From an uncultured bacterium (GTDB taxonomy: Bacteria > Fermentibacterota > Fermentibacteria > Fermentibacterales > JCC-6): a DNA stretch of 64,000 nt. A program made the translations under genes and the position numbers. The notes below the pieces were generated by a model. It was not told the origin of the DNA. It searched no databases and saw nothing but the letters and a program-made list of their open reading frames with translations. Location of the stretch: positions 1,963-65,962 of the forward strand of contig CBDUZS010000004.1 in assembly GCA_965371785.1 (NCBI GenBank). The letters run 5' to 3'. Below, piece by piece: positions 1-64,000 of this stretch; the first letter of the stretch is position 1, and every line of letters starts with the position of its first letter.

Positions 1-1078
1 TCTCGTAACGATCAGGAAGAAAGCCAGATACGTTAGCCTGATCGATTGCATCGGATGCGGAATGTGCTACGAAGTGTGCCCGGTGTCACTGGAGAATGAG
101 TGGGAAGAATGCCTGATCGAAAAGAAAGCCATCTACATCCCATGTTCCGGAGCGCTTCCCAACGTACCGGTCATCGATTCGGAGCACTGTCTGCACCTGT
201 CCGGGTCGGAAGACTGCAACCTGTGTGTGGAATCCTGTGCTTTCGAGGCCATCAACCTGGATGACACTGATGAGCTGAGAGAGATAGGAGTCGGAGCAGT
301 CATACTGGCGACAGGCTCTGAGACCGTTGATCTGTCCCTGTTCCCCAATCTCGGGTACGGCAGACTTCCAGGGGTTTTCTCACCGCTCGAATTCGAGAGG
401 CTGTTCGCTTCCAACGGACCTACTCTTGGTGAAATAAGGCTTAGAAACTCAGAAGATGCTCCCCGCAGCGTTGCAATCATTCATTGCGTGGGGCGCACGA
501 TGCAGGAATACTGCTCTGCGGTCTGCTGCATGTACGCTTTCAAGTTCGTTCACTTCCTGAAGCAGAAGATCCCCGGAATCAGCATAAGTAACGTTTTCAC
601 GGATGTATGCGTTCCGGGAAAGAGCTATCAGACGTTCTACAGTGGCGTCTCACACGAAGACACGAAGATGCTGTACGCTTCCTCCATCGAGAACGTGCAC
701 GTCTCCGAGAGCGGTGACGGTCTGAAGGTGACCTATCCGGACGAATCGAGTGTAACCCGGGAACTCTCCGTCGACATGGTGATACTGACCGCAGCCATCG
801 TTCCCGACCCGGGACTTGTTGAACTCGCGAGTGTGGCAGGAGTCGAACTGGATTCTCACGGATTCGTCAGAACTGCAGCAAACACATCAGGGAGTACCGA
901 AACCTCCCGGAGGGGTGTATTCGCCGCGGGAACGGTCGAAGGGCCCAAGGATATCCAGATATCGGTCATCCAGGCGGAATCGGCAGCGGGAGAGGCAATG
1001 GCCATGCTGACTGAAGTAGCTGCAGGCAAGCTCGAAGCCGCTGATCACTCGGAAAGGATGGCGACTTGTCCGAAGTGA
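1..1078 (+). CDS. HdrA-like flavoprotein, 5'-truncated at window edge (FAD/thioredoxin-reductase-like region plus inserted 2x[4Fe-4S] ferredoxin part of a '1.5x HdrA')
   Basis: Frame 2 is open from nt 2 with no stop before the track's ATG at 62, so the gene starts upstream of the window. It carries the motifs CIGCGMCYEVCP and SEDCNLCVESCAF. IHCVGRT..CSAVCCMYAF parallels FIQCVGSRDE..CSSACCMFAI of the paralog at 5529..8588. It is collinear with roughly residues 110-440 of that paralog. Stop TGA at 1076-1078. Confidence 0.8.
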   Translation, partial: LVTIRKKARYVSLIDCIGCGMCYEVCPVSLENEWEECLIEKKAIYIPCSGALPNVPVIDSEHCLHLSGSEDCNLCVESCAFEAINLDDTDELREIGVGAVILATGSETVDLSLFPNLGYGRLPGVFSPLEFERLFASNGPTLGEIRLRNSEDAPRSVAIIHCVGRTMQEYCSAVCCMYAFKFVHFLKQKIPGISISNVFTDVCVPGKSYQTFYSGVSHEDTKMLYASSIENVHVSESGDGLKVTYPDESSVTRELSVDMVILTAAIVPDPGLVELASVAGVELDSHGFVRTAANTSGSTETSRRGVFAAGTVEGPKDIQISVIQAESAAGEAMAMLTEVAAGKLEAADHSERMATCPK

Positions 1079-1092
1079 GCCGGGACAGGCAG

Positions 1093-2778
1093 ATGAAGGC
1101 AAAAGTAGGGATCTACGTATGTGAATGCGGACCGAATATTTCGGAGAAGGTCGACATGGACCGCATTCTTGCCGAACTGTCCGAACTCGGTGATTACAAG
1201 GATATCGAACTCGTGGTGAAAAAATACGGCTTCCTCTGCTCAGGTCAGGGGCAGCAGTTCCTCGAGGAAGAGATAGCTGGCAACGGCTTCACGCATCTGG
1301 TCATCGGAGCCTGCTCCCCCAGGGATCATGACTCCACGTTCATGGGTGTATGCGGGAAGGCCGATCTCAATCCCTATCTCTACAAGCTCGTCAACATCCG
1401 AGAGCACTGCACCTGGGTCATCGACGATATCGAAAAGGCAACTGACAAAGCGATCACCTACATCCACGCAGGCATATCCAGAGTACTGCATCAGACAGAG
1501 CTTTTCGAGAAGCCGTTTGACATCAATCCTGACACTCTCGTGATCGGAGGCGGAATCACAGGTCTGGAAGCCGCCCTGTCCCTTTCAAGCGATTCCAGGA
1601 GAGTATTCCTCGTCGAGAAGGGCGACAGGCTGGGCGGCAGGGCCGGTTCTCTCGCGGGAATGTCTTTTGATCAGTCTGAGGGTGCCGATTTCATCTCCGA
1701 CAGGGTCGATTCAGTGAACGGAGACCGGAACATCACTGTCCTGCTGAACACTGAAGTCAGTAAGGTGATTGGTTTTCTGGGCAACTTCGAGATCGAGCTC
1801 TCCACGGGAGAAGGCGGCGGACCGAAAGACATCATGGTCGGTGCTATCGTAACCGCAACCGGCTGCATGCTGTACGACCCCTCTGAAGATGACCACTTCA
1901 GCTACTCCGGGTCAGACGAGGTGTATACATCAGAGAGTATGGGAACGATGTTCGCCGAAGAGGGCAGGATTGAACTCGCTTCAGGAGAACAACCTTCATC
2001 GGTTGCACTTGTTCACTGCGTGGGCCGGAACGACAGGAATTACTGCTCAGGCATCTGCTGCGGCTACATGATGAGACTGGCAGGTCTCTTCAGGCAGCAG
2101 TCCCCGGAAATTGAAATTACGGAGTTCTACCGGGATATCTGTCTTCCCGGCAAGAACGGTTCGGACACACTCCGAGCCGCCGAAAGTGCAGGAGTCTCAT
2201 TCGTGCGTGTCAAGGATATTCAACTGAACGGCACGTGCATTTCCTTCGAAGAAATCGATGGTCAGTCGAAGGATCGAACCTTCGACATGGTCGTCCTGGC
2301 GCCTGCGCTCATCCCGTCGACGGATGCTGGAGACCTTGCGGAACTCCTCGGGATCTCCCTCGATGAAACCGGTTTCTTTGTAGAAGCTCACAGGATGATC
2401 AATCCCTCTGGAACCTCAACCGATGGAGTTTTCGTTGCCGGGACAGCACACGGCCCCTCGGGTCTTGTCGATTCAATGCGTTTTGCCCGTGCAGCTGCGG
2501 GCCAGATACTCACACGGCTCATCCCGGGGGAGAAACTGATTCCAGAGGTAATGGTCTCCGAAGTGATGGAAGCCTACTGTACGGGTTGCGGAAATTGTCT
2601 TGATGTCTGCGTTTACGGTGCTATCTATGCCGATGACTCGAAGGGTGTTTCCGTCGTTAACGAAGCAGTCTGCAGGGGGTGCGGCAACTGTTTCGGGAGC
2701 TGTCCGTCCGGAGCACTCCGGACAAAGCACTTTACAAACGCACAGATCTACCGTGAAGTCGATGAGGCTCTGAGATGA
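1093..2778 (+). CDS. HdrA-like module (N-terminal 4-Cys domain, FAD-binding Rossmann fold, C-terminal 2x[4Fe-4S] ferredoxin); second half of a split 1.5x HdrA
   Basis: The start is the ATG at 1093, not the track's TTG at 1066. KVGIYVCECGPNISEKV matches the HdrA N-terminal domain motif RVGVFVCHCGINIAG. LVIGGGITGLEAAL is a dinucleotide-binding motif. HCVGRNDRNYCSGICCGYM and CTGCGNC..CRGCGNCFGSCPSGA are present. It aligns with the C-terminal ~560 aa of the fused paralog at 5529..8588. Confidence 0.8.
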   Translation: MKAKVGIYVCECGPNISEKVDMDRILAELSELGDYKDIELVVKKYGFLCSGQGQQFLEEEIAGNGFTHLVIGACSPRDHDSTFMGVCGKADLNPYLYKLVNIREHCTWVIDDIEKATDKAITYIHAGISRVLHQTELFEKPFDINPDTLVIGGGITGLEAALSLSSDSRRVFLVEKGDRLGGRAGSLAGMSFDQSEGADFISDRVDSVNGDRNITVLLNTEVSKVIGFLGNFEIELSTGEGGGPKDIMVGAIVTATGCMLYDPSEDDHFSYSGSDEVYTSESMGTMFAEEGRIELASGEQPSSVALVHCVGRNDRNYCSGICCGYMMRLAGLFRQQSPEIEITEFYRDICLPGKNGSDTLRAAESAGVSFVRVKDIQLNGTCISFEEIDGQSKDRTFDMVVLAPALIPSTDAGDLAELLGISLDETGFFVEAHRMINPSGTSTDGVFVAGTAHGPSGLVDSMRFARAAAGQILTRLIPGEKLIPEVMVSEVMEAYCTGCGNCLDVCVYGAIYADDSKGVSVVNEAVCRGCGNCFGSCPSGALRTKHFTNAQIYREVDEALR

Positions 2779-2797
2779 TTCCGGAAAGGACCGTCAG

Positions 2798-3958
2798 ATG
2801 ACCTCTTCCGAACAGTCCGGAGCAGTGCTGCAGGCCAACACAGGAACCTGCAATGCGATACTGGATTTTCTCAGAGAACTTATACGGAACGGACAGGTTG
2901 ATTCAGTGCTGCTCCCTGTGAGAGTACCCTCCGGTGATTCCTTTGCCTGGATTCTCACCGACGACGATTCGGTTCTTGCAGAAGCATCGCCGATTGCTCC
3001 GGTAATGCCGGTGCAGGGGGCGAGAGCCCTCCGGAGCCTGACCAGGAAGGGCGTGGGTAAGCAAAAGATCCTGGCCCTCATGAGACCCTGCGAGATCAGG
3101 GCAGCAATAGAACTCGTCAAACTGGGGCAGGTGCACACGGACAACCTCATACTTGCCAGCTTCGACTGCCCCGGCGCAATGCCCCTGAAGGATTACATGA
3201 ACGAACCGGGGGAAAGTGATCGAAATTTTTCGAAAATTCTGGAGACCGGCGAGCAGGACGGCCAAGTCAGACCAGTCTGTGAAACCTGTATTGAATTCTC
3301 CCGGGTGGGTTCGGACATCCATTTCTGTCACCTGGGGCTTGCTAATGAAAAAGTACTGGCTATACCCGGAAGCACCAGAGGTGAGGAACTGCTTGGCGGC
3401 TCTCTGTCCGACGTGTCTGGTGACGTTTCGCTATGGCAGAAGGAAGTGGACAGGCTCCGGAAGAACCGGTCTGCAGCTCTTGAGATTGCATTCGCTGCGA
3501 CGGGAGACGACATCAGGGGCTTTTCGGGAATGCAATCCGTTTTCGCTGACTGTATCGGCTGCCATAACTGCCAGAGTGCCTGCCCTATCTGCTATTGCAG
3601 GCTCTGCTACTTCGACTCGGAAACGGCTGGTCAGGATCCCGATGCTTTAATGGCTTCAGCCGCCAGGCGGGGAGGAATTTCCCTTCCGGTGGACAGAATC
3701 ATGTTCCATACCGGGAGAATGGCACACATGAGCCTCTCCTGCGTTTCATGCGGACAGTGTACGGATGTCTGTCCTGTTTCCATTCCCGTCGCAAATGTCT
3801 TCAGCTACGTAGCCGATCAAACGCAGCGAGCTTTCGAATACAGAGCAGGAGGAGACGCAGATGCTCCACTGCCTCTCCGGGAATTCAGGAAATCGGAACT
3901 GCAGGGAATTCAGGAGCTCGTCAAAGATGCCGGTCCGGAGGTTTCAACCGATGAGTAG
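2798..3958 (+). CDS. Fe-S flavoprotein subunit of the FlxB/FlxC - HydB/AsrA - FrhB-like family
   Basis: ATG at 2798. Cys clusters CIGCHNCQSACPICYC and CVSCGQCTDVCP. The N-terminal segment resembles the FrhB/FdhB N-domain (ILDFLRELIRNGQVDSVLLPV). It is a paralog of 3951..5039, 9001..9966 and 9972..11003. The family assignment comes from motif recognition only. Confidence 0.6.
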   Translation: MTSSEQSGAVLQANTGTCNAILDFLRELIRNGQVDSVLLPVRVPSGDSFAWILTDDDSVLAEASPIAPVMPVQGARALRSLTRKGVGKQKILALMRPCEIRAAIELVKLGQVHTDNLILASFDCPGAMPLKDYMNEPGESDRNFSKILETGEQDGQVRPVCETCIEFSRVGSDIHFCHLGLANEKVLAIPGSTRGEELLGGSLSDVSGDVSLWQKEVDRLRKNRSAALEIAFAATGDDIRGFSGMQSVFADCIGCHNCQSACPICYCRLCYFDSETAGQDPDALMASAARRGGISLPVDRIMFHTGRMAHMSLSCVSCGQCTDVCPVSIPVANVFSYVADQTQRAFEYRAGGDADAPLPLREFRKSELQGIQELVKDAGPEVSTDE

Positions 3959-5039
3959 CATTATCCTGGATATGGGAGTTTCAGAGGGAGTGACAGAACT
4001 CCTGCGCTACCTTCTCGACAGCGGCAAGGTGGACGGTGTCCTGACGACGAGGAGAATACCAGGTTCCTTTGACCTTGCTCTGATAACCGACTCATCGAAC
4101 CTCTCCGAAGCCGATCCTCTTGCACCGGTCATGACCGTGAACGCCGGACAGCCGCTGTCCTCAATCTCGTTCTCCGGCAAAAAGCTTGCAGCGGTTCTCA
4201 AACCCTGTGAGCTTCGGGCTTTTTGCGAGAGAGTGAAACGGGAGCAGGGCTCATTCGAGAATCTCCTGATAATCTCTTACACTTGCGGTGGTGTCTTCCC
4301 CCTGGAGAAGGTTGCGGCAGGTCAGATCGAAGAGCTGATGCCCGGGTACAGCGAAACCGTTTCGAAGGACGGAATACCTGACGGCACAAGAGACACGTGC
4401 AGGATCTGCGAGCATCCCATCCCGATCAATTCAGACATCACTGTATCAGTGGTAGGTGAAAGGGATCTCGACGGCAAATGCGTGATGTATCTCAATTCCG
4501 GGAAAGCTGAGGTTTACACAAAAGGTTTCAACGGAGAGCGGAACGGGCAGGAGTTCGATCCCGCCATACTGGAAAAGACTCTTGCCGCCAGGAGAAGCGG
4601 TAAGGAAGACCTGTTCGCTTCGATGAGCGAAACCAGCGGCGGACTCGATGGACTGCTGGACCTGTTCGGAAAATGTGTGGGATGTCACGGCTGCAGCAGA
4701 GTGTGCCCGATATGCTACTGTCTTCTCTGCGATTTCGAATCGTCCAATTTCGACTACAGCCTGTCCAACTGTGAAGAATACCTTTCGCGGAAAGGCGCGT
4801 TGCGGCTGCCTCCCGATACGATACTTTTTCATCTGGGCAGGCTGACTCACATGAGCTTCTCCTGCGTGGGGTGCGGCATGTGTTCAGACGTGTGCCCGGT
4901 GGACATTCCGGTTGCGACCGTTTTCAGTAAAACCGGGGAAAAGACGAGTGCGCTATTCGATTATCTGCCCGGAGGAGACATCGAAGAACCAGTCCCTGTC
5001 ATGGTGTTCAGGGAAGAGGAACTGTCAGATCTAGGATAA
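3951..5039 (+). CDS. Fe-S flavoprotein subunit, FlxB/FlxC - HydB/AsrA - FrhB-like family (tandem paralog)
   Basis: The start is ATG 3951 (MSSIILDMG) with GGAGG 9 nt upstream, overlapping the previous stop at 3956-3958. The track start at 3861 lies inside the upstream gene and is rejected. Motifs CVGCHGCSRVCPICYC and CVGCGMCSDVCPVDIP. The N-terminal VTELLRYLLDSGKVDGVL is FrhB-like. Confidence 0.6.
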   Translation: MSSIILDMGVSEGVTELLRYLLDSGKVDGVLTTRRIPGSFDLALITDSSNLSEADPLAPVMTVNAGQPLSSISFSGKKLAAVLKPCELRAFCERVKREQGSFENLLIISYTCGGVFPLEKVAAGQIEELMPGYSETVSKDGIPDGTRDTCRICEHPIPINSDITVSVVGERDLDGKCVMYLNSGKAEVYTKGFNGERNGQEFDPAILEKTLAARRSGKEDLFASMSETSGGLDGLLDLFGKCVGCHGCSRVCPICYCLLCDFESSNFDYSLSNCEEYLSRKGALRLPPDTILFHLGRLTHMSFSCVGCGMCSDVCPVDIPVATVFSKTGEKTSALFDYLPGGDIEEPVPVMVFREEELSDLG

Positions 5040-5073
5040 GCCGAGTGTACGGCGGATCCTGTAGGAGCCTGAT

Positions 5074-5499
5074 ATGAAGAAGGAATTCAACCCCAGGATA
5101 ACCAGTTTTCTGTGTAAGTGGTGTTCTTACACGGGAGCGGACCTGGCTGGTACCAGCAGACTGCAGTATCCGACATCGATCATCCCCCTGATGGTGATGT
5201 GCTCCAGCAGGGTCGATCCGATTTTTCTCATCAAGGCGTTCCTGAACGGTTCCGATGGTGTCATGCTCGGAGGTTGTCACCCTGGAGACTGTCACTACGA
5301 AACAGGCAACTACCATGCGAGAAGAAGATTTGCGATCGTGAAGAGTGTTTTCGAATCCCTCGGGCTCGAGGCTGACAGGCTGAAGTTATCCTGGATATCC
5401 GCATCGGAGGGGCCGAAATTCGCCCGGGTTGCCAACGAGTTCACCGAAGAGATCATCAGGCTCGGCGAGAATCCGACACGTAAGAACATTTTCCTGTGA
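5074..5499 (+). CDS. mvhD: MvhD/FlxD-type [2Fe-2S] electron-transfer subunit (methyl-viologen-reducing hydrogenase delta subunit family)
   Basis: Hallmark CKWCSYTGADLAG ... CSSRVDP ... GCHPGDCHY motifs. AGGAG RBS before ATG 5074. 141 aa. Confidence 0.85.
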   Translation: MKKEFNPRITSFLCKWCSYTGADLAGTSRLQYPTSIIPLMVMCSSRVDPIFLIKAFLNGSDGVMLGGCHPGDCHYETGNYHARRRFAIVKSVFESLGLEADRLKLSWISASEGPKFARVANEFTEEIIRLGENPTRKNIFL

Positions 5500-5528
5500 A
5501 AGAGGCTGACAGTGCGGCGGAGGAGCTG

Positions 5529-8500
5529 ATGGAAAACTGCAGTAACACGGTTCTCGTGCTTGGCGCCGGCATCGCGGGAATACAGGCTGCTCTGGATCTC
5601 GCGGAGATGGGAGCGGAGGTGCACCTCGTCGAGGATACACCCACTATTGGCGGAAGAATGCCGCAACTCGACAAGACGTTCCCGACAAATGACTGCTCCG
5701 TATGCATACTCGCTCCAAAGATGACCGAGTGCATCAGGCACCCGCTCATCAAGCTGCACGTGCTGTCCAGCCTCGAGGAGATATCGGGTTCGCCGGGGAA
5801 TTTCAGATGCAGGATAATCGAACGGGCAAAGTACGTTGATCCAGTCAAATGCGTATCCTGCGGCCTCTGTGAGGAGAAGTGCCCCGTAAAGCTCGATGAC
5901 GAATTCGATGCCGGACTCCGGAAAACGAAAGCCATCTCACGCTACTTCCTCCAGAGCGTTCCTTCCGAGTACACGATCAACCCCGAACATTGCCTCTACC
6001 TTACAAAGGGAGTCTGCAGACTCTGCGAAAAGGTCTGTCCGGCAGATGCGATAAACTTCGAGGATCAGGACAGGGAGATCGAAATTCTGGCTGGTGCAGT
6101 CATCCTCGCGACAGGTATCGATCCATTCGATCCAATTGGCTTCGGTCACTTCGGATACCACAGGTACAGCAACGTCGTAACCTCTCTCGAATTCGAGCGT
6201 ATGCTCTCCGCATCGGGCCCATTCGGCGGACACGTAGTGAAAGCGTCAGACGGCAAGCCGCCTAAAAGGCTGGCCTTCATCCAGTGTGTCGGTTCGAGGG
6301 ACGAGGGTATCGACAGGAACTACTGTTCGTCCGCCTGCTGCATGTTCGCCATAAAGCAGTCCATAATAGCAAGGGAACACAGCAGGGACCTGGAAGCAAC
6401 GATCTTCTACATGGACATAAGGGCTTTCGGCAAGGATTTCGACAGGTATTACGACAAGGCCGAGAAGCAGTACGGCGTAAGCTTCAAGAGATCCAGAGTA
6501 GCCGATATCATTGAGCTTCCGGACGGCAGCCTGAAACTGAAGTACACATTCGAGAACGGCGACATACAGTACGAAGTCTTCGACATGGTCGTTCTCTCGA
6601 TCGGTCTCGAACCCCGCAGTATCAACAGGAAACTGTCGAAGATCCTGGATGTGAAGCTGAACCGATTCGGGTTCTGCAGATCGAACACCTTCAGCCCTCT
6701 CAGCACCACCAGGGAGGGTGTGTTCGTATGCGGTGCAATGAACGGACCGAAAGATATCCCCGAGTCTGTGATATCCGCGTCAGGCGCTGTCGCGAATGCC
6801 GCCAGGTTCCTCGGGCTCGAAAGGCAGACCATTTCGACCGATGAAAAGACAATCGAAAAGGATGTTGCCGGGGAGAGACCCAGGGTCGGTGTGTTCGTGT
6901 GCCACTGCGGCATAAACATCGCTGGTGTCGTGGACGTGAAGGACGTAGCCGGTTACGCTGCCGGTCTCTACAATGTCGAACACTCCGAAGATGTAGTCTA
7001 CGCATGCTCTACCGATTGCCTGGAGACGATAAAGCAGCGTATCGAAGAGCATGATCTGAACAGGATTGTCGTCGCAGCCTGCACACCCAGGACCCACGAA
7101 CCTCTGTTCAGGGATACGATCAGTGAAGCCGGGCTGAACCCCTACCTGTTCGAGATGTCCAACATCCGTGACCAGTGCTCATGGGCGCACATGGACGAAC
7201 CAGAACTGGCAACGACAAAATCCAGGGATCTCGTGGAGATGGCTGTTGCCAAAGCGCGTGGTCTTGTTCCTTTGCAGAGACTTCCAATAGAGATCGATCC
7301 CGAAGCTCTTGTCATCGGCGGCGGGCTCTCCGGAATGACGGCGGCACTGGCCGTAGCGGATGCCGGGTACGAAGTCTTCCTGGTCGAGCGGGAAAACGTG
7401 CTCGGTGGCAATATGAGGGACATCTTCTTCAGTTTCGACGGGTCAGACCCCCAGCAGATTCTTACCGAAACCATCGAGAAAGTGCTTTCTCATGATAGGA
7501 TCAATGTATTTCTAGACAGCGAGATAACGGACATCTCCGGATACGTCGGGAACTTTCTCACCTCCCTCGTGAAGGGAGACGGATCGAGTGAAGAATTCAC
7601 CCATGGGGCAGTCATCGTAGCCACAGGCGGTGTACGCCACGAGACGGAGGATTACCTCTACGGTGAATCGAGTCGTGTGATCACTCAAATGGAATTCGAG
7701 CGGATGCTCCATGACAAGGCCTTTCCCGAAGGCCGGCTGCGGAATGTTGTAATGGTACAGTGCGTAGGTTCCAGAGAAGAAGGACGGATGTACTGCAGCC
7801 GTATCTGCTGTTCAAAGGCGGTAAAGAACGCCCTGGAACTGAAAAAGCGCAGGCGTAACACGAATATTTACTTCGCCTGCAGGGACATCAGAACCTATGG
7901 ATTCAGCGAGGAGTTCTATACGAGACTGCGGAACGAGGGAACACTGTTCTTCCGTTACACGCCCGAACGCAAGCCGCTCGTGAAGATGATCCAGCCGGAT
8001 GATCCGGACAGCAGGCTGAGGGTAACAGTCTTCGACTCCGTGCTGGAGGAGGAAGTCGTCATTGACGCCGACCTGCTGGTCCTGGCGACGGCTATCGACG
8101 CCCCGGAGGGGAACAGAAAGCTTGGTCAGATGCTCAAGGTACCGCTAAATTCCGACGGGCTGTTCCTGGAAGCACACGTGAAACTGCGCCCCGTTGACTT
8201 TGCCACCGAGGGTATTTTCGTCTGCGGGCTTGCCCACGGCCCCAAGGATATGAGTGAATCAATCGCCCAGTCCCTTGCGGCAGCCGCCAGGGCACTGACC
8301 TTCCTGTCGAAGAGGTCCATACTCGCCGAGGGTACCATTGCCCAGGTAAGGACTGACAGATGCTCCGGGTGCGGTTACTGCGAATCAGCATGCGCTTACT
8401 CAGCCATTGAAATCGATCCTGAAGAAAGCGTAGCCGTTATAAACGATGCACTTTGCAAGGGGTGTGGTGCGTGCGTCGCTTCATGCAGGTGTGGTGCTCT

Positions 8501-8588
8501 CGATCTTCGCGGATTCACCAACGATCAGCTCTTCTCGGTGTTCGATTCGCTTTCCATGGAGACTGTTGAGGGGAAAACAGCCGAATGA
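5529..8588 (+). CDS. hdrA: Fused 1.5x HdrA-like flavoprotein (FAD domain with DCSVC motif, inserted ferredoxin, then a second unit: 4-Cys N-domain, second FAD motif, C-terminal ferredoxin)
   Basis: The start is probably ATG 5529 (MENCSNT), with GGAGGAG 5 nt upstream. The track's GTG 5496 overlaps the mvhD stop and remains an alternative. Motifs in order: [19 protein letters not shown]; LDKTFPTNDCSVCILAPKM; CVSCGLCEEKCPV; FIQCVGSRDEG..CCMFAIKQ; RVGVFVCHCGINIAG; LVIGGGLSGMTAALAV; VQCVGSREEGRMYCSRICC; CSGCGYCESACAYSA..CKGCGACVASC. Confidence 0.85.
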   Translation: MENCSNTVLVLGAGIAGIQAALDLAEMGAEVHLVEDTPTIGGRMPQLDKTFPTNDCSVCILAPKMTECIRHPLIKLHVLSSLEEISGSPGNFRCRIIERAKYVDPVKCVSCGLCEEKCPVKLDDEFDAGLRKTKAISRYFLQSVPSEYTINPEHCLYLTKGVCRLCEKVCPADAINFEDQDREIEILAGAVILATGIDPFDPIGFGHFGYHRYSNVVTSLEFERMLSASGPFGGHVVKASDGKPPKRLAFIQCVGSRDEGIDRNYCSSACCMFAIKQSIIAREHSRDLEATIFYMDIRAFGKDFDRYYDKAEKQYGVSFKRSRVADIIELPDGSLKLKYTFENGDIQYEVFDMVVLSIGLEPRSINRKLSKILDVKLNRFGFCRSNTFSPLSTTREGVFVCGAMNGPKDIPESVISASGAVANAARFLGLERQTISTDEKTIEKDVAGERPRVGVFVCHCGINIAGVVDVKDVAGYAAGLYNVEHSEDVVYACSTDCLETIKQRIEEHDLNRIVVAACTPRTHEPLFRDTISEAGLNPYLFEMSNIRDQCSWAHMDEPELATTKSRDLVEMAVAKARGLVPLQRLPIEIDPEALVIGGGLSGMTAALAVADAGYEVFLVERENVLGGNMRDIFFSFDGSDPQQILTETIEKVLSHDRINVFLDSEITDISGYVGNFLTSLVKGDGSSEEFTHGAVIVATGGVRHETEDYLYGESSRVITQMEFERMLHDKAFPEGRLRNVVMVQCVGSREEGRMYCSRICCSKAVKNALELKKRRRNTNIYFACRDIRTYGFSEEFYTRLRNEGTLFFRYTPERKPLVKMIQPDDPDSRLRVTVFDSVLEEEVVIDADLLVLATAIDAPEGNRKLGQMLKVPLNSDGLFLEAHVKLRPVDFATEGIFVCGLAHGPKDMSESIAQSLAAAARALTFLSKRSILAEGTIAQVRTDRCSGCGYCESACAYSAIEIDPEESVAVINDALCKGCGACVASCRCGALDLRGFTNDQLFSVFDSLSMETVEGKTAE

Positions 8589-9004
8589 AAGAATGGCAGC
8601 CCAGAATACTCGCCATCCTGTGCAACTGGTGCTCGTATGCCGGCGCGGATCTTGCAGGTGTTTCGAGGATACAGTACCCCCCGAATATCCGGGTGGTGCG
8701 CGTTCCCTGTTCCGGGCGTGTAGACCCTCTTTTCGTGATGAAAAGCCTTTCTGCAGGATTCGACGGGGTGCTGATCTCCGGTTGCCATCCGGGTGATTGT
8801 CACTACATATCGGGCAACTACGTAGCGAGAAGGAAATTCGCCGTCCTGAACACAATCCTCGAATTCGTAGGGGTAGAGCCGGACCGGGTTCAGTTCTCCT
8901 GGATCTCTGCAGGAGAGGGTGAGCGATTCGCAGAAGTGGTGAGAAAGATAACCGAAGATGTCAGGGAACTGGGACCCTCGACCAGGCTGGTGAAGAAGGC
9001 ATGA
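8585..9004 (+). CDS. mvhD: MvhD/FlxD-type subunit
   Basis: CNWCSYAGADLAG, CSGRVDP and GCHPGDCHY motifs. The ATG overlaps the hdrA stop (ATGA). Confidence 0.85.
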   Translation: MKEWQPRILAILCNWCSYAGADLAGVSRIQYPPNIRVVRVPCSGRVDPLFVMKSLSAGFDGVLISGCHPGDCHYISGNYVARRKFAVLNTILEFVGVEPDRVQFSWISAGEGERFAEVVRKITEDVRELGPSTRLVKKA

Positions 9005-9966
9005 GTACTATGGAAGATCTTCGCAAAACCGTACGGGAGCTGCTCGCGGAGAATCGGATCGACCTTTTCATCGGATGGAAAAGCGGATCCCGCCCTCTGT
9101 CGGCAACACCTGTTTTCATCGACAACCCGGACGAGGCGGACGATCTCATTTTCGATATCACCTGCGGGAACAACCTGTCCGTTTTCTTCACGAAGGATAG
9201 AAAGCAGTTTACCGGGAAACGGATCGGAATCGCGGTAAAGGGCTGTGATGCAAGGTCACTTGTCCTGCATATCCTCGAGAAGCAGGTCGACCGCGAGAAC
9301 GTTGTAATAGTAGGAGTTCCATGCAATGGTGTGCTGGATCGAAAAAAAGTGCTCCGGAAGACTGACGGCAGGGAGATACTGGAACTGGAGGATTCAGGTT
9401 CGCAGATCGGTGTTACGGGCAACGGATTCGAACTCTCAATCAACCGCGAGGAGATACTGAGTTCGGCCTGTCTTACCTGTGTTCATCCCGACGCGAGGGA
9501 ATTCGATTTTTTCATGGGCGAGCCCAGGAAAGAAATTTCTGTAGAAGACAGGCTGAAAGAGGTGAGAGAATTCGAATCCCTGCCGGCTTCCCGGAGATGG
9601 GACCGGATGAAGCAGGAGTACGAGAAGTGCATACGCTGCTATGCCTGCAGGAATGTGTGCCCCTCATGCTACTGCAATGTGTGCTTCGTCGACCAGAACG
9701 ACCCGCGCTGGATAGGCAGCACCTGCGACTTCTCGGACACCATGATTTTTCATCTGATAAGAAACCTGCATGTGGCCGGGCGATGCGTTGAATGCGGCGC
9801 CTGCGAGAGAGCCTGTCCGATGGATATCAACCTCCTCCTTCTCAACAGGAAGGTAGCAGCCGAAGTGGAAACAAGATTCGGCGACGTAGCCGGTCTCGAT
9901 ATCGGCGGGAAACCGGCAATGGCTGACTACCGGGAAGACGAGAAGCAGGATTTCATAATGGGATAG
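9001..9966 (+). CDS. Fe-S subunit, FlxB/FlxC - HydB/AsrA-like family
   Basis: CIRCYACRNVCPSCYCNVC and CVECGACERACP clusters. The ATG overlaps the mvhD stop. It is a paralog of 2798..3958 and 9972..11003. Confidence 0.6.
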   Translation: MSTMEDLRKTVRELLAENRIDLFIGWKSGSRPLSATPVFIDNPDEADDLIFDITCGNNLSVFFTKDRKQFTGKRIGIAVKGCDARSLVLHILEKQVDRENVVIVGVPCNGVLDRKKVLRKTDGREILELEDSGSQIGVTGNGFELSINREEILSSACLTCVHPDAREFDFFMGEPRKEISVEDRLKEVREFESLPASRRWDRMKQEYEKCIRCYACRNVCPSCYCNVCFVDQNDPRWIGSTCDFSDTMIFHLIRNLHVAGRCVECGACERACPMDINLLLLNRKVAAEVETRFGDVAGLDIGGKPAMADYREDEKQDFIMG

Positions 9967-9971
9967 GGAGA

Positions 9972-11003
9972 ATGACAAGGCTGGACAAGAGTGATTTCGG
10001 GGATTTCATCCGTGAACTGGCAGAAGGCTACGACGTCTACGCTCCCGGCCTTCGTGGGAGTACAACGATCTTCGTTCCCGTTGGACCGGATGATGATATC
10101 GTCCAGGACTGTACGGTAACGGTCATGTCCCCGAAGAACGTGTTCTTTCCACAGGCCGAAGTGCTTTTCGAGTACGAGAATGGCGAGGTCAGAACGATAC
10201 CGGCCAGTACCAGACCGCTGGCAGTCTGGGGAATGAGAGGCTGCGATGTCCGCAGTCTTCACCTCCTGGACAAAGTCATGGGAGACGCAATACAGATGCC
10301 CGGGGACAAGAGATTCCAGGATCCCTACTGGAAGGAGAGGTTCGACGATTCCATCATCTTCTGTACCGCATGCAACGAGCCTCTTTCGACCTGCTTCTGC
10401 AACTGGTTCGGCGGCGGACCGCACAGCGGGACCGGAGCGGACGTCTTCGTGATCGACATCGGTGAAGCCTGGCTGATGGAACCTATGAGCGAGAAGGGTA
10501 CGGAACTCATCGCAGGGATTTCCTGCTTGAAAGACGTATCGGATGACGACCTGACAAGGGCTTCGGAGCTGGCTGCCAGGGCGGAATCTCTGATGACCGC
10601 TCCGGATGGTATCGAAGGCATCGACACGCACCTGACAGAATTGTTCGATGCCGAAGTGTGGGATAAGATCAGCGCCAAGTGTGTGACCTGCGGTGCATGC
10701 ACATTCTGCTGTCCCACCTGCCACTGCTTCGATCTCCAGGATGAGGGCAGCGGCGGCAGAGGCAAGAGGATCCGCATCTGGGACTCATGCATGTTCCCCA
10801 TATTCACGGCAGAAGCTTCTGGGCACAATCCCAGGGCTCTTTCGAAGGAACGTGTAAGGCAGAGGATCATGCACAAATTCAGTTACTACCCGGAAAGGTA
10901 CGGAGAGATGCTCTGCACTGGCTGCGGACGATGCATCTCCGCCTGTCCCGTCAACTTCGATGTAAGGGATGTGCTGAGAGAACTCCAGGAATGCGAGAGT
11001 TGA
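9972..11003 (+). CDS. Fe-S subunit, HydB/AsrA (sulfhydrogenase beta / anaerobic sulfite reductase A)-like, FlxB/FlxC-type
   Basis: CVTCGACTFCCPTCHCF and CTGCGRCISACPVNFDV motifs are typical of the HydB/AsrA family. AGGGAG RBS before ATG 9972. Confidence 0.65.
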   Translation: MTRLDKSDFGDFIRELAEGYDVYAPGLRGSTTIFVPVGPDDDIVQDCTVTVMSPKNVFFPQAEVLFEYENGEVRTIPASTRPLAVWGMRGCDVRSLHLLDKVMGDAIQMPGDKRFQDPYWKERFDDSIIFCTACNEPLSTCFCNWFGGGPHSGTGADVFVIDIGEAWLMEPMSEKGTELIAGISCLKDVSDDDLTRASELAARAESLMTAPDGIEGIDTHLTELFDAEVWDKISAKCVTCGACTFCCPTCHCFDLQDEGSGGRGKRIRIWDSCMFPIFTAEASGHNPRALSKERVRQRIMHKFSYYPERYGEMLCTGCGRCISACPVNFDVRDVLRELQECES

Positions 11004-11845
11004 GGATAGTCGTGTCGAATACCTACATTCCGCTGCAGATGAGAGTCGAGAAAATCGTCTCGGAAGATTCTGACAGGATGCTTCGCACCTATGACCTGAC
11101 CTTCCTGGACGAAGCGGAACGTAAGGCGTTCAACTACCTGCCCGGGCAGTTCTGCGAACTGTCAATACTCGGCAAGGGTGAATCACCTTTCGGGATAGCG
11201 TCCTCCCCTACTGAAGACGGCTATCTCCGTTTCACAGTGAGCAGGACCGGTACCGTAACCAACGAGATACATTACCTCAGAGTGGGTGATACCGTCGGGA
11301 TGAGAGGACCTCTCGGCAACTGGTATCCTGTGGAGGAGCTCAAGGGCGCTAACGTGTTGATAGTTGGTGGCGGGTTTGCTTTTACAACCCTGAGGTCACT
11401 TCTGGTGTACCTGCTGGAAAACAGGAGTGATTACGGAGACATAACCGTTGTTTACGGAGCGAGAACACCCGATCTCCTCATTTACAAGGACGAACTAGCC
11501 CTCTGGAAAGAGAGAGATGACCTCGAGCTGCATCTCACTATTGACAGACCGGTGGAAGGCTGGGACGGCAAGACCGGATTCGTACCGACGGTTACCGAAG
11601 AGATCGCACCCGACCGGGAAAATACGTTCGCCATCGTATGCGGACCTCCGATTATGATCAAGTTCACACTGCCGGTGCTCACAGCACTTGGATTCCCCGA
11701 CGACAGGATCTACACTTCCCTCGAACGGCGCATGAAGTGCGGCATAGGCAAGTGCGGGAGGTGTAACATCGGGTCGAAATACATCTGCATCGACGGGCCC
11801 GTGTTCTCGATGGCCGAGCTCAGGATGATACCCGAGCCTGTCTAG
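10991..11845 (+). CDS. FAD/NAD(P)H-binding oxidoreductase with C-terminal [2Fe-2S], FlxA / HydG / AsrB-like
   Basis: The start is ATG 10991 (MRELRIV), overlapping the previous stop. The track's upstream Met at 10787 is out of context. FNR-like fold motifs: YLPGQFCEL, VLIVGGGFAFTTL, CGPPIMI. The C-terminal CGIGKCGRCNIG is a 2Fe-2S motif. Confidence 0.7.
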   Translation: MRELRIVVSNTYIPLQMRVEKIVSEDSDRMLRTYDLTFLDEAERKAFNYLPGQFCELSILGKGESPFGIASSPTEDGYLRFTVSRTGTVTNEIHYLRVGDTVGMRGPLGNWYPVEELKGANVLIVGGGFAFTTLRSLLVYLLENRSDYGDITVVYGARTPDLLIYKDELALWKERDDLELHLTIDRPVEGWDGKTGFVPTVTEEIAPDRENTFAIVCGPPIMIKFTLPVLTALGFPDDRIYTSLERRMKCGIGKCGRCNIGSKYICIDGPVFSMAELRMIPEPV

Positions 11846-12331
11846 ATGGAGACTATAGAGATGAAGAAGATAATCCTCGCCGAGAAAGACCCGAACTTCA
11901 AGAATCAAATTGCATCACAGCCAGGTGCGGAGTCCTTCATGAAGTGCTTCACCTGCGGCACCTGCACGGCTACCTGCCCCGTGGCAGAGGTGCATGATGA
12001 GTACGATCCGAGAAAGATAATAAGGATGGCCATACTGGGTATGCGTGAGGAGGTCCTCTCCTCCGACATTCTCTGGATGTGTTCGAGATGCTACGCTTGC
12101 GCTGCCCTCTGCCCTCAGAACGTGAAGTTCACCGATGTCATCAGCATTCTCAGAGATATGGCTGTGAAAGAGGGATACGTTCCAGCAGAACGGCTCGAGA
12201 AGGCCAGGGAACTCGACAGAATCGTGCAGAGCCTTCGATGCAGGCTCATAGAACAGAAACTGCATCCTGACGACGAGAACAGAGCTGAAATCAAACGCGT
12301 GCTCGAGGGTGAACTGGAGGAATCATGGTAG
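11846..12331 (+). CDS. HdrC-like 2x[4Fe-4S] ferredoxin-type subunit
   Basis: Two CxxCxxCxxxCP motifs (CFTCGTCTATCP and CSRCYACAALCP). 161 aa. Immediately upstream of the giant HdrA. Confidence 0.6.
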   Translation: METIEMKKIILAEKDPNFKNQIASQPGAESFMKCFTCGTCTATCPVAEVHDEYDPRKIIRMAILGMREEVLSSDILWMCSRCYACAALCPQNVKFTDVISILRDMAVKEGYVPAERLEKARELDRIVQSLRCRLIEQKLHPDDENRAEIKRVLEGELEESW

Positions 12332-12377
12332 TTCTGCTTGATGCATTCCCCTGTTTGACACGGCGGGGCAGCTGAAC

Positions 12378-15300
12378 ATGTCCAACGGAGCGCCAGAGCC
12401 GAAGAAAGAATTGGTTACGACAGCCACACGTAGATCGGGAGCAGTGCTCGTGGTCGGCGGCGGCATAGCTGGAATCCAGTCATCTCTTGATCTGGCCGAC
12501 TCCGGATTCAAGGTTTACCTGGTCGAGGATTCACCCGCAATCGGCGGAATCATGGCCCAGCTGGACAAGACGTTCCCTACGAATGACTGCGCCATGTGTG
12601 TCATCTCTCCCAAGCTGGTTGAATGCGGGAGACATCTCAATATAGAACTGCTGACTGACTCGAATCTGGTCTCCCTTGAAGGTGAACCCGGCAACTTCAC
12701 GGCAAGAGTGTACAAACGTCCCCGCTTTGTCGATCTGGAAACCTGCACCGGCTGTGGTGAATGCGTAGAAGTGTGCCCCGTAAGCGTCTTGTCGTTGTTC
12801 GACGAGAACCTTGTCGATAGAAAGGCAATCTATAAGCCCTATGCCCAGGCCTCCCCGAACGCATTTGTCATCGACAAGGCAGAGACACCCCCCTGTCAAC
12901 TCGCCTGCCCGTCAGGGATTCACGTACAGGGCTACGTTGCTCTCGTGGCTGAAGGCAAGTACGAAGAGGCATACGACCTGATCAGGAAGAACAACCCGTT
13001 CGTCTCGGTCTGCGGAAGGGTCTGTCATCATCCGTGCGAAACGGAATGCCGTCGTGGAGAGTACGATGAGCCTGTCGATATCAGATCCATCAAGCGGTTC
13101 ATCGCCGATTACGTCCATGCACATCACGAGGAGTTCGAAAAGAACACTGACGAAACCGTTCCCGATAAGAGCGAGAAAGTTGCCGTGATAGGTGCGGGAC
13201 CCGCCGGGCTCACCTGCGCATTCTACCTGGCCAGGGAAGGTTATCAGGTCACCATATTCGAGAAGGATGACAAGGCAGGGGGAATGCTGCGATTGGGAAT
13301 CCCCTCCTACAGGCTCCCTGAGGAAGAACTCGACTGGGAGATAGAACAGATTTTGAGAGAGGGAATCGAGCTTCGTACGAATTCACCCATAGGCCCGGAG
13401 GATTTTGCCGGACTGCGGGAGCACTACGATGCTTTGTTCGTATCGGTCGGATTCTCCTACGGAAGAAAGCTGGACATCGATGGAGCAGATAACTCCGGAG
13501 TCCAGACCGGGATAGAATTCCTGAGAAAGGTGAACGGAAACGTCGAGCCCGACCTCGGTAAAAAAATGGTTGTCATAGGCGGCGGAAACGTAGCGATAGA
13601 TGTAGCGAAATCAGCAATCCGCCTTGGCTCGGAGGTGGAGCTTTACTGCCTGGAATCCCGAAGGGAAATGCCTGCCCACGGCTGGGAGATCACTGAGGCA
13701 ATCGAGGAAGGGATCCGGATCAATCCGTCATGGGGACCCGCGGAGATAATCGGTGAGAACGGCAGAGTGAAGGGTATCCGCTTGCGGAAATGCACTTCCG
13801 TTTTCGATTCGGAGGGAAATTTCAATCCGCAGTTCGATAATGAGGATGTTATAGAAACCGATTGCGACGATGTGATCATCGCCATCGGGCAGAGCTCTGA
13901 CATTACCTTCCTGAAGGAAACGGACTCCGGGCTGAAGCAGACGGTACCGGTGGATCCCCTGACATTTTCAACTTCCATCGATGGAGTGTTCGCAGCCGGA
14001 GACATCATTCGCGGCCCGGCTTCGGTCGTCGAGGCGGTAGGACAGGCTCACGAGGCGGCCCTGTCGATCGATCGATACCTCAGAGGCGAGGATATGTCCG
14101 ATGGAAGAACCGTGGAGGATGAGCTTCCAGCCAGGGAACCCCCTATGGATGTCCCGCTCAGGCAGCGTGTTCAGATGGGTTTCATTCCTCCAGCCGAGCG
14201 TGTGAAGGATTTCTGTGAAGTCGAACTCGGTTTCTCCGAAGAGGAGGTTCGCGAAGAAGCCGGACGCTGTCTCGAGTGCGGTCTCTGCTCACGCTGTCTG
14301 CAGTGCGAGGTCGTCTGTGAAGCAAATGCGATCAACCACGCCATGACCGGGGAAATGGTCGATATCCGGGTCGGAGCGGTCATTCTAACATCTGGAGCCG
14401 AGGCATTCGATCCTTCCCCGCTGCACGAGTTCGGCTACGGACGTTACGATAACGTATTAACCAGTATTCAGTTCGAGAGAATATTAGCCGCATCAGGTCC
14501 CTTCGAGGGGCATCTGCAGAGACCTTCCGACGACAAGGTTCCGACAAGGATAGCATGGCTTCAATGTGTCGGGTCGAGAACCGAGGACACTCACATGCCG
14601 TACTGCTCCTCCGTCTGCTGCATGTACGCGATCAAAGAGGCGATAATCGCAAAGGAGCATGTGAGCTCTGTTGAGCCGACCATGTTCTTCATGGACATGC
14701 GTGCACACGGCAAGGATTTCGACAGCTACTACGAACGGGCTGTCGAGATGGGTGTGAGGTTTGTCAGGTCAAGGGTCAGCAAGATAAGAGAAATCAACGA
14801 TTCCGGTAACCTCGAGCTGCGTTACGTGACAGAGGACGGCACCGTACGGTTCGAGGAGTTCGATCTCGTGGTTCTGTCCGTCGGTCTCGATCACAACAGG
14901 CTCAACGCAGAGATATCGGATAACCTCGGACTCCGTCTGAACGAGTACAGCTTCATCGACTCCTCACAGCATTCACCCATACTGACTTCGCGGCCGGGGG
15001 TCTTCGTTTCCGGACCTGCAGGTTCCCCGATGGATATCCCGGAGACCGTCACCCAGGCTTCGGGATCGGTAGCCGGTGCAGCGGAGATCCTTTCGGATAC
15101 CCGGGGCACGGAGATCATCGAGAAGGAGTATCCCGAAGAGATCGACGTAAGCGGGAAAAGACCAAGGATTGGTGTTTTCATCTGCCGTTGCGGAACCAAT
15201 ATCGCAAGCATTGTCGACGTACCCTCGGTAGTCGAATTCGCGCGAACCCTTCCGGATGTTGTTTACGCCGGTGAGAACCTGTTCACCTGCTCTCAGGACA

Positions 15301-16859
15301 CACAGAAGAAGATAAAGGAGATAATCGACGAGAATCGTCTGAACAGGATAGTCGTCTCTTCCTGCTCCCCCAGCACTCACGAACCGCTCTTTCAGGAAAC
15401 CATCAGGGAAGCAGGGCTTAACCGCTACCTGTTCAACATGGCCAACATCAGGAACCACTGCAGCTGGGTCCACCGGAACGATCCGGTGCAGGCGACGGAA
15501 AAGGCGAAGATCCTGACCCGAATCGCTGTGGGCAAGTCACGGCTGCTGAATCCCCTTCATACAGTCGTCCTCGATGTGGTGCAGAAGGGGCTGGTCGTCG
15601 GCGGGGGGCTTGCCGGTATGACTGCAGCACTCTCCGTCGCCGAACAGGGCTACGATGTGGCTCTGGTCGAGAGAGAAAGTGTGTTCGGCGGCAACCTGTT
15701 GCGGCTTACGAAGAAACCTGACGGTCTCGACGTACTCGAGTATCTGAATGACCTGATCAGCCGACTGGAATCCCATCCCCGCGTCCACATCTACCTGAAT
15801 TCCACTATCGATGCCGTTGATGGATACATCGGAAACTACCTTACATCGATCCGCAACAACGAAACTGAAGAGATCGAGGATTACAAGCACGGTATAATCA
15901 TCATCACCACGGGAGGAGTGGAAACCAGCCCGGACTCATATCTGTACGGGAATTCTGATGGAGCAGTTCTCACACAGCTGGAACTCGAGAAGGATCTCGA
16001 GCACGACTGCGACTCGTACGCCAGAATGAAGAGTGTTGTGATGATTCAGTGTGTGGGGTCGAGGGAAGAGGAACACCCATACTGTTCCAGAGTCTGCTGC
16101 ACACAGTCCGTCAAGAACGCTATCCGGCTCAAGGAGCTCAATCCTGATCTGAACGTCTACATCCTCTACAGAGATATGAGGACCTACGGATTCAACGAGC
16201 GATACTACCAGCAGGCCAGGGCAATGGGTGTCGTGTTCATGAGATTTGATAAGGACGAAAAGCCCATAGTCGAATTCGACGGAACCGGAGAAGACAGAAA
16301 GATCAGAGTCAGTGTGGTCGACCATGTTCTCGGTGCAACCATCGAGATAGCTCCCGACCGCGTGATCCTCGCACCCGCCATCGAGCCGAGGGAAGATGCT
16401 TCGCGACTGTCGCAGATGCTCAAGATACCGCTCAACGAAAACCGGTTCTTCATGGAAGCTCACGTTAAACTCAGACCCGTGGATTTTTCGGCGGAGGGGA
16501 TATACCTTGCCGGTCTGGCTCATTCTCCCAAGGGTATGGACGAGACGATCTCACAGGCCAAGGCTGCCGCGGAGAGAGCCTGCATCATTATCAGTTCGGA
16601 CGAGTACCTGGCAGTAGCCAACATTGCCAGTGTGGATCAGGACGTTTGCGTCGGCTGCGGGTTATGCGTTTCGGTCTGCCCATACAACGCTCTCGGGCTT
16701 GTCTGGCAAAGCGGGAAAAACGTCTGTTCGGTGAATACCGCTCTCTGCAAGGGTTGCGGCAGCTGTTCATCGGTATGCCCGTCCGGAGCCATGGAGCAGC
16801 TCGGATACACCGAAGAGCAGACACTGGAGATGGTCGAGCTTACCCAGATCATTTTCTGA
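12378..16859 (+). CDS. Giant HdrA-GltD-HdrA fusion flavoprotein (1493 aa): HdrA FAD/ferredoxin unit, inserted NADPH-dependent glutamate-synthase-beta/NfnB-like module, then a second HdrA-like unit with C-terminal ferredoxin
   Basis: HdrA-type motifs: [19 protein letters not shown]; LDKTFPTNDCAMCVISPKL; CTGCGECVEVCPV. GltD-type motifs: CGRVCHHPCETEC; VAVIGAGPAGLTCAFYLAREGY; VVIGGGNVAIDVA. Second HdrA unit: WLQCVGSRTED..CCMYAIKE; RIGVFICRCGTNIAS; LVVGGGLAGMTAAL; IQCVGSREEEHPYCSRVCC; CVGCGLCVSVCPY..CKGCGSCSSVCP. Confidence 0.8.
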   Translation: MSNGAPEPKKELVTTATRRSGAVLVVGGGIAGIQSSLDLADSGFKVYLVEDSPAIGGIMAQLDKTFPTNDCAMCVISPKLVECGRHLNIELLTDSNLVSLEGEPGNFTARVYKRPRFVDLETCTGCGECVEVCPVSVLSLFDENLVDRKAIYKPYAQASPNAFVIDKAETPPCQLACPSGIHVQGYVALVAEGKYEEAYDLIRKNNPFVSVCGRVCHHPCETECRRGEYDEPVDIRSIKRFIADYVHAHHEEFEKNTDETVPDKSEKVAVIGAGPAGLTCAFYLAREGYQVTIFEKDDKAGGMLRLGIPSYRLPEEELDWEIEQILREGIELRTNSPIGPEDFAGLREHYDALFVSVGFSYGRKLDIDGADNSGVQTGIEFLRKVNGNVEPDLGKKMVVIGGGNVAIDVAKSAIRLGSEVELYCLESRREMPAHGWEITEAIEEGIRINPSWGPAEIIGENGRVKGIRLRKCTSVFDSEGNFNPQFDNEDVIETDCDDVIIAIGQSSDITFLKETDSGLKQTVPVDPLTFSTSIDGVFAAGDIIRGPASVVEAVGQAHEAALSIDRYLRGEDMSDGRTVEDELPAREPPMDVPLRQRVQMGFIPPAERVKDFCEVELGFSEEEVREEAGRCLECGLCSRCLQCEVVCEANAINHAMTGEMVDIRVGAVILTSGAEAFDPSPLHEFGYGRYDNVLTSIQFERILAASGPFEGHLQRPSDDKVPTRIAWLQCVGSRTEDTHMPYCSSVCCMYAIKEAIIAKEHVSSVEPTMFFMDMRAHGKDFDSYYERAVEMGVRFVRSRVSKIREINDSGNLELRYVTEDGTVRFEEFDLVVLSVGLDHNRLNAEISDNLGLRLNEYSFIDSSQHSPILTSRPGVFVSGPAGSPMDIPETVTQASGSVAGAAEILSDTRGTEIIEKEYPEEIDVSGKRPRIGVFICRCGTNIASIVDVPSVVEFARTLPDVVYAGENLFTCSQDTQKKIKEIIDENRLNRIVVSSCSPSTHEPLFQETIREAGLNRYLFNMANIRNHCSWVHRNDPVQATEKAKILTRIAVGKSRLLNPLHTVVLDVVQKGLVVGGGLAGMTAALSVAEQGYDVALVERESVFGGNLLRLTKKPDGLDVLEYLNDLISRLESHPRVHIYLNSTIDAVDGYIGNYLTSIRNNETEEIEDYKHGIIIITTGGVETSPDSYLYGNSDGAVLTQLELEKDLEHDCDSYARMKSVVMIQCVGSREEEHPYCSRVCCTQSVKNAIRLKELNPDLNVYILYRDMRTYGFNERYYQQARAMGVVFMRFDKDEKPIVEFDGTGEDRKIRVSVVDHVLGATIEIAPDRVILAPAIEPREDASRLSQMLKIPLNENRFFMEAHVKLRPVDFSAEGIYLAGLAHSPKGMDETISQAKAAAERACIIISSDEYLAVANIASVDQDVCVGCGLCVSVCPYNALGLVWQSGKNVCSVNTALCKGCGSCSSVCPSGAMEQLGYTEEQTLEMVELTQIIF

Positions 16860-16941
16860 CGGCAACAAGCCCTCACTTCTCACGGCTTCCATGTAGGAAT
16901 GACGACGCTATACACTCCCACTGCCGGGAAGGAGTAAATCC

Positions 16942-17637
16942 ATGAGCAGTCAACAAGAGTTTGCCTTGCCGAAGTGCGCTTACTGCAAGGAGGAAAGGAA
17001 GGTCTGTACAAATCCTGCTGGAACCGGTCCCGTCTGGTGCCCGACTCTTACTCTGGAGGTTCTGGTCAGCAAAGCTTTCGAGGAGTACGATGACCGCGGC
17101 ACCATGGAGCTCGCTAGAGCTGCCACCGTACAGGAAGGTGAATGCTACATCGGCAGGTCGAGGGGTGCCGAAGCCGCTCCCTACCCCGTAAAGCCCAGGG
17201 CTCTGGAGATAATCGAACTCGCCGGGAAAATGGGCTACAGCAGAATAGGCATTGCCTTCTGCACGGGGCTGATGGAGGAGGCAAGGCTCTTCAGTGAAAT
17301 TCTCATATCAGCTGGTCTGGAGGCTGTTTCCGTCTGCTGCAAGGTGGGAAGAACTCCGAAGGAGAGAATAGGTGTTCTCGACGATCAGAAGATCCGTATC
17401 GGGGAGTTCGAGGCGATGTGCAGCCCGGTTGCCCAGGCTCGCATTCTCGATCGGAGCGGGACGGACCTCAACGTAGTCATCGGGCTTTGCGTCGGCCATG
17501 ATTCGCTGTTCTTCAAATACAGCTCAGTCCCGGTAACGGTGCTCGTAGCGAAGGACAGGGTTACGGGCCACAATCCCGCAGCGGTTCTGTACACCGCTCA
17601 CAGCTACTACAGGAACCTGTTGAAGGGACCTTTCTGA
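16942..17637 (+). CDS. Cys-rich metal-binding protein, DUF1847-like
   Basis: 231 aa. CAYCKEERKVC..WCP and LCVGHD motifs. AGGAG RBS before ATG 16942. The DUF assignment is from memory of the family signature. Confidence 0.45.
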   Translation: MSSQQEFALPKCAYCKEERKVCTNPAGTGPVWCPTLTLEVLVSKAFEEYDDRGTMELARAATVQEGECYIGRSRGAEAAPYPVKPRALEIIELAGKMGYSRIGIAFCTGLMEEARLFSEILISAGLEAVSVCCKVGRTPKERIGVLDDQKIRIGEFEAMCSPVAQARILDRSGTDLNVVIGLCVGHDSLFFKYSSVPVTVLVAKDRVTGHNPAAVLYTAHSYYRNLLKGPF

Positions 17638-17828
17638 TCCTTGACCTCCCTGAACAATCTACAGAACGTTGGCATTGCAAACGGGGCCGATTTTTGCACG
17701 GTGTTGTGGCAATCGTGCTACTCACCTTCTACGTTGCCGGATAATTATACTAGCCCCTTAAAACAGCTGAAGAGGAGACGGACATAGGCGGACAGAACAG
17801 AGTACTGCTGTTTCTGCTCATATTCATC

Positions 17829-19037
17829 ATGTTCTCGTTTGTTATCACCGGGATAGCTGTTGATGGACCAGGCAGAGCTTTCGGTGGATTTCTTGAGCTG
17901 CAGTTTCAGCCGGCAAGACTCATCACTGACTTCATAGCCACCAGCGGCACAGGCGCCGCCCTTGTCAACGCCGCAGCGGTTGGCATTGTGGGGTTATTCC
18001 TTACTACGATGTCAAAGGTCCAATTGTCTGGATCGACCTTTGCTGCCATTTTTACGATGATGGGTTTCGCCCTGTTCGGAAAAACACCAATGAACATCAT
18101 CCCGATAATCATTGGAGTTTACATTTCGGGAAAACTGGTCGGCAGGAGTTTTGCAGAATACATAATCATTGCCCTTTTCGGAACCGCTCTTGGTCCGCTG
18201 ATCAGCGTTTTTTCTTTTGAGCTGGGGCTTTCGGGATTACCTGCAATCGCCGTTGGAACTGCTGCAGGAATCGGAACGGGTTTTCTGCTTCCGGCAATTG
18301 CCGTGTCCATGCTGCATCTCCACCAGGGATACAACCTTTACAACATGGGTTTGTCCTGTGGTTTTTTCGCTCTCTTTGCAGCCGCACTGATCAGGGCGGG
18401 AGGGCACACTTTCGAGGGACTCCTGCAGTGGCATACGGAGGGATCTGCAACGCTTTCATTTCTGATACCCGCTCTCTCGGGCATCCTGATCCTGACGGGG
18501 CTGCTGGCAGGAGGCATGAAGAGCCTGAGGAGTTTTAAGGCCATCCAGAAACATTCGGGCCGACTCCCCTCGGATTTCATGGACATGGAATCGATGGAGG
18601 GAGCTCTGCTCAACGCCGGGTTTATCGGTCTTGCAGGCTCTCTTTACATTCTGCTGATCGGCGGGGATTTCAACGGTCCCACTATCGGGGGGCTCCTGAC
18701 CATCATGGGATTTGGTGCTTTCGGCACACATTTTCGTAATTCATGGCCGATCGTTCTCGGAGTTATCATTGCAACGGTTGTATTCGGCAAATCACTTACA
18801 GCTCCCGGTGCGATCCTTGCCGCAATTTTCTGTACAACCCTCGCACCGCTGGCAGGGGCATTCGGAGTTCTTACGGGATTGGTCGCCGGGTTCACGCACC
18901 TTGCCCTGGTTCATCAGACCGGATCCTGGCAGGGTGGTATGAACCTCTACAACAATGGTTTTGCCGGAGGCCTGACCGCTGCATTCATCGTCTCGGTTAT
19001 TATGTGGTATCGTTCAAAGGACACTGGTTATGAATAG
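17829..19037 (+). CDS. Polytopic integral membrane protein of unknown function with an internal two-fold repeat (DUF1576-like)
   Basis: 402 aa. Multiple hydrophobic segments. The motif HLHQGYNLYNMG is repeated as HQTGSWQGGMNLYNNGFAGG. No ATG/GTG/TTG occurs upstream in frame after the stop at 17751. Confidence 0.5.
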   Translation: MFSFVITGIAVDGPGRAFGGFLELQFQPARLITDFIATSGTGAALVNAAAVGIVGLFLTTMSKVQLSGSTFAAIFTMMGFALFGKTPMNIIPIIIGVYISGKLVGRSFAEYIIIALFGTALGPLISVFSFELGLSGLPAIAVGTAAGIGTGFLLPAIAVSMLHLHQGYNLYNMGLSCGFFALFAAALIRAGGHTFEGLLQWHTEGSATLSFLIPALSGILILTGLLAGGMKSLRSFKAIQKHSGRLPSDFMDMESMEGALLNAGFIGLAGSLYILLIGGDFNGPTIGGLLTIMGFGAFGTHFRNSWPIVLGVIIATVVFGKSLTAPGAILAAIFCTTLAPLAGAFGVLTGLVAGFTHLALVHQTGSWQGGMNLYNNGFAGGLTAAFIVSVIMWYRSKDTGYE

Positions 19038-19064
19038 GTTGTTGTTTCTCGGGAGAAGAAAACC

Positions 19065-19451
19065 ATGAAGAGAAAAGAACTGATTCTCCACCTGATCGGT
19101 GGAATATCGAATTACATGCTGGAGAACAATCCTTCAAGGCTGGTCATTTCACTTCATCAGGAGGAGGATGGGCTACACCTCTCCGCTTTCGATGACAGGG
19201 CTCACAGCGATGAGGAAATAGAGAGAATAGACCTGGCCTTGAACAGTCAGAAAAGACCAGAACTGGCGGGCTATTACGGGGCCATGACCGGCCACGACTT
19301 GCTGGGGGCTTCCCGGCTTAATCTGCTCGGCTGGCAGGTGAAACACTGTGATGTATCGAGAACCTCCAACGGCATTAAGGTAGACATCTGGCTGGGCGGA
19401 GATCGGTTTGAAAGCGATCGGTTTACGCTCCCGGTCAAGGACCAGCAATAG
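19065..19451 (+). CDS. Hypothetical protein (128 aa)
   Basis: GGAGAAG RBS before ATG 19065. No recognisable motif. Confidence 0.45.
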   Translation: MKRKELILHLIGGISNYMLENNPSRLVISLHQEEDGLHLSAFDDRAHSDEEIERIDLALNSQKRPELAGYYGAMTGHDLLGASRLNLLGWQVKHCDVSRTSNGIKVDIWLGGDRFESDRFTLPVKDQQ

Positions 19452-19573
19452 GGGTTTCCTTCGGATCGTTCCATACCGGGTTGAATCGTATCATGGTTCG
19501 TGGTATTGTAGCCTGAAAGGTTTCCGGACCGTCCAAGTGGCGGTGTAATCCATACACCCTGGAGGGGGAAGAA

Positions 19574-20044
19574 ATGAAACTTGTTATCGTACTTGCATCG
19601 GCAGTGATGCTCGTGCTCATGGCCTGCGGCGGAGGAGGCGGGCTGCCCGAGGATGCCGTGAAGGACTTCATCGGGGCAGTCAAGGCCGGTGACGGCGAGA
19701 AGGCTGCCAGTTACCTGTCCACCTACGCGCTGGAAGAGCTGGACGTGCAGCTCGAAGCACTAAAGGAGGATCCCGAGATGGCGGTTATGGCCCTCGGGAC
19801 CATGGGAGTCGAAACGACTGTCAGTGAAGTCGAGGATTGGACTTCCAGAGTCTTCTTCGCAGCACTCATCGAAACCGAAGCAATGAGGGCAGAGCTGGGT
19901 GACAAACTCGATGTGGAAGTCACCGGCTCGGAAATCGAAGGTGACGATGCACTCGTCTTCCTCAAAACCGTCGATGGTGAAGAGGAAGAAGTCGAAATGA
20001 CCCTCGAGAACGGAGAGTGGAAGATCTACGAAATGCCGGACTGA
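19574..20044 (+). CDS. Acidic lipoprotein of unknown function
   Basis: Signal peptide with lipobox LMAC-GGGGG. GGAGGGGG RBS. Followed by a terminator. Confidence 0.6.
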   Translation: MKLVIVLASAVMLVLMACGGGGGLPEDAVKDFIGAVKAGDGEKAASYLSTYALEELDVQLEALKEDPEMAVMALGTMGVETTVSEVEDWTSRVFFAALIETEAMRAELGDKLDVEVTGSEIEGDDALVFLKTVDGEEEEVEMTLENGEWKIYEMPD

Positions 20045-20062
20045 TTCCATCCGGTTACTTCT

Positions 20063-20099
20063 GGACGCCCCGTGACATTCCGATCACGGGGCGTTTTTC
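20063..20099. terminator. Bidirectional rho-independent terminator between convergent genes
   Basis: Stem ACGCCCCGTGA / TCACGGGGCGT followed by TTTTTCT. It sits between the lipoprotein stop (20044) and the stop of the minus-strand sigma-54 regulator (20112). Confidence 0.7.
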
Positions 20100-20111
20100 T
20101 GACCCCGCGGT

Positions 20112-21458
20112 TCAAAGATCTTTAGAAAGCCGATCGAGTTCAGAGATCGGGATTCCCAGTTCTCTGGCGGCTGATTCTCTGTCTCCCCGGTAGTACTCTA
20201 TCGTTCGAAGCACCTGCTCACTTACTACATCCGATAATTTTCTCGGCTCGAAGCTCGGTTCCAGGGCTCCAATCCTCTCGATAATGTAAGGAGACAGTGA
20301 TTCGATGGTTATCTGATCCGATTCCTCGTTAGCGACGGCTCCGGCGATGATAGTTTTCAACTCCTGTACGTTATCGGGGAAACCGTATCCTTTGAGAAGG
20401 CAGAGGAACTCCTCGGAGAAACCGGAAATATCGCGTTCGTTTCTCCTGATTTCCTCCTCGAGGAAATGCTGTGCGAGAAGCGGAATGTCCTCCACTCTCT
20501 CCCGGAGCGGAGGTATTCCAATCGAATTAACCATGAGATGGTAGAGGAGATCACGCGAAAAGGTGCTCTTGTATTCGGGTGCGGTCAGATCTACCGTCGA
20601 GGCAACGATGAAACGTATGTCAGCTTTTCTGATCCTAGTGGAACTCTCGCGATAGTACTCACCCGTCTGTATCACTCTCTTCAGCCTTACCTGTGCCGGA
20701 AGGGAAAGGGATTCGATGTTGTCGAGGAAAACCGTTCCATTTGCAGCCTCCTCCAGAATACCAGGAGTTTCCTCTCTTTCCCCGCTCCAGTCCTTCGCCT
20801 GACCGAAGAAAAAGGAACAGAAGTGCTCGGCATCCTGACTGTCGGCCTCTATTGCGATGAAGGGTTTACCGGCTCTGGTGCTGACCCTGTGTATGGCTCT
20901 TGCAAGTGCTTCCTTGCCGGTTCCATTCTCTCCCCAGATGAATACACTCAGATCACTGGAAGCCGTTCTCTCCGCCTGATGGAAGAGACGGATCATGGCT
21001 GGATCCTGTGTAGGGAACTGCTCGAACGCCGCCTGATGGGCCAGGTCCTCCCGCTTGAGCTGCCCGGAGAGACTATCTATCGTATCGATGAGGGCGCCAT
21101 GCTCGAGTGCGTTGTTCAGGACCTCCAGAAGATGGTCATCTTCCACCGGCTTGATGAGGTAGTCAAAGGCTCCCTGCTTCATCGCACGGACCGCAAGGTC
21201 GACATCGCTTACTCCGGTCAGAACCACAACTGGCGTGCCGATGCCCTTGCCGCGCATGTCACGGAGGATATCCATACCGCTCACGTTGGGCATATCCATG
21301 TCCAGCAAGATGATGTCATATTCTCCCTCAGCAAGGAGGTTGGCAACTTCGCGAGAATCGTTCACGATTGTGGAGTCGAAAAGACCTGTCTGCATGAGGA
21401 AGACCATGAAGTAGTTGGTTACGGCAACATCGTCGTCAACGATCATTATTCTCTTCAT
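20112..21458 (-). CDS. Sigma-54-dependent response regulator (REC + AAA+ sigma-54 interaction domain + HTH), NtrC family
   Basis: The start is ATG 21458 (MKRIMIVDDD) with GGGGAGGGG 7 nt upstream. The track's 21482 overlaps the kinase gene by 23 nt and is rejected. Motifs GENGTGKE (Walker A) and GAFDYLIKP. C-terminal HTH. Confidence 0.85.
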   Translation of the reverse strand: MKRIMIVDDDVAVTNYFMVFLMQTGLFDSTIVNDSREVANLLAEGEYDIILLDMDMPNVSGMDILRDMRGKGIGTPVVVLTGVSDVDLAVRAMKQGAFDYLIKPVEDDHLLEVLNNALEHGALIDTIDSLSGQLKREDLAHQAAFEQFPTQDPAMIRLFHQAERTASSDLSVFIWGENGTGKEALARAIHRVSTRAGKPFIAIEADSQDAEHFCSFFFGQAKDWSGEREETPGILEEAANGTVFLDNIESLSLPAQVRLKRVIQTGEYYRESSTRIRKADIRFIVASTVDLTAPEYKSTFSRDLLYHLMVNSIGIPPLRERVEDIPLLAQHFLEEEIRRNERDISGFSEEFLCLLKGYGFPDNVQELKTIIAGAVANEESDQITIESLSPYIIERIGALEPSFEPRKLSDVVSEQVLRTIEYYRGDRESAARELGIPISELDRLSKDL

Positions 21459-21459
21459 T

Positions 21460-23439
21460 TCACGCCCCTCCCCTGTTTCCATCGGTTGTCGGGATTCTGA
21501 TGGTAAAGGTCGTTCCCTCTCCCTGCTTGCTGGTCACAGTGATGTTTCCGTTGTGCTCCTCGATTATCCGGTAGGCTATCGCCAGGCCCAGCCCGGTACC
21601 CCCCCCTGCCCTTTTCGTAGTGAAGAATGGATCGAATATCTGCTTGAGTGTTTTCTCGTTCATGCCCTTGCCGTTATCCGATATCTCGATTACCACCACT
21701 CCGGGAGTCTCTAACCTCGTTCTAATGGTTATCACGCCCTTCCTGTCATCGGGAATCGCCTGCCCGGCATTCACCAGGAGGTTGATGAAAACCTGCTCGA
21801 TCTTCTGGGAATTTCCAGTGAACGAAGGAAGATTTTCTACGAGATCCAGTTCGATATCAGCCCTTTTGTGAATCTCGTTGTGTACAAGCCTGGTGCTGGC
21901 TTCTATAAGTGTGTTCACGTCGACGGTGTCGATAAGCAGTCCTTCATCCTTCCTGGCAAATCCCCTCAGTCCCTCGACGATTCCCTTGATCCGTTCCGAT
22001 CCATGGGCCATATCATCGACGAGCGTCATAATGTGCTGCCTGAAGAAATCGTACTTCAGCCTCGCAATTTTGAGATCCGGGTGGGTATCCCTGTACTCGT
22101 CCAGAATGGGAAGAATATCCTCTAGAGACTGTTTGATTATGTTGACGTTTCCCCTGATGAATTGATTCGGATTGTTTATCTCATGACCGATTCCGCTGAC
22201 GAGCTGACCCAGAGATGCCAGTTTGTCCGCCTGCTGAAGTTGTTGCTCATAGGTTTTCTCGAGGGTTACATCCCTGTAGAATTCAAGGATTCCATCAACT
22301 TCATGCTCGGTGTTGTACACTGGAAGCGCGTGAACCTGAAGGAATTTATCCTCGTTCTTCATCGTCAGTGTTATGGGTGTCTTATCCCTGATTATCCTTG
22401 ACAGGCGGCAGTCCTCACAGGGCACATCCCTGCCGAAATACGCTTTGTAGCAGCTGATTCCAGGTTTGATATCTTCCCGATTGGTCATGACGATCTTTCG
22501 ATTCTTGTCGATGAGCATCACATCGTCGGGAATGGCCTGAAAGGTCGTCTCCAGTCTGGATCTGGCTTCTTCCCAGCCCCTGTTGACCCTGTCCAGGTAG
22601 GAATTGACAATTCCGAGTTTCGCCCGCTGGGCTTCTACTTCCTCGGTTCTACCGGCTATCTCTTTCTTCAGCTCTTTCAGCCGCTGATTGTACTCGTCCT
22701 CTTCATCGATCTTGAGGGCCAGTCTCTCCCTGAGTTCCTTGCGTTCCAGAGCAAGGCTGAGCATCCGTCCGATCTCGTTGATCATCCGCTGTTCCTCGGG
22801 AAGCAGTTCATGGCTGTCGTCCAGGTAACCCACCCGGATCTCGCCTTCGATCTGCTGCCCAATCTCCAGCTCTACGGTAAGGTACTTACTGGAAGCAGGC
22901 TTCTGGCCGTACTCGATTCCCCGGAAACGGGACCACACTACGACCTCGTCGGGGATCATCATACCCGGGCCGATATATTTCGGCAGATCGGTGAAGAACC
23001 TGCGAATAGAATCGGATGTTTCAATCCATTTAGCTACCTCGTAAAGGCAGCCCAGTTCCTTGATTCGCTCTTCCTTCTCCCACTCGTCCTGTTTCCCGAG
23101 GGAACCTATCCGGTTGCCGAAGAAGAGAAAAATATCTCCACTCTCCGGACCGGCGTATCCGGCTTTCAGAGGTATCGATTTTGAGCTGTCAGACAGCGTG
23201 GAGAGCACAGCAATACCCCGTTCTCCAGCCTTTGCCTGAGCCATCGCCGAGCGGAACGTGTCAAGAGATGTCTGAGCAAGGAGTTCCTCGAGATTAGTCG
23301 TTTCTTCCGGAAGACCAGATGAACAGCAATCCCTTACAAGAGTATGGTTTGCATAAACAATCCGTTCTTCAGCATCGACAACGAGAAGGTAATCGAAGTT
23401 GCCTTCCAGGAAGGCGTACAGGCTCTCGAGTCTGACCAT
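21460..23439 (-). CDS. Cytoplasmic PAS-domain sensor histidine kinase
   Basis: HisKA H-box GHEINNP. HATPase_c motifs DNGKGM and GGTGLGLAIAYRII. Coiled-coil/PAS region. GGGGAAGGGAG RBS. Confidence 0.85.
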   Translation of the reverse strand: MVRLESLYAFLEGNFDYLLVVDAEERIVYANHTLVRDCCSSGLPEETTNLEELLAQTSLDTFRSAMAQAKAGERGIAVLSTLSDSSKSIPLKAGYAGPESGDIFLFFGNRIGSLGKQDEWEKEERIKELGCLYEVAKWIETSDSIRRFFTDLPKYIGPGMMIPDEVVVWSRFRGIEYGQKPASSKYLTVELEIGQQIEGEIRVGYLDDSHELLPEEQRMINEIGRMLSLALERKELRERLALKIDEEDEYNQRLKELKKEIAGRTEEVEAQRAKLGIVNSYLDRVNRGWEEARSRLETTFQAIPDDVMLIDKNRKIVMTNREDIKPGISCYKAYFGRDVPCEDCRLSRIIRDKTPITLTMKNEDKFLQVHALPVYNTEHEVDGILEFYRDVTLEKTYEQQLQQADKLASLGQLVSGIGHEINNPNQFIRGNVNIIKQSLEDILPILDEYRDTHPDLKIARLKYDFFRQHIMTLVDDMAHGSERIKGIVEGLRGFARKDEGLLIDTVDVNTLIEASTRLVHNEIHKRADIELDLVENLPSFTGNSQKIEQVFINLLVNAGQAIPDDRKGVITIRTRLETPGVVVIEISDNGKGMNEKTLKQIFDPFFTTKRAGGGTGLGLAIAYRIIEEHNGNITVTSKQGEGTTFTIRIPTTDGNRGGA

Positions 23440-23461
23440 GGAGCTCCCTTCCCCTAATTCG

Positions 23462-26400
23462 TCAGTACCTGACTCTGAATCGCTCCGTACCGACTTCCCT
23501 TATCTCCTTCTTGTACTTTTCACCGTGGGTAAGGGGGGGCTGAATTGAAGCAGCCTTCAATCCGGTGACCGGAACCACAAGACTTCCAGGTCCGGAGTGC
23601 TTTCGTTCCTGGCCTGTGTTCCAGTAGTACATCACGAATTCCCCGAGGCCTCGAGAAACTGCATTGCTCATCTCGGTCGTGACATCATCTGAGACTTCGA
23701 GCCCGAGTTCTCTCGCAAGAATTGTCAGAACTTCTTTGCCTGAAAGACCGGATGGAGGTTCGACTGCTCGTGGAAAGCTGTTCACGCTGCCCTCGAAATT
23801 CAGCCGTGTTCCCCTTGTCTCGAGGAATGTCGAACCAGGAAGAACGACGTCCGCGTACTGCGTTGTCTCGGTGTCCGTCCAGTCAACTGCTGCCAGGAAT
23901 TCGACGTTGCTGAACCAGCCACCGGTCCGGCCCCAGGCCATCGGGTCTTCACCGATGATCAGGGCTGCCTTGATAACACCCTCATCCAGAACCCTCCTGA
24001 GTTCCTGATGGGTGGAAACTCCATTCCCTGAAACAACCGGAATCCTGCCTGGTCTGAAGGCCGGATCGGCACCGGTTGCCTCCAGAGCAGCACTGTTGCT
24101 GATAATCCTGGGAAGAAGCAGTTCGGTCCGGATACCGGCACCTCTGAGGAGCACGACGAAATTCGCCAGTGTTTCCATATCTCCCGGGGCACTGTCCTGT
24201 GGTCTATCCGGGCTGTGGATGAAAACGATTCTTCCGGCTGCGCGAATGATGTCTGCAGCAGCCCGAATGTTTTCCTCGTCTACTCCCGACATCGCAGAAG
24301 CACTTTCGGGAGTTACATTTCTTGATGCAAGGAATTCCTCTGCTCTCTGGAGAGATTCAGTCTTCAGGTATTCTTCATCGATCAGTACCTGCATGATTCC
24401 ATTCCAGAGAATCGAGCTGCGTCCCCGCATGGGATCAAGAGCGACCGTAGCAAGAAGTTGATCGGTGCTGTCGAGAGTGGAGTTGGATACGATCAGCTTG
24501 GCACCGGACTTGACTGCAGAAACAACATCCACCGCAAGCACGAGGTGATCGGTCTCCATGGCCGTGTTGTTGCAGATTATCAGGTCCGCTGCAGCCAGAC
24601 AGCTCCGGTCAGCAGTGGACGCCGTGAAGCCGAATGATGCATCGAGCATCCCGGCTTCTTTCCCGGTGCCGAGAATCGAAAGGGAGCCGATGTTGCCGGT
24701 TCCGATCCCCTCCCTCGCGATTCTACCAGCAAGGTAGAGCTCCTCGCACGTCAGCTCCGGGGAAACGAATACGGCAACACTCCCTGGGCCATGCATCCGA
24801 GCGACGTTCCCGAGGGAAGCAGCAATCAGCTCAGAAGCCTCGAGTACGTCCACCTGCCTTCGAGAGCTGCCGGTTCGGATTTCAGCGGATGAAATCCTTT
24901 TCTGCCTGATGAACAGTTCGTGCCCGAATCTTCCATACCTGCACAGGTACTCGCCGGGTACACCGGAATTCGAAATGTAGTATCTCTCTTCACCGAACTT
25001 CTTGACCTCGAAGGAGCAGGCAAGCGAACAGAATCCGCAGTGCGCCGATACACTCTCAGAGCACAATGCAGCCCTTCCGGGGAATGGATACTTTGCAGTG
25101 AGAGCACCCGTAGGACATGCATCTATGCAGTTTCCGCAACTGACACAGCTGGTCTCGACAAGCGGGTCCTTCATCGCCGGGCGCATCTCCGTCCTGAACC
25201 CTCTGCCAACCAGGCCGATAGCCGAGATCGGGAGGATTCGGGCACACGTTCTGATACATCTGGAACAGAGGATACATTTGTTGGGGTCGTACACCAGGTA
25301 CGGATGCCTCTCATCTACGCTGTGTTTCCTGACGTAGCCCTTGTACCTCTCCATGTCCACGCCGTATTCCTCGGCGTAGAGCCTCAGGTCGCAATCGTCG
25401 AACCTGATGCAGCCGCACGAAAGGCATCTGTCGCATTCGTGCACGTTATCCTCGTACTCGAACCCGGTTGAAACCTCCGTGAAATTACCCCTGCGATCAT
25501 CGACAGCAATCGTGTGCACTTCATGCCGTGGGCTTTCCTTCACATCACCCAGTTCCGTTTTTCCCGGTTTTACCCAGAATTCCTTCTTCACTACAAAGCT
25601 TCTCTGTGGGGGATCTTCCCCAATGAGGAAGGAGTGTACCGCATCAGCTGCCAGGTGGCCGTCCCTTATCGCGTCGATGACAACCGTGGGTCCGTCGTCA
25701 GCGGCATCACCACCTGCGAAAACCCCCTCCTGGTTCGTTTTCATCGTCATGGTGTCTACTACGTAGGTGTTCCATTTCGTCAGCTCGATATCGTTTCCGT
25801 CAATCTTCGTAAGACCGTCCAGAACAGTGTTCTGGCCAATCGCAGGTAGAGCTGTGTCACAGGGCAGATCGAACTCCGATCCCTCGAGCGGCACGGGGCG
25901 GCGCCTTCCGGAGTCATCGGGTGCACCAAGCTTCATCCTGATGCATCTGAGAGCCAGAAGTCTGCCGTTCTCCTCGATTATGCCTACGGGAGCCGCGAGT
26001 TCCATGATCTCAATGCCTTCCTCGAGACAATCAGCGATCTCCATCTCATCTGCAGGCATTTCAGCCTTGGTTCGCCTGTAGAGAACGATCACCTTTTCCG
26101 CTCCCAGTCTCCAGGCAGTTCTGGCGACGTCCATGGCAGTGTTTCCACCGCCTATCACCACGATCGTTCCCGTGACTGGTTCGCGGGTTACAGCCTTCTC
26201 GGTGAGGAAGTCGGCGCCTGTTACAATACCCTCTGTATCGAATTCCCCTTCCACCCGCATAGGTTTGCCCGTCCAGGCTCCGGCCGCGATGTACACGGCA
26301 TCATGCTTCTCCCGCAATTCGTCGAGAGTTACATCCCTGCCTACTCTTACACCGCAACTAATCCGGGCACCCGTTCGGCAGATGTACTCGACTTCGGCAT

Positions 26401-27136
26401 CGAGAACATCATCCGGCAGCCTGTACTCGGGGATACCGTATCTGAGCATTCCACCAGAACGCTCCATTGCTTCGTACAGAGAAACCCTGTGCCCCCTTCT
26501 GCCGAGGAACCAGGCAGCGGTAAGGCCTGATGGTCCTGCTCCCACAATGCCCACGGTTTTCCCGCTCGGGGGGGCACATTCCGGCATGCCATCGTAAGTG
26601 CCTGGAGCATCCGTGACGAACCTCTTCACCGCGTTGATGCCAACAGGACTGTCCACGTCCTCCCTTCGGCATACGACTTCACATTTTCTGACACACACCC
26701 GCCCGCATGACGCGGGAAACGGGTTGGACTCGCGTATGAGATCAACTGCCTTTCGGTACTCCCCCATCGCAGAGAGCGCGATGTAACCCTGGGCATCAAC
26801 GTTGGCGGGACAGCCCTCGAGGCAGGGAGACTGGCAATCAGCGTAATGGTTCGACAAAAGCAGCTCCAGTGCGGTTTTCCTTGAAGCCAGTACCCTTTCG
26901 TTCCGGGTCTCGATCTCCATCCCGGGGGCGATTCTGGTTGCACAGGCCGGAACGAGATTCCAGCGTCCTTTCACCTCGACCACGCATACGAAGCACGAGC
27001 CGTAGGGCTCCAGTTCCGGAGAGTGACAGAGCGTGGGAATTTCGTCGAGATCGTTTTCCCTTACCACCTCCAGAATCGTTTTTCCAGGAGCAGCCTCTAT
27101 ACCGGTTCCGTTGATCGTAAGTCTGATATTCTCCAT
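23462..27136 (-). CDS. NuoG/FdhA-like multi-domain Fe-S protein: N-terminal [2Fe-2S] + inserted GltD/NfnB-like NAD(P)H-FAD module + [4Fe-4S] + molybdopterin-oxidoreductase-like domain that lacks the catalytic Sec/Cys-His
   Basis: The start is ATG 27136 (MENIRLTING) with GGGAG RBS. The track's 27196 overlaps nuoF by 50 nt. Motifs HYADCQSPCLEGCP; GltD motifs VGIVGAGPSGL and VVIGGGNTAMDVA; CDRCLSCGCIRFDDC; CILCSRCIRTC; MopB Fe-S HCGFCSLACS..EYLCRYG. The region aligning to FdhF CCARV-U-HGP reads GSLSILGTGKE, which has no Sec or Cys. Confidence 0.7.
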   Translation of the reverse strand: MENIRLTINGTGIEAAPGKTILEVVRENDLDEIPTLCHSPELEPYGSCFVCVVEVKGRWNLVPACATRIAPGMEIETRNERVLASRKTALELLLSNHYADCQSPCLEGCPANVDAQGYIALSAMGEYRKAVDLIRESNPFPASCGRVCVRKCEVVCRREDVDSPVGINAVKRFVTDAPGTYDGMPECAPPSGKTVGIVGAGPSGLTAAWFLGRRGHRVSLYEAMERSGGMLRYGIPEYRLPDDVLDAEVEYICRTGARISCGVRVGRDVTLDELREKHDAVYIAAGAWTGKPMRVEGEFDTEGIVTGADFLTEKAVTREPVTGTIVVIGGGNTAMDVARTAWRLGAEKVIVLYRRTKAEMPADEMEIADCLEEGIEIMELAAPVGIIEENGRLLALRCIRMKLGAPDDSGRRRPVPLEGSEFDLPCDTALPAIGQNTVLDGLTKIDGNDIELTKWNTYVVDTMTMKTNQEGVFAGGDAADDGPTVVIDAIRDGHLAADAVHSFLIGEDPPQRSFVVKKEFWVKPGKTELGDVKESPRHEVHTIAVDDRRGNFTEVSTGFEYEDNVHECDRCLSCGCIRFDDCDLRLYAEEYGVDMERYKGYVRKHSVDERHPYLVYDPNKCILCSRCIRTCARILPISAIGLVGRGFRTEMRPAMKDPLVETSCVSCGNCIDACPTGALTAKYPFPGRAALCSESVSAHCGFCSLACSFEVKKFGEERYYISNSGVPGEYLCRYGRFGHELFIRQKRISSAEIRTGSSRRQVDVLEASELIAASLGNVARMHGPGSVAVFVSPELTCEELYLAGRIAREGIGTGNIGSLSILGTGKEAGMLDASFGFTASTADRSCLAAADLIICNNTAMETDHLVLAVDVVSAVKSGAKLIVSNSTLDSTDQLLATVALDPMRGRSSILWNGIMQVLIDEEYLKTESLQRAEEFLASRNVTPESASAMSGVDEENIRAAADIIRAAGRIVFIHSPDRPQDSAPGDMETLANFVVLLRGAGIRTELLLPRIISNSAALEATGADPAFRPGRIPVVSGNGVSTHQELRRVLDEGVIKAALIIGEDPMAWGRTGGWFSNVEFLAAVDWTDTETTQYADVVLPGSTFLETRGTRLNFEGSVNSFPRAVEPPSGLSGKEVLTILARELGLEVSDDVTTEMSNAVSRGLGEFVMYYWNTGQERKHSGPGSLVVPVTGLKAASIQPPLTHGEKYKKEIREVGTERFRVRY

Positions 27137-27146
27137 GGCCAGCTCC

Positions 27147-28925
27147 CTAGCTCTTATAGACTGCGTCGAAGTTGCAGCTGCTGATGCACTTGCCACACTT
27201 GACGCATTTCGAGTTGTCTACCGTATGCAGCCCCTTCGGTTCACCCTGAATCGCATCGACGGGGCAGGCTTTGGCACAAAGAGTGCAGCCGATGCATTTC
27301 GATCCATCGATATGGAATTCGACAAGAGCTGAACATACGCCTGCCGGGCAGCATCCATCGTTGATGTGCTGCTCGTACTCGGAAAGGTAGTAGCGAATAG
27401 TGGAGAGAGCGGGATTGGGAGCTGACTGACCAAGACCACAGAGGCTTGCCTCCATGATACTCTTCCCCAGCGTGCCGAGCTTCTCGATGTCATCAGGTTC
27501 ACCCTCGCCCTTTGTGATTCTCGTCAGGATCTCGAGCATCCTGAGGGTGCCGATTCTGCAGAACGTGCACTTCCCGCACGATTCGTTCTGGGTGAACTCC
27601 AGGAAGAACCTGGCGATTTCGACCATGCATATGGAATCGTCCATCACCACTAGCCCACCAGAGCCCATGATGGCTCCGGTTGCAGGTATCGATTCGAAAT
27701 CAACGGGCGTGTCGCCAAGGGAAGCGGGGATGCAGCCGCCGGATGGACCACCCATCTGCACGGCCTTGAACTCACGCCCCTCCTTGATTCCACCGCCGAT
27801 TTTGAAGACGAGATCGTTTATCGTCGTTCCCATGGGAACCTCTGCCAGCCCACCATGAATAACCTTGCCGGCAAGAGCGAAAACTTTTGTGCCCGTACTC
27901 TTCTCGGTTCCATACGAGGCATACGCCTTCGCACCGTTCATGAGAATCCAGGGCACGTTGGCATAAGTTTCGACGTTGTTGTTGTTCGTCGGCTTCCTCC
28001 AGAGCCCCTTCTCCGCGGGAAACGGAGGTCTGATTCTGGGCATGCCCCGCTGGCCTTCTATCGAAGCGAAGAGAGCCGTCTCCTCACCGCAGACGAACGC
28101 TCCCGCTCCCTGCTTTATCTTGAGGTCGAAGTCGAAGCCGGAACCGAGAATGTCTTTTCCCAGGTACCCTTTCTCCCTGGCGCTTTCGATTGCGATCGTC
28201 AGGCGCCTGATTGCCAGGGGATATTCCGCCCGGCAGTAGACGTACCCGTAGGTTGCACCTATGGCTTTTGCACAAACGATCATTCCCTCGAGCACCGAGT
28301 GCGGATCTCCCTCGAGGATGGACCGATCCATGAATGCGCCGGGATCACCCTCGTCGGCATTGCAGACCACGTACTTGACGTCCCCCTCGTTGCCGGCGGC
28401 AAAGGACCATTTAAGTCCCGTGGGGAATCCTGCGCCTCCTCTTCCCCTCAGCCCCGAATCCTTGATTATCTGGATGATCTCGTCAGTAGACAGCTCCAGA
28501 AGAGCTTTACGGATGCCCTGATATCCTCCAGAGGACTCGTATTCGTCTATGGACTCGGGATCAATTGTACCGCAGTTCCTGAGAACGATCCTGCTCTGGA
28601 GGTCGAGAAAACCCTTCTCCGAGCCGTAGGTCGACCCGTCGGGAGAGATGCCGTACACAACGCTCGCGGTCAGCTCCTGACCATCAACAACGTGGCATCT
28701 GAATATCTCCTCTGCCAGGTCTGGAGTTGCTTCGCCGTAGACTACACGGGCGTCACCCTCTCGAACCTCGAGCAGGGGCTCTTTGTAACACATGCCTATG
28801 CAGCCCGTACTGGAGAGTTCGAAGGTTCCCGGATTCTCATCCGAGAGTTCCGTAAGTTTATCGTAGGTTGCCCTCGCGCCGGCTGACAAACCGCAAGTTC
28901 CCATTCCGATAATGATTTTCTTCAT
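27147..28925 (-). CDS. NuoF/HoxF/HydB-like NAD(H)-binding FMN flavoprotein with N-terminal thioredoxin-like [2Fe-2S] and C-terminal 2x[4Fe-4S]
   Basis: GRGGAGFPTGLKW motif. N-terminal IIGMGTCGLSAGA. C-terminal CIGCTLCAKACP and CVKCGKCISSC. Confidence 0.85.
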   Translation of the reverse strand: MKKIIIGMGTCGLSAGARATYDKLTELSDENPGTFELSSTGCIGMCYKEPLLEVREGDARVVYGEATPDLAEEIFRCHVVDGQELTASVVYGISPDGSTYGSEKGFLDLQSRIVLRNCGTIDPESIDEYESSGGYQGIRKALLELSTDEIIQIIKDSGLRGRGGAGFPTGLKWSFAAGNEGDVKYVVCNADEGDPGAFMDRSILEGDPHSVLEGMIVCAKAIGATYGYVYCRAEYPLAIRRLTIAIESAREKGYLGKDILGSGFDFDLKIKQGAGAFVCGEETALFASIEGQRGMPRIRPPFPAEKGLWRKPTNNNNVETYANVPWILMNGAKAYASYGTEKSTGTKVFALAGKVIHGGLAEVPMGTTINDLVFKIGGGIKEGREFKAVQMGGPSGGCIPASLGDTPVDFESIPATGAIMGSGGLVVMDDSICMVEIARFFLEFTQNESCGKCTFCRIGTLRMLEILTRITKGEGEPDDIEKLGTLGKSIMEASLCGLGQSAPNPALSTIRYYLSEYEQHINDGCCPAGVCSALVEFHIDGSKCIGCTLCAKACPVDAIQGEPKGLHTVDNSKCVKCGKCISSCNFDAVYKS

Positions 28926-29248
28926 GGAAGATCTCCCGACCTCTCCTCTGCCCTTTTGTACTCCCTGAGAAGTTTTCTGAGAATTGCGGGAGTCAATCTG
29001 CCATGGGTGTCATCGTTGACCATTATGACGGGGGCGAGAGAACAGCAGCCTATGCAGGCAACCGTGAACAGCGTGAAGAGGCCATCCTCAGTGGTTCCAC
29101 CGACTTCGATACCCAGTTCATCCTCTATGGTCTCGATTATCATCTTTGAATCTGAAACGTGGCATGCTGTTCCGGCGCACGCTCTGATCAGGTTCTTGCC
29201 CATGGGCTGGAGTCTGAACTGGCTGTAGAAAGTAATGACGCCGTACAC
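28922..29248 (-). CDS. NuoE/HoxE-like thioredoxin-fold [2Fe-2S] subunit; N-terminus unresolved (no canonical start upstream)
   Basis: VYGVITFYSQF ... CAGTACHV ... CIGCCSLAPV. Homology continues ~80 codons upstream (ELIPLLQSAQDHFGYVP) to a stop at 29458-29460. No ATG/GTG/TTG lies in that stretch. Confidence 0.65.
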   Translation of the reverse strand: MYGVITFYSQFRLQPMGKNLIRACAGTACHVSDSKMIIETIEDELGIEVGGTTEDGLFTLFTVACIGCCSLAPVIMVNDDTHGRLTPAILRKLLREYKRAEERSGDLP

Positions 29249-29529
29249 TTCGGATTCAGGAATTCCAGTGACACCGGAAATGTAGCCAATCGCTCTCCGG
29301 GGGACGTAACCGAAATGATCCTGTGCGGACTGCAGTAATGGGATCAGCTCACCCGGAGCACCGTCGTATCGCCAGAGACGGTAACTGAAATTCTCCTGCT
29401 TGACAGCCGTGGTTTCCTCTCCCTTCTCCAGCTTTCGACGGGCTGGATCATCCTCTATCCGTTACGTTCCGACCGGTCATGGCAGACGGGTCGAAACCAT
29501 CGCATTTCAGGTTGGGTTTACCGGGAGGC

Positions 29530-30522
29530 TCAGTCCTCCATCAGCTTGATGACCCTTGCTTCGCGTACGCGGAGAACGCCATCGATCTGGTTCAGTTTCT
29601 CGATAATCCTGGGTGTACGACCCACTGCGCCATGCCCGGTTATCATGCCTACGAGTTTCGAGCCATTCTCGATAACATCGCAGAAGAGAACTCCTTCGAT
29701 GAAGAAGACCGTCGTGAAGATCGTCTGGATTGCGTCCTTGTCGATATCGACGATTATGTAGCTTGTCGTTCCCGGCTGCTTCAGAGCGCTTGCCCTGGCA
29801 CTTCTCTTTACCGCTTTCTCGTACACATCGATGAACTCGTTTACATCCCTGTCCAGTTTCGGTCTTTCTATCTGCGACAGGGAGGACACTTCGATGCCAT
29901 CCATGGCAGCGATTCGAGCGAACAGCTCCTTTATCTCATCCTGGGAGGATGCCTGGGCAAGGATGATGATATCGAAGTCACCTCTGACCGCCTCGCAGGT
30001 CTGGATACCATCCATCATGTAGAGATCGGTGAATATCTCCATGCTCCGGTCGGTATCCGTGATACGTATGGTGAGGTACGCACTGACCGATTCGCGTATT
30101 GCAGGTTCATCCGCCGATGTGCCATCCCTGCTCTCGACACCGGTTGTGCCCGGTGAGAGTTCATCGAGGGCACTCACCAGCTCGGATATCTCGAACGGTT
30201 TGTCGAGGTACCCGGTGTTGTGCTCGGAAAGCGCGGTAGCCATCAATCTTTCATCACCGAATCCCGTTATCACCAGCACTGGAAGATCCGGATACTGGTT
30301 CTTAATGACCTTGAGGATCTTCAGCCCGTCGATATCCGGCATGAAGATGTCGGTTACGAGGTAATCGTAGGTTACGCCCTCTTTCCTTGCCCTGTTGAGC
30401 TCGTGGATTGCCGAGATGCCATCGGGACAGGCAACTGCTGTGTAATCCTCCTGAGTGAGACCGATGGTGAGATTCCGCCTGATCTCGGCCTCGTCATCGA
30501 TAATCAGTACTCGGCCTTTCAA
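29530..30522 (-). CDS. Response regulator: receiver domain plus two C-terminal ACT-like domains
   Basis: VLIIDDE, DYLVTDIFMPDIDG and LVITGFG receiver motifs. Two C-terminal beta-alpha-beta-beta-alpha-beta repeats (YLTIRITD.. and YIIVDIDK..). No DNA-binding domain is evident. Confidence 0.6.
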   Translation of the reverse strand: MKGRVLIIDDEAEIRRNLTIGLTQEDYTAVACPDGISAIHELNRARKEGVTYDYLVTDIFMPDIDGLKILKVIKNQYPDLPVLVITGFGDERLMATALSEHNTGYLDKPFEISELVSALDELSPGTTGVESRDGTSADEPAIRESVSAYLTIRITDTDRSMEIFTDLYMMDGIQTCEAVRGDFDIIILAQASSQDEIKELFARIAAMDGIEVSSLSQIERPKLDRDVNEFIDVYEKAVKRSARASALKQPGTTSYIIVDIDKDAIQTIFTTVFFIEGVLFCDVIENGSKLVGMITGHGAVGRTPRIIEKLNQIDGVLRVREARVIKLMED

Positions 30523-30618
30523 TGGGACCCTCCTAATTAATGGTTATCCTGCAGTGGAGTAAACGCTACAGGCCGCCCACCGTTGAAGTCAAGCTGTTTC
30601 TTCCCTTCTGCGCCCGCA

Positions 30619-32085
30619 CTACTGGTGTACGGCATCGGTAACATCCATTGCTTCTGCCAGATTGCTCCATCTTCCCGTATTCAGAAAGATGTTCATGGCT
30701 TTCGCAGCCGTTCGCCCATGACCCATTGCCAGGATCACCGTGGCTGCTCCAAGGACTATGTCTCCTCCCGCAAACACTCCTCTTACGGATGTCTGTCCGG
30801 TTTCCTCGTTAATGATAATCCCGCCCCACCTCGTAACCTCCAGCTCGGGGAATACACTGGGGACAAGAGGGTTGGGGCTGTTGCCGATTGCGACCAGAAC
30901 CGCATCCGTTTCGAGAATGTACTCGGAGCCCTCAATGGGAATCGGTCTTCTCCTGCCGGAGGAATCCGGTTCACCGAGTTCCATTCGAATGACTTCCATG
31001 CTCTTGACCCAGCCTGAGTCATCACCGATGAGCCGAACAGGATTGTTCAGGAGGTGGAACTCGATGCCCTCTTCCCGGGCATGGTGGATCTCCTCGAGCC
31101 TTGCAGGCATCTGTTCCTCCGCCCTCCTGTACACGATCAGCGAATGCTCTGCTCCAAGCCTGAGAGCTGTTCTGGCGCAGTCCATCGCCACGTTGCCGCC
31201 ACCGACGGTTACTACCTTTTTCGCTCGGAAGATGGGAGTGTCAGCGCGTGGAAACTCGTAAGCCTTCATGAGGTTCGCCCTGGTGAGGTACTCGTTGGCG
31301 GAGTACACTCCGAGAAGGTTCTCTCCAGGGACCTTCATGAACCTCGGAAGGCCCGCTCCCGTTGCGATGAAAACGGAATCGAATTGATCGATGAACACAT
31401 CCATCGGCGTTGTCATGCCTACAACGAAGTTGTACCTGAATTTGACACCGAGGCTCTCGAGGTAGTCGACTTCCTTCTGCACAATGGCCTTGGGAAGCCT
31501 GAACTCCGGGATGCCGTACACCAGCACGCCGCCAGCCTTGTGGAGAGCCTCGAAAACGGTAACCTCGTGACCGTTCTTCACGAGATCTCCCGCAACGGTC
31601 AGACCCGCAGGACCCGAACCGACAACCGCCACTGTCCTGCCGGTAGGTTTTGCCGGCTCGGGCAGCTCGAATCTGTTCTGCTCCCTTTCCCAGTCGGCGA
31701 GAAATCTTTCCAGTTTTCCTATCATCACCGAATCGCAGGGATTCTTTCTAGCCTTTCCGACCGTGCAGGTAAGCTGGCACTGTTCCTCCTGGGGGCAAAC
31801 TCTACCGCAAACTGCCGGCAGCAGATTCCCGTCCTTGAGGATGCGGACACCCTTCTGGAAGTCTCCCTCTTCGATCGCTCCGATGAACCCCGGGATGTCG
31901 ATCCTTACCGGGCAGCCATCGACACAGAACGGAATCTTGCATTGAAGGCACCTCTTTGCCTCCTGTATCGCCATTTCAGGGGTGTAGCCGAGAGGCACTT
32001 CCTTTACATTCTTCACCCTGTCCTCTGGAGCCTGTTCCGGCATGTCTACGGGTGGAATTGCGAGCCTTTCCTTTGCGCTCAGCAT
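30619..32085 (-). CDS. nfnB: NfnB / GltD-family NADPH-dependent FAD oxidoreductase subunit (NADH-dependent reduced ferredoxin:NADP+ oxidoreductase large subunit-like)
   Basis: CLQC..CVDGCP and CGRVCP Fe-S motifs. VAVVGSGPAGL and VTVGGGNVAMD dinucleotide motifs. The start overlaps nfnA by 7 nt. Confidence 0.75.
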   Translation of the reverse strand: MLSAKERLAIPPVDMPEQAPEDRVKNVKEVPLGYTPEMAIQEAKRCLQCKIPFCVDGCPVRIDIPGFIGAIEEGDFQKGVRILKDGNLLPAVCGRVCPQEEQCQLTCTVGKARKNPCDSVMIGKLERFLADWEREQNRFELPEPAKPTGRTVAVVGSGPAGLTVAGDLVKNGHEVTVFEALHKAGGVLVYGIPEFRLPKAIVQKEVDYLESLGVKFRYNFVVGMTTPMDVFIDQFDSVFIATGAGLPRFMKVPGENLLGVYSANEYLTRANLMKAYEFPRADTPIFRAKKVVTVGGGNVAMDCARTALRLGAEHSLIVYRRAEEQMPARLEEIHHAREEGIEFHLLNNPVRLIGDDSGWVKSMEVIRMELGEPDSSGRRRPIPIEGSEYILETDAVLVAIGNSPNPLVPSVFPELEVTRWGGIIINEETGQTSVRGVFAGGDIVLGAATVILAMGHGRTAAKAMNIFLNTGRWSNLAEAMDVTDAVHQ

Positions 32086-32939
32086 CCCTGATCACCTCCC
32101 TCGTTACACTTGCAGCCGCTTCGCGAGTAGTGATCCATGGCCTGTGATTCATGCTCGATGTATGAACTGAGCCTCAGTGTAAGCTCGTCGAAATCGACTC
32201 CGTGTCCGTCGAATTCAGGGCCGTCTACGCATGCGAATTTCGTCTCGCCGTTGACCGTGACGCGGCAGCAGCCGCACATGCCGGTACCGTCTATCATTAT
32301 CGGGTTCAGGCTCACTACCGTAGGGATACCGAGCTCCTTGGTGAGCAGACTTACGAATTTCATCATAACCGGGGGACCTATGGCAAACACCTGATGAATC
32401 TTCTCGCCCCGGTCCGAGACCATCTGGATTGCATCCGTGACAAGCCCCTTCATTCCGTAGCTTCCATCATCAGTGGTGATAATCACTTCGTCGCTGACAC
32501 CAGTCATCTCCTCTTCGAGGATAAGGAGATTCCGGGAACGGGCGCCGAGAATGCTGATAATCCTGTTGCCTGCCTCCTTGAGAGCCTTCGTTATCGGGTA
32601 CAGGGGAGCGTTGCCGATACCGCCTCCCACGCACAGAACGGTACCTACCTTCTCGATATGTGTTGCTTTGCCCAGAGGTCCGGTAACATCGGGTATGGAA
32701 TCACCCTCTTCGAGCCTGGACATCTGAACGGTGCTCTTCCCGACAGCCTGCACTACGAGCGTTATCGTTCCCTCATCGGGATCCGAATCAGCGATGGTGA
32801 GCGGGATTCGTTCCCCTTCTTCACATATTCTCACGATAACGAACTGACCCGGTTTTCTGTACCTGGCGACTTCAGGCGCGGTTATCCTGTACCTGTGGAT
32901 ATCCGGTCCGAGTATTTCCTTGGATACGATCACATGCAT
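32079..32939 (-). CDS. nfnA: NfnA / SudB-like FAD + [2Fe-2S] subunit (PyrK-like fold)
   Basis: The start is ATG 32939 (MHVIVSKE) with GGAGGTG RBS. The track's 32957 is rejected. Motifs CVGGGIGNAPL and CGCCRVTVNGETKFACVDGPEF. Confidence 0.75.
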   Translation of the reverse strand: MHVIVSKEILGPDIHRYRITAPEVARYRKPGQFVIVRICEEGERIPLTIADSDPDEGTITLVVQAVGKSTVQMSRLEEGDSIPDVTGPLGKATHIEKVGTVLCVGGGIGNAPLYPITKALKEAGNRIISILGARSRNLLILEEEMTGVSDEVIITTDDGSYGMKGLVTDAIQMVSDRGEKIHQVFAIGPPVMMKFVSLLTKELGIPTVVSLNPIMIDGTGMCGCCRVTVNGETKFACVDGPEFDGHGVDFDELTLRLSSYIEHESQAMDHYSRSGCKCNEGGDQGC

Positions 32940-33015
32940 ATCTGGGGCACCTCCCACAATGATGAATCACCGATCTTTCTCCGGTCGAGTGCGGGCTGGA
33001 AACAGAAAAAGACCG

Positions 33016-33039
33016 GCTACGGTCTTTTCAGGGGATAAT
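33016..33039. terminator. Bidirectional rho-independent terminator (A5-GACCG-GCTA-CGGTC-T4)
   Basis: Perfect 7-bp stem flanked by an A-tract and a T-tract. It lies ~70 nt downstream of the relic minus-strand gene end at 33106, and upstream of the nfnA start. Confidence 0.6.
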
Positions 33040-33099
33040 CAGTGTATGTAAATATCGAACAGGATCTCCTCCGTAAACGTTCATTAAAAGATGCGATTC

Positions 33100-33198
33100 G
33101 CCTTCTCATTCCGTCTGCTCGAAACCAGCCGATCGCTTAAGCATAACTCCTTTACCCGATCTTCCGTCAATCATCACTTTCACCGGATATTCGAGCAT
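33100..33198 (+). repeat. ~100-nt direct repeat copy A: relic 3' end of a PPDK_N-family gene on the minus strand (partner at 36400..36498)
   Basis: The shared core CTACCCGATCTTCCGTCAATCATCACTTTCACCGGATATTCGAGC is identical in both copies. On the minus strand it encodes LEYPVKVMIDGRSGKGVMLKRS, which matches the C-terminus of the 36403..39384 protein. Confidence 0.7.
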
Positions 33199-33372
33199 GA
33201 ACGGATCTGCTTCGAGGATGGCTGTCTCTTGACCCGCCAGCGCCGTCGGGGCATCTACAGAGAGCGGCACCAGATCCTCACACACCATCCGGAAGGATCG
33301 ATATTGAGGGACAGGAATCTCGACCGCATAGCAGGCAAGCGGGGAACCGACCCGATACCCCTCTACTCGCTA

Positions 33373-36303
33373 ATGTCCAGAAGGGTGGGACGCATCCTGC
33401 TCGTATCCAGCCTGTACGACTCGTTCACCCTGGAGGAGGACGGCAGATTCACTGAAATCCTCTTCTCAGAGTACCTCTCACTCAACCTCCGCTATGCCCC
33501 CAGGGTTACCAGGGTCTCCACAGCCGAGGAGGCACTGGAACTTATTGGGAAGGAATTGTTCGACCTGGTCATCTCCATGGTAAGAGTGGGGTCCATGAAG
33601 ATCGAGCAGTTCAGCAGGGCGATCAAGGAGCTATGCCCGACCCTTCCCATTGTCGTGCTTGCGTACACTGCCAGGGACCTGGAGGTTCTCAGGGAGGCCG
33701 GAAGGCTGGAGTCCGTCGACAAAGCCTTCACCTGGCAGGGTGATGTCATGCTCTTCCTAGCCATTGTCAAATTGGTTGAGGACAGGCTTAACGTTGAGCA
33801 TGACTCGGAGATAGCAGGTGTGAAGTGTATCATCCTCGTCGAGGATTCCATCAGGTTCTGCTCCTCTTACATCCCCATGCTCTACACGGAGCTGATGGAG
33901 CAGACCCAGATACTCATGACCGATGGCGTTAACAATATGCAGAAGCTCATGCGCATGAGGGCACGCCCGAAAATTCTCCATGCAGAGACCTACGAACAGG
34001 CGCTGGACCTCTACCAGAGGTTCTCGAAGCATATCCTCGGCGTCATCCTTGACACCAGGTTCGAGCGGGAAGGAGCTGAGGATCCACATGCAGGCTTCGC
34101 CCTGGCCCGGGAGATAAGGATCGAGGACCCTGAATGTCCAATCCTCTTCCAGTCAACGGAAGAGGAGAACAGGACCGAAGCCCACAGGATGAATGCCGCC
34201 TTCATCGATAAGAACTCCCCTACGCTCCTGGCCGATCTGAGAGAGTTCATGAGGAGCTACCTCGGGTTCGGAGACTTCTTGTTCAGGAGCCCGGACGGCA
34301 GGGAGGAAGCCAGGGCAGCAGACATGAGGAGCCTGTATCACGCGGTCAGAGAGATCTCAGACGATAGTCTCCTTTACCATGCCAGAAGGAATGACTTTTC
34401 CACATGGTTGATGGCAAGGACCGAGTTTGACCTGGCACATGCGCTGAAGCCTCAGAAGGTGGAGGACTTCAAGTCGGTGGCCGACCTCAGGAACTACCTC
34501 CTCTCATCCCTGAAGGTCTGGAGGGAGAAGCACAGGGCAGGACAGGTGGAGGAGTTCTCGAATGAATCCTTCGATCTGGACACGGAGTTCGTGAAAATAG
34601 GCTCCGGGTCCCTTGGGGGGAAGGGCAGGGGGCTTGCCTTCGTGAACGCTCTGCTGAATGACTACCTCATCGACGAGAGGTTCCCGGACGTGAGCATCTC
34701 CATCCCTCCCACGGCTGTGATCGCCACTGATGTATTCGATAGCTTCATGGAAACGTCAGGATTGAAGGAGCTGGTTTTCGACCAGACCCTCGAAGAGAAG
34801 CTGAGCCCGTCAGGACGCGATTCCAGGGTGGCATCGGCCTTTGTCGAGACAGACCTTCCCGCCAAGGTCGTCAGGATACTCAAGGTGTTTCTGGAGAACG
34901 TCACCTATCCCATTGCAGTGCGCTCCTCCAGCCTCCTCGAAGATTCACCGGCTCAGCCTTTTGCCGGCATCTACAGCACGTACATGCTCCCGAACAACAG
35001 CTCCGATATAGCGGTGAGGCTGCACCAGCTCTGCGATGCAGTCAAGCTCGTTTACGCTTCAACCTTTTACTCCGATTCGGTCTCCTACATCGAGACAACT
35101 CCCAACAGGCTCGAAGAAGAGAGGATGGCGGTCGTCATACAGCAAGTCGTGGGTCAGGAGCACGGTGAAAGTTTCTATCCGAACCTGGCCGGTGTCGCGA
35201 GGTCATACAACTTCTATCCGCTGGAGGGCATGACGGAGGAAGACGGTGTAGTCTCCGTGGTCCTGGGGCTCGGCGGGACTGTAGTAGAGGGAGGGAAGTG
35301 CATCCGCTTCTCCCCCGCAGCACCTAAGAGGCTCTACCAGTTCTCGTCGACTGATGAATTCCTGAGGAACTCCCAGAGAGATTTCCTGGCTCTGAACCTC
35401 GGCGGGATCTCCGGAGAGCCAACCGTCAACCCGGGGGATGACCCGCACCTGGAGAAGCTTGACCTTGAACGTGCTCAGAAGGATGGCACACTTCTGCCTG
35501 TGGGCTCCGTATACTCGACAGACAACGACATGATAATCGACGGCACCTACCGTCCAGGGGTCAAGCTGGTGACCATGGCGGGCGTACTGAAGGGAGACAG
35601 CTTCCCCCTCGCCCCAGTGCTGGGGTTCCTGCTGAAGATGGGAAAGGCGGCGTTCTCCTGTGAAGTGGAGATCGAGTTTGCCGTGAACCTCCCGCAAGGC
35701 AGTGGCAGCGGAAGGGGGGACTTCGGCTTCCTGCAGATACGACCGATGGGATTCAGCACCGAGATGGGTCCCGATCTCTCAGAAGTGGATACCTCCAGAG
35801 CCATCTGCGTCTCGCACAACGTCTTGGGCTACGGCGCGGTGGAGGGTATCAGGGACATCATCTACGTACCCGGTGAGAGCTTCCCGAGGAGCATGTCCCT
35901 GAAGGTGGCTGGAGAGATCGAGCAGATCAACCGTATGCTGAAGAAGCTTGATCGGCATTCCCTGCTCATCGGTCCCGGCAGGTGGGGTAGTACCGACAGC
36001 TGGCTCGGCATTCCAGTGAAATGGTCCCAGATATCCACGGTGAGGTGCTTTGTCGAGACGCCCCTCGAGGACATGGACGTGATACCCTCCCAGGGCTCTC
36101 ATTTCTTCCAGAACATCACGTCTCTCGGCCTCGGCTATTTCACAGTCTCGAGGTCCGAAGTCAACCTCCTCGACACCAGATGGCTGAGTTCCATCGATGC
36201 GGTTTTCTCCACAGAACATGTGAGACACATCAGGCTCGATAAACCTCTGGAGATACTGATGGACCGCAAGGTCAGGATGGGCGTTATACTGGAGGGAATA
36301 TGA
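33373..36303 (+). CDS. Receiver-domain-fused PEP-utilizer-N (pyruvate phosphate dikinase N-terminal ATP-grasp, PPDK_N) protein with a conserved unknown C-terminal domain
   Basis: The start is ATG 33373 (MSRRVGRILLVSS). The track's start at 33091 runs across the relic/terminator region. Pseudo-REC, then a REC with ILVEDS .. GVILDTRF .. QSTEE .. IDKNSP. PPDK_N signature GKGRGLAF and VRSSSLLEDSPAQPFAGIY. C-terminal LLIGPGRWGSTDSWLGIP ... SQGSHFFQN. Confidence 0.7.
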   Translation: MSRRVGRILLVSSLYDSFTLEEDGRFTEILFSEYLSLNLRYAPRVTRVSTAEEALELIGKELFDLVISMVRVGSMKIEQFSRAIKELCPTLPIVVLAYTARDLEVLREAGRLESVDKAFTWQGDVMLFLAIVKLVEDRLNVEHDSEIAGVKCIILVEDSIRFCSSYIPMLYTELMEQTQILMTDGVNNMQKLMRMRARPKILHAETYEQALDLYQRFSKHILGVILDTRFEREGAEDPHAGFALAREIRIEDPECPILFQSTEEENRTEAHRMNAAFIDKNSPTLLADLREFMRSYLGFGDFLFRSPDGREEARAADMRSLYHAVREISDDSLLYHARRNDFSTWLMARTEFDLAHALKPQKVEDFKSVADLRNYLLSSLKVWREKHRAGQVEEFSNESFDLDTEFVKIGSGSLGGKGRGLAFVNALLNDYLIDERFPDVSISIPPTAVIATDVFDSFMETSGLKELVFDQTLEEKLSPSGRDSRVASAFVETDLPAKVVRILKVFLENVTYPIAVRSSSLLEDSPAQPFAGIYSTYMLPNNSSDIAVRLHQLCDAVKLVYASTFYSDSVSYIETTPNRLEEERMAVVIQQVVGQEHGESFYPNLAGVARSYNFYPLEGMTEEDGVVSVVLGLGGTVVEGGKCIRFSPAAPKRLYQFSSTDEFLRNSQRDFLALNLGGISGEPTVNPGDDPHLEKLDLERAQKDGTLLPVGSVYSTDNDMIIDGTYRPGVKLVTMAGVLKGDSFPLAPVLGFLLKMGKAAFSCEVEIEFAVNLPQGSGSGRGDFGFLQIRPMGFSTEMGPDLSEVDTSRAICVSHNVLGYGAVEGIRDIIYVPGESFPRSMSLKVAGEIEQINRMLKKLDRHSLLIGPGRWGSTDSWLGIPVKWSQISTVRCFVETPLEDMDVIPSQGSHFFQNITSLGLGYFTVSRSEVNLLDTRWLSSIDAVFSTEHVRHIRLDKPLEILMDRKVRMGVILEGI

Positions 36304-36399
36304 TCCCCCCTCCACTCCGTCGCCCCATCCGCTTGCTTACCTTCTGCTGAACACTGCCTGTTGCGATTGACATGAGGAGGCTGCTAAAATCAAATGGTC

Positions 36400-36498
36400 T
36401 TTTCATTCGATCCGCTCGAGATCAGACGATCTCTTGAGCATTACTCCTCTACCCGATCTTCCGTCAATCATCACTTTCACCGGATATTCGAGCCTGAT
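36400..36498 (+). repeat. ~100-nt direct repeat copy B, forming the genuine 3' end of the minus-strand gene 36403..39384
   Basis: See copy A; about 90% identity over ~95 nt. Confidence 0.7.
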
Positions 36499-39384
36499 GC
36501 GGCGCACATATTTCGTTTCCTCCACCGCAGGATTACAATCCAGCCAATCCCAGTCGATAGCATTGCCCTCCCGTACATGTGAGACCGAAAAGTAGCCAAC
36601 TCCGAGTGAGGTCATGTTCTGGAAGAAATGAGAGCCCTGAGAGGGTTCCACGTTCATATTTGTAAGGCTTACCTCGACAATCGAGGTCGCTCCGCAGATC
36701 TGGCTCCAGGTGACCGGTATACCCAGCCAGGAATCCGCTGATCCCCATCGACCGGGACCTATGAGGATGTAGGGAGTTCCAGCCGAGAACAGGCTGCTGT
36801 TCATTCGCGCTATCTCGACTGCGATATCCCGCGTGAGTGAAGCATCGAATGATTCCGGTCGAACGTAGACTATATCATGAATCGAATCGCTGACTCCGTT
36901 TCCGAGAACACTGTCACTCGTGCAGAACACCTGGTCCCTGTCAACGTCGCCGAGATCGACTTCGACCAGCTGCTCCGCCACGACCATCGGTCTGATCTGG
37001 AGAAGGGAGAATGTGGCCGGCAGCGGTTTTCTCCTGCCGAGTTCGACAGCGAATTCGATCTCTACCGGGCATCCCATCGCATGCTCACCCAGCTTCAGCA
37101 GCGTATCCGTAAGAGGGGCAAGCGGAAAGAGCTTGTTCTTGAGCACGTGGGCAAAGTTGATCACCCTTGGGCCTGCCCGGTTGATGCCGTCAACGATCAT
37201 GTCGTTATCGGCATCGTACGTGGAGGCAATGTAGTCGAGTGTCCCATCGGTTTCGGCGGAAGCAAGCTCCCGCGAAACCAGGAACTGATCTTCGTCTTCA
37301 ATGGATCTGTAGGTCGAATGATCCATGCTAATTGCGTAGAATTGCCTCTGGGAATCGTTGAGTGCGCTCCTGATCGTACCAAATTGCGGGAGGATTCTGG
37401 GATACTTCGGAGTGAACCTGAGGGATACCCCACCGTCAACGATTGTCTTCCCGAGCCCCAGGGCAACGTTTACAACTCCATCTTCGGGGTCAGCAGAACC
37501 TGTAGGATAGAAATTATACGAACGCCCCACTCCGGAGAAGTGCGGGTAGAATCCGCCGGGGAATTCGGATCCTGCCACTTCCTGTATCAGTATGGCCATC
37601 TTCTCCTCCTCGATCCTGTGATTCGTCGCCTCGATGTAGGATCGAGCAGCATGAAAGAAAGTGGATGCGTATACGAATTTAATCGAGGCTGCCAGATCGT
37701 TGAACCTCTTGTCGAAGGATATCGAATTATTAGGCAGCATCTTCGTGGTATAAATACCAGCAAATGGTTGACATAGCGCATCTTCCAGAAGACTGGAAGA
37801 TCTAACGGCAAGAGGTGTTCTCACCTCACCCAGGAAATCTCTCAGATCTCCCAGAATGACCGGGGGAAGATCTGCATTCAGAAACTGCCGAATTATGGAA
37901 AGATCTCGAGACGCATCCACAGCGAAACTGAGAAGGTCGTTCTGCATGATGAACTTGTCGAAGATATCGCTCGTTAGCACCAGTGTGCGTGGAATGGTCA
38001 CTGTCACATCCCTGAAACGACTTCCGTCGAAATTCAGGGCGAGTACGCGATCCAGGAATGCAAGGCCACGTCCCTTCCCTCCGATGGAGCCTCTGCCGAT
38101 TCTGCTGAACTGGGCATACTCCCGGTAGAATGTTCTACTGTAGGGAACGATCCTGCCCCTGTAGCTCTCCCTGCGGTATTCCCGGACAATACGGCTTGCT
38201 TCCCTGCGCAGTTCATCCCCGGCTGCACCGGAATCCTCTGTAAGGATATCCAGCCTGTCCGCTAGTTCGAGCTCCGTGTGTGATCTGAGCCATCTCGTCA
38301 TCTCTCCGGAACGGAGAGTAGAGGATACCGCATTCCCCGGGAGTTTATCGAGAGCAATACTCAGTGCTTCCAGGTTCGATACGCTGGTGATGCTCCTGCC
38401 GGAAGTATCTTTGAAAACAAGGCTTCCAAGACAGAACTTGCCTGCGAACTGTTCCCCTATATCTCTGAGCAGTGTTGGCGAACTTTTGGAAACGAATCCG
38501 GTCCCGAGTTCTTCCGCAATCAGTGAGGCATCCTCCTCGCTTGACTGTATCGATACCGGCATGCCCGGAAACCTGGCGCGGACGTATTCTATCAGATGGC
38601 GTCCCGCATCCGGATCGAGAACACCATCTCTCGGGAAACGAAGATCGGTAAAGAGCCCCAGGAGGTGTTTCCCATAATTGTCTACAAGCTGGATGGCTTC
38701 TTCGTAACAGGTGGCGAGAAGAAGTTTTGGCCTGGCCATTGCTCTCAATCTCCTGGAGGAATAGGAGACGTGCCCCTTCACTATCTCGCTTGTCTTGTCC
38801 CGTATCATCCCCAGCAGGCGGTGAATGTATCTCGAGTAGAAGAGGACGTTGTCCTCGACGAGAAGAAGGCTCAGGACACCACCCTGGCCGCTGTCGTGTG
38901 CAGCGTTCTTCATATCCTCTGCGAGCTGGATGATTCCGAGCAGAACTTCGCCATCGCCCTGCCAGAGGAAGACCCAGTCTACGGCATTGGTGTGATCCAG
39001 TGTCATGAACCTCTGCAGCTCGTACGTGTTGTAGGCAAGAACGGCAACGGGTGTGTCCGGTTTGAGTTCCTTCACCTTCCTGCCGAGAGTCACAGAATCC
39101 ATACCCTCTATCTGCATCATGCACACGACCAGATCGAATGGCTCACTCTCCAGCATCTCGAGAGCCTTCTCTCCCCCGGATACCTGGCTGATCGACGGGA
39201 AGTACCCCATCTCGTTTCTGCTGTACCACTGGGCGAGGAGATCGTTGAGTCGCCCATCCTCCTCGAGCATGAAGAAGTCGTACAGGCTGGAGACGAAGAG
39301 CACTTTTCTCACCTTGAACGGCATGAGCTGATGCAGCCTCGAGACGAATCTGCTGTCCAGCTGGAGGGAATCTGCCCCTGGCAC
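36403..39384 (-). CDS. Receiver-domain-fused PPDK_N (PEP/pyruvate-binding ATP-grasp) protein, convergent paralog
   Basis: Pseudo-REC plus REC (LLLVEDN .. LFTDLRF .. SIQSSEED .. VSKSSP). GKGRGLAFLD and VRSSSLLEDALCQPFAGIY. C-terminal ILIGPGRWGSADSWLGIP ... SQGSHFFQN. Confidence 0.7.
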   Translation of the reverse strand: MPGADSLQLDSRFVSRLHQLMPFKVRKVLFVSSLYDFFMLEEDGRLNDLLAQWYSRNEMGYFPSISQVSGGEKALEMLESEPFDLVVCMMQIEGMDSVTLGRKVKELKPDTPVAVLAYNTYELQRFMTLDHTNAVDWVFLWQGDGEVLLGIIQLAEDMKNAAHDSGQGGVLSLLLVEDNVLFYSRYIHRLLGMIRDKTSEIVKGHVSYSSRRLRAMARPKLLLATCYEEAIQLVDNYGKHLLGLFTDLRFPRDGVLDPDAGRHLIEYVRARFPGMPVSIQSSEEDASLIAEELGTGFVSKSSPTLLRDIGEQFAGKFCLGSLVFKDTSGRSITSVSNLEALSIALDKLPGNAVSSTLRSGEMTRWLRSHTELELADRLDILTEDSGAAGDELRREASRIVREYRRESYRGRIVPYSRTFYREYAQFSRIGRGSIGGKGRGLAFLDRVLALNFDGSRFRDVTVTIPRTLVLTSDIFDKFIMQNDLLSFAVDASRDLSIIRQFLNADLPPVILGDLRDFLGEVRTPLAVRSSSLLEDALCQPFAGIYTTKMLPNNSISFDKRFNDLAASIKFVYASTFFHAARSYIEATNHRIEEEKMAILIQEVAGSEFPGGFYPHFSGVGRSYNFYPTGSADPEDGVVNVALGLGKTIVDGGVSLRFTPKYPRILPQFGTIRSALNDSQRQFYAISMDHSTYRSIEDEDQFLVSRELASAETDGTLDYIASTYDADNDMIVDGINRAGPRVINFAHVLKNKLFPLAPLTDTLLKLGEHAMGCPVEIEFAVELGRRKPLPATFSLLQIRPMVVAEQLVEVDLGDVDRDQVFCTSDSVLGNGVSDSIHDIVYVRPESFDASLTRDIAVEIARMNSSLFSAGTPYILIGPGRWGSADSWLGIPVTWSQICGATSIVEVSLTNMNVEPSQGSHFFQNMTSLGVGYFSVSHVREGNAIDWDWLDCNPAVEETKYVRRIRLEYPVKVMIDGRSGRGVMLKRSSDLERIE

Positions 39385-39618
39385 TGTGCTGCTCCATCAA
39401 AGGTTCGGGAAATGTCGCGTTCTACTGCAGTCTGAAGCATACTGTAAGGCAGGAATTGTGTCATTGCCGCCGACACTCCCTGCCGATGTTCCTGCATGTG
39501 AAATCACCAACGTGATATTCACTTGACGAGAGTATGGTCACTGGAATAGGCTACTGCATCTGTCAGAATATACTGTTGGTTCAACCGTTCACATTCACCA
39601 GGAGGAGGTCACGGGTAA

Positions 39619-40971
<1,353 letters not shown>

Positions 40972-41000
40972 CAGGCCCGGAATCGGAACCGAGGGGCACG

Positions 41001-41033
41001 GAGTAACCGTGCCCCTTTCTCTTGGACCAGGGA
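41001..41033 (+). terminator. Rho-independent terminator after gdhA
   Basis: GGGGCACGG-AGTAA-CCGTGCCCC followed by TTTCTCTT. Confidence 0.7.
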
Positions 41034-41073
41034 CAGCGCCTGGCAAAGAGCTGTTCAGAGAAAAGGACTCGAG

Positions 41074-41472
41074 ATGAAAATGGAAATTCTGTTCCCCGGC
41101 GGCAAGAGAGTGGACGCCCTGTTCGATGGTTTCACGGTGCAGACGGATCAACCCGTCAGCTCGGGCGGGGAAAACTCTGCACCGGCGCCATTCGATCTCT
41201 TCCTGGCATCGATAGGCACGTGTGCAGGCATATACATTCTCTCCTTCTGCCAGCAGAGGAGTATACCAACTGAGGAAATCAGACTCGTGCAGAACAACGG
41301 CAGAAATCCCGAAACCGGGTTCCTTGAGATAGGAATCGATATAGTGGTTCCATCCGGTTTCCCCGAGAAGTACCGAAACGCCCTGATCAGATCGGCAGAA
41401 CTCTGTGCCGTGAAGAAACACATAACCGATCAACTCATCAGATTCTCGATTGAAACCAGCACGAAGGAATGA
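41074..41472 (+). CDS. OsmC/Ohr-family protein
   Basis: 132 aa with two conserved Cys (GTCAG ... ELCAV) in OsmC-like spacing. Confidence 0.6.
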   Translation: MKMEILFPGGKRVDALFDGFTVQTDQPVSSGGENSAPAPFDLFLASIGTCAGIYILSFCQQRSIPTEEIRLVQNNGRNPETGFLEIGIDIVVPSGFPEKYRNALIRSAELCAVKKHITDQLIRFSIETSTKE

Positions 41473-41504
41473 CAGGCTGTAAGATCTGTAACTGCCGGGT
41501 CGTT

Positions 41505-43862
41505 CTATCTGGTCAGGTACCCGATTGCCGAGTCGGTATTTCCATCCATGACAACCGACAGGCTTGCTCCATCGGACTCCATGGATACCTGAACTACCTT
41601 GATCTGTTTTGCCAGGTGCTTCGCGCCGGGAACGAGCTTGCACAGCCTGTTCCGTGACTTCATGAAGAAATCCTCGTTGAATATTATGCCTGGTTCGTCC
41701 GGGTACAGCGGCAGGTATATGATTCCCGCTTCGACCAGGTCCTGGAAGAAATGTGTTCCGAAAGACAGATCGGGCATGTACCCCTTCTTCATCCTGGCGA
41801 CTTCGATAAGCATTGCGGTGTTGTTGATGTCGGCGTAACCGACCTTGACGCCGAGTTTGATGTCTCCCCTGCTCCCCCACCTGCCGGGCCCAATCAGTAT
41901 GAATTTCCGCTGAGGCAGAACCTTGTTCAGCCTACCGACAACGTGTCCCACTTCAATGAGTTCTTCGAGACTTTCCAGCCTGTCGTACTCCACAGGGTCA
42001 ACGTAGACGACGAATTCGATGCCTTCACAGATGCCGGATGTAATGTACTTACCGGCGGTGAATACTATGTCCTCCTCGGGAACATCGTCCGGGACGACCA
42101 CCTCTCCGATTTCTCCGGAATAGCTCTGTGGTCTGCACTGGAGCAGGTAGGGAACCTGGATGTCATCGGCGTATGCGAATTCGACGTCTACGGGAACACC
42201 TATTTCCTTCTCCAGTATCTGGAGTATCGTCTGAATCAGCAGAGGGAACGGGCTTCTCGAGAGCAGGCGAGAGAATGTAATGACCGTTTCCTCGTTCTCC
42301 ACGTTGAAAAGGCTTCCCATCGGCGGAGAGAGGTTACCATCTTTGTATAGTGATATGATGTAAGAGAGAACGGGATAACTGCTTCCATGTGCCTTTACGA
42401 GATCGTCGAAGAGAACGGTCTCGAACCTGCGGTTTTCGAGATTGATCACGTCGATATGCTTCTGGGCATATCGAATCGTTTCCTCGGGTGTGACATTCAC
42501 TCTCAGACCCGGCTGTCCGGGGCAGAGAAGCATCGGAAAATCCTGACCCGTCCTGTCCACTGCCCTGGTTCCAAGGCCTGTAACCAGCCTTACTATTCCG
42601 TCCTCGCGCCTGATCCTGGGAGACCACCGGAACTCGTTCCTGCTGAAAGCTACACCTGCAAAAGCGGGGAAGTAGTACTTGCCGACCCGTTTTCCGACGA
42701 CTTCCTGGATGATGATTCCCATTTCCTCGTTGAAATCGAGAAGGCCGCGCTCCCTTCTGTACTCTATCGGGTCGGGACTGAACACACTTGCATAGACTTC
42801 CATTATCGCGTCTGCAAGCGCTTCCAGCCTTTCCATCTTGCTTCCGACGTTGGCGACGAAGAGGCTCTTGTATTTACCCGCAAAGGCAGACCCTACACTG
42901 TCTTCGAGCAGACTGGACGAGCGGACAACGAGCGGTACGTTTCCGAACTGATCGAGCGCAACGTTGAGCCCCGACATTATTCCCGCTGGCAGCAGAGAGC
43001 TCTTGAAGATCTGCCGAAGCAGACTGTACTCCTTTCTAAGCTCATCCGGATCGGAATATTTTATCGACAACAGTTCTTCGAGTGCATTGTGGTGGATGAA
43101 TTCGAAGATGGCATCACTGGATATGTACCATGTTTTGGGGACCTTCAGGTTCCTGAGAACGACGTTGTCTTTCCTGGCGGAATAGGATTCCAGTATCTTT
43201 TTCGCCCTGAACAGACCCGCTGCCTTTCCCCCGAGTCTGCCGCTGCCCGTGGCCGGGCCGATCGTGTGGTCGAGAACCTCGATGAAGTCAATAATTCTTA
43301 CACGGTTCTTGGTCGTGTTGATGTATGTGAGATCGGTACTGAACAGCCTCCTGATGAGAGCGACTCTGATTCCCATGCTCTCTTCCTTGTCGAGCACCTT
43401 GTGTGATTCGGGAAGAAGGGAGAACCTGTCGAGAGCCGCACTGAGCTCGACCAGAGGTACATCTTTCTGCTCTACCAGGATGGAGAGGAACCGTGTGCTT
43501 TCGTACCGGAGCCAGCGGGTCAGCATTGCGGATATCTCGCTCGAGGACAGTTCCTCCTCTGCGATCCTGAAAACCTCGCTGGTGAAGAACTCGATTGCGG
43601 AATGGTTGATCCTCGGCATCGGCTGGTTTTCTCCCCAGGCCGCACCCGTTTCGTAATCGTCAGGACTGTATACCAGCAGGCGTTCCATGACGTCGCTCAT
43701 CTTCTTCACGTTACGTTTGAACAGGTAGTTCATCATCTTCCGGCCAAGACGTTTCATGAGAATGGGATTGGTTTCGCTGAGAAGGCTGACGATCACCTTC
43801 CATTCAGGATCACTTCTCTCAGTGTTTTTCTTCCTGATATCGCGTTTGTCGGCATCGTGCAT
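41505..43862 (-). CDS. PPDK_N (PEP/pyruvate-binding ATP-grasp) domain protein without receiver domains; third paralog
   Basis: GGKAAGLFRA and VRSSSLLEDSVGSAFAGKY. C-terminal ILIGPGRWGSRGDIKLGV ... SFGTHFFQD. 785 aa. Confidence 0.7.
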   Translation of the reverse strand: MHDADKRDIRKKNTERSDPEWKVIVSLLSETNPILMKRLGRKMMNYLFKRNVKKMSDVMERLLVYSPDDYETGAAWGENQPMPRINHSAIEFFTSEVFRIAEEELSSSEISAMLTRWLRYESTRFLSILVEQKDVPLVELSAALDRFSLLPESHKVLDKEESMGIRVALIRRLFSTDLTYINTTKNRVRIIDFIEVLDHTIGPATGSGRLGGKAAGLFRAKKILESYSARKDNVVLRNLKVPKTWYISSDAIFEFIHHNALEELLSIKYSDPDELRKEYSLLRQIFKSSLLPAGIMSGLNVALDQFGNVPLVVRSSSLLEDSVGSAFAGKYKSLFVANVGSKMERLEALADAIMEVYASVFSPDPIEYRRERGLLDFNEEMGIIIQEVVGKRVGKYYFPAFAGVAFSRNEFRWSPRIRREDGIVRLVTGLGTRAVDRTGQDFPMLLCPGQPGLRVNVTPEETIRYAQKHIDVINLENRRFETVLFDDLVKAHGSSYPVLSYIISLYKDGNLSPPMGSLFNVENEETVITFSRLLSRSPFPLLIQTILQILEKEIGVPVDVEFAYADDIQVPYLLQCRPQSYSGEIGEVVVPDDVPEEDIVFTAGKYITSGICEGIEFVVYVDPVEYDRLESLEELIEVGHVVGRLNKVLPQRKFILIGPGRWGSRGDIKLGVKVGYADINNTAMLIEVARMKKGYMPDLSFGTHFFQDLVEAGIIYLPLYPDEPGIIFNEDFFMKSRNRLCKLVPGAKHLAKQIKVVQVSMESDGASLSVVMDGNTDSAIGYLTR

Positions 43863-44063
43863 TATCGGGTTACCCTCCGGAAAGATTCATTGTCGGTATC
43901 AGTAGTGTTTATGCGCTATGGCAAAGGCAATGTCCATGATACCGAAGTACTTTCTCGGAACAGATTTTCCGGTTGACCTGGCGGGTAGCATCGTCTATTA
44001 CATCCTTCTGCCCGAACGAGTCAATTGAGTATCAGACCTTATCTTTTCCTTTGAGGAGGGGTA

Positions 44064-45197
44064 ATGAAACTCGAGGAATTTCAGGCGAAATCACTTTTCA
44101 AGGCATCCGGAATTCCCGTTCCGGACGGCATTATGGTGACCACGGCAGACGATGCCGGAAAGGCAGCGGAAAAAATCGGCTGCCCCGTCGTCGTCAAGGC
44201 TCAGGTCCAGGCGGGCGGACGGGGCAAGGCGGGTGGAGTCAAAATCGCAAAGACGCCCGACGAGGCCGCTTCCCTTGCTGAAGACATCCTTGGAATGTCG
44301 ATCAAGGGTTTCCCGGTGGAGAGGCTCCTCATCGACCCCGCAGTTTCCATACAGGATGAGTTCTACGTAGGAATCACAATCGACAGAAGAAAGAAGGGGC
44401 CTGTCCTGATGGCATCCCCGGCCGGAGGTGTGGATATCGAGAAGGTGGCTAGAGAAACACCGGAAAAGATTTTCTTCCACACCATACATCCCATTCATGG
44501 CCTCAGACTCTTCGAAGCGAAAAAGGTTGCGTTCAAACTTTTTTCTGAGAAGAAGCAGGCGCTCACGGCTGCATCTATCATGACCAGGCTCTGGCAGTGC
44601 TTCAGGGACTCACATGCCTCTCTTGCAGAGATAAACCCACTGGTTCGACTCACGGACGGTTCACTTCTGGCAATCGATGCCAAAATCGTGCTAGATGACA
44701 ACGCGTTGTACTTGAATCCGGACCTCGAGAATATGAGACTCCCCTCCCTGGATGAACGGAAGGAACTCGAGGCAAAGGAGCACGGGTTGAGCTTCGTCAA
44801 GCTCGACGGTGAGATTGGCTGCATGGTAAACGGCGCGGGGCTTGCCATGGCTACAATGGACCTCATCAAGCACATGGGTGGTACACCGGCCAATTTCCTC
44901 GACATCGGAGGCAGCTCGAACCCGGACAAGGTTATCAAGGCAATGGAACTGCTCGTATCCGATCCCAACGTGAAGGCCATCTTCATAAACGTCTTCGGAG
45001 GAATCACCAGATGTGATGACGTGGCCAGGGGTCTCGTAACAGCGCTCGAGGTTGTCGGAACCGATCTTCCACTGGTAGTAAGGCTTACGGGAACAAACGG
45101 GAAAGAGGGAAGAGCGATTCTTGCCGATGCGGGAATCGAAGCATTCACCGACATGATGGAAGGCGCTGAGAAGGTCATCGGCTTGACCGTCTCATGA
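44064..45197 (+). CDS. sucC: Succinyl-CoA synthetase (ADP/GDP-forming) beta subunit
   Basis: Strong N-terminal match to SucC (EFQAKSLF.., VVKAQVQAGGRGKAGGVK). GGAGGGG RBS. Confidence 0.9.
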   Translation: MKLEEFQAKSLFKASGIPVPDGIMVTTADDAGKAAEKIGCPVVVKAQVQAGGRGKAGGVKIAKTPDEAASLAEDILGMSIKGFPVERLLIDPAVSIQDEFYVGITIDRRKKGPVLMASPAGGVDIEKVARETPEKIFFHTIHPIHGLRLFEAKKVAFKLFSEKKQALTAASIMTRLWQCFRDSHASLAEINPLVRLTDGSLLAIDAKIVLDDNALYLNPDLENMRLPSLDERKELEAKEHGLSFVKLDGEIGCMVNGAGLAMATMDLIKHMGGTPANFLDIGGSSNPDKVIKAMELLVSDPNVKAIFINVFGGITRCDDVARGLVTALEVVGTDLPLVVRLTGTNGKEGRAILADAGIEAFTDMMEGAEKVIGLTVS

Positions 45198-45220
45198 GCC
45201 GGGTCTGAAGGGAAATACAA

Positions 45221-46096
45221 GTGAGCATTCTAATAGATGAGAATACGAGAGTCCTCGTTCAGGGACTCGGGAGAGACGGATCCTTTCACGCCCAGCAGAT
45301 GCTCGACTACGGAACAAAGATCGTTTCGGGTGTGCATCCCGGCAAAGGCGGCTCGACAGTCGCATCCTTTCCGGTCTTCAACACCTGCACCGAGGCCCTA
45401 GAGAGCACCGGCGCGGAATGCAGCATCATTTTCGTACCTGCTGCATTCGCAGCGGACGCTATCCTCGAGGCTGCTAACGCCGGAATCAGACTCATCGTAT
45501 CCGTAAGCGAAGGAATTCCCATTCTCACGATGACCGAAGTCGTTCACGAACTCGATTCACTCGGGGTATCTCTCCTCGGACCGAATTGCCCCGGGTTGAT
45601 CTCCCCGGGCAAGTCGAAAGTCGGGATAATGCCCGGAAGCATCTTCCGCAGGGGAAACATCGGCGTAGTTTCGAGAAGCGGAACTCTTACCTACGAAGTA
45701 GTAGACCACCTCACAGCCGCCGGGCTCGGCCAGTCGACCGCGATAGGCATGGGTGGAGATCCCGTTGTCGGTCTTAAATTCATCGAATACCTGCAGCTGT
45801 TCGAGGAGGATCCCGAAACGGATGCCATCGTAATGGTAGGTGAAATCGGCGGAACCGACGAGGAAGATGCCGCTGACTTTGCAGGGCAAAACCTGTCCAA
45901 GCCGGTGGTGGGCTTCATCGTCGGCAGAAGTGCGCCTCCCGGCAAACGTATGGGTCATGCGGGAGCAATAGTCTCCGGTGGAACCGGCACTGCAGAGAAC
46001 AAAGTAGAAGCCATGGAGAGAAACGGCATTCCCGTTGCCGAAACGATAGTGGATATCGTGGATCTCCTGAAGCAGAGAATTGGAGGTTCCAATTGA
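45221..46096 (+). CDS. sucD: Succinyl-CoA synthetase alpha subunit
   Basis: [31 protein letters not shown] and GIGGDP motifs. A phosphohistidine loop is present. Confidence 0.9.
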
Positions 46097-46938
46097 GAGA
46101 GCTGGATGTAGCACTGATCACATCCGCGATGAAGGACCTGTCCATCTCCTGCAACCTCTTTCTCGGCGACGATGTGAAGGACTCGCTCCGGGAAGCCTAC
46201 GAGAACGAGGAATCGCCTCTCGGCAGAGAGATTCTCGGGGTTGTACTGGAGAACCACGATATCGCCGCGGAAAAGAGTATGCCCCTGTGCCAGGACTGCG
46301 GGGTTGCGGTGGTATTCATCGACATCGGTCAGGATGTTCATCTCACTGGCGGTAACCTGGAAGACGCAATCAATGAGGGTGTCAGACGGGGATACTCAGA
46401 GGGCTATCTCAGGAAATCAATGGTATCTGATCCCGCCATCGACAGGAAGAACACGGGAGACAACACGCCGGCCGTGATCCATACCAGAATCGTTCCCGGG
46501 GAAAAGATCAGGCTTCGCTTCGCGCCGAAGGGCGGAGGTGCCGAGAACATGAGCGAGGTCAGGATGATGACCGCAGCAGACGGCATCGAGGGCATAAAGG
46601 ACTTCGTAGTGGACAGGGTGAAGAGATCGGGAGGGAACCCTTGTCCTCCGATGGTTGTTGGAGTCGGGATAGGGGGCAATTTCGAGAAGTGTGCACTCCT
46701 TGCAAAGGAATCTCTTTTCAGGACCCTGGGAGAGCACAACCCCGATCCGAGATACGCAGACGCCGAGAGGGAAATCCTCGATAGAGTGAACAAGCTGGGA
46801 ATTGGTCCACAGGGCCTGGGCGGACGAACAACAGCGCTTGCCGTGAACATCGAGTACATGCCATGCCATATTGCCTGCATGCCGGTAGCCGTGAACATAC
46901 AGTGCCATGCTCACCGGCACGCTGAGATAGAGATATAG
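46093..46938 (+). CDS. Class I fumarate hydratase / Fe-S hydro-lyase alpha (N-terminal catalytic) subunit
   Basis: CQDCG ... PKGGGAEN ... GVGIGG motifs of the FumA/TtdA-alpha family. The ATG overlaps the sucD stop. Confidence 0.75.
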
Positions 46939-46948
46939 GAGGCGCCCA

Positions 46949-47503
46949 ATGAAGACATTCGAGCTCACAACACCCCTGACCACCGAACAGCTCTCCGAGC
47001 TTCAGGTAGGCGACAAGGTTCTTCTCTCCGGTGAAGTGTTCACCGCAAGGGATGCGGCACACAAAAGGCTTGTCACACTGATTGAGGAAGGCAAGGAGCT
47101 TCCATTCGATCTCGAAGGCGCGGTGATCTACTTCGTGGGTCCGGCACCTTCCCGACCCGGGCAGGTGATGAACTCGGCTGGTCCAACGACCAGTTACCGG
47201 ATGGACTCTTTTACCCCTCTTCTCATGGACCATGGTCTCAAAGGAACGATCGGCAAGGGCTCGAGATCGCAGGAGGTCAGGCAAGCGATTGTTCGCAACG
47301 GCGGTGTGTACTTCGGCGCTGTTGGCGGGGCCGCTGCAGGAATAGCTTCAACCGTGAAGGAAGCAGAAGTAATAGCGTACGAAGACCTCGGTCCTGAAGC
47401 TGTCAGACGGCTCGTAGTAGAGAAAATGCCCCTCTTCGTAATCAATGACGTTCACGGGGGAGACCTCTTCGAGATCGGCGTATCACAGTACTGTTGTGAT
47501 TGA
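46949..47503 (+). CDS. Class I fumarate hydratase / Fe-S hydro-lyase beta (C-terminal) subunit
   Basis: GTIGKGSRS and VYFGAVGGAAA motifs of the FumB/TtdB-beta family. Confidence 0.75.
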   Translation: MKTFELTTPLTTEQLSELQVGDKVLLSGEVFTARDAAHKRLVTLIEEGKELPFDLEGAVIYFVGPAPSRPGQVMNSAGPTTSYRMDSFTPLLMDHGLKGTIGKGSRSQEVRQAIVRNGGVYFGAVGGAAAGIASTVKEAEVIAYEDLGPEAVRRLVVEKMPLFVINDVHGGDLFEIGVSQYCCD

Positions 47504-47532
47504 TAAGCCTTACAACCGGGCATCTTTGCCTG

Positions 47533-48000
47533 CTAGTTGTCCTGGTACCTTTCGGTGGAGAACCTGTAGCCGTCCGCAGATATGCCTGCACCCGCGCCGA
47601 ACAGCCACCGGGAGCAGCAACCTCCCCGGTCCTCGATGACAAGGAAGTTATACTCCACTCGAATCGAGAGGCTACAGGCAGCCTGGCCATCGTTTGTATC
47701 GACGATATCGGTAAATACCAGAGCATCATCGACCAGAACCATGGGAAGAGGTCCGTCTTCCCCTGCGATTTCACAGATATGATAATTGGTGCCAACGATT
47801 CTCCCGGTCACTTCGTACCTGCCATCCTCCCGGGGAAGGATCCTCAGCCAGCTTCTCTCGATCGTCGACTCTCCGGTAGCGATTGATGTAATCTCTTCAT
47901 CGTTGTAGTAGTACCCGCTGAAATCAATCACCCTGGAAGAACAGCCCGAGAGAGCGGCCAGCACGAACGGGAACAGCATCGCAAGTGTTCCTCTTCCCAT
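47533..48000 (-). CDS. Lipoprotein of unknown function
   Basis: Signal peptide plus lipobox LSGC. 155 aa. Confidence 0.5.
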   Translation of the reverse strand: MGRGTLAMLFPFVLAALSGCSSRVIDFSGYYYNDEEITSIATGESTIERSWLRILPREDGRYEVTGRIVGTNYHICEIAGEDGPLPMVLVDDALVFTDIVDTNDGQAACSLSIRVEYNFLVIEDRGGCCSRWLFGAGAGISADGYRFSTERYQDN

Positions 48001-48015
48001 AACATCACTCTCCGA

Positions 48016-50763
48016 TCATTGTGCCCTTAGCCGCAGTCTTCTTCGCTTACTGGATTTCAGCAGTTCGAACACTCCCAGAAAGATACCGGCAGCACCGAGC
48101 ACGTAGAGCCAGTCCTGAAAACCCGGACCGGCAAAGTGCAGGAAATCACTGATGAAAGGTCCATAGACACCCAGCAGGATGAACCCGATTGAGGCAACTA
48201 TTGACCAAAGGAGAATCCTGTTCTCGAAGAAATTACGATTGAAGATCGATGTGCAGTCGTACCTTCTCGAGAGAACGTTGGCGAACTGACAGAAACCGAT
48301 GGTCAGGTAACTGAGGGTTGTGGCACGAGCGTAGTGGATTTCCGCGCTTGAAGAAAGGTCTTTTCGTGCCATGTAAAGAGCGAAATTAGCGAAAGCCAGC
48401 CCCCCTATGAGCACACCGAGAAGCGCAACTTCGACCGAACTCCTTTTGCCCATGATGTGGCAGCTCTGATCACGGGGTGAAGACTCCATCGTTCCCTTTG
48501 ATGAAGGATCGAATGTCAGGCATGTAAGCGGCATTACTTCTGCGAGCAGATCTATGGCCAGGATCTGGATTGCAAGAATGGGAATCGCCCAGTCCCCGAT
48601 GGCAACCGCCGCAAGGCCCAGGAGGACGATGGCAAGTTCCGCACCGTTAGTCGTCATCGATGCCAGAACGGTCTTCTTGAGATTGGCGTAGATCGTACGG
48701 CCTTCCCTGATAGCTTCCACGAGTGTAGGGAAACTGTCATCGAGAAGCACGAGCTCTGCGGCTTCCTTCGCGACATCGGTTCCCGTCTGACCCATGGCAA
48801 CTCCGATATCGGCTCTCTTCAAAGCCGGGGCGTCGTTGACTCCGTCGCCCGTAACCGCGACAACTTCGCCCTGGGCTTCGAGAAGCTCCACGATTCTCAG
48901 TTTGTGCTCGGGATTGACCCTTGAAAATATCACTGCCTCGTGTGACTCAAGAATCCCGCTCAGCTCGGTATCATCCATCTTCTCGAGCTGCACTCCCGTA
49001 TACACCTTCGGCTCACCGGTAAGAGATAATCCGATTTCCCTGCCTACTGCCTGTGCGGTGATCGAGTGATCTCCCGTCATGATGAAGATCCTGATCTGAG
49101 CCTTATGACACGCCGCAATTGCCTCCCGGACACCTTCCTTGGGAGGATCGGTCATGCCGACGAGCCCGAGGAATACGACATCCTTCTCGATCTCTTCGAT
49201 GTTGTAATCATCACCGTTGATTTCCAGCGGACGGAATGCTATCGCAAGCACGCGAAGAGCCTGCCGTGAATACTCTTCGTTCATCTCACGAATTCTCTGT
49301 TCGTCCTCCTCCGTGATTGGAACCATCTCACCGTTTCTGTAGATGTACTTCGAAATGGACAGAACACTGTCCGTAGCACCCTTCATTGCAAGCTGAATTC
49401 GATCGCCGAATCTGCGGACCGAGCTCATCCGCTTACGCTCTGAATCGAAGGGAAACTCGAACAGCTCCGGATTCTCCTCGTCCTCCGTCGGGCTGCGGGT
49501 ACCGATCTTGGTGGACATCGCAACCAGCGCTGCTTCGGTGGGATCACCGATAGGATACCAGCCGGCATGATCCTCATCGGGCGGATGTATCTCGGCATTG
49601 GATGCCATGGTCCCCGCATCCATCATTATCTCTATCCCGGCTATCTGCTCTCTCGAGAGCGGGACTCCCTCGCCGTCCTGTATCTCCCCCTCGGGAGCGT
49701 AACCGACACCCGTGATTCCATACTCTCTGCCGTCGAACCAGACGGTGGTCGCAGTCATCTCGTTCTTCGTGAGCGTGCCGGTTTTATCGGTACATATCAC
49801 CGTTGTCGAGCCGAGCGTTTCCACAGAGGGAAGATTCTTCACAACCGCATTTCTGTCCGCCAGCCGGTTGCTTGCTGCCGTAAGCGCTACGGTGACCTGG
49901 GCAGGCAGAGCCTGGGGTACTGCCGCAACTGCGACTCCCAGTGCGAGTATCATGCTCGTAAGAATCGTAAACCCCTGCCAGACCGCAACTGCAAAAAGCC
50001 CAACGCTGATCAGGAAAACGATGATCGTGAGCCATTTTGCCAGAATACCAAGCTCCTTCTGAAGTGGAGATTTTACGGTGGTTATCTTCTGGGTCATGCT
50101 GGCGATCTTGCCCATCTCGGTATCCATGCCGGTTCGAACGACAACTCCCAGTGCACTTCCCGTGGCTACCGTCGTCCCCGTGAAGGCCATGTTCTCCCTG
50201 TCGGCAAGGATACACTCCTCGTGAATTGCAGTGCTGTTCTTTTCCTGGGGCATCGATTCCCCGGTCAGTGAGAATTCGATGGTTCGGAAATCAAAGGATT
50301 CCAGAATACGCAGATCGGCGGGGATCTTGTCACCTGCATCTATCTCCACCACATCACCCGGTACGAGCATCGACTGCGAAACTTCCTGCAGCTCGCCATC
50401 CACCATGATCTTGGTTGGTGACTTTATCAGCTCTTTCAGCCGCTCCAGAATCTTGCTGGCCTTGTACTCCTGAGCGAAACCGATCGCTGCGTTTATGAGT
50501 ACGATCAGGAACATCACAATTCCGTCACTGAAGCTGCCGATAGCGATCGATATCGTTCCCGCGATGATCAACACGATAACCAACAGGTTCCGGAACTGTG
50601 TCAGGAAGAGAAGCCACTTTGGAATGGCGGTATCGGCGATTATCTCGTTCAGACCGTATTCCTCGCGGTAACGCTCCGCGGTCTTCCGGGGCAACCCCTT
50701 TTCAGTGGATTCAAGAGCATCGAGGGTTTCACGTGCGGTCATTCTGTAGAAATCGGTGCTCAT
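48016..50763 (-). CDS. Cation-transporting P-type ATPase (P2/P3-type, Ca2+/Mg2+-like)
   Basis: DKTGTLT phosphorylation motif. TGDHSITAQAVGREIG. GDGVNDAPALKRADIGVAMG. About 10 TM segments. 915 aa. Confidence 0.85.
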   Translation of the reverse strand: MSTDFYRMTARETLDALESTEKGLPRKTAERYREEYGLNEIIADTAIPKWLLFLTQFRNLLVIVLIIAGTISIAIGSFSDGIVMFLIVLINAAIGFAQEYKASKILERLKELIKSPTKIMVDGELQEVSQSMLVPGDVVEIDAGDKIPADLRILESFDFRTIEFSLTGESMPQEKNSTAIHEECILADRENMAFTGTTVATGSALGVVVRTGMDTEMGKIASMTQKITTVKSPLQKELGILAKWLTIIVFLISVGLFAVAVWQGFTILTSMILALGVAVAAVPQALPAQVTVALTAASNRLADRNAVVKNLPSVETLGSTTVICTDKTGTLTKNEMTATTVWFDGREYGITGVGYAPEGEIQDGEGVPLSREQIAGIEIMMDAGTMASNAEIHPPDEDHAGWYPIGDPTEAALVAMSTKIGTRSPTEDEENPELFEFPFDSERKRMSSVRRFGDRIQLAMKGATDSVLSISKYIYRNGEMVPITEEDEQRIREMNEEYSRQALRVLAIAFRPLEINGDDYNIEEIEKDVVFLGLVGMTDPPKEGVREAIAACHKAQIRIFIMTGDHSITAQAVGREIGLSLTGEPKVYTGVQLEKMDDTELSGILESHEAVIFSRVNPEHKLRIVELLEAQGEVVAVTGDGVNDAPALKRADIGVAMGQTGTDVAKEAAELVLLDDSFPTLVEAIREGRTIYANLKKTVLASMTTNGAELAIVLLGLAAVAIGDWAIPILAIQILAIDLLAEVMPLTCLTFDPSSKGTMESSPRDQSCHIMGKRSSVEVALLGVLIGGLAFANFALYMARKDLSSSAEIHYARATTLSYLTIGFCQFANVLSRRYDCTSIFNRNFFENRILLWSIVASIGFILLGVYGPFISDFLHFAGPGFQDWLYVLGAAGIFLGVFELLKSSKRRRLRLRAQ

Positions 50764-50882
50764 TCGCTTCGGGGCCCGTCAGGTTTACATTGGACTCGAT
50801 GTCGCTTCAGACTTTGCCGATGTACTCGATTGTGATTACCGGTTCTGAGTTCATGCATACGGAACTGCTGCAGGAATGTGGA

Positions 50883-51086
50883 TCAGAAGATGAACATCGA
50901 AACAGTGAGAGTGACGAAGATGAACCATGTAACCTGGTTCCGCAGGTGCTCGGAGGAGGTATCGGAGTTCAATCGGATTGAGTGCCACGAATCGCTTTCC
51001 GGTTCTCCGGCAAGACGCAAAACCTCGCTACCGTTTGATTTACCATTACTTGCTGCAGAGAGATGAGCGTTCTCATCCGCCATCAA
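50883..51086 (-). CDS. Candidate leader-encoded small protein (67 aa) upstream of the P-type ATPase
   Basis: GGAGGGG RBS 8 nt before the ATG. The C-terminal segment is hydrophobic (VTWFIFVTLTVSMFIF). It lies inside the ~360-nt 5' leader. It may be a spurious ORF. Confidence 0.25.
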   Translation of the reverse strand: MMADENAHLSAASNGKSNGSEVLRLAGEPESDSWHSIRLNSDTSSEHLRNQVTWFIFVTLTVSMFIF

Positions 51087-51130
51087 GGAATCCCCTCCGG
51101 TTCGTATGCAGCAGAGCAGAATTAATCACA

Positions 51131-51159
51131 TTTATACTCTTTTCCCTGTAGAGGTCCAA
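51131..51159 (-). promoter_or_regulatory. Sigma-70-like promoter (TTGGAC-17 nt-TATAAA) reading toward the P-type ATPase
   Basis: Minus-strand -35 TTGGAC at 51154-51159 and -10 TATAAA at 51131-51136 with 17-nt spacing. Predicted by eye only. Confidence 0.35.
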
Positions 51160-51221
51160 CATGGTATTTCCAGGCTGAACATGAGGGGCTTTCGAAGGCT
51201 GGAATCAAAGGTCCGAGGGGA

Positions 51222-51458
51222 TCACTTCCCTTCCCTATCGGTTTTCAGATCGGACCTGTTCTTCTTCCTGTGGTGTTCGAAACTGCTGAGCATCCAGCCG
51301 ATGACGGTACCGGTTGCGATGAACAGGAAAACCAGAAGAGCCCCCGACATGGAAACGGACCAGAAGAGGAATCGAATCTCAATTACTGCTACATTCTGAA
51401 CGATGAATACGATGGTCAGGGCAGCAAGAATCAGCAGCAGAACCAGTCTTGAATTCAT
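51222..51458 (-). CDS. LapA-like (DUF1049) small inner-membrane protein
   Basis: 78 aa. Two TM helices with the characteristic IRFLFWSVSMSGALLVFLF...GWMLS pattern. Confidence 0.55.
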   Translation of the reverse strand: MNSRLVLLLILAALTIVFIVQNVAVIEIRFLFWSVSMSGALLVFLFIATGTVIGWMLSSFEHHRKKNRSDLKTDREGK

Positions 51459-51525
51459 ACGTCTGTTTCACCTTTCAATCGGGGGTATTGAATAACCGTT
51501 GGATCCAGCCGGTAACCAGACCTCT

Positions 51526-52227
51526 TCACCTTCCTCTCTCGAGAGCAGATTCCTGTGTCCCTTTGCCTTTTCCTTTGCTCCTCGACATTCTCAACAGGAA
51601 GAGAGTCATACCCGCCAGTGAGATGAGAAACAGAGGCCAGCTGAAACCGGAAGGTCGCACCTGACTCAGGGCTTCGATACCGGCAGGCAATGCATGCAGA
51701 GCATCCTTCATGAACACGTACAGAGCCAGCAACGTACTGAAGGCGATAACGATCAGATCAACGAGCGTAAACCTCAGCTTCTGTTCCCGTTCAGTCTTCA
51801 AGACGGCTATCCCTCCCCCTGCGACCATCATCACGGCAATGAGCAGTGGGGACAACACAGGACCCCACCATGGAAGCGGTATCAGAAAGAGCAGGTCCCA
51901 GTCGAGCAGAGACTTCGGCCATCCTATGAAGATTGCCAGCCAGATGTAGTAGAAAATATCCCACAAACCAAACGCGAACACGGAATAGCCGACCCTGTCC
52001 TGCCACCGTCGTCCGGCAATCCAGCCTATCAGTACGAGGATTATCAGGGTGACAGCTTCTCGACCAATCTCAATAACGGTGTACAGGTCGGTCATGAGCG
52101 GAATATCCTGCAGCAGATCTTCTATCCCGTACATGGCCCGGAGGTATACGACGACTGCAGCTTCGAGATAGGCCATCATTACAGCCAACAGCCCAACCTG
52201 AATAAGTCTAGGTCCCGGTTTCGTCAT
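51526..52227 (-). CDS. Integral membrane protein of unknown function
   Basis: 233 aa. 6-7 hydrophobic segments. Basic C-terminal tail. Confidence 0.5.
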   Translation of the reverse strand: MTKPGPRLIQVGLLAVMMAYLEAAVVVYLRAMYGIEDLLQDIPLMTDLYTVIEIGREAVTLIILVLIGWIAGRRWQDRVGYSVFAFGLWDIFYYIWLAIFIGWPKSLLDWDLLFLIPLPWWGPVLSPLLIAVMMVAGGGIAVLKTEREQKLRFTLVDLIVIAFSTLLALYVFMKDALHALPAGIEALSQVRPSGFSWPLFLISLAGMTLFLLRMSRSKGKGKGTQESALERGR

Positions 52228-52243
52228 TCCCTTGCCAGTTCAC

Positions 52244-53434
52244 TCACATTAGGCTGATAAGAGAGTTCCAGCGATCCATCTCGGTATCTGCAGGCAAACC
52301 CTTTCCGGCAAGAAAGGATACGATTTCCACGTCATTGAATCTCAGGAACGGGTCAATTCTCTTCTCAAGTTCGAGTGTTGCCCGTACGTGAGCAGGGTCG
52401 TAGTCAGCCATGTAGGAATCGAAGAACAGGTTTTCGGGATCGAGTCGACGAGCGAACTCAATGTACTCCTCCACGTAGTCATGACCGGCGTATACAACCG
52501 TCTCCCCCGGGAGTTCGAGAAGCTTGCCGATGGACTGGAAAAAGGAGACGAGATCATCGGTAAAACACCTGCCTACCTTGCCGTTGAACAGAGTGTCACC
52601 TGAAACGAGCACGTTGTCGAAGTAGAAGCAAACCGAATCCTCTGTGTGGCCCGGTGTATGAATCACACGGATTCTTTCACCATCGAGTTCTACGAAACCC
52701 ATTGCGAGAAGGGCTTCAGTGCTCAGAAATTCTGCGCCCGACTGCTCGAGAAGAGCTCGATTCCCGGTTGTATGATCGCAATGGGAATGAGTGTTGGTGA
52801 CGTATAAGAGCTCGAGATCTTTCGTTCGTACAAAATCCAGAATCTGTTCGACGGCTCCGCCGTCGACTGCCATGGCGGACCGGTTTCCGTAGATCAGATA
52901 ACCCAGATTATCTGCGGAGTATCGGAACTGTTTGATCTTCATTGTACCCCCTGGTCTTCCGTTATCGGATTCCATCAGGTCAAGCTCCCAGTAGACGACA
53001 CCGGAAAGAGGATTCTCGTAGTACGTGTCACATTCGAGGAAGCCCATCGATTCGTAGAGCTTCATCGCACTTTTCAATCTGTCAAGCGTATCCAGGCGCA
53101 TGGTGGAGTAGCCTGATTCAATTGCCGTCTTCACCACGCTGTTCGCCAGTTTCCTTCCGAGCCCCCTCCCCCTGAATTCAGGCCTGACGTACAGCCGCTT
53201 CACCTCGCAGATCCCATCTTCCAGCTTTCTGAGTGCGACGCATCCTGCAGCACCCACTCTTCCGAGCGCTATCAGAAGGGCTCCGTCTGGAGGGGAGTAC
53301 TTCCCGGGAAGTCCTGCCAGCTCCTCCTCGAACCCCTGAAAACAGAGATCCACGTTCAGAAAGGTTTCGTACTCCCGGAACAGAACGCGAACCTCTTCGA
53401 TTTCCTCGACGGTCCTGGCTTGAAGTATCTCCAT
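52244..53434 (-). CDS. GNAT N-acetyltransferase fused to an MBL-fold metallo-hydrolase (glyoxalase II-like)
   Basis: The start is ATG 53434 (MEILQART). GNAT motif RPEFRGRGLGRKL. MBL motifs THSHCDHTTGN, HTPGHT and GDTLF. Confidence 0.7.
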   Translation of the reverse strand: MEILQARTVEEIEEVRVLFREYETFLNVDLCFQGFEEELAGLPGKYSPPDGALLIALGRVGAAGCVALRKLEDGICEVKRLYVRPEFRGRGLGRKLANSVVKTAIESGYSTMRLDTLDRLKSAMKLYESMGFLECDTYYENPLSGVVYWELDLMESDNGRPGGTMKIKQFRYSADNLGYLIYGNRSAMAVDGGAVEQILDFVRTKDLELLYVTNTHSHCDHTTGNRALLEQSGAEFLSTEALLAMGFVELDGERIRVIHTPGHTEDSVCFYFDNVLVSGDTLFNGKVGRCFTDDLVSFFQSIGKLLELPGETVVYAGHDYVEEYIEFARRLDPENLFFDSYMADYDPAHVRATLELEKRIDPFLRFNDVEIVSFLAGKGLPADTEMDRWNSLISLM

Positions 53435-53658
53435 GAAATCACCCCGGTTGACTATTCGGTTACCACGATCCTGGTCGTACTCTATGACTTCTTCAGACGG
53501 AGAACCATCCCATTTGCCTGATCGGATTATCAAATGACCGTTCATCCCTTGCATCAGCTCAATTAACATGGGAACCTGTCACAGGTTCGGCATTGAGGAA
53601 ACATACTGCGTCGATCGGAGTAGAAAGAGAAATAAGATACACGGAGAGTAGGGAAATA

Positions 53659-53901
53659 ATGAAAGAAGAGGACAGAAAGAAGATTGAGGAAATCGTTGAC
53701 GGAATGCAGTGTCCCAGAGATTTTATATGCGTGGAGTCCGGTTTCGAGCGTATGTGCCAGGCAAAGGATTTCGGGCTGGAAAGCTACCTGGAATGCCTGG
53801 ATGACAATCCCCAGGGTTGTCCTTTTTCCCTTTCTTTTGGAGAGGGGCACTTCTGCCAGTGTCCATTACGCGTGTATCTCAGCAAGAAACTGAAGAGGTA
53901 G
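53659..53901 (+). CDS. Small Cys-rich protein (80 aa, 8 Cys)
   Basis: GGAGAGTAGGG before ATG 53659. CPRDFIC ... C ... C ... CPFS ... CQCP. Confidence 0.4.
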   Translation: MKEEDRKKIEEIVDGMQCPRDFICVESGFERMCQAKDFGLESYLECLDDNPQGCPFSLSFGEGHFCQCPLRVYLSKKLKR

Positions 53902-54198
53902 TCGAACAAAGCCTGATGACTGCGAGATTCGGCAACTCGATCCATTGATCGGCAGAGTAAAAAGCACTCAGGTCCTGACTAACACATTCATTTGCGACCT
54001 GTTATCATATCTTTCTGAGTTGGGAAAAAGAACTGGAACCTTGTGTCTAGGAGATTCACTCAGTGGAGAAGGTTCAGGTAAACAGAACCCTTCCAGCAGA
54101 TTGCCCTCCATCAGGAGAGATTGAACCCGAATACACATTCAACAGTTTGAACCTCATGTCGCCGTTTATCCTGCAGCGACTGCACGAGGGAGTGTAAA

Positions 54199-54495
54199 AT
54201 GAAGTACTGGCGCAAGCCCCTGGACATCGACAAGGTGAAGATCCCGCACGGTACCGTCACCATCATCGCAGAAAGGTGCAAGGGTTGTGGCTTCTGTGTG
54301 GAGTACTGCCCGAAGGAAGTTCTGGTCATGTCCGAAGAGTTCAATGCAAAGGGTTATCATCCTCCCAAGGTTATCAAGGAGGGCGAATGCGTCAACTGCA
54401 ACCTCTGCGAGATGATATGCCCCGACTTCGCCATCTTCAGCGTTGAATCACCCGAAGAGGAATCACCGGAAGAGTCCGGGAACTCAGAGGAATAA
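54199..54495 (+). CDS. 2-oxoacid:ferredoxin oxidoreductase delta subunit (2x[4Fe-4S] ferredoxin)
   Basis: CKGCGFCVEYCP and CVNCNLCEMICP. The acidic C-tail is typical of PorD/KorD. Confidence 0.8.
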   Translation: MKYWRKPLDIDKVKIPHGTVTIIAERCKGCGFCVEYCPKEVLVMSEEFNAKGYHPPKVIKEGECVNCNLCEMICPDFAIFSVESPEEESPEESGNSEE

Positions 54496-54508
54496 GGAGG
54501 GAATCGCT

Positions 54509-55666
54509 GTGAAAGCAGACCCAGCAGGTGTGCTGACCGGTGTCCACTACCTGGACGGTGACTTCGCTTGCGGTGAGGGCGCGATGGCCGCGGGCTGCCG
54601 TTTCGTGGCAGGATACCCGATCACGCCCTCTACAGAAGTTGTGGAGAGGATCTCGCGGAGATTCCCATTCATGGGAGGAACGTTCATCCAGATGGAGGAC
54701 GAACTGGGGAGTATGGCAGCGGTTGTTGGCGCCGCATGGACGGGATCGAAGTCCCTGACCGTCACCAGTGGACCCGGATTCAGCCTGATGATGGAGAACA
54801 TCGGACTGGCCGCGATGATGGAAACACCCTGCGTAATCGTGAACGTTATGCGCGGGGGACCGTCTACCGGACTGCCGACGATGGTCGGGCAGGCTGACAT
54901 CATGCAGGCGCGCTGGGGTTCTCATGGCGACTACGAAATAATTGCCCTCAGCCCGCAGTCCCCTCAGGAGGCCTTCGACCTCTGCATCGAAGCCTTCAAC
55001 CTCTCGGAGGTCTACAGGGTACCGGTGATGCTGATGCTGGATGAATGCGTCGGCCACATGACCGAGAAGGTAGTGATTCCTCCGGCTTCGGAGATAGAGA
55101 TCACTCCCAGGATACTCTCCTCCAAGAGCCCTGAAGATTACTATCCCTACGATTTCGAAGGGGATTCCATTCCCGAGTTCGTCAGGGCAGGCGACGGGTA
55201 CAGGTTCCACACCACAGGACTGACCCATGACAAACGGGGTTATCCTCTAATGAGCACGGACTGCCAGGAGTGGAACGTCCGCCACCTGATAGACAAGATA
55301 CGGAACAACGTTGACAAGATCACGCGATACGATGAAGAGGATCTCGATGGAGCAGAAGTAGTGGTTCTTGCCTACGGAATCACCTCCAGGGTCACCCGCA
55401 TGGGGATCGACATGGCGAGGAAGAAGGGGGTCAAGGTCGGCTTCATAAGGCTGATCGTTATCTGGCCCTTCCCCGAGAAGCTCATCAGGGACCTCGCCTC
55501 TAAGGTCAAGGCTTTTGTTGTTCCGGAGATAAACTACGGGCAGATAGTGCTCGAGGTGGAGAGGTGCGCCGGGGACAAGGCTGAAGCGATATGCGTACCC
55601 CACGGGGGAGGCAGTGTACACGACCCGGAGTGCATCTGCAAGGCGATCATGGAGGCAGCGAAATGA
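54509..55666 (+). CDS. 2-oxoacid:ferredoxin oxidoreductase alpha subunit
   Basis: GTG 54509 with AAGGAGGG RBS. GYPITPSTE and TSGPGFSLM motifs. Confidence 0.85.
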   Translation: MKADPAGVLTGVHYLDGDFACGEGAMAAGCRFVAGYPITPSTEVVERISRRFPFMGGTFIQMEDELGSMAAVVGAAWTGSKSLTVTSGPGFSLMMENIGLAAMMETPCVIVNVMRGGPSTGLPTMVGQADIMQARWGSHGDYEIIALSPQSPQEAFDLCIEAFNLSEVYRVPVMLMLDECVGHMTEKVVIPPASEIEITPRILSSKSPEDYYPYDFEGDSIPEFVRAGDGYRFHTTGLTHDKRGYPLMSTDCQEWNVRHLIDKIRNNVDKITRYDEEDLDGAEVVVLAYGITSRVTRMGIDMARKKGVKVGFIRLIVIWPFPEKLIRDLASKVKAFVVPEINYGQIVLEVERCAGDKAEAICVPHGGGSVHDPECICKAIMEAAK

Positions 55667-56556
55667 GCGCACCAGAGTCAGGTACAGCAGCAACCGTAGA
55701 GCATCCGATATCACCATACCTCCGGATGGATCGTATTCCCCACATATGGTGTCCCACTTGCGGAATAGGCACCGTCGTCAAGTGTTTCGCAACGGCCCTG
55801 GGAGAACTGGAGATGGACCTGGACAAGTGCGCCATCGTCTCCGGAATAGGGTGTACCGGCCGGGTGGCCGGGTACATGAAACTCGATGCGTTCCACACGA
55901 CTCACGGAAGGGCGATACCATTCGCAACTGGTCTCCACCTGGGCAGACCCGAACTGAATGTTACCGTGTTCTCCGGGGACGGCGACCTGGTGGGCATCGG
56001 TGGTAACCACTTCATCCATGCCGCCAGAAGGAATATCGACCTTCTGGTGATCCTGATAAACAACTTCATCTACGCCATGACCGGCGGTCAGAACGCTCCG
56101 ACGACACCGATCTCTGCAAAGTCATCCACCATGCCCTTCGGCAATTACGAACAGCCGTTCAACATCCCCTACCTCGCTGACTGCTGCGGCGCCAACTACG
56201 TGGCACGCTGGACGAGCCTGCACATAAGAAGGGTTACCAAGGCCTTCAAGGAAGCTCTCCAGAAGAAGGGCTTCCGTCTGATCGAAGTCATAACCCCCTG
56301 CTCCACTCTCTACTCGCGGCTGAACAAGCTTGGATCCGGGCTGGATCTGATGCGTTTCTATCACGACAACGCCGAGATCCGCCATGGAGCCGACACCAGA
56401 GAGCTGGCGATTGACTTCCAGAAGAAGATCATCTGCGGCAAGTTCATCGACAGGGAGAGACCATCCTTCAGTGAAAGCAGGACCGCACACTACGAGAGAA
56501 CGCTCGGAGACAAGTTCGTTCCCATGCCCCCGGATGGGGGGTGGCTCCATGAGTAA
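55663..56556 (+). CDS. 2-oxoacid:ferredoxin oxidoreductase beta subunit (TPP-binding)
   Basis: WCPTCGIG, GIGCTGR and GDGDLVGIGGNH TPP motif. Confidence 0.85.
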   Translation: MSAPESGTAATVEHPISPYLRMDRIPHIWCPTCGIGTVVKCFATALGELEMDLDKCAIVSGIGCTGRVAGYMKLDAFHTTHGRAIPFATGLHLGRPELNVTVFSGDGDLVGIGGNHFIHAARRNIDLLVILINNFIYAMTGGQNAPTTPISAKSSTMPFGNYEQPFNIPYLADCCGANYVARWTSLHIRRVTKAFKEALQKKGFRLIEVITPCSTLYSRLNKLGSGLDLMRFYHDNAEIRHGADTRELAIDFQKKIICGKFIDRERPSFSESRTAHYERTLGDKFVPMPPDGGWLHE

Positions 56557-57148
56557 GAGGATCGAAATACGCATTACCGGGTTCGGAGGACAGGGCGTCG
56601 TGCTCTCAGGTCATATCGTCGGGCGTGCTTTTGCAGTCGAAGCCGGACACCACGCAACCATGATACAGAGCTTCGGTCCCGAAGCACGTGGTTCCGCGTG
56701 CAGCACCACACTCACCCTTTCAGATACCGAGGTGCTCTACCCGTACATACACAGGCCGGACTTCTTCGTCGTCATGTCCTCCGAGGGCTACGACAAGTTC
56801 AGAGACGAACTCAAACCAAAGGGCATCCTGTGCTACGAAAAGGATCTCGTGAAGCCTGAACTGAAAAAGGGCCAGCCCTCCTATGGGATATCCTCGACGA
56901 GAATCGCCGAGTCACTGGGCAGGACTATTGTACAGAACATAGTGATGGTCGGTTTCTTTGCCGCAGCTTCAGGGATCGTCAGCCGTTTACAGATGCGGAG
57001 CTCGGTGGAGCATTCCGTTCCTCCAGGCACGGAGGAGCTGAACCTCAAAGCATTCGACGCCGGCTGGAACTACTTTCAGGAGGAGTACGGCAAGGGGAAA
57101 ACCGGCAGTGCGAAAAAGAAGTCAGCCGGAACGAAGAAGACTGGATAG
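56549..57148 (+). CDS. 2-oxoacid:ferredoxin oxidoreductase gamma subunit
   Basis: ATG 56549 (MSKRIEIRITGFGGQGVV) overlaps the beta-subunit stop. Lys-rich C-terminus. Confidence 0.8.
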   Translation: MSKRIEIRITGFGGQGVVLSGHIVGRAFAVEAGHHATMIQSFGPEARGSACSTTLTLSDTEVLYPYIHRPDFFVVMSSEGYDKFRDELKPKGILCYEKDLVKPELKKGQPSYGISSTRIAESLGRTIVQNIVMVGFFAAASGIVSRLQMRSSVEHSVPPGTEELNLKAFDAGWNYFQEEYGKGKTGSAKKKSAGTKKTG

Positions 57149-57151
57149 CAT

Positions 57152-60100
57152 ATGCAGGACCAAGAAACTGACCGGGATCCGGAGATCATGGAGGAGGAAC
57201 CGGTAGTCGAGAAGAGGGCTCTGGTCATAGGTGGAGGAATTGCGGGCATACAGGCCGCTCTCGACCTTGCGGATGCAAGGATTCCAGTGACCCTCGTGGA
57301 GAGGTCCCCGGCCCTGGGCGGCCGGATGGCTCAGCTGGCCAAGACCTTTCCCTCGATGTACTGCTCCACTTGAATATTCGGGCCCAAGGCCATGGATGCC
57401 GGGCGGCATCCTCTGATCGACCTGGTGACGAATGCGGAGGTCATCGAATGCGAAGGTGACCCTGGCAGTTTCCATGTGAAAATCCGAAGGTATCCCCGCT
57501 ACGTGCTAGAGTCCTGCGTGGCATGCGGCCAGTGCGAGGATGTCTGCCCACAGGTCGGCGGCAACGAGTTCGACATGGGACTCAAGGCCAGGAAAGCGAT
57601 CTACAGACCCTACCCGCAGTCCGTTCCATCTACTTATACCATCGATCCCGATGCCTGCCTCAATTTCATGAGCTTCCTGACCGAGAAACAGAAGCAGAGG
57701 TTCGCGAAAGTTCAGACAGCCAAGCAAAAGAAAGACTCCGACTACGTACCCAACATCCTCGTGTGCGGTCACTGTCAGAAGGCCTGTGACGTGAACGCAA
57801 TAGACTTCGACATGACGGTAGAAGACCTCGAATTAGACGTTGGAGCCATACTGGTCGCTGTCGGCTTCAAGGAGTTCGACGCAAGGAAGCTTGGTAACTA
57901 CGGGTACGGACGCCTGCCGAACGTCGTCACAAGCCTCGAGCTCGAACGCATGCTAAGTCCCGCAGGTGTGACACAGGGTCACGTGGTGCGTCCCTCCGAC
58001 AGAAAGGTTCCGAGGCGCATTGTATTCATCCAGTGCGTCGGGGCAAGGGGTGAGGGCGGCAGACCTTACTGCAGCAGGTTCTGCTGCATGAACGCGGTCA
58101 AGGATTCCATGCTGATACGTCAGCATCAACCAGAAATCGAGGAGATATCCATCCTCTACACCGACCTGCGTGCCTTCGGAAAAGGTTTCGACGACTTCGT
58201 TCAGCGCTCGTTCAACGAGGAGAGTGCCGTGTACATCAGGGGACGACCCGCGAAAGTGGATCACCTGCCCGACGGTGACACGCTGGAGGTCTTCGTAGAG
58301 GACACCCTGGGTCACGAACAGAGACGCATACCTGCAGACATGGTCGTCCTTTCGGTTGCAGCAGCACCAAACGATGGTGCGGTGGAGCTGGCAGGCATTC
58401 TGGGAATAGACACTGACGAGTACGGATTCATCGCCCGTAAAGATGCAGCAATCTCGGCCGTCGAATCCACAAGGGAGGGCATCTACGTTTGCGGGAGTGC
58501 AGTAGGTCCCCAGATAATACCCGACTGCGTTGCGCAGGCGTCGGCATCTGCAGCGAGAGCAGGACTCTACCTTGCTGCACACAGGAAGGAAGAGGAAGAG
58601 AGGAAGGTCGAGCCCATGGACCTCTCCGGTCCTCCACGCGTTGGCGTTCTGATCTGTCATTGTGGGATGAACATAGCAGGCGTGCTGGACATCGAGAACC
58701 TGGTGGACTTCGCATCGACGCTTCAAGACGTTGTCGCCGTGAAGGAAGACATCTTCGCATGCTCCATGACAGGTCAGGACGAGCTGATCGAGATGATAAA
58801 GGAACACGGTCTCAACAGGATTGTTGTTGCAGCCTGTACACCCCGCACGCACGAGCCGGTTTTTCGCGATGCACTCGACCGGATAGGATTCAACCCCTAC
58901 CTGCTGGAGATGGCCAACATCAGGGATCAGTGCTCCTGGGTCCACTCGAAGCAGGTGAACGAAGCACAGGAGAAAGCCAGAGTGCTGATCCACATGAGCG
59001 TGGCAAGGGCAAAGAGACTCGAACCGCTGTACCAGACCGAAGCACCCATGACCAGGGCAGCTCTGGTCATCGGGGGCGGAATCGCAGGTATCCAGGCCGC
59101 AACCGACATGGCCATTCAGGGATTCCACGTAACACTCGTGGAGAAGACGGGCCGGCTCGGGGGACGCCTGGCAGACCCATGTCTGAAGCATCTCTACCCG
59201 AATATGAGATTAGCCTCGGAAGTGCTTGAAAAGAAGACCAGACTGCTCGAAGAAAGCGGTGCTGACGTACTGCTCAACACCGAAGTCGACCGGATAGAAG
59301 GGTTTGTCGGCAGCTTTGAAGTTACGTTCAAGGGAGAAACGACCGGAACGGCACCATTCGGCGCGATAATCATCGCTATCGGAGCAGACCTCTACGAGCC
59401 CGGGGACGGTGAGTTCGGGTACGGGAAGTTCGGCAACGTGATTACAAGCGAGCAACTCGAGAAAGCTTTCTGCAAAGGTGATGAGCTGAAATTCGGTGGG
59501 ATAGAGCCTAAGACCGCATCGTTCATTCTCTGCGTAGGCTCCCGGGAGAGAGACGGTTTCACAGGCTGTTCCCGATACTGCTGCCCGACCGCTATCAAAC
59601 AGGCGATGGAGCTGCACCGTCGGGGGATCGACACGACCGTTTTCTACAGGGACATAAGGACTGTATCCACGGGTGCCGAGGAGATGTACCGGCAGGCCCG
59701 TGGCGAGGGAGTCCTATTCATCAGGATTCCCCCCGAGCAGAAACCGGAGGTAGAGGGCAGAAAGCGGGTCGAGGTCGTCCGATGCTTCGATGACCTCCTC
59801 GGCAGGAAACTGGAAGTACCAACCGACCTCGTTGTACTCAGTGTGGGCATGAGACCCCTTCAGCCCGAGACGGAAACGTTCAAGGAGATGCTCAAGACCA
59901 GCGTCGGACTGGACGGATTCCTGCTCGAACGTCATGCCGATCTGGCACCCGTCGAGACAGTGGTCGAAGGAGTCATGCTGGCCGGGACGGCTCAGGGACC
60001 CAAGGATATCGTCGATTCGGTCGCACAGGCTTCGGCCGCAGCGGCAAAGGCAACAGTGTTCCTGGCGTTCGACAGTGTAAAACTCGATCCGACGATATCC

Positions 60101-60340
60101 GTTGTCAACGAAGAGAAATGCCGTGGCTGCGGTAAATGCCAGGAGATCTGCGACTTCAACGCACCGAAACTCGAAGAGATCGAACCCGGGCTCTTCGTAG
60201 CAAGAATTAATGCTTCCCTCTGCAAGGGCTGCGGAACCTGCGCCAGCTGGTGTCCGTCCGGAGCAATCGTCGCGAAGCACTTCACTGACGGACAGGTATA
60301 CGCGATGATCAGCGCCTTCTTCGGAGAAGAGAGCGTATGA
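57152..60340 (+). CDS. hdrA: Selenocysteine-containing fused 1.5x HdrA-like flavoprotein (in-frame UGA at 57371-57373 read as Sec)
   Basis: ORFs 57152..57373 and 57392..60340 share one frame. Across the UGA the protein reads [26 protein letters not shown], which matches the HdrA motif DCSxC-ILAPKM with Sec at the second Cys. The rest is collinear with 5529..8588 ([15 protein letters not shown]; [15 protein letters not shown]; C-terminal [19 protein letters not shown]). Confidence 0.8.
57394..57411 (+). promoter_or_regulatory. SECIS-like hairpin 21 nt downstream of UGA (GGAUGCC-GGGC-GGCAUCC)
   Basis: Perfect 7-bp stem with a 4-nt loop. Its position and spacing are identical to the second Sec site at 62617..62634. 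Confidence 0.6.
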
Positions 60341-60804
60341 CACCCGCGAAGAAGAGGACCAGCTGGGACCCCTCTATTGTCGTTTTCGCATGCAACTGGT
60401 GCTCCTACGCCGGGGCAGACACGGCTGGGGTATCGCGGTTCGAACACCAGCCGCACTTCAGGATGATAAGGGTGATGTGCTCGGGGAGAATTCAGCCGGC
60501 ATTCGTCTTTCGTGCTTTCGAGAAGGGTGCGGACGGCGTCATGGTTTCCGGGTGCCATTTCGGTGAGTGCCACTACATCTTCGGTAATGAGAGAGCAGTC
60601 GAACAGTTCGAGAAAACGATGAACGTGGTGAAGATGCTCGGAATAGAGGAGGGAAGGCTTCGGCTCGAGTGGATAAGCTCTGCTGAAGGAGCACGATTCG
60701 CCGAGATCATCGACGAATTCACAGACCAGGTTCGTGCGCTGGGTCCGAATCCCCTGGGCGGCAGGCCGGGCGGAAAAATACGCAAGAAGGGTGTTGCAGA
60801 GTGA
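60337..60804 (+). CDS. mvhD: MvhD/FlxD-type subunit
   Basis: CNWCSYAGADTAG, CSGRIQP and GCHFGECHY motifs. The ATG overlaps the hdrA stop. Confidence 0.85.
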   Translation: MTPAKKRTSWDPSIVVFACNWCSYAGADTAGVSRFEHQPHFRMIRVMCSGRIQPAFVFRAFEKGADGVMVSGCHFGECHYIFGNERAVEQFEKTMNVVKMLGIEEGRLRLEWISSAEGARFAEIIDEFTDQVRALGPNPLGGRPGGKIRKKGVAE

Positions 60805-61955
60805 GCAGTCAGAACGCCGGATCGATTCAGGAGCTGGCCAGCAGAACTAGAGCCTGGGCCTGCTACGACTGTGGGAAGTGTACGGCTACATGCCCGATAA
60901 CAAGGGCAGGCGCTGACTACAGCCCGCGGAAGCATGTTCTCGAAACGAACCTGGCTCACATTGAGGAGATCAGGGCCGATGGAAGCCTCGCAGTTTGCCT
61001 TACGTGCAGCCAGTGCGACGAGAGGTGCCCCGTCGAGGTCGATTATACCGGGCTGGTCCAGGGTCTCCGCGAGATGGTCTTCGACCCTTCTGCCGAACCG
61101 GAGTGCCCACACGGCGGTGCTCTCCAGTCCATTATGAGAATGATGGCGCGGGGGGGCACACAGCAGGCCAGACTCGACTGGATCGACGATTCCCTCGAGG
61201 TAAGCGCGAAGAAGGGGAAGGTCTTCTACTGGACCGGCTGCACCATGTACTTCGATGCCTTCTTCCCGGAATTCGAAGTTGCAACTCTGGGGGGAACGAA
61301 AGCAGCTATCCGATTACTCAACGCCCTCGGTGAGAAACCCGTGGTGTCACCAGACGAGAGGTGCTGCGGACACGATCTCCTCTGGAACGGTGACAGAAAC
61401 AGCTTCGAAGCTCTCGCGAAGTACAATATCAGCCTGGTGGAGAAGAGCGGAGCCGAACTCCTGGTTACATCCTGCGCCGAGTGCCTCCGCACGTGGAAAA
61501 TCGACTACAAACCCTACTACAGCACGAATCCACCGAAGATCATGCACATCTCAGAGCTGCTGGCCAACAGAACCGAGGATCTGAAACTGCAGATGACGGA
61601 AGAGAAGAAGGTCACATTCCAGGACCCCTGCCGCATGGGTCGACACCTCGGGATATACGACCCGCCAAGGCAGGTGCTGACCTCCGTTCCAGGCGTGGAA
61701 CTGATCGATATGCCGCGATCTGGTCGAGGTGCAATCTGCTGCGCGGGCGGCACCTGGTCGAACTGCGACCGCTACTCAAAGAAGATCCAGGTGAACCGCC
61801 TCAGGGAGGCCAGGGCAACCGACGCCGAGATACTGGTAACCGCCTGTCCGAAGTGCCAGGTTCACTACCGGTGCGCAATGAATGACCCGAACATCGGAGA
61901 CGATATCGCTATAGAGCTGCGCGACGTAGCAGAGATAGTCGCCGAAGCATTGTAG
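60801..61955 (+). CDS. HdrD-like (HdrC+HdrB fusion-type) protein: N-terminal 2x[4Fe-4S] ferredoxin plus two CCG domains
   Basis: CGKCTATCP and CSQCDERCP clusters. Two CCG motifs: ERCCGHDLLWNG..CAEC and AICCAGGTWSN..CPKC. GTG 60801 overlaps the mvhD stop. Confidence 0.7.
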   Translation: MSSQNAGSIQELASRTRAWACYDCGKCTATCPITRAGADYSPRKHVLETNLAHIEEIRADGSLAVCLTCSQCDERCPVEVDYTGLVQGLREMVFDPSAEPECPHGGALQSIMRMMARGGTQQARLDWIDDSLEVSAKKGKVFYWTGCTMYFDAFFPEFEVATLGGTKAAIRLLNALGEKPVVSPDERCCGHDLLWNGDRNSFEALAKYNISLVEKSGAELLVTSCAECLRTWKIDYKPYYSTNPPKIMHISELLANRTEDLKLQMTEEKKVTFQDPCRMGRHLGIYDPPRQVLTSVPGVELIDMPRSGRGAICCAGGTWSNCDRYSKKIQVNRLREARATDAEILVTACPKCQVHYRCAMNDPNIGDDIAIELRDVAEIVAEAL

Positions 61956-61987
61956 AAGAGTGTTCTGAACCAAGCGAAGGGAGGGTG

Positions 61988-64000
61988 ATGACTCCAGAGA
62001 AGACGGAGGATCAACTGAGGATCGGAGTGTTCGTCTGCGACTGCGGATCGAACATAGCCGGCACGGTTGATACCGCCGCACTCGCCGAATGGTCCAGCAG
62101 CCTGCCCGATGTGGTGTACGTCGGGAGGAACAGGTACTGCTGCGCGGACCCTGGTCAGAACGAAATCAAGGAGGCCATCGCTGAACACCGCCTTGACCGG
62201 GTGGTCGTAGCTGCCTGCACTCCCAGGCAGCACGAGTTCACGTTCAGGCAGTGTGTGAGCGATGCAGGGCTCAACCCCTACCTCCTCGAGATGGCCAACC
62301 TGAGGGAGCACTGCTCATGGGTTCACCGTAAGGACCCCGATGGTGCCAACCTGAAGGCCCGGGACCTGGTGGCGAGTGCAGTCGGGAGGGCTCACTTCCT
62401 CGAGCCGCAGGAGGAGATGACCATGCCTGTAACGCGAAAAGCGCTGGTCATCGGAGGCGGTATCTCAGGGATAGAAGCAGCCCTCGAACTCGCAGATTCA
62501 GGCCACAGGGTGGTCCTGGTGGAAAAGGAGGCATCAGTCGGTGGGATAATGGCACAACTCTACAAGACCTATCCCACAATGGACTGCTCGATATGAATAC
62601 TCGGGCCGAAGGCCATGGATGTCGGTCGGCATCCGAATATCGAGCTTCTGACGTTCTCCGAGATCGAAGAGGTTTCCGGTTACGTCGGTAACTTCACCGT
62701 CAGGATCAGAAAGAAAGCAAGGTACGTAGACCCCGATCAGTGCAATTCCTGCGGGGACTGTGTAGACGTTTGCCCCGTTGCCGTACCCGACGAGTTCCAG
62801 CTGGGTCTATCCTCGCGAAAAGCTATCTATATACCATTTCCGCAAGCGGTTCCCTGTACATACATCCTTAACATGAAGGACTGCCTGGGGAATAACCCCA
62901 TTGCATGCGGTGAGTGCGCAATAGTCTGTGAAAAGGAAGCAATCAACTACGACGACGAGGACGAGATCATAACGCGTGAGGTGGGAACGGTAATAATCGC
63001 CACCGGCCTCGACGTCTACGATCCAACCGAAATGGATGAGTACGGGTACTCTCGGTTCGACAACGTGATCACCTCTATGGAGTTCGAGCGGCTGATCTCC
63101 GCAGGCGGGCCAACTATGGGTCATTTCGTGAGACCATCCGATCAGACGCAGCCGAAACGCATTGGCTTCATCCAGTGCGTGGGTTCGCGAAACACGAAGA
63201 TCGGTAGACCCTACTGCTCCAACATCTGTTGTATGAACACGGTGAAGGACACCCTCCTCCTGGCCGAACACTACTCGGATATCGAGAACAACGTCTTCTA
63301 CCAGGATATCAGGGCGTTCGGAAAGTCCTTCGAGGACCTGTACCAGAGGTCCAAGGAAGCGGGAACCCGCTACATCAGGGGAATACCCGGTGACATAGAG
63401 GAGGATCCCGAAACCAGGAACCTCGTGCTCACCGTGGAGAACACGACTTCCGGGAAACTGGAGCGACATGAGCTGGACATGGTCGTTCTCTCCGTCGGCG
63501 TAGTGCCCTCCGAGGGTCAACAGAAGGTATCGAGCCAGTTCAATCTGTCGAAGACATCTGACGGCTTCTTCATGGAGTCGCACCCCAAACTCAGACCGGT
63601 GGAAGCACCCACAAGGGGCGTCTACTTCGCCGGATTCTGCGAAGCGCCAAAGGACATCAAGGACTCGGTCTGCCAGGCTGGAGCCGCAGCTTCCAAGGCT
63701 GGGGTTCTCCTCAACGCGGGCAAGATAAAGATCGAGGCGATAACCAGCGTTATAGATCCGGACCTGTGCATGAAATGCGGCATATGTGCGAAGGTCTGCC
63801 CGTACGGTGCAATTCACTGGAAGAAGGGTGAGATCGCCACCGTCATAGAAGCTGCCTGCGCCGGATGCGGCAACTGCGGCGCAGCGTGCGCTTTCGGTGC
63901 CATCACAATGCGCCACTTCACCGATGCCCAGCTCATGGCACAGATCAGGGCTATCCTGGCGGAGAATGCAAAGGACAAGGTCTTCGTCTTCGCCTGTAAC
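61988..64000 (+). CDS. hdrA: Selenocysteine-containing canonical HdrA fused to a C-terminal MvhD domain (3'-truncated at window edge; in-frame UGA at 62594-62596)
   Basis: ATG 61988 with GGGAGGG RBS. N-domain RIGVFVCDCGSNIAG. LVIGGGISGIEAALELAD. The motif TYPTMDCSI-U-ILGPKAMDVGRHPNIELL has Sec at the second Cys of DCSxC. Downstream: CNSCGDCVDVCPV, IQCVGSRNTKIGRPYCSNICCMNTVKD, CMKCGICAKVCPY..CAGCGNCGAAC. The last codons KVFVFACN begin an MvhD-type CNWC motif. Confidence 0.8.
62617..62634 (+). promoter_or_regulatory. SECIS-like hairpin 21 nt downstream of UGA (GGAUGUC-GGUC-GGCAUCC; GGUC apical loop)
   Basis: 7-bp stem with one G-U pair. The GGUC loop resembles the bacterial SECIS apical loop. 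It is a near-identical counterpart of 57394..57411. Confidence 0.6.

What the first reader, a model, noticed from the sequence alone, without database searches (positions are those of the whole stretch)
23462..29460. Stn/Nfn-like NuoE-NuoF-(GltD-NuoG) module with a catalytically dead molybdopterin domain
nuoE-like, nuoF-like and a third gene sit in operon-like order, separated by 4-nt and 10-nt junctions. The third gene carries a [2Fe-2S] NuoG/Fdh N-terminus, a full GltD NAD(P)H module and a formate-dehydrogenase-like MopB domain. Where FdhF has CCARV-U-H, this protein reads SLSIL-G-T, so both the Sec/Cys ligand and the catalytic His are absent. That points to an electron-bifurcating NADH/NADPH/ferredoxin transhydrogenase of the Sporomusa Stn type that has kept a degenerate Fdh-like domain as scaffold. 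It is not a formate dehydrogenase. The histidine kinase and sigma-54 activator immediately downstream on the same strand may regulate it.
Basis: partly seen in the sequence, partly recalled or inferred. Interest (0 to 1): 0.65.

Follow-up and report, generated by a model that had tools for sequence, protein, structure and literature searches.

The report
Stn/NfnABC-type electron-bifurcating transhydrogenase operon
These three genes encode an ordinary member of the already solved Stn/NfnABC family of enzymes that shuttle electrons between NADPH, NADH and ferredoxin, and its "dead" formate-dehydrogenase-like domain is a documented family trait, not a new discovery.

Summary
Three minus-strand genes sit in operon order. 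They are nuoE-like (stop at 28922), nuoF-like (27147-28925) and a 1224-aa fusion (23462-27136), joined by an ATGA overlap and a 10-nt gap. The fusion carries [2Fe-2S], a GltD-like FAD/NADPH module, Fe-S clusters and an FDH-like domain.

All three proteins have the solved transhydrogenases as best PDB matches: S. ovata StnABC (8OH5) and C. saccharolyticus NfnABC (9BOV), with E-values from 1e-45 to 1e-245. Every cluster-binding Cys is conserved, and so is the family-specific Lys ligand (K171).

The FDH-like domain keeps the MopB fold (pLDDT 86, TM about 0.8). It has lost three things:
- the Cys/Sec-His pair (SLSILGT where FdsA has TCARVCH);
- the RGQNNVQG motif;
- the whole pterin-dinucleotide-binding domain IV.

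Related GltD-FDH fusions retain all three, so these tests can detect an intact site.

The Stn and NfnABC papers already describe this domain as inactive and, for Stn, as needed for tetramer assembly.

What is specific to this lineage (relatives named Fermentibacteria, Krumholzibacteriota, Eisenbacteria) is a conserved flanking cassette. A REC-RAM response regulator lies upstream in 33/33 loci. A Cys-rich PAS kinase (27/31) and an NtrC-like regulator (21/27) lie downstream.

The ATG at 29460 is out of frame, and nuoE has no canonical start codon.

The parts
28922..29428 (-). nfnC/stnA (NuoE-like, BfuC): thioredoxin-like [2Fe-2S] subunit. The start is uncertain (ACG 29407 or CTG 29428). No canonical start codon exists.
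   Evidence: Pfam 2Fe-2S_thioredx scores E=1e-48 over residues 20-158 of the 168-aa translation. Best PDB matches are NfnC 9n5u_C (3e-48), StnA 8oh5_A (5e-45) and NfnC 9bov_C (9e-45).
27147..28925 (-). nfnB/stnB (NuoF/HydB-like, BfuB): FMN/NAD(H) subunit. [quoted passage not shown]
   Evidence: Pfam hits are Complex1_51K, NADH_4Fe-4S, Fer4 x2 and a weak SLBB. The best PDB match is StnB 8oh5_B at E=1e-245. Identity to StnB is 60.7%, and 24/24 StnB Cys are conserved.
23462..27136 (-). nfnA/stnC (BfuA): a 1224-aa fusion of an N-terminal [2Fe-2S] domain, a GltD/NfnL-like FAD/NADPH module, NuoG-type Fe-S clusters and an FDH-like domain.
   Evidence: Pfam architecture is. Best PDB matches are Csac NfnA 9bov_A (3e-229) and StnC 8oh5_C (2e-206). 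Identity is 41% over 844-906 aligned residues.
25442..26848 (-). GltD/NfnL-like insert (residues 97-565). It carries H97-x3-C101-x3-C105-x3-C109-P, then C144/C148/C152/C156, K171, the FAD motif GxGxxG, the NADPH motif GxGxxA and R239.
   Evidence: Alignment to StnC and Csac NfnA is. These residues are invariant in 121/121 clade members. The A7 cluster ligands Cys108/147/151 + Lys170 of Csac NfnA (PMC11829005) correspond to C109/C148/C152/K171 here.
23462..25069 (-). FDH/NuoG-like MopB domain (residues 690-1224) without a catalytic site. It keeps the [4Fe-4S] motif C700/C703/C707/C732.
   Evidence: The AlphaFold model has pLDDT 85.7 and pTM 0.89. Foldseek gives TM 0.73-0.82 to FDH structures, Csac NfnA and StnC. 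There is no Molydop_binding hit. The NuoG model TIGR01973 is covered to position 598 of 606 by residue 1135.
24665..24685 (-). Residues 818-824, SLSILGT: the position of the FDH active-site motif TCARV-[C/U]-H. The Cys/Sec position is G823 and the His position is T824.
   Evidence: HMMER alignments to FdsA 6tg9_A and 9wxb_B. None of 121 close homologues has Cys-His here. Sixteen FDH-like representatives have a C-H pair here, most as CAR[LV]CH.
29530..30522 (-). Orphan response regulator: a REC domain plus two predicted beta-alpha-beta-beta-alpha-beta (Lrp/AsnC RAM-like) modules and no DNA-binding domain. It is a lineage-specific companion of the operon.
   Evidence: Pfam hits are Response_reg (2e-25) and AsnC_trans_reg (1e-5). 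D9, D10, D58, T86 and K108 are invariant. It lies directly upstream of nuoE in 33/33 assessable related genomes and in 0/14 distant Stn-type loci.
21460..23439 (-). PAS-containing histidine kinase with four invariant Cys (C131, C330, C341, C344; C-x10-C-x2-C inside PAS_4).
   Evidence: Pfam hits are HATPase_c and PAS_4. It lies downstream of nfnA in 27/31 assessable loci. The Cys and the H-box His419 are invariant in 29/29.
20112..21482 (-). NtrC-family response regulator (REC + AAA+ Sigma54_activat + lid/HTH) with DWSGER in place of the GAFTGA loop.
   Evidence: Pfam. Present in 21/27 assessable loci. The loop reads x-W-S-G-x-R in most of the 29 related loci.
30619..32957 (-). Neighbouring NfnSL/NfnAB-type pair: small subunit 32079-32957 and large GltD-type subunit 30619-32085. 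It is not a constant part of the cassette.
   Evidence: NCBIfam NF004862 scores 416 bits (cutoff 220) and TIGR01316 scores 629 bits (cutoff 472). The pair lies directly upstream of the response regulator in only 5/28 related loci.

Best explanation
The locus encodes a heterotrimeric Nfn-Bfu (Stn/NfnABC-type) flavin-based electron-bifurcating transhydrogenase.

Mechanism, inferred by homology to the solved enzymes:
1. NADPH is oxidised at the FAD of the GltD-like module of the 1224-aa subunit.
2. Electrons pass one at a time through the Lys-ligated [4Fe-4S] cluster (C109/C148/C152/K171) and the NuoG-type cluster chain to the NuoF/NuoE-like core.
3. At the core, FMN and its neighbouring clusters split them between NAD+ (downhill) and ferredoxin (uphill, at the C-terminal 2x[4Fe-4S] domain of the NuoF-like subunit).
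4. The reaction is reversible: 2 NADPH + NAD+ + 2 Fd(ox) <-> 2 NADP+ + NADH + 2 Fd(red).

The C-terminal formate-dehydrogenase-like domain keeps the MopB fold and its [4Fe-4S] cluster but cannot bind or use a Mo/W-pterin. By analogy with StnC, it is a structural module needed to assemble the tetramer of heterotrimers.

Shown here: homology, domain order, ligand conservation, and loss of the FDH catalytic determinants. Inferred: substrates, bifurcation, oligomeric state and the scaffold role.

In this lineage the operon is embedded in a conserved two-component cassette: a REC-RAM regulator upstream, and a Cys-rich PAS kinase plus an NtrC-like regulator downstream. This cassette most likely controls the operon, by a route that was not identified.
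For: - PDB sequence searches. The third protein matches Csac NfnA 9bov_A (E=3e-229) and StnC 8oh5_C (E=2e-206) from residue 3 onward. The NuoF-like protein matches StnB (1e-245), Csac NfnB (5e-236) and archaeal NfnB (6e-236), all ahead of the HydB hydrogenase subunits. The NuoE-like protein matches NfnC/StnA best.
- Ligands. The 26 Cys of the window protein that align with Cys in both StnC and Csac NfnA are all present and invariant in 121 clade homologues. The motifs HxxxCxxxCxxxCP and CxxCxCx5C (Kremp 2020, PMC7483475) are present. K171 (StnC K170, described as strictly conserved in PMC10482914) and R239 are conserved. 24/24 StnB Cys are conserved.
- Dead FDH domain. SLSILGT aligns with TCARVCH. 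RIISNSAA aligns with RGQNNVQG. There is no Molydop_binding domain, and the Molybdopterin score is only 52 bits. Intact GltD-FDH fusions P0198 and P0262 score 250-272 bits, carry an 87-bit Molydop_binding domain and have CAR[LV]CH.
- Fold. The MopB fold is retained. The domain is less conserved than the rest of the protein but still constrained: 60% mean identity against 74-84%.
- Literature. The FDH domain of StnC is inactive. Deleting it, or mutating the Cys ligands of its clusters, abolished assembly (PMC10482914). Purified Stn showed no formate:MV activity (PMC7483475). The pterin site is incomplete and shows no pterin density in Csac NfnA (PMC11829005).
- Context. No other molybdopterin gene was found among the picked ORFs of the window. 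The window also encodes 2-oxoacid:ferredoxin oxidoreductase subunits, a glutamate dehydrogenase and HdrA/MvhD-type genes, which fits a ferredoxin-based anaerobe.
Against: - No biochemical data exist for this protein or any close relative (66% identity or more). Identity to the characterised enzymes is 41% for the large subunit and only about 20% within the FDH-like domain.
- StnC Cys114, whose mutation halves activity, is Ala115 here. An extra invariant Cys144 is present where both solved enzymes have Ile, so the environment of the FAD-proximal clusters may differ.
- The nuoE-like gene lacks a canonical start codon. That raises the possibility of low or regulated expression of one essential subunit.
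- A classical NfnSL-type pair lies next door. That would make two enzymes with nominally the same activity.
- Homologous complexes were first assigned other activities, for example NADPH:sulfur oxidoreductase (Nso) in Thermococcus litoralis.
Confidence: 0.85

Rival explanations
1. It is a genuine NAD(P)-linked formate dehydrogenase, as JGI annotation names this cluster ('formate dehydrogenase major subunit'). The MopB domain would oxidise formate and the NuoEF-like subunits would act as a diaphorase.
For: Public names for the exact protein cluster and for many homologues say so. The predicted fold matches FDH structures with TM 0.74-0.82. NCBIfam Fdh-alpha gives E=2e-45, though far below its cutoff (155 against 666 bits). 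GltD-FDH fusions with an intact site do exist elsewhere.
Against: The Cys/Sec position is Gly and the His position is Thr. No Cys-His dipeptide, and no Cys after residue 855, exists in the domain. The ORF is uninterrupted, so there is no in-frame TGA for Sec. The RGQNNVQG motif is lost. Domain IV (Molydop_binding) is absent. The solved homologues contain no pterin and Stn has no formate activity (PMC11829005, PMC7483475).
Confidence: 0.02
2. The same three-subunit complex has a different physiological reaction. It could be a non-bifurcating NADPH:NAD+ or NAD(P)H:ferredoxin oxidoreductase. Alternatively it could be an NADPH-dependent reductase of sulfur/polysulfide or Fe(III), as once proposed for NsoABC and SfrAB. 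In that case the neighbouring NfnSL-type pair would be the real transhydrogenase.
For: A bona fide NfnSL-type pair lies immediately upstream. Thermococcaceae carry either Nfn-Bfu or NfnAB but not both (PMC9304861). There are differences at the FAD-proximal clusters: A115 and C144. The FDH-like branch clusters of the solved enzymes are of unknown function, possibly an 'overflow electron pool' (PMC11829005).
Against: The features that separate bifurcating Bfu cores from non-bifurcating NuoEF-type modules are all present with all Cys conserved. [quoted passage not shown] The T. sibiricus homologue, of the same type as Nso, was shown to be a true Nfn (PMC9304861). The NfnSL pair is adjacent in only 5/28 related genomes.
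Confidence: 0.09
3. The FDH-like domain is not a mere scaffold. It would have a new ligand-binding, regulatory or catalytic role specific to this lineage, for example as the docking site for the REC-RAM protein or for another redox partner through the side-branch clusters.
For: The domain is under purifying selection (about 60% identity across the clade) with lineage-invariant residues, including C855. The REC-RAM protein is co-located in 33/33 loci and has no DNA-binding domain.
Against: There is no direct evidence. A structural role explains the conservation equally well. The tail (residues 1136-1224) is the least conserved part at 50% identity. The structure model of the REC-RAM protein was too poor to test docking.
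Confidence: 0.04

Closest known systems
Sporomusa ovata StnABC (PDB 8OH5/8OH9; Kremp 2020 PMC7483475; Kumar 2023 PMC10482914)
   Same: - Same gene order: nuoE-like, nuoF-like, GltD-NuoG fusion.
- Same domain architecture and length class (1172 against 1224 aa).
- All cluster Cys, K170/K171 and R239 are conserved.
- The FDH-like domain lacks the active site.
- The StnB homologue is 60.7% identical with 24/24 Cys conserved.
   Different: - The large subunit is only 41% identical.
- StnC Cys114 is Ala here, and an extra invariant Cys144 replaces Ile143.
- The host is an uncultured lineage whose closest named relatives are Fermentibacteria, Krumholzibacteriota and Eisenbacteria, not a Firmicute acetogen.
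- The operon is flanked by REC-RAM, kinase and NtrC-like genes that are absent from 14 Firmicute/Spirochaete Stn-type loci. In S. ovata the stn genes lie between metVF and pabAB.
Caldicellulosiruptor saccharolyticus NfnABC (PDB 9BOV/9BP5; PMC11829005)
   Same: It is the best-scoring solved relative of the large subunit (E=3e-229). The A7 cluster ligands Cys108/147/151 + Lys170 are conserved as C109/C148/C152/K171. The Fdh/NuoG-like domain has an incomplete pterin site and a dead-end cluster branch.
   Different: Identity is about 41% overall and about 22% in the FDH-like domain. Whether the N-terminal site of the B subunit holds Zn (as in Csac) or [2Fe-2S] (as in S. ovata) cannot be told from sequence.
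Archaeal Nfn-Bfu (PDB 9N5U; PMC12018979; T. sibiricus enzyme in PMC9304861) and T. litoralis NsoABC
   Same: The same BfuBC core and the same GltD-type NADPH module are present. NfnC 9n5u_C is the best PDB hit of the NuoE-like protein.
   Different: The archaeal NfnA is 963 aa and matches only residues 2-737 of the window protein. The archaeal homologues NsoC and T. sibiricus NfnA are predicted to have only a partial C-terminal domain lacking the Cys for one cluster (PMC10482914). The window protein has the full-length bacterial form.
NfnSL / NfnAB (T. maritima 4YLF, P. furiosus 5JCA)
   Same: The overall reaction is the same (NADPH, NAD+, ferredoxin). The GltD-like module of the window protein matches NfnB/NfnL at E=1e-82 to 1e-84.
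   Different: NfnSL is a two-subunit enzyme in which the FAD of the large subunit is itself the bifurcating site. In Stn/NfnABC that FAD is non-bifurcating and bifurcation occurs at the FMN core (PMC10482914). A separate NfnSL-type pair sits next to this operon.
NAD+-dependent formate dehydrogenase FdsABG (R. capsulatus 6TG9) and E. coli FdhH
   Same: The MopB fold of the C-terminal domain is shared (TM 0.74-0.80), as are the N-terminal [4Fe-4S] motif and NuoEF-type partner subunits.
   Different: The window protein has no Cys/Sec-His, no RGQNNVQG motif, no domain IV and no evidence of pterin. It has an inserted GltD module. Its B subunit has the extra N- and C-terminal cluster domains that FdsB lacks (PMC9304861).
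Complex I NuoEFG and bifurcating [FeFe]-hydrogenase HydABC
   Same: The NuoE/NuoF-like core is homologous. NuoG likewise carries a cofactor-less MopB-derived domain, and the NuoG model TIGR01973 is covered to position 598 of 606. HydB/HydC are close relatives of the B and C subunits.
   Different: There are no membrane-arm genes, no H-cluster domain and no quinone module. The third substrate site is the GltD-type FAD/NADPH module.

Membership tests
Nfn-Bfu / Stn (NfnABC) transhydrogenase | Three adjacent genes: NuoE-like (BfuC), NuoF/HydB-like (BfuB), and a BfuA with a GltD/NfnL-type module fused into a NuoG-like protein | tested here: met
   ORFs, junctions and Pfam architecture. The best solved relatives of all three proteins are Stn/NfnABC subunits.
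Nfn-Bfu / Stn (NfnABC) transhydrogenase | BfuB domain set (FMN-binding 51K domain, SLBB, NuoF 4Fe-4S domain, ferredoxin-type 4Fe-4S domain) plus an N-terminal thioredoxin-like domain. These extra sites are absent from non-bifurcating homologues (PMC9304861). | tested here: met
   Pfam scores: Complex1_51K 1.7e-46, NADH_4Fe-4S 7e-31, Fer4/Fer4_21 at residues 538-588, SLBB weak at E=0.009. The alignment to StnB starts at residue 3 and includes the N-terminal domain. 24/24 StnB Cys are conserved.
Nfn-Bfu / Stn (NfnABC) transhydrogenase | BfuC with the thioredoxin-like [2Fe-2S] domain (cluster A1/C1, essential for bifurcation in Stn) | tested here: met
   Pfam 2Fe-2S_thioredx at E=1e-48. The motifs CAGTACH and CIGCCSLAP align with those of StnA and NfnC. 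Caveat: the gene has no canonical start codon.
Nfn-Bfu / Stn (NfnABC) transhydrogenase | BfuA motifs HxxxCxxxCxxxCP and CxxCxCx5C, produced by insertion of GltD into the NuoG-like protein (PMC7483475) | tested here: met
   H97/C101/C105/C109-P and C571/C574/C576/C582 are present and invariant in 121/121 homologues.
Nfn-Bfu / Stn (NfnABC) transhydrogenase | FAD-proximal [4Fe-4S] ligated by three Cys and one Lys (StnC K170, 'strictly conserved'; Csac Cys108/147/151 + Lys170) | tested here: met
   C109, C148, C152 and K171 are aligned and invariant in 121/121. The accessory Cys114 is not conserved (A115), which the Stn paper also reports for some homologues.
Nfn-Bfu / Stn (NfnABC) transhydrogenase | FAD (GxGxxG) and NADP(H) (GxGxxA) sites, and the Arg equivalent to StnC R239 | tested here: met
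   GAGPSG, GGGNTA, YRRT and PEYR(239)L are aligned identically or near-identically with StnC and Csac NfnA.
Nfn-Bfu / Stn (NfnABC) transhydrogenase | C-terminal FDH/NuoG-like domain with its [4Fe-4S] cluster but without pterin or a catalytic site | tested here: met
   C700/C703/C707/C732 are conserved. The catalytic determinants are absent. The MopB fold is predicted with pLDDT 85.7.
Nfn-Bfu / Stn (NfnABC) transhydrogenase | Tightly coupled NADPH:NAD+/ferredoxin oxidoreductase activity, and a tetramer of heterotrimers | not testable with these tools
   This requires purified protein, activity assays, and mass photometry or cryo-EM.
Mo/W-bis-PGD formate dehydrogenase (FdhF/FdsA type) | Metal-ligating Cys or Sec followed by the catalytic His (CAR[VL]-[C/U]-H) | tested here: not met
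   G823-T824 align with C-H of FdsA. 0/121 close homologues have C-H there. Sixteen FDH-like representatives do, which shows the test works.
Mo/W-bis-PGD formate dehydrogenase (FdhF/FdsA type) | Conserved active-site motif P-L-R-G-Q-N-N-V-Q-G (it contains the catalytic Arg; identification of that Arg is from my own knowledge of FdhH Arg333) | tested here: not met
   The window reads L-P-R-I-I-S-N-S-A-A. Only the Arg remains. 14 of 16 intact FDH-like sequences have RGQNNVQG.
Mo/W-bis-PGD formate dehydrogenase (FdhF/FdsA type) | C-terminal molybdopterin-dinucleotide-binding domain IV (Pfam PF01568) | tested here: not met
   There is no PF01568 hit at E<=0.01. The intact fusions P0198 and P0262 score 87 bits. 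The last residues of the domain that align to FDH or NfnA chains are about 1140-1143, roughly 80 residues from the end, whereas FdsA has about 215 more residues after that point.
Mo/W-bis-PGD formate dehydrogenase (FdhF/FdsA type) | N-terminal [4Fe-4S] motif of MopB enzymes | tested here: met
   C700-x2-C703-x3-C707...C732 aligns with the FDH and StnC Cys. This feature is shared with the inactive family members and does not discriminate.
Sigma-54-dependent control by the adjacent bEBP-type regulator | GAFTGA loop in the AAA+ domain, and a -24/-12 (TGGCAC-N5-TTGC) promoter upstream of the regulated operon | tested here: not met
   The loop reads DWSGER, and x-W-S-G-x-R in most of 29 loci. Window-wide matches to the consensus are at chance level (26 observed against 22.9 expected). 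There is no enrichment upstream of the response-regulator gene or of nuoE in 38-41 loci compared with shuffles. F-to-W and T-to-S are conservative changes, so loss of sigma-54 contact is not proven.

The most novel reading that the evidence does not exclude
In this lineage, whose named relatives are Fermentibacteria, Krumholzibacteriota and Eisenbacteria, the Nfn-Bfu transhydrogenase may be the output of a dedicated redox-sensing two-component circuit that has not been described for any electron-bifurcating enzyme.

The circuit would work as follows. A PAS kinase with an invariant C-x10-C-x2-C (+C131) motif senses redox state. It phosphorylates two partners. One is an NtrC-like regulator with a W-S-G variant of the GAFTGA loop. 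The other is a highly conserved REC-(RAM)2 protein with no DNA-binding domain, which could act directly on the enzyme complex or on the regulator.

The non-canonical start of nuoE and the Cys144/Ala115 ligand pattern might be further layers of tuning.
Probability: 0.3. Interest if true: 0.45.

Novelty: new member of a known kind. Interest (0 to 1): 0.22.

Why it matters
There are three practical points.

- Annotation. The exact protein and many of its homologues are named 'formate dehydrogenase major subunit' or 'YjgC' in public metagenome annotation. That would wrongly credit uncultured anaerobes with formate metabolism. The correct reading is a pyridine-nucleotide/ferredoxin redox balancer.
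- Phyletic range. The Stn and Bfu papers list Firmicutes, Synergistetes, Euryarchaeota and Bacteroidetes. The family is evidently abundant in this group of candidate phyla as well: the search scored its maximum of 8000 candidates, and 7969 of them matched.
- Regulation. The tightly conserved regulatory cassette around the operon gives a testable entry point to how bifurcating transhydrogenases are controlled. Essentially nothing about this appears in the papers consulted.

The 'dead domain' itself adds nothing beyond the published structures.

Tried and rejected
- Sigma-54 promoter search. The TGGCAC-N5-TTGCW scan of the window gave matches at chance level. A core-anchored scan of the intergenic regions upstream of the response-regulator gene and of nuoE in 38-41 related loci showed no enrichment over shuffles. 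The sigma-70/terminator scan of 19.9-33.2 kb was also at or below chance. No promoter could be assigned.
- AlphaFold model of the REC-RAM protein. Confidence was low (pLDDT 56, pTM 0.43), so no fold search was run on it. Only the secondary-structure pattern is used.
- NCBIfam. It holds no Stn/NfnA-specific model. All hits to the large subunit fall below their cutoffs.
- Source organism. The exact proteins are on an NCBI contig of 72,384 bp, but no name was returned. The nearest species representatives are 74% identical or less over the full length, and up to 78% for partial matches. They are unnamed, or labelled Fermentibacteria, Krumholzibacteriota, Eisenbacteria or Aegiribacteria, with a few inconsistent MAG labels.
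- Frameshift between the ATG at 29460 and the nuoE frame. I found no slippery sequence by eye and no support from relatives, so I rejected it in favour of non-canonical initiation.
- Glutamate synthase reading (NCBIfam PRK12814, 616 bits against a cutoff of 916). Rejected, because no large-subunit (GltB) gene was found among the window's picked ORFs.

Full report
**What is in the sequence**

All genes between 20.1 and 33.0 kb lie on the minus strand.
- The nuoF-like ORF runs 28925 to 27147 (592 aa). Its ATG overlaps the TGA of the nuoE-like frame as ATGA.
- Ten bases after the nuoF TAG, following a GGAG, comes the ATG at 27136 of a 1224-aa ORF that ends at 23462.
- Pfam on this protein finds Fer2_4, Fer4_20, Pyr_redox_2, Fer4_Nqo3 and a weak Molybdopterin match (52.5 bits). 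There is no Molydop_binding domain.
- The nuoF-like protein has Complex1_51K, NADH_4Fe-4S and a C-terminal 2x[4Fe-4S] domain. The nuoE-like frame carries a full 2Fe-2S_thioredx domain.
- A PAS histidine kinase (23439 to 21460) and an NtrC-type regulator (21482 to 20112) follow on the same strand.

The ATG at 29460 is one base out of frame with the nuoE-like reading frame.

**Identity of the system**

Sequence searches against all solved structures put the characterised Nfn-Bfu enzymes first for every subunit.

| Window protein | Best solved matches |
|---|---|
| Large subunit | C. saccharolyticus NfnA 9BOV (3e-229), S. ovata StnC 8OH5 (2e-206), archaeal NfnA 9N5U (2e-166) |
| NuoF-like | StnB (1e-245), then the two NfnB chains, all ahead of the hydrogenase HydB chains |
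| NuoE-like | NfnC and StnA |

- Identity to StnC and NfnA is 41% over 844-906 aligned residues. Every Cys of the window protein that aligns with a Cys in both solved proteins is present (26 positions).
- Those 26 positions are all invariant in 121 close homologues. They include the [2Fe-2S] Cys, the HxxxCxxxCxxxCP and CxxCxCx5C motifs, two ferredoxin-type clusters and the MopB-type cluster.
- Lys171 is invariant. It corresponds to StnC Lys170 and Csac Lys170, the unusual fourth ligand of the FAD-proximal cluster (PMC10482914, PMC11829005).
- The NuoF-like protein is 60.7% identical to StnB with 24 of 24 Cys conserved. [quoted passage not shown]

**The 'dead' domain**

- HMMER aligns residues 818-824 (SLSILGT) with TCARVCH of the R. 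capsulatus and a related FdsA structure. The metal-ligand position is Gly823 and the catalytic His position is Thr824.
- The domain (690-1224) has no Cys after residue 855 and no Cys-His dipeptide anywhere. The ORF is uninterrupted, so no Sec codon is possible.
- I aligned the domain with 93 diverse representatives from a 1.8-billion-protein library. Sixteen FDH-like sequences carry a C-H pair at this spot, most as CAR[LV]CH, and 14 of the 16 carry RGQNNVQG further on. All proteins of about 1200 aa with the StnC/NfnA length lack the C-H pair. The window protein reads RIISNSAA at the second motif.
- Two database proteins (P0198 and P0262, about 1380 aa) have the same N-terminal architecture but an intact FDH part. 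They score 250-272 bits for Molybdopterin, 87 bits for Molydop_binding, and have CAR[LV]CH. This is an internal positive control, and a plausible picture of the ancestor.
- An AlphaFold model of the window domain is confident (pLDDT 85.7, pTM 0.89). It matches FDH structures, Csac NfnA and StnC with TM 0.73-0.82 at only 19-24% identity.
- Within the clade the domain is the fastest-evolving part (60% mean identity against 74-84%) but is clearly constrained.

These results reproduce what the structure papers already say.
- StnC's FdhF domain 'is catalytically inactive', and its deletion or cluster-ligand mutation prevents assembly (PMC10482914).
- Csac NfnA has an incomplete pterin site, no pterin density and a dead-end cluster branch (PMC11829005).
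- Purified Stn has no formate activity (PMC7483475).

**Second refutation criterion**

I picked 49 non-overlapping ORFs of 90 aa or more from the window. Pfam scans covered all but two short ones. None carries a molybdopterin-oxidoreductase domain except this protein. Four syntenic loci show none within 10 kb either.

**Mechanism**

The mechanism is inferred by homology. NADPH reduces the FAD of the GltD-like module. Electrons pass through the Lys-ligated cluster and the NuoG-type chain to the FMN core of the B/C subunits. There they are bifurcated to NAD+ and to ferredoxin at the C-terminal clusters of the B subunit. The reaction is reversible.

The window also encodes 2-oxoacid:ferredoxin oxidoreductase subunits, succinyl-CoA synthetase, fumarase, a glutamate dehydrogenase and several HdrA/MvhD-type genes. 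That fits a ferredoxin-based anaerobe that needs to balance its NADH, NADPH and ferredoxin pools.

**What differs from the characterised enzymes**

1. Ligand pattern. StnC Cys114, whose C114A mutant keeps 50% activity, is Ala115 here. It is Ala, Val, Ile or Thr in 120 of 121 clade members. An additional Cys144 is invariant in the clade where both solved proteins have Ile. That position is Cys in canonical NfnL/GltD proteins, for example PAVCGRVCP in the window's own NfnL-type gene.
2. Flanking genes. In 47 species-representative genomes with a large subunit at least 58% identical, the following were found:

| Flanking gene | Position | Loci with it / assessable |
|---|---|---|
| REC + two RAM-like-module response regulator | directly upstream of nuoE | 33/33 |
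| Histidine kinase | downstream of nfnA | 27/31 |
| NtrC-like regulator | downstream of nfnA | 21/27 |
| Any of the three | 14 Firmicute/Spirochaete Stn-type loci | 0/14 |

3. The REC-RAM protein is about 75% identical across the clade and has an intact phospho-acceptor pocket. The kinase has four invariant Cys. The regulator has DWSGER in place of GAFTGA. No -24/-12 promoter could be found.
4. A classical NfnSL-type pair lies immediately upstream, but in only 5 of 28 related loci.

**The nuoE start**

- The in-frame stretch upstream of the conserved domain holds no ATG, GTG or TTG. Of 48 loci, only the window and its 98% relative L001 lack a canonical start there.
- Relatives start at an ATG (L006) or GTG (L004) that corresponds to GAA 29413-29411 here.
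- The purine-rich GGAGAAGGGAGAGG just upstream is conserved.
- Against L002, all eight substitutions in the 35 codons after ACG 29407 are synonymous, so the region is translated.
- ACG 29407 or CTG 29428 is the likely initiator.

**Verdict**

The operon is a new, uncharacterised member of a family that already has biochemistry and three cryo-EM structures. Its inactive FDH-like domain is a known family hallmark. Interest is low to moderate. The residual novelty lies in the lineage-specific regulatory cassette and in small ligand and start-codon peculiarities.

Noticed in passing
window 29249-29470 (minus strand), upstream part of the nuoE-like gene: The nuoE-like gene has no ATG, GTG or TTG upstream of its conserved domain. 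Of 48 related loci, only the window and its near-identical relative L001 lack one. The codon that is ATG or GTG in relatives is GAA (29413-29411) here. The upstream region is under purifying selection (8/8 synonymous changes against L002). Initiation is probably at ACG 29407, behind a conserved GGAGAAGGGAGAGG, or at CTG 29428.
   Followed up: partly
window 29530-30522 (minus strand): An orphan response regulator made of a REC domain plus two predicted RAM/ACT-like beta-alpha-beta-beta-alpha-beta modules, with no DNA-binding domain. It is about 75% identical across the clade, which is more conserved than the enzyme's large subunit. It is always directly upstream of nuoE (33/33 loci). Its function is unknown, and the AlphaFold model was poor (pLDDT 56).
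   Followed up: partly
window 20112-21482 (minus strand), residues about 228-236: The NtrC-family AAA+ regulator has DWSGER where bacterial enhancer-binding proteins have GAFTGA. The x-W-S-G-x-R pattern holds in most of 29 related loci. No sigma-54 -24/-12 consensus was found upstream of the operon in the window or in about 40 related loci.
   Followed up: partly
window 21460-23439 (minus strand): The histidine kinase has four Cys invariant in 29/29 homologues: C131, plus C330-x10-C341-x2-C344 inside the PAS_4 domain. This suggests a metal or Fe-S (redox) sensing site.
   Followed up: partly
window 30619-32957 (minus strand): A classical NfnSL/NfnAB-type pair (NCBIfam TIGR01316 and NF004862, both above cutoff) lies immediately upstream of the Nfn-Bfu cassette. 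One genome therefore carries both kinds of transhydrogenase side by side. Thermococcaceae are reported to carry one or the other (PMC9304861). The adjacency occurs in only 5/28 related loci.
   Followed up: partly
window residues 115 and 144 of the 1224-aa protein (DNA about 26792-26794 and 26705-26707): The clade shows a different pattern near the FAD-proximal clusters. StnC and Csac Cys114 is Ala (or Val/Ile/Thr) here, and Ile143 is an invariant Cys144. Cys144 is the canonical GltD/NfnL Cys position. The consequence for cluster ligation or potential is unknown.
   Followed up: partly
database proteins P0198 (1373 aa) and P0262 (1387 aa), not in the window: These proteins have the same [2Fe-2S]-GltD-FeS architecture but an intact FDH part (CAR[LV]CH, RGQNNVQG, Molydop_binding). 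They are candidate NADPH-linked formate dehydrogenases and plausible ancestors of the inactive StnC/NfnA domain.
   Followed up: partly
window 1066-16859 (+) and 57392-62596 (+): The window is unusually rich in HdrA-like flavoproteins, MvhD/FlpD genes (5074-5499, 8585-9004, 60337-60804) and an HdrB-like CCG protein (60801-61955). [quoted passage not shown] These indicate other flavin-based electron-transfer or bifurcation systems.
   Followed up: no
window 33091-36303 (+), 36403-39384 (-), 41505-43862 (-): There are three paralogous large proteins with a PPDK_N (PEP-utilising, ATP-binding) domain. Two of them have a weak N-terminal REC-like match. A homologue also sits near the cassette in L001, L006 and L017, and a glutamate dehydrogenase (39619-40971) recurs nearby in L002, L006 and L029.
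   Followed up: no
public annotation of the exact protein cluster: Members of this protein's 90% cluster and many homologues are named 'formate dehydrogenase major subunit' or 'YjgC' by JGI, and 'FAD-dependent oxidoreductase' by NCBI. NCBIfam has no model for StnC/NfnA that reaches its cutoff.
   Followed up: yes

Follow-up and report, generated by a model that had tools for sequence, protein, structure and literature searches.

Which function could unite receiver domains with the ATP-grasp of PEP synthases, and which partner would such a function serve? The question is raised by three genes, here called A, B and C, in the 64,000-nucleotide stretch of DNA from an uncultured Fermentibacterota bacterium that was analysed as a whole (the window).

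Organisation of the locus

All three open reading frames in which an earlier note on this DNA had seen a PPDK_N domain were recovered, with Pfam PPDK_N (PF01326) E-values of 1.9e-37 for A, 1e-35 for B and 1.2e-52 for C. Gene A (33304..36303, + strand) is confirmed as an open reading frame, with a different start: judging by sequence comparison, translation most likely begins at TTG 33304 (999 aa) rather than at the ATG 33373 previously chosen (976 aa), because the 95%-identical protein P0001 and the conserved N-terminus of the family match the longer form; residue numbers of A given below are those of the 976-aa form. Gene B (36403..39384, - strand, 993 aa), which like A is of the long type and has PPDK_N at residues 433-805 and Response_reg at residues 56-119, is convergent with A across a 99-bp gap. 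On its other side, a 234-bp spacer separates B from a divergent gene for glutamate dehydrogenase (GDH) of the GdhA type (39619..40971, + strand, 450 aa; Pfam ELFV_dehydrog E=2e-82), which lies between B and C and was overlooked in the earlier, to that extent incomplete, description of the neighbourhood. Between GDH and gene C there is an OsmC-like gene (41074..41472, + strand; Pfam OsmC), which tblastn found at none of 83 related loci and which does not belong to the conserved module. Gene C itself (41505..43862, - strand, 785 aa) is of the short type, and a protein identical to its product (P0121) is present in public assemblies. Scans of the window and of the region for Rfam families, tRNAs, promoters and terminators gave nothing above background.

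The product of A is composed, in this order, of a pseudo-receiver (REC1), a receiver (REC2), a linker resembling DUF5752, the PPDK_N ATP-grasp and a swivel-like C-terminal domain; its AlphaFold model has a pLDDT of 84. The architecture of B is the same, and its key residues are invariant when it is read as a row of the family alignment, while C consists of a helical N-terminal region, PPDK_N and the swivel-like domain, with no receiver. That the three are paralogs with an intact ATP-grasp and a common C-terminal domain, as had been proposed, is borne out by pairwise identities of 42% (A-B) and 29% (A-C) and by the motifs that are invariant in all of them: GGK (417), VRSSSLLED (516-524), FAG, IGPGRWGS (866-873) and G.HFFQ (908-913).

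A dikinase ATP-grasp without a TIM barrel

The ATP-grasp is encoded by 34588..35757 (+ strand) in A and by 42081..43238 (- strand; residues 209-594) in C. Every nucleotide-site motif is present in A (GGK417, R517-SSS-LED524, E766/E768-F-A, Q788-x-R790) and aligns with E. coli PpsA and with a PPDK from locus L044; moreover, the nucleotide-site residues are invariant in the paralog, long-type homolog and short-type alignments. The conserved Lys, Arg and acidic residues of PPDK_N thus indicate, on sequence grounds, membership in the dikinase superfamily. Ahead of the ATP-grasp of A lies the linker (34264..34587, + strand), a helical domain with a partial match to DUF5752 (PF19027; scanned by itself it scores 25.4 bits, the cut-off being 23), whose core residues W345, L346 and L354 are shared with the N-terminal region of C in the three-paralog alignment.

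Some automatic annotations would make these proteins an ordinary PEP synthase or PPDK, and both the source names of family members ('phosphoenolpyruvate synthase', 'pyruvate, water dikinase') and partial matches to the NCBIfam PEP synthase models speak for it. These matches, however, reach 25-67 bits against cut-offs of about 600-1000 (598-1063) and cover the ATP-grasp part only. The PEP/pyruvate TIM barrel of PEP synthase and PPDK is absent from A, B and C, which give no Pfam match to PEP-utilizers_C and, according to the AlphaFold model, have no room for it. Since only about 180 residues follow the ATP-grasp, without a TIM barrel, the three proteins are not plain PEP synthases; here the earlier note was right, and the PEP-utilizer mobile domain plus TIM barrel that would have spoken against it is not what the C-terminus contains. 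Domain content refutes the ordinary-enzyme reading and leaves it a negligible probability.

The other dikinases lacking a TIM barrel that we know of phosphorylate small molecules or glucans, and A, B and C might do likewise, the swivel His handing its phosphate to a metabolite that takes part in the GDH reaction, or to a derivative of one, which GDH would supply or consume. Candidates would be glutamate, 2-oxoglutarate, an amide or ammonia-derived compound, or a nicotinamide cofactor, and the analogy would be with rifampin phosphotransferase (RPH), glucan water dikinase and Campylobacter Cj1418, which is reportedly an L-glutamine kinase. In favour of such an activity are weak, partial NCBIfam matches, through the ATP-grasp, to PigC, RedH, PRK05849 and rifampin phosphotransferase (NF041857, 29-39 bits against a cut-off of 999); in addition, the DUF5752-like helical domain and the insertions of roughly 70 residues in the ATP-grasp could form a binding site. 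Against it, neither Pfam nor AlphaFold reveals a recognisable substrate-binding domain like that of RPH or PEP synthase. RPH (PDB 5hv1) has a large rifampin-binding domain between its two modules and a canonical His motif that PF00391 detects, both of which the window proteins lack, whereas receivers, a DUF5752-like linker and linkage with GDH are features of the window proteins. Furthermore, enzymes fused to receivers are usually signal makers or protein modifiers and seldom serve bulk metabolism.

The C-terminal domain

The C-terminal domain of about 180 residues common to A, B and C is encoded by 35758..36300 (+ strand) in A and by 41508..42065 (- strand; residues 600-785) in C. In the AlphaFold model of A the 181 residues that follow the ATP-grasp form one small alpha/beta domain, preceded by a tether of low confidence (residues 791-800, pLDDT 63). 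Where PEP synthase and PPDK have GGxTSHAAI, the window proteins have SQG[ST]HFFQ[ND], with H910 of A (in SQGSHFFQN) and H704 of C (in GTHFFQD) as candidate phospho-His residues, and GPGRWGS..D is a further motif that does not vary among them. A strand, a loop, the His at the N-terminus of a helix and a further strand succeed one another around the invariant G-[ST]-H, an order of elements that parallels the canonical aIVT-GGxTSH-AAIvAR-iPavv. By this order of secondary structure, and not by residue-level superposition, H910 is a candidate equivalent of the dikinase catalytic His.

A link with PF00391 at the level of sequence did not reach significance in any of the searches: A, B and C have no Pfam match to PF00391, the profile of the C-terminal domain retrieved only chance matches from PDB (for example 'IGPGRW' in the V3 loop of HIV gp120), and hhalign comparisons with PpsA and PtsI of E. 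coli and with a PPDK gave probabilities below 1%. Foldseek with the C-terminal domain returned no match at E<=0.001. PTS Enzyme I and EI-Ntr are also different in being charged by PEP on a TIM barrel and not by ATP on an ATP-grasp, and no sequence similarity between PTS Enzyme I and the C-terminal domain was detected.

A swivel-like domain could also be a mere binding module, in proteins whose ATP-grasp senses ATP/AMP and which, as non-catalytic sensors or scaffolds, control GDH allosterically or assist its assembly. Every catalytic motif of the ATP-grasp, however, like the G-[ST]-H, is invariant across phyla and in both subfamilies, a conservation that exceeds what ligand sensing usually needs, and we consider a non-catalytic role quite unlikely.

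The receivers of A and B

REC1 of A (33385..33747, + strand), aligned with 47 homologs and with the FleR receiver, has S12 and S13 at the positions of the acidic pair and M69 at that of the phospho-Asp, and with these residues it does not qualify as a receiver. REC2 (33817..34263, + strand) retains E157, D158, the phospho-acceptor D227, S261 and K280, which are invariant or nearly so in the alignment of 47 homologs from several phyla and are placed by the AlphaFold model where strands beta1, beta3, beta4 and beta5 end; a long insertion in alpha1 and a beta-hairpin after D227 are additional to the fold. The earlier description of A and B, with an intact receiver after a degenerate one, is upheld, and the phospho-acceptor Asp of the intact receiver is indeed conserved on alignment.

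Profile searches recognise the two domains unequally. Pfam Response_reg detects REC1 only (29.7 bits in A, at residues 40-108, and 32.9 bits; cut-off 30.2), and REC2 taken alone scores 17.6 bits (E=0.004); the REC2 profile against PDB finds receiver domains only, weakly (RssB, E=0.03). In a Foldseek search with the full-length model of A the top matches are PleD-type tandem receivers (E about 2e-8). Fold, acidic pocket, phospho-acceptor Asp, Ser and Lys together identify REC2 as a divergent but intact receiver, as far as alignment and predicted structure can tell. Like PleD-type regulators, A and B have tandem receivers, one phosphorylatable and one a degenerate adaptor, and then an enzyme domain; the receiver order is reversed, with the pseudo-receiver first, and the output is an ATP-grasp with a swivel-like domain, not GGDEF.

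The architecture, in which the earlier note saw its best candidate for an undescribed system, is already on record: two response-regulator censuses list REC-PPDK_N proteins, with the same domain combination as A and B, and the passages concerned describe the output as PPDK and tie it to plant C4 metabolism (PMC5847659; PMC4395418). In the relevant part of the latter, 18 of 18 Response_reg~PPDK_N proteins, from Bacteroidetes, Acidobacteria and Spirochaetes, have receivers that lack the Asp (PMC4395418). These passages and table rows make no mention of a second intact receiver, of a swivel-like domain or of GDH linkage; because a second, intact receiver is present, their picture of purely Asp-less receivers has to be corrected. 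Our search of the full-text literature returned census mentions only and no functional study of a family member.

As for a cognate kinase, no histidine kinase family is conserved across 82 long-type and 80 short-type loci, and A, B and C have no Pfam match to HisKA/DHp or HATPase_c. Orphan response regulators are common, and a missing linked kinase does not exclude a protein from this class. The lack of a conserved kinase nearby would also suit a self-contained phosphorelay, that is, an unorthodox histidine kinase and response regulator in one protein, in which the swivel His, charged by the ATP-grasp, would phosphorylate Asp227 of its own REC2 (for the short form, REC2 of the long form) and the phospho-form would bind GDH and modulate it. 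Receiver domains are natively phosphorylated by transfer from His to Asp, long and short forms are often found together, natural fusions of two family units occur (P0241-P0243), and the NCBI name of many members is 'histidine kinase'. The usual docking partners of receivers, however, are helical DHp or HPt domains, not swivel domains, and 32 of the 80 short-type loci have GDH and no long form within 8 kb (for example L122, where the gap to GDH is 43 bp), so that the core function cannot require a receiver. Such a relay is in our opinion very unlikely.

Linkage with GDH

The long type was sampled at 82 loci from distinct species of more than 12 phyla. GDH is its only conserved neighbour, being present within 8 kb at 59 of the 82 loci and directly adjacent at 47, with each of the four possible orientations represented. 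Of the long-type loci that are well flanked, roughly one in five lacks a GDH gene within this distance of 8 kb. For the short type the linkage is found at 61 of 80 loci, at 51 of 67 after dereplication and at 31 of the 33 that have at least 3 kb on both sides, and the partner GDH is either of the GdhA type or of a 428-aa type. Arrays in which GDH and long-type genes are interleaved (GDH-long-GDH-long) exist, and the GDH and long-type paralogs co-diverge (Spearman 0.73).

Other neighbours are less constant. Just downstream of the short type, 24 of 80 loci have a Metallophos phosphoesterase gene, as would be in keeping with phosphorylation that can be reversed; this gene is restricted to one subclade and absent from the window. 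An NfnAB/SudAB-like pair occurs at only 5-13 loci, and no SucCD genes were found near family members. The partners suggested in the earlier note were rejected: the REC-ACT regulator (29530) was found at 1, the histidine kinase at 21460 at 0 and the sigma-54 regulator (20112) at 0 of the 82 long-type loci, and a tblastn search of 162 related loci gave 0-1, 0 and 0-2, respectively.

The linkage with GDH equally fits an action on a substrate or a product of this enzyme, as a small-molecule dikinase would have. Such an activity leaves unexplained why in the interleaved arrays each GDH paralog has its own co-diverging long-type partner, and why two unrelated classes of GDH are partnered, and we judge it unlikely. 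No gene other than GDH is a conserved neighbour, and the two members of paralogous GDH/long-type pairs diverge together; for these reasons the GDH protein encoded by the neighbouring gene is the most likely acceptor or target, and A, B and C would then be post-translational controllers of GDH.

Proposed function

The best explanation, to which we give an even chance, is that the three proteins are ATP-driven His-swivel phosphotransferases, gated by receivers in A and B, that act on GDH or together with it. By analogy with other dikinases, on which this chemistry is modelled, ATP would occupy the ATP-grasp, the beta-phosphoryl group would be transferred to the invariant His (H910 in A, H704 in C) on the tethered swivel domain with release of AMP and Pi, and the swivel domain would hand the phosphoryl group to an acceptor on another polypeptide. 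The catalytic part of the long forms A and B would be gated through REC2, phosphorylated at Asp227 by an unlinked kinase, a direction of control that we infer; the pseudo-receiver REC1 would have the adaptor role known from PleD. C, the short form, would either work with no receiver input or join the long forms in a complex.

A more specific version of this phosphotransferase reading, which is possible although we lean against it, is that these are dedicated 'GDH dikinases', phosphorylating GDH itself as an on/off switch, with two-component input in the long forms and, in some lineages, reversal by the Metallophos protein. If this were true, they would be the first members of the dikinase family to use a metabolic enzyme as acceptor, and would reveal a widespread level of control over nitrogen and carbon metabolism that has stayed hidden. 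AceK, the dedicated kinase/phosphatase of isocitrate dehydrogenase, which is encoded beside metabolic genes, would resemble them as the modifier of one dehydrogenase of central metabolism; the likeness would be functional only, since AceK has an unrelated fold and chemistry, and we do not claim homology. In a 1996 paper on Bacteroides thetaiotaomicron, Baggio and Morrison reportedly describe 'trans-acting gene(s) downstream of gdhA' that are needed for GdhA activity, and one of these might be a member of the family.

Carbon and nitrogen metabolism meet at GDH, and to our knowledge its post-translational control is poorly understood in most bacteria. That family members are found next to GDH genes in over a dozen phyla suggests that this central nitrogen enzyme is subject to a control not yet characterised; were GDH the target, it would mean a new regulatory principle for GDH, and dikinase chemistry would gain an acceptor of a new type. 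Should the target be a metabolite instead, the linkage still narrows the substrate search for a large family of 'PEP/pyruvate-binding domain-containing protein' entries.

Extent of the family

The family comprises at least 2,300 clusters at 50% identity from more than a dozen phyla, with thousands of database members, and half of it bears receivers. It is a widespread branch of the PEP synthase / PPDK / rifampin-phosphotransferase superfamily, of uncharacterised function as far as we found, that has retained only the ATP-grasp and a putative, much-diverged swivel domain of the dikinase parts; its annotation as histidine kinase, PEP synthase or CheY-like protein is mis-annotation. No relatives were found in viral contigs, and a homolog search seeded with a protein from a 'Bacteroidia' MAG returned Ignavibacteriales-like sequences only. 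The C-terminal domain is not fused with GDH in any of the best 150 out of 2,355 representative clusters; the longest proteins of this set consist of two fused units, and one of these proteins carries an NTP_transf_2 tail.

Gene models and domain architecture

The three paralogous PPDK_N genes of the earlier note were confirmed as real open reading frames, two of them, A (33373..36303, +) and B (36403..39384, -), convergent, and the third, C, at 41505..43862 (-). The mechanical reading frame of A extends back to ATG 33091 (1070 aa) and ATG 33373 had been taken as its start; the true start is most likely TTG 33304 (gene 33304..36303), 69 nt upstream of ATG 33373, because the predicted protein of 999 aa then agrees with a 95%-identical public protein (P0001) and because the conserved N-terminal stretch of the family, R.L..IAG.R, is restored. 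Residue numbers given here are those of the 976-aa form. A shares 42% identity with B and 29% with C; Pfam recognizes PPDK_N in A, B and C (E = 1.9e-37, 1e-35 and 1.2e-52, respectively), and each of the motifs quoted previously is invariant across them.

The ATP-grasp motifs of A (GGK417, VRSSSLLED524...FAG, E766-I-E768-F-A and LQ788-I-R790-P) line up with the corresponding motifs in E. coli PpsA and in a PPDK from one of the related loci, and they are invariant both in the long type of the family, which carries receivers (A and B), and in the short type represented by C. Pfam found no PEP-utilizers or PEP-utilizers_C domain in A, B or C, and the NCBIfam models for PEP synthase, PigC/RedH and rifampin phosphotransferase were matched through the ATP-grasp alone, at 25-67 bits against cut-offs of about 600-1300. 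That A-C are plain PEP synthases is excluded because the TIM barrel is absent.

The C-terminal domain of A-C lies exactly where dikinases have their swivel domain, and its order of elements (hairpin, helix, strand LLIGPG, short helix, strand, loop, His at a helix N-terminus, strand) mirrors the canonical layout with the pattern ILV...aIVT-GGxTSH-AAIvAR-iPavv; position and order together make assignment to the swivel domain credible. From this order of secondary structure we infer that the invariant H910 in SQG[ST]HFFQ[ND] (H704 in C) is the equivalent of the phospho-His. The view that the phosphohistidine swivel is lacking thus holds for the literal motif, which is absent, but is probably wrong on the chemistry. 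The best PDB matches of the family profile, HIV-1 gp120 V3 loops (E 0.17-1), are due to chance, since both share the hexapeptide IGPGRW (A residues 866-871, within 35758..36300).

Some relatives depart from this architecture. In P0241, P0242 and P0243 (1523-1654 aa) two PPDK_N and swivel units are fused in one chain, that of P0243 ending in an NTP_transf_2 nucleotidyltransferase domain, and the short-type protein at L122:7554-10748 is extended at both its N and C terminus by extra stretches of ~150-170 aa with no Pfam match.

A degenerate receiver followed by an intact one

REC1, the first receiver of A and B, has Ser-Ser at the position of the acidic pair and Met69 at that of the phospho-Asp when aligned to the FleR receiver. 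The second, REC2, is overlooked by Pfam in a whole-protein scan and reaches 17.6 bits when scanned by itself; against PDB its profile matches receiver domains only, and weakly (RssB, E=0.03). Its E157, D158, D227, S261 and K280 are invariant or nearly so in 47 homologs from several phyla, and a full-length AlphaFold model (mean pLDDT 84, pTM 0.68) puts them where receivers have them, at the C-terminal ends of beta1, beta3, beta4 and beta5. Invariance and placement together bear out the earlier reading of a degenerate receiver followed by an intact one. Foldseek with the same model returned PleD and other tandem-receiver proteins as top matches.

In a 2015 census (PMC4395418), 18 of 18 Response_reg~PPDK_N proteins were scored as having Asp-less receivers, presumably because REC1 alone is detectable by Pfam; the intact REC2 refines the picture of REC-PPDK_N proteins given there.

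Linkage with glutamate dehydrogenase

A GdhA-type glutamate dehydrogenase (GDH) gene (39619..40971, +) lies between B and C; it is divergent from B across a spacer of 234 bp, and C is placed just past it, with a small OsmC-like gene in between. The first two distant homologs examined both adjoin a GDH gene, which prompted a systematic test of the linkage. When one genome was scanned for each GTDB species, at least 595 relatives came to light; the best 80 belong to Fermentibacterota, Eisenbacteria, Acidobacteriota, Myxococcota, Gemmatimonadota, Fibrobacterota, Zixibacteria, Ignavibacteria/Bacteroidota, Calditrichia, Spirochaetes, Desulfobacterales, KSB1, Actinomycetota and others.

Among 82 non-duplicate long-type loci, 59 have a GDH gene inside the 8-kb flanks and 47 have one within 600 bp (on the same strand, 26 upstream and 11 downstream; 7 convergent; 2 divergent; 1 overlapping call). 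With 1-2 GDH genes per multi-megabase genome, less than 1% is expected by chance in a span of 16-19 kb. All-against-all ORF clustering showed GDH to be the sole conserved neighbour of the long type; the next real family, an NfnAB/SudAB-like oxidoreductase, occurs in 5 loci.

The short type, a large family of its own, is flanked by an ELFV-family dehydrogenase gene at 61 of 80 metagenome loci (within 750 bp in 35 of 80), at 51/67 after dereplication at 90% nucleotide identity, and in 31/33 clusters whose flanks reach at least 3 kb to each side. Its partners are of the GdhA type or of a distinct 428-aa type, whose gene ends 43 bp before the short-type gene in L122. That the family itself is coupled to GDH we regard as nearly certain.

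Many loci are in fact GDH islands with several GDH and family genes, such as the array GDH (446 aa)-long-GDH (453)-long-GDH (415) of several Ignavibacteriales-like genomes, or the order short, GDH, long, GDH, long, GDH in L079. The 'a' GDHs cluster across genomes, as do their long-type neighbours, and the 'b' pair behaves likewise; the identities between GDHs, pair by pair, correlate with those between their neighbours (Spearman 0.73; 45 pairs, not independent). This pairing of paralogs is the argument that weighs most for a relationship specific to the proteins rather than one of metabolism alone. A small-molecule dikinase with a GDH-related metabolite as its substrate would also account for gene linkage; we consider it unlikely, given the pairing.

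Database entries name the family 'histidine kinase', 'PEP/pyruvate-binding domain-containing protein', 'phosphoenolpyruvate synthase' or 'CheY-like chemotaxis protein', and a full-text literature search found neither a functional study of it nor any reference to its link with GDH. In Bacteroides thetaiotaomicron, trans-acting gene(s) downstream of gdhA are reportedly needed for GdhA activity, and the segment involved, of ~3 kb, has the size of a long-type gene; this is a lead and not evidence.

A-C represent the dikinase superfamily pared down to an ATP-grasp and a probable, much changed swivel domain, in many cases with receivers as a putative gate, and their coupling to GDH is tight; their interest exceeds that of a paralog cluster, on grounds other than those first proposed.

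Proposed mechanism

The conserved motifs support binding of ATP by the ATP-grasp. In PEP synthase, rifampin phosphotransferase and glucan water dikinase the beta-phosphoryl passes to the swivel His, and by homology the same transfer would occur here and yield AMP and Pi. As an alternative, the proteins may be nucleotide sensors or scaffolds with no catalysis; the invariance of all the ATP-grasp motifs and of the His goes beyond the usual needs of a ligand sensor, and we hold this alternative improbable.

In the catalytic reading the phosphoryl would be handed to an acceptor outside the polypeptide, since a substrate domain is absent. Linkage, the two partnered GDH classes and co-divergence suggest, tentatively, the neighbouring GDH protein as acceptor; a swivel His acting on a protein has its precedent in Enzyme I, which serves HPr. 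An internal His-to-Asp relay could use H910 and Asp227 of one long-type chain, while C retains H704 with no receiver, and such a relay appears very improbable. By analogy, phosphorylation of Asp227 in REC2 may gate the output, REC1 being a PleD-like adaptor. We judge the chances of this mechanism as a whole to be evenly balanced.

Other neighbours

The histidine kinase, sigma-54 regulator and REC-ACT genes, suggested before as partners, are not kept near homologs. The REC-ACT gene (29530..30522, -), a well-formed orphan regulator with a receiver (Response_reg, 89.9 bits) fused to an AsnC/Lrp ligand-binding (RAM/ACT-like) match, falls outside the module because it is present in only one related locus.

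In one short-type subclade (24/80 loci, L126-L168) a convergent gene ~400-470 bp downstream encodes a 284-aa calcineurin-like phosphoesterase (PF00149), a candidate phosphatase partner there; it also occurs at L079:2248-3090 and is absent from the window. L085, which has a short-type gene and GDH as well, shows 464-aa TPR-repeat proteins on either side of its long-type gene (944-2338 and 5440-6834), a flanking pair seen in no other locus.

Beside A, at 30619..32957 (-), an NfnAB/SudAB-like pair is encoded (a GltD-like Fer4_20 and Pyr_redox_2 subunit and a DHODB-type FAD/NAD subunit), which also adjoins the GDH module in L084 and L004, in 5-7 long-type loci and in 10-13 short-type loci, and may be a source of NADPH for GDH. 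At 23462..28925 (-), a 1244-aa fusion of 2Fe-2S, GltD-like flavoprotein, 4Fe-4S and molybdopterin-oxidoreductase domains adjoins a NuoF-like subunit (Complex1_51K), and the genes appear to encode a formate or NAD(P)H oxidoreductase that is large, soluble and possibly electron-bifurcating. Divergent from C, 44064..47503 (+) encodes succinyl-CoA synthetase (SucC by Pfam, SucD as read from the sequence), found in 0/83 related loci; the next genes, judged by sequence alone, resemble those of fumarate hydratase subunits, and SucCD, the fumarase-like, GDH and NfnAB-like genes form a central-metabolism cluster.

Follow-up and report, generated by a model that had tools for sequence, protein, structure and literature searches.

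A gene cluster that is almost unchanged across about ten bacterial phyla points to an uncharacterised enzyme unit joining 2-oxoacid chemistry directly to flavin-based electron bifurcation. In its long form the cluster has eleven genes in the order korD-korA-korB-korG-hdrAA(Sec)-mvhD-hdrD-like-hdrA2(Sec, MvhD-fused)-Zn-ribbon-hdrC-hdrB, which probably form one conserved operon and are presumably read as a single transcript. A functional coupling of the four-subunit 2-oxoacid:ferredoxin oxidoreductase (OFOR) KorDABG to the Hdr proteins is well supported. We tentatively favour the reading that KorDABG and the two HdrA-type modules are one functional unit, probably a multi-enzyme complex, with KorDABG as the electron-input module. 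The physical Kor-Hdr complex, the direction of electron flow and the identity of the high-potential acceptor are what we infer from the genes.

The window, i.e. the whole analysed stretch of 64,000 nucleotides, carries the string on its + strand. It begins with korD (54199-54495), encoding a 98-aa OFOR delta subunit with 2x[4Fe-4S] (best models OGOR_delta and OorD, both below cut-off). After 13 nt follows korA (54509-55666, GTG start, ribosome binding site read as AAGGAGGG), encoding the alpha subunit with its YPITP motif, identified by profile and solved-structure matches. The ATG of korB (55663-56556; beta subunit with TPP and [4Fe-4S] binding, profile matches) overlaps the korA stop codon (ATGA), and korG (56549-57148; gamma subunit, ATG start, profile matches) overlaps korB by 8 nt. 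The original prediction had placed the start of a Sec-HdrA gene 3 nt behind the korG stop codon, and this is how the sequence reads (TAG 57146-57148, ATG 57152). The overlapping start and stop codons it had described further downstream are present, too: the mvhD ATG at 60337 lies on the hdrAA stop codon (ATGA) and the GTG of the HdrD-like gene at 60801 on the mvhD stop codon (GTGA). The genes concerned are hdrAA (57152-60340), encoding a 1062-aa fused permuted HdrA dimer in a frame with one in-frame TGA, mvhD (60337-60804), encoding a 155-aa [2Fe-2S] adaptor (FlpD) with domain and motif matches, and the HdrD-like gene (60801-61955), whose product is of the HdrC-HdrB fusion type with two CxxCxxCxxxCP motifs and two CCG domains. 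From korD to the HdrD-like gene all gaps range from -8 to +13 nt. The feature does not end at 61955, as had been assumed, but continues with hdrA2 (61985-64000), a second Sec-HdrA gene with a C-terminal MvhD domain, which runs off the window. On a 99.8%-identical contig (L001) hdrA2 is followed by a small Zn-ribbon gene, hdrC and hdrB. The window end falls inside the eighth of the 11 cluster genes.

A weak sigma-70-like promoter match (CTAACA-18-TATCAT, with TG) at 53979-54008, 5' of korD, was the sole promoter-like match on the + strand in our promoter and terminator scan. Between 54199 and 63544 the scan of this strand gave no terminator-like or promoter-like site. A terminator between korG and hdrA, which had been named as an observation that would speak against one transcript, was likewise not seen at the junctions. 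Since the site counts did not exceed those in shuffled sequence, the scan is weak negative evidence.

The gene order itself is strongly conserved. Of the homologous loci, 63 reach 3.6 kb or more upstream, and in 59 of these korD and korA lie directly upstream of hdrAA on the same strand. The predicted linkage of genes for a four-subunit OFOR with those of an Hdr-type module containing a CCG protein is real and evolutionarily conserved. A kor gene directly precedes hdrAA in 69 loci, the median distance between the two being about 50 nt. Downstream, 49 loci had enough flank, of which 45 contain mvhD and the hdrD-like gene, 44 hdrA2 and 46 hdrC/hdrB. Most of the 78 loci show the same order, and they come from Acidobacteriota, Planctomycetota, Latescibacterota, Gemmatimonadota, Zixibacteria, Eisenbacteria, Myxococcota, Chloroflexota and others. 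A short form has six genes instead of eleven (korDABG, an hdrAA-MvhD fusion and an hdrCB fusion). In five loci (L015, L018, L029, L033, L007) korG has moved to a position after hdrB, so that a Kor subunit gene brackets the whole Hdr set. The Kor and Hdr distance matrices are correlated (Mantel r 0.44-0.82), and the cluster appears to be horizontally mobile and transferred as a block.

Family matches along the string comprised OFOR delta, alpha, beta and gamma subunits, HdrA, FlpD/MvhD and 2x[4Fe-4S] with two CCG domains. The HdrAA product has two FAD Rossmann motifs, a CxxU motif at C71-U74, Lys317 and [4Fe-4S] motifs. Thus, it exhibits the TrxR-like FAD domain, the CxxC/U pair, the C...CC [4Fe-4S] motif and the lysine at N5 of an HdrA, as well as the inserted and C-terminal 2x[4Fe-4S] ferredoxin domains. 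Lys317 pairs with Lys409 of 5odc_A in the alignment, and all cofactor residues are invariant in the homologs (n=76). The earlier assignment to the HdrA family therefore holds, but the protein is not a single HdrA: two HdrA-like TrxR units with permuted N-terminal, inserted and C-terminal domains are joined in one chain, with the CxxC pair in unit 1 only. MvhD contains the FlpD domain (PF02662, 6e-51) and the [2Fe-2S] Cys ligands of an MvhD/FlxD adaptor and is encoded beside hdrA. The HdrD-like protein corresponds to an HdrCB fusion, each of its two CCG domains having five Cys.

By gene arrangement, the closest published parallel is the korABCD/flxABCD-hdrABC/tfrAB rTCA cluster of Ca. Endoriftia, the Escarpia symbiont and Thioflavicoccus mobilis. 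In the tubeworm symbionts and Thioflavicoccus the order is hdrC-hdrB-korD-korA-korB-korC-hdrA-flxDCBA, and the symbiont cluster is co-expressed across its intergenic regions (PMC6315080, PMC11636981). In both clusters hdrA lies directly behind the genes of a four-subunit OGOR-type OFOR and in front of an mvhD homolog (flxD in the symbionts), hdrC and hdrB belong to the same cluster, and a second, two-subunit KorAB is encoded elsewhere. However, the window cluster lacks the FlxABC NADH module, TfrA and ATP-citrate lyase, its HdrA is a fused dimer with Sec, and the HdrD-like protein, the second HdrA2 module and the Zn-ribbon gene are additional. Its hosts are heterotrophic anaerobes of other phyla.

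A scaffold similar to HdrAA is BamE of class II benzoyl-CoA reductase (BCRII; bioRxiv 10.64898/2026.04.10.717634), with about 1000 aa and two fused permuted HdrA units. According to the published description of BamE, on which this comparison rests, both share the CxxC-type pair and the lysine at the bifurcating FAD. BamD-BamE-BamF and the window modules also share an MvhD-type adaptor, an HdrD/HdrCB-fusion CCG protein, which is the high-potential exit in Bam, and the use of selenocysteine. Differences concern the partner enzyme, an OFOR instead of the tungsten enzyme BamBC, and the gene order (E-F-D in the window, D-E-F in Bam). No homologs of bamB, bamC, bamG, bamH or bamI were found in the cluster or its flanks. 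The MvhD of the window is short (155 aa) and has Cys at the position of the Sec of BamF. Unlike in Bam, the second FAD site of HdrAA keeps the Cys...CC...Lys motif and both CCG motifs of the HdrD-like protein keep all Cys. The Mvh/Fdh-HdrABC-Fwd super-assemblies of methanogens (PDB 5odc, 7bkb, 8rvu, 9sfi) carry Sec at the same HdrA CxxC position, and share with the window type the MvhD adaptor and HdrBC with CCG clusters. In them a CO2-handling, ferredoxin-level enzyme is hard-wired to HdrA, as Kor may be in the window. In contrast to these assemblies, the window type is bacterial, its attached enzyme is an OFOR, a CoM/CoB system is not expected, and HdrB and HdrC stay below the cut-offs for CoB-CoM heterodisulfide reductase (TIGR03288/TIGR03290; HdrB 286 vs 345, HdrC 107.5 vs 160).

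How might such a unit work? With KorDABG as electron input, the TPP site would oxidise the 2-oxoacid with CoA and electrons would pass over the [4Fe-4S] clusters of KorB and KorD to the [2Fe-2S] adaptor MvhD. Their next station would be the bifurcating FAD in the first HdrA unit, beside the C71xxU74 pair and Lys317. There the paths would split: the CCG proteins (HdrD-like, HdrBC) would accept one electron on their non-cubane clusters and may reduce a disulfide-type or ETF-type high-potential acceptor, while the other would exit via the ferredoxin domains to ferredoxin or the second HdrA2 module. The short form offers only three redox ports (OFOR, CCG protein and ferredoxin domains), which leaves the OFOR as the sole candidate donor. 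Elsewhere, the fused-HdrA scaffold is fused N-terminally to an NAD(P)H-type GltD module or encoded beside FlxDCBA, and in BCRII the module corresponding to this variable partner, BamGHI, is the electron input (bioRxiv 10.64898/2026.04.10.717634). By analogy, Kor as the variable partner here would be an input, too. It also counts for this reading that a housekeeping protein of the host has its best named matches in a direction that suggests a Fermentibacterota-like anaerobic fermenter, where OFORs are normally oxidative. Against it stands that the 2-oxoglutarate/succinyl-CoA couple already has the potential of ferredoxin (about -500 mV), so that its use as bifurcation donor is wasteful unless the low-potential product is unusually negative. 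Furthermore, Fwd in methanogens and BamBC in BCRII, which sit on the HdrA ferredoxin domains, consume low-potential electrons, and in the published tubeworm-symbiont kor-hdr-flx model the OGOR is the acceptor.

Alternatively, the same complex might be wired the other way round, which we regard as rather unlikely. [quoted passage not shown] A mid-potential donor or acceptor (NADH via Flx, H2, formate) encoded elsewhere would dock at MvhD. This fits the thermodynamic logic of flavin-based bifurcation. In BCRII, the inserted ferredoxin domain of the fused HdrA hands low-potential electrons on to the catalytic module (bioRxiv 10.64898/2026.04.10.717634), and for the tubeworm symbiont/Thioflavicoccus cluster direct wiring of bifurcation to the OGOR, with electron delivery to it, was proposed (PMC6315080, PMC11636981). 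The window contains a separate hdrAA'-flxDCBA set (5496-11845), and a separate two-subunit KorAB lies just upstream of the cluster in 16 loci, arguing for a division of labour. The nearby sucCD, fumAB and NADP-type gdhA genes would fit a reductive branch to glutamate, but are missing from all related loci. Moreover, a donor module was found in or next to the cluster in none of the 78 loci, the short form has no free donor port except MvhD, and the hosts are mostly heterotrophic anaerobes with no autotrophy marker in the locus flanks.

It is possible, if somewhat doubtful, that the cluster encodes a self-contained super-complex of an undescribed kind. This would comprise a TPP-dependent OFOR, making or breaking C-C bonds, and two Sec-HdrA modules to which it is hard-wired; the modules would be coupled in a hierarchy, and one of them would be the BamE-like fused dimer. 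Free ferredoxin would not be needed to link 2-oxoglutarate/succinyl-CoA + CO2 directly to a couple of the thiol/disulfide or ETF type. Anaerobes of many sediment phyla could then use the super-complex either to fix CO2 into 2-oxoglutarate as heterotrophs, driven by bifurcation, or to generate, from a 2-oxoacid, electrons with a potential lower than that of ferredoxin. Known partners of HdrA-type bifurcation are hydrogenases, formate dehydrogenases, NADH modules, formylmethanofuran dehydrogenase and the tungsten ring reductase; an attached OFOR would add an enzyme of central carbon metabolism. The cluster could explain the redox balance between ferredoxin and thiol level in abundant uncultured sediment lineages (Sulfomarinibacter, Phycisphaerae, Latescibacterota, Zixibacteria, Fermentibacterota) or, alternatively, how these make 2-oxoglutarate reductively. 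With six (short form) or eleven (long form) genes it is compact enough to be expressed heterologously and studied by cryo-EM.

Regarding the substrate, Kor is probably a four-subunit OFOR of the 2-oxoglutarate (Oor/KGOR) clade. It exhibits the features of this enzyme type, namely a delta subunit with 2x[4Fe-4S], POR_N and YPITP in alpha, TPP_enzyme_C, GDG...NN and Cys ligands in beta, and a POR-type gamma subunit. OorDABC of Helicobacter pylori and the four-subunit KGOR of Thermococcales, its best profile and PDB matches, share the delta-alpha-beta-gamma order, the subunit sizes and the YPITP and GDG...NN motifs, but have no Hdr link. We consider it unlikely that the enzyme instead prefers other 2-oxoacids, e.g. 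pyruvate or branched-chain and aromatic 2-oxoacids from amino-acid fermentation. In favour of this, the generic model NF006412 is the only one passed by the Kor subunits (KorA 548.7, cut-off 411), and unlike OorDABC and Thermococcales KGOR all four remain below the OGOR equivalog cut-offs (OorA-type 369 vs 579, OorB-type 225 vs 364, OorC 83 vs 216, OGOR_delta 67 vs 125). The best solved relatives of KorA are 1yd7 and 8ys5, the best one being an uncharacterised Pyrococcus '2-keto acid' enzyme, and a second OFOR is often adjacent. Nevertheless, the Oor/OGOR models are the best specific matches for all four subunits, far ahead of the POR, VOR and IOR models (KorA 369 bits vs 283 and 109, KorB 225 bits vs 60 and 52). 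The original prediction had derived 2-oxoglutarate from neighbouring sucCD, fumAB and gdhA. This clue is weak, as these genes are 6.7-14.6 kb away on the upstream side, separated from the cluster by three minus-strand genes, and are present in 0 of 78 related loci, so that the OGOR-like assignment rests on profile scores below curated cut-offs.

Co-expression of separate enzymes without a physical complex seems improbable to us. Free ferredoxin, reduced by the OFOR, would in that case serve the Hdr modules for the reduction of a disulfide. KorD lacks any domain beyond those of an ordinary delta-ferredoxin subunit and could simply reduce free ferredoxin, and the seven long relatives checked (1110-1404 aa) included no Kor-Hdr fusion protein; both count against the complex with Kor as input. 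HdrA2B2C2 of Methanosarcina acetivorans has a reported ferredoxin:heterodisulfide activity. The window-type hdrA2 (818 aa, HdrA-MvhD fusion), followed by hdrC and hdrB, passes the corresponding NCBIfam model NF040770 over its full length (1132.6, cut-off 1100, obtained with the 99.8%-identical L001 copy after replacing U by C). It differs from HdrA2B2C2, however, by its Sec, the inserted Zn-ribbon gene and the location inside a Kor operon, and F420 is not expected in these bacteria. Besides, the strict order across phyla, the relocation of korG behind hdrB and the apparent block transfer exceed what is usual for enzymes sharing only a diffusible carrier, and the cluster contains no ferredoxin gene.

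That two independent operons are adjacent by chance, or that the TGA codons really end translation or are lesions of pseudogenes, has a negligible probability: selA, selB, selD and tRNA-Sec were not found in the 64-kb window, but the synteny in 59 of 63 loci effectively refutes the former and the selenocysteine signals the latter. The TGA of hdrAA (57371-57373, + strand), at the canonical HdrA CxxC position, is kept in 77 of 77 sequences (76 homologous loci and the window), as the predicted Sec in HdrA requires, and the codons for the FAD Rossmann fold of unit 1 precede it. The TGA of hdrA2 (62594-62596, + strand), at the same canonical position, is kept in 64 of 64. Each is followed by a conserved SECIS hairpin, GGAUGCC-GGGC-GGCAUCC at 57394-57411 and GGAUGUC-GGUC-GGCAUCC at 62617-62634 (both + strand), in agreement with bacterial selenoproteins (in-frame UGA at a conserved Cys, hairpin within about 16-37 nt, G in the apical loop). 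The hairpins show compensatory changes (C-G to U-A) and fix the rare codons GAT, CAT and GGT. Their apical loop is GGUC, with GGGC in the hdrAA of the window.

Seven genes follow one another on the plus strand at 54199-61955, and profile searches assign the first four to the subunits of a 2-oxoacid:ferredoxin oxidoreductase (OFOR): korD (delta, 54199-54495), korA (alpha, 54509-55666), korB (beta, 55663-56556) and korG (gamma, 56549-57148). The korA gene starts with GTG, 13 nt after korD and behind the ribosome binding site AAGGAGGG; korB overlaps korA by ATGA and korG overlaps korB by 8 nt. Only 3 nt separate the korG stop codon (TAG, 57146-57148) from hdrAA (57152-60340), a fused HdrA gene, which in turn shares ATGA with mvhD (60337-60804, FlpD/MvhD). 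The last of the seven is an HdrD-like gene (60801-61955; GTG start, GTGA overlap with mvhD), whose product carries two CCG domains as well as two [4Fe-4S] motifs. Every coordinate in the original prediction is correct. It had suggested a single transcript. In our consensus scan no terminator-like or promoter-like site turned up on the plus strand from korD to position 63544, the korG-hdrAA junction included, which is weak negative evidence, as sites are no more numerous than in shuffled sequence. A single weak promoter-like match precedes korD (53979-54008). A Cys-rich ORF of 80 amino acids (53659-53901, plus strand) adjoins the kor genes on their 5' side. It matched no Pfam or NCBIfam family and is absent from related loci, where its place is taken by a MarR-type regulator whose C-terminus is Cys-rich.

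The string does not end at 61955. After a gap of 29 nt, hdrA2 begins at 61985 on the plus strand, leads into an MvhD domain and runs past the window end. A metagenome contig (L001) with 99.8% identity to the window across 3664 nt carries the continuation; in exact look-ups, mvhD matched a contig and the HdrD-like protein matched none. In L001, hdrA2 encodes an HdrA-MvhD fusion of 818 aa that passes the NCBIfam HdrA2 model (score 1132.6, cut-off 1100). It is followed by a Zn-ribbon gene (L001 4561-4710), hdrC (167 aa) and hdrB (299 aa), and neither HdrB nor HdrC reaches the CoB-CoM equivalog cut-offs. The Zn-ribbon gene, overlooked by gene callers, separates hdrA2 from hdrC in 60 related loci. 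Its product of about 45-50 aa is of the FmdB type (CxxC...CxxC; consensus FRCMMCGHEY..EDKERSCPKCRSNSIRHL) and is probably an extra subunit.

With the fused HdrA as query and one genome scanned per species, we found 78 loci at 63-74% identity. By record title these belong to Acidobacteriota (Sulfomarinibacter, Holophagae, Thermoanaerobaculia), Planctomycetota (Phycisphaerae, Planctomycetales), Latescibacterota, Gemmatimonadota, Zixibacteria, Eisenbacteria, Myxococcales/'Deltaproteobacteria', Anaerolineales and others. The dominant order, established by tblastn with the window proteins, is korD-korA-korB-korG-hdrAA-mvhD-hdrD-like-hdrA2-(Zn-ribbon)-hdrC-hdrB. Upstream flank of 3.6 kb or more was available for 63 loci. 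In 59 of them korD and korA lie directly 5' of the hdrAA set, the other four being either second paralogs or a truncated copy. Downstream, where 49 loci offer 9.5 kb of flank or more, mvhD and the hdrD-like gene are found in 45, hdrA2 in 44 and hdrC/hdrB in 46. The median gap between kor and hdrAA is about 50 nt (range -26 to 294 nt). In loci L015, L018, L029 and L033, as well as L007, korG is placed 3' of hdrB, so that the Kor genes bracket the entire Hdr set. A short form, seen in L069 and L071 and probably in L063 and L068, consists only of korDABG and two fusions, hdrAA-MvhD and hdrCB. A second fused HdrA gene occurs in tandem or nearby in L003/L060, L042/L052, L065 and L067, placed between hdrAA and mvhD or 3' of the cluster.

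Pairwise-distance matrices of Kor and Hdr proteins are correlated (Mantel r 0.44-0.82, p = 0.001), and between MAGs assigned to different phyla (L003-L080) the cluster proteins diverge by just 18-34% on average. Both observations are compatible with a cluster that is transferred or retained as one block, and the low divergence across phyla suggests that the whole cluster spread horizontally and recently. Plasmid carriage was considered as the vehicle across phyla and set aside, as no close match was found. Only three flank genes recur. The MarR-type regulator with its Cys-rich tail adjoins korD on the 5' side in 40 loci but is missing from the window; a two-subunit KorAB is encoded upstream in 16 loci, and 22 loci have a GNAT-ferredoxin protein.

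Co-localisation of genes for a 2-oxoglutarate-type OFOR (OGOR) with hdr genes was noted earlier in tubeworm symbionts (PMC6315080, PMC11636981) and, in passing, in Zixibacteria RBG-1. These were the matches of our literature search, which returned no description of the exact eleven-gene cluster. Fused HdrA, the HdrA2BC module and Sec-HdrA are each already known; not described in the literature searched is a conserved cluster of eleven genes joining an OFOR, a BamE-like fused Sec-HdrA/MvhD/HdrD trio and an HdrA2-HdrCB module in about ten phyla. It is set beside BamE, BamD and the symbiont genes by description and gene order only.

The hdrAA product (1062 aa) aligns to Methanothermococcus HdrA (5odc_A) in four blocks. 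Residues 19-170 and 203-419 correspond to HdrA 142-510, a first TrxR-like unit with an inserted ferredoxin domain; residues 494-666 match HdrA 3-175 (N-terminal domain and Rossmann start of a second unit) and residues 875-1058 match HdrA 470-651 (end of the TrxR unit and C-terminal ferredoxin domain). The protein thus consists of two HdrA units, fused and permuted. The same architecture is reported in a 2026 preprint for BamE of class II benzoyl-CoA reductase (bioRxiv 10.64898/2026.04.10.717634), to which we liken hdrAA by that description. Unit 1 has the pair C71-x-x-U74 and Lys317, aligned with HdrA Lys409, while unit 2 keeps a Cys...CC...Lys motif (K816) and lacks the CxxC pair. All of these residues and every cluster ligand are invariant in 76 homologs. 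A basic insertion of 28-32 aa (residues 171-203, window 57662-57760) within the inserted ferredoxin domain is found in about 55 of the 76; the other homologs lack it, as does the Flx-linked paralog. As a hallmark of Kor docking it was rejected, since about 20 Kor-linked homologs do without it and it does not track Kor linkage. A Fermentibacteria protein is among the best matches of hdrAA. For SucC, the closest named relatives (67-73% identity) are Ca. Fermentibacteria/Aegiribacteria, and identity falls to 58% outside this group. The host is most likely a Fermentibacterota-like anaerobic fermenter.

The TGA codon of hdrAA stands where the canonical HdrA CxxC has its second Cys, and it is TGA in 76/76 homologs; hdrA2 has its own in-frame TGA (62594-62596), present in 64/64 sequences. 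Located 20 nt past each UGA is a hairpin, GGAUG(C/U)C-GGUC-GG(C/A)CAUCC, whose six inner pairs are canonical in 75 of 76 distinct hdrAA and 59 of 59 distinct hdrA2 sequences, with the C-G pair changed to U-A in 3 and 9 sequences, respectively. The codons GAT, CAT and GGT hardly vary within the hairpin; outside it, in the same genes, their shares among synonymous codons are 29%, 22% and 14%. The hairpin is a bacterial SECIS. Rfam at gathering thresholds gave no match in the window, nor did ARAGORN report a tRNA there, so the evidence for the SECIS is our own comparative analysis. At 57359-57411 the window's hdrAA differs from the 75 other distinct homologs on two counts: its loop reads GGGC, the sole exception to GGUC, and its peptide context is SMYCST-U-IFGP rather than TMDC(A/S)I-U-ILGP.

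The substrate of the OFOR is a separate question, graded apart from the wiring of the complex. For each of the four Kor subunits the top scores come from models of the Oor/OGOR type or from generic OFOR models, those of POR, VOR and IOR models are far lower, and none reaches the OGOR equivalog cut-offs. Among solved structures, the nearest are the 2-oxoglutarate synthase 8ys5 and the alpha subunit of a Pyrococcus '2-keto acid' enzyme. Our best guess from these similarities is 2-oxoglutarate. The original prediction had argued for this substrate from neighbouring sucCD, fumAB and gdhA. These are real genes, located 6.7-14.6 kb away with three minus-strand genes between, and the argument fails on comparison, as in 0 of 78 loci do they lie within 10 kb of the cluster.

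Taken as a whole, the gene string finds support as one functional unit. Our tentative preference is for Kor as the electron donor module, in which case the OFOR would donate electrons to HdrA/MvhD bifurcation. In the HdrA/MvhD systems characterised so far, the donor is a variable enzyme adjoining MvhD. Elsewhere, the window included, the fused-HdrA scaffold either stands beside FlxDCBA or carries fused GltD modules of the NAD(P)H type, and the flanks of the related loci hold no conserved donor enzyme (ETF, hydrogenase, Fdh, Flx). Because the short form has three redox ports (OFOR, CCG clusters and ferredoxin domains), the OFOR would be its only possible donor. Kor might instead sit on the low-potential branch and take up electrons, which we consider somewhat less likely. 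Since the 2-oxoglutarate couple lies at ferredoxin potential already, its use as bifurcation donor would waste energy, an argument for this alternative. Moreover, the enzymes known to be hard-wired to ferredoxin domains of HdrA are consumers of low-potential electrons (bioRxiv 10.64898/2026.04.10.717634), and the only published parallel was read as electron delivery to OGOR: in tubeworm symbionts and Thioflavicoccus, the cluster hdrC-hdrB-korDABC-hdrA-flxDCBA is co-expressed across intergenic regions, and bifurcated electrons were proposed to reach OGOR within the rTCA cycle (PMC6315080, PMC11636981). That Kor and Hdr are simply co-expressed and linked through free ferredoxin seems improbable. 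A library-wide search for Kor-HdrA Rosetta-stone fusions gave fused-HdrA relatives, and seven long ones that we checked (1110-1404 aa) have GltD-like or polyferredoxin extensions and no Kor domains.

With the genes at 23462-32957 added to the Hdr genes, a large part of the window codes for redox proteins of the bifurcation type. A second Hdr cluster (1066-11845, plus strand) comprises an HdrA-like gene (1066-2778), two Fe-S proteins (2798-5039), a second fused HdrA dimer (5496-8588, 1030 aa), MvhD/FlxD (about 8600-9000) and FlxC-, FlxB- and FlxA-like genes (9001-11845), and thus contains an hdrAA-flxDCBA set of the NADH type; no CCG protein is among its annotated ORFs. Its fused dimer has Cys for Sec and is collinear with, and 40% identical to, the Kor-linked hdrAA. 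At 12378-17637 (plus strand), an HdrL-like fusion of 1493 aa, made up of a GltD-like NAD(P)H module and HdrA units, precedes a DUF1847 protein. The minus-strand region 23462-32957 encodes a 1244-aa protein with 2Fe-2S/HoxU-like, GltD-like and NuoG/Fdh-alpha-like parts beside a NuoF-like protein, and an NfnAB/SudAB-like pair (30619-32085 and 32079-32957). Three large proteins, for which no full family match was found, share a PPDK_N/PEP-synthase-like ATP-binding domain (33091-36303, plus strand; 36403-39384 and 41505-43862, minus strand); in two of the three, a response-regulator receiver domain is present as well.
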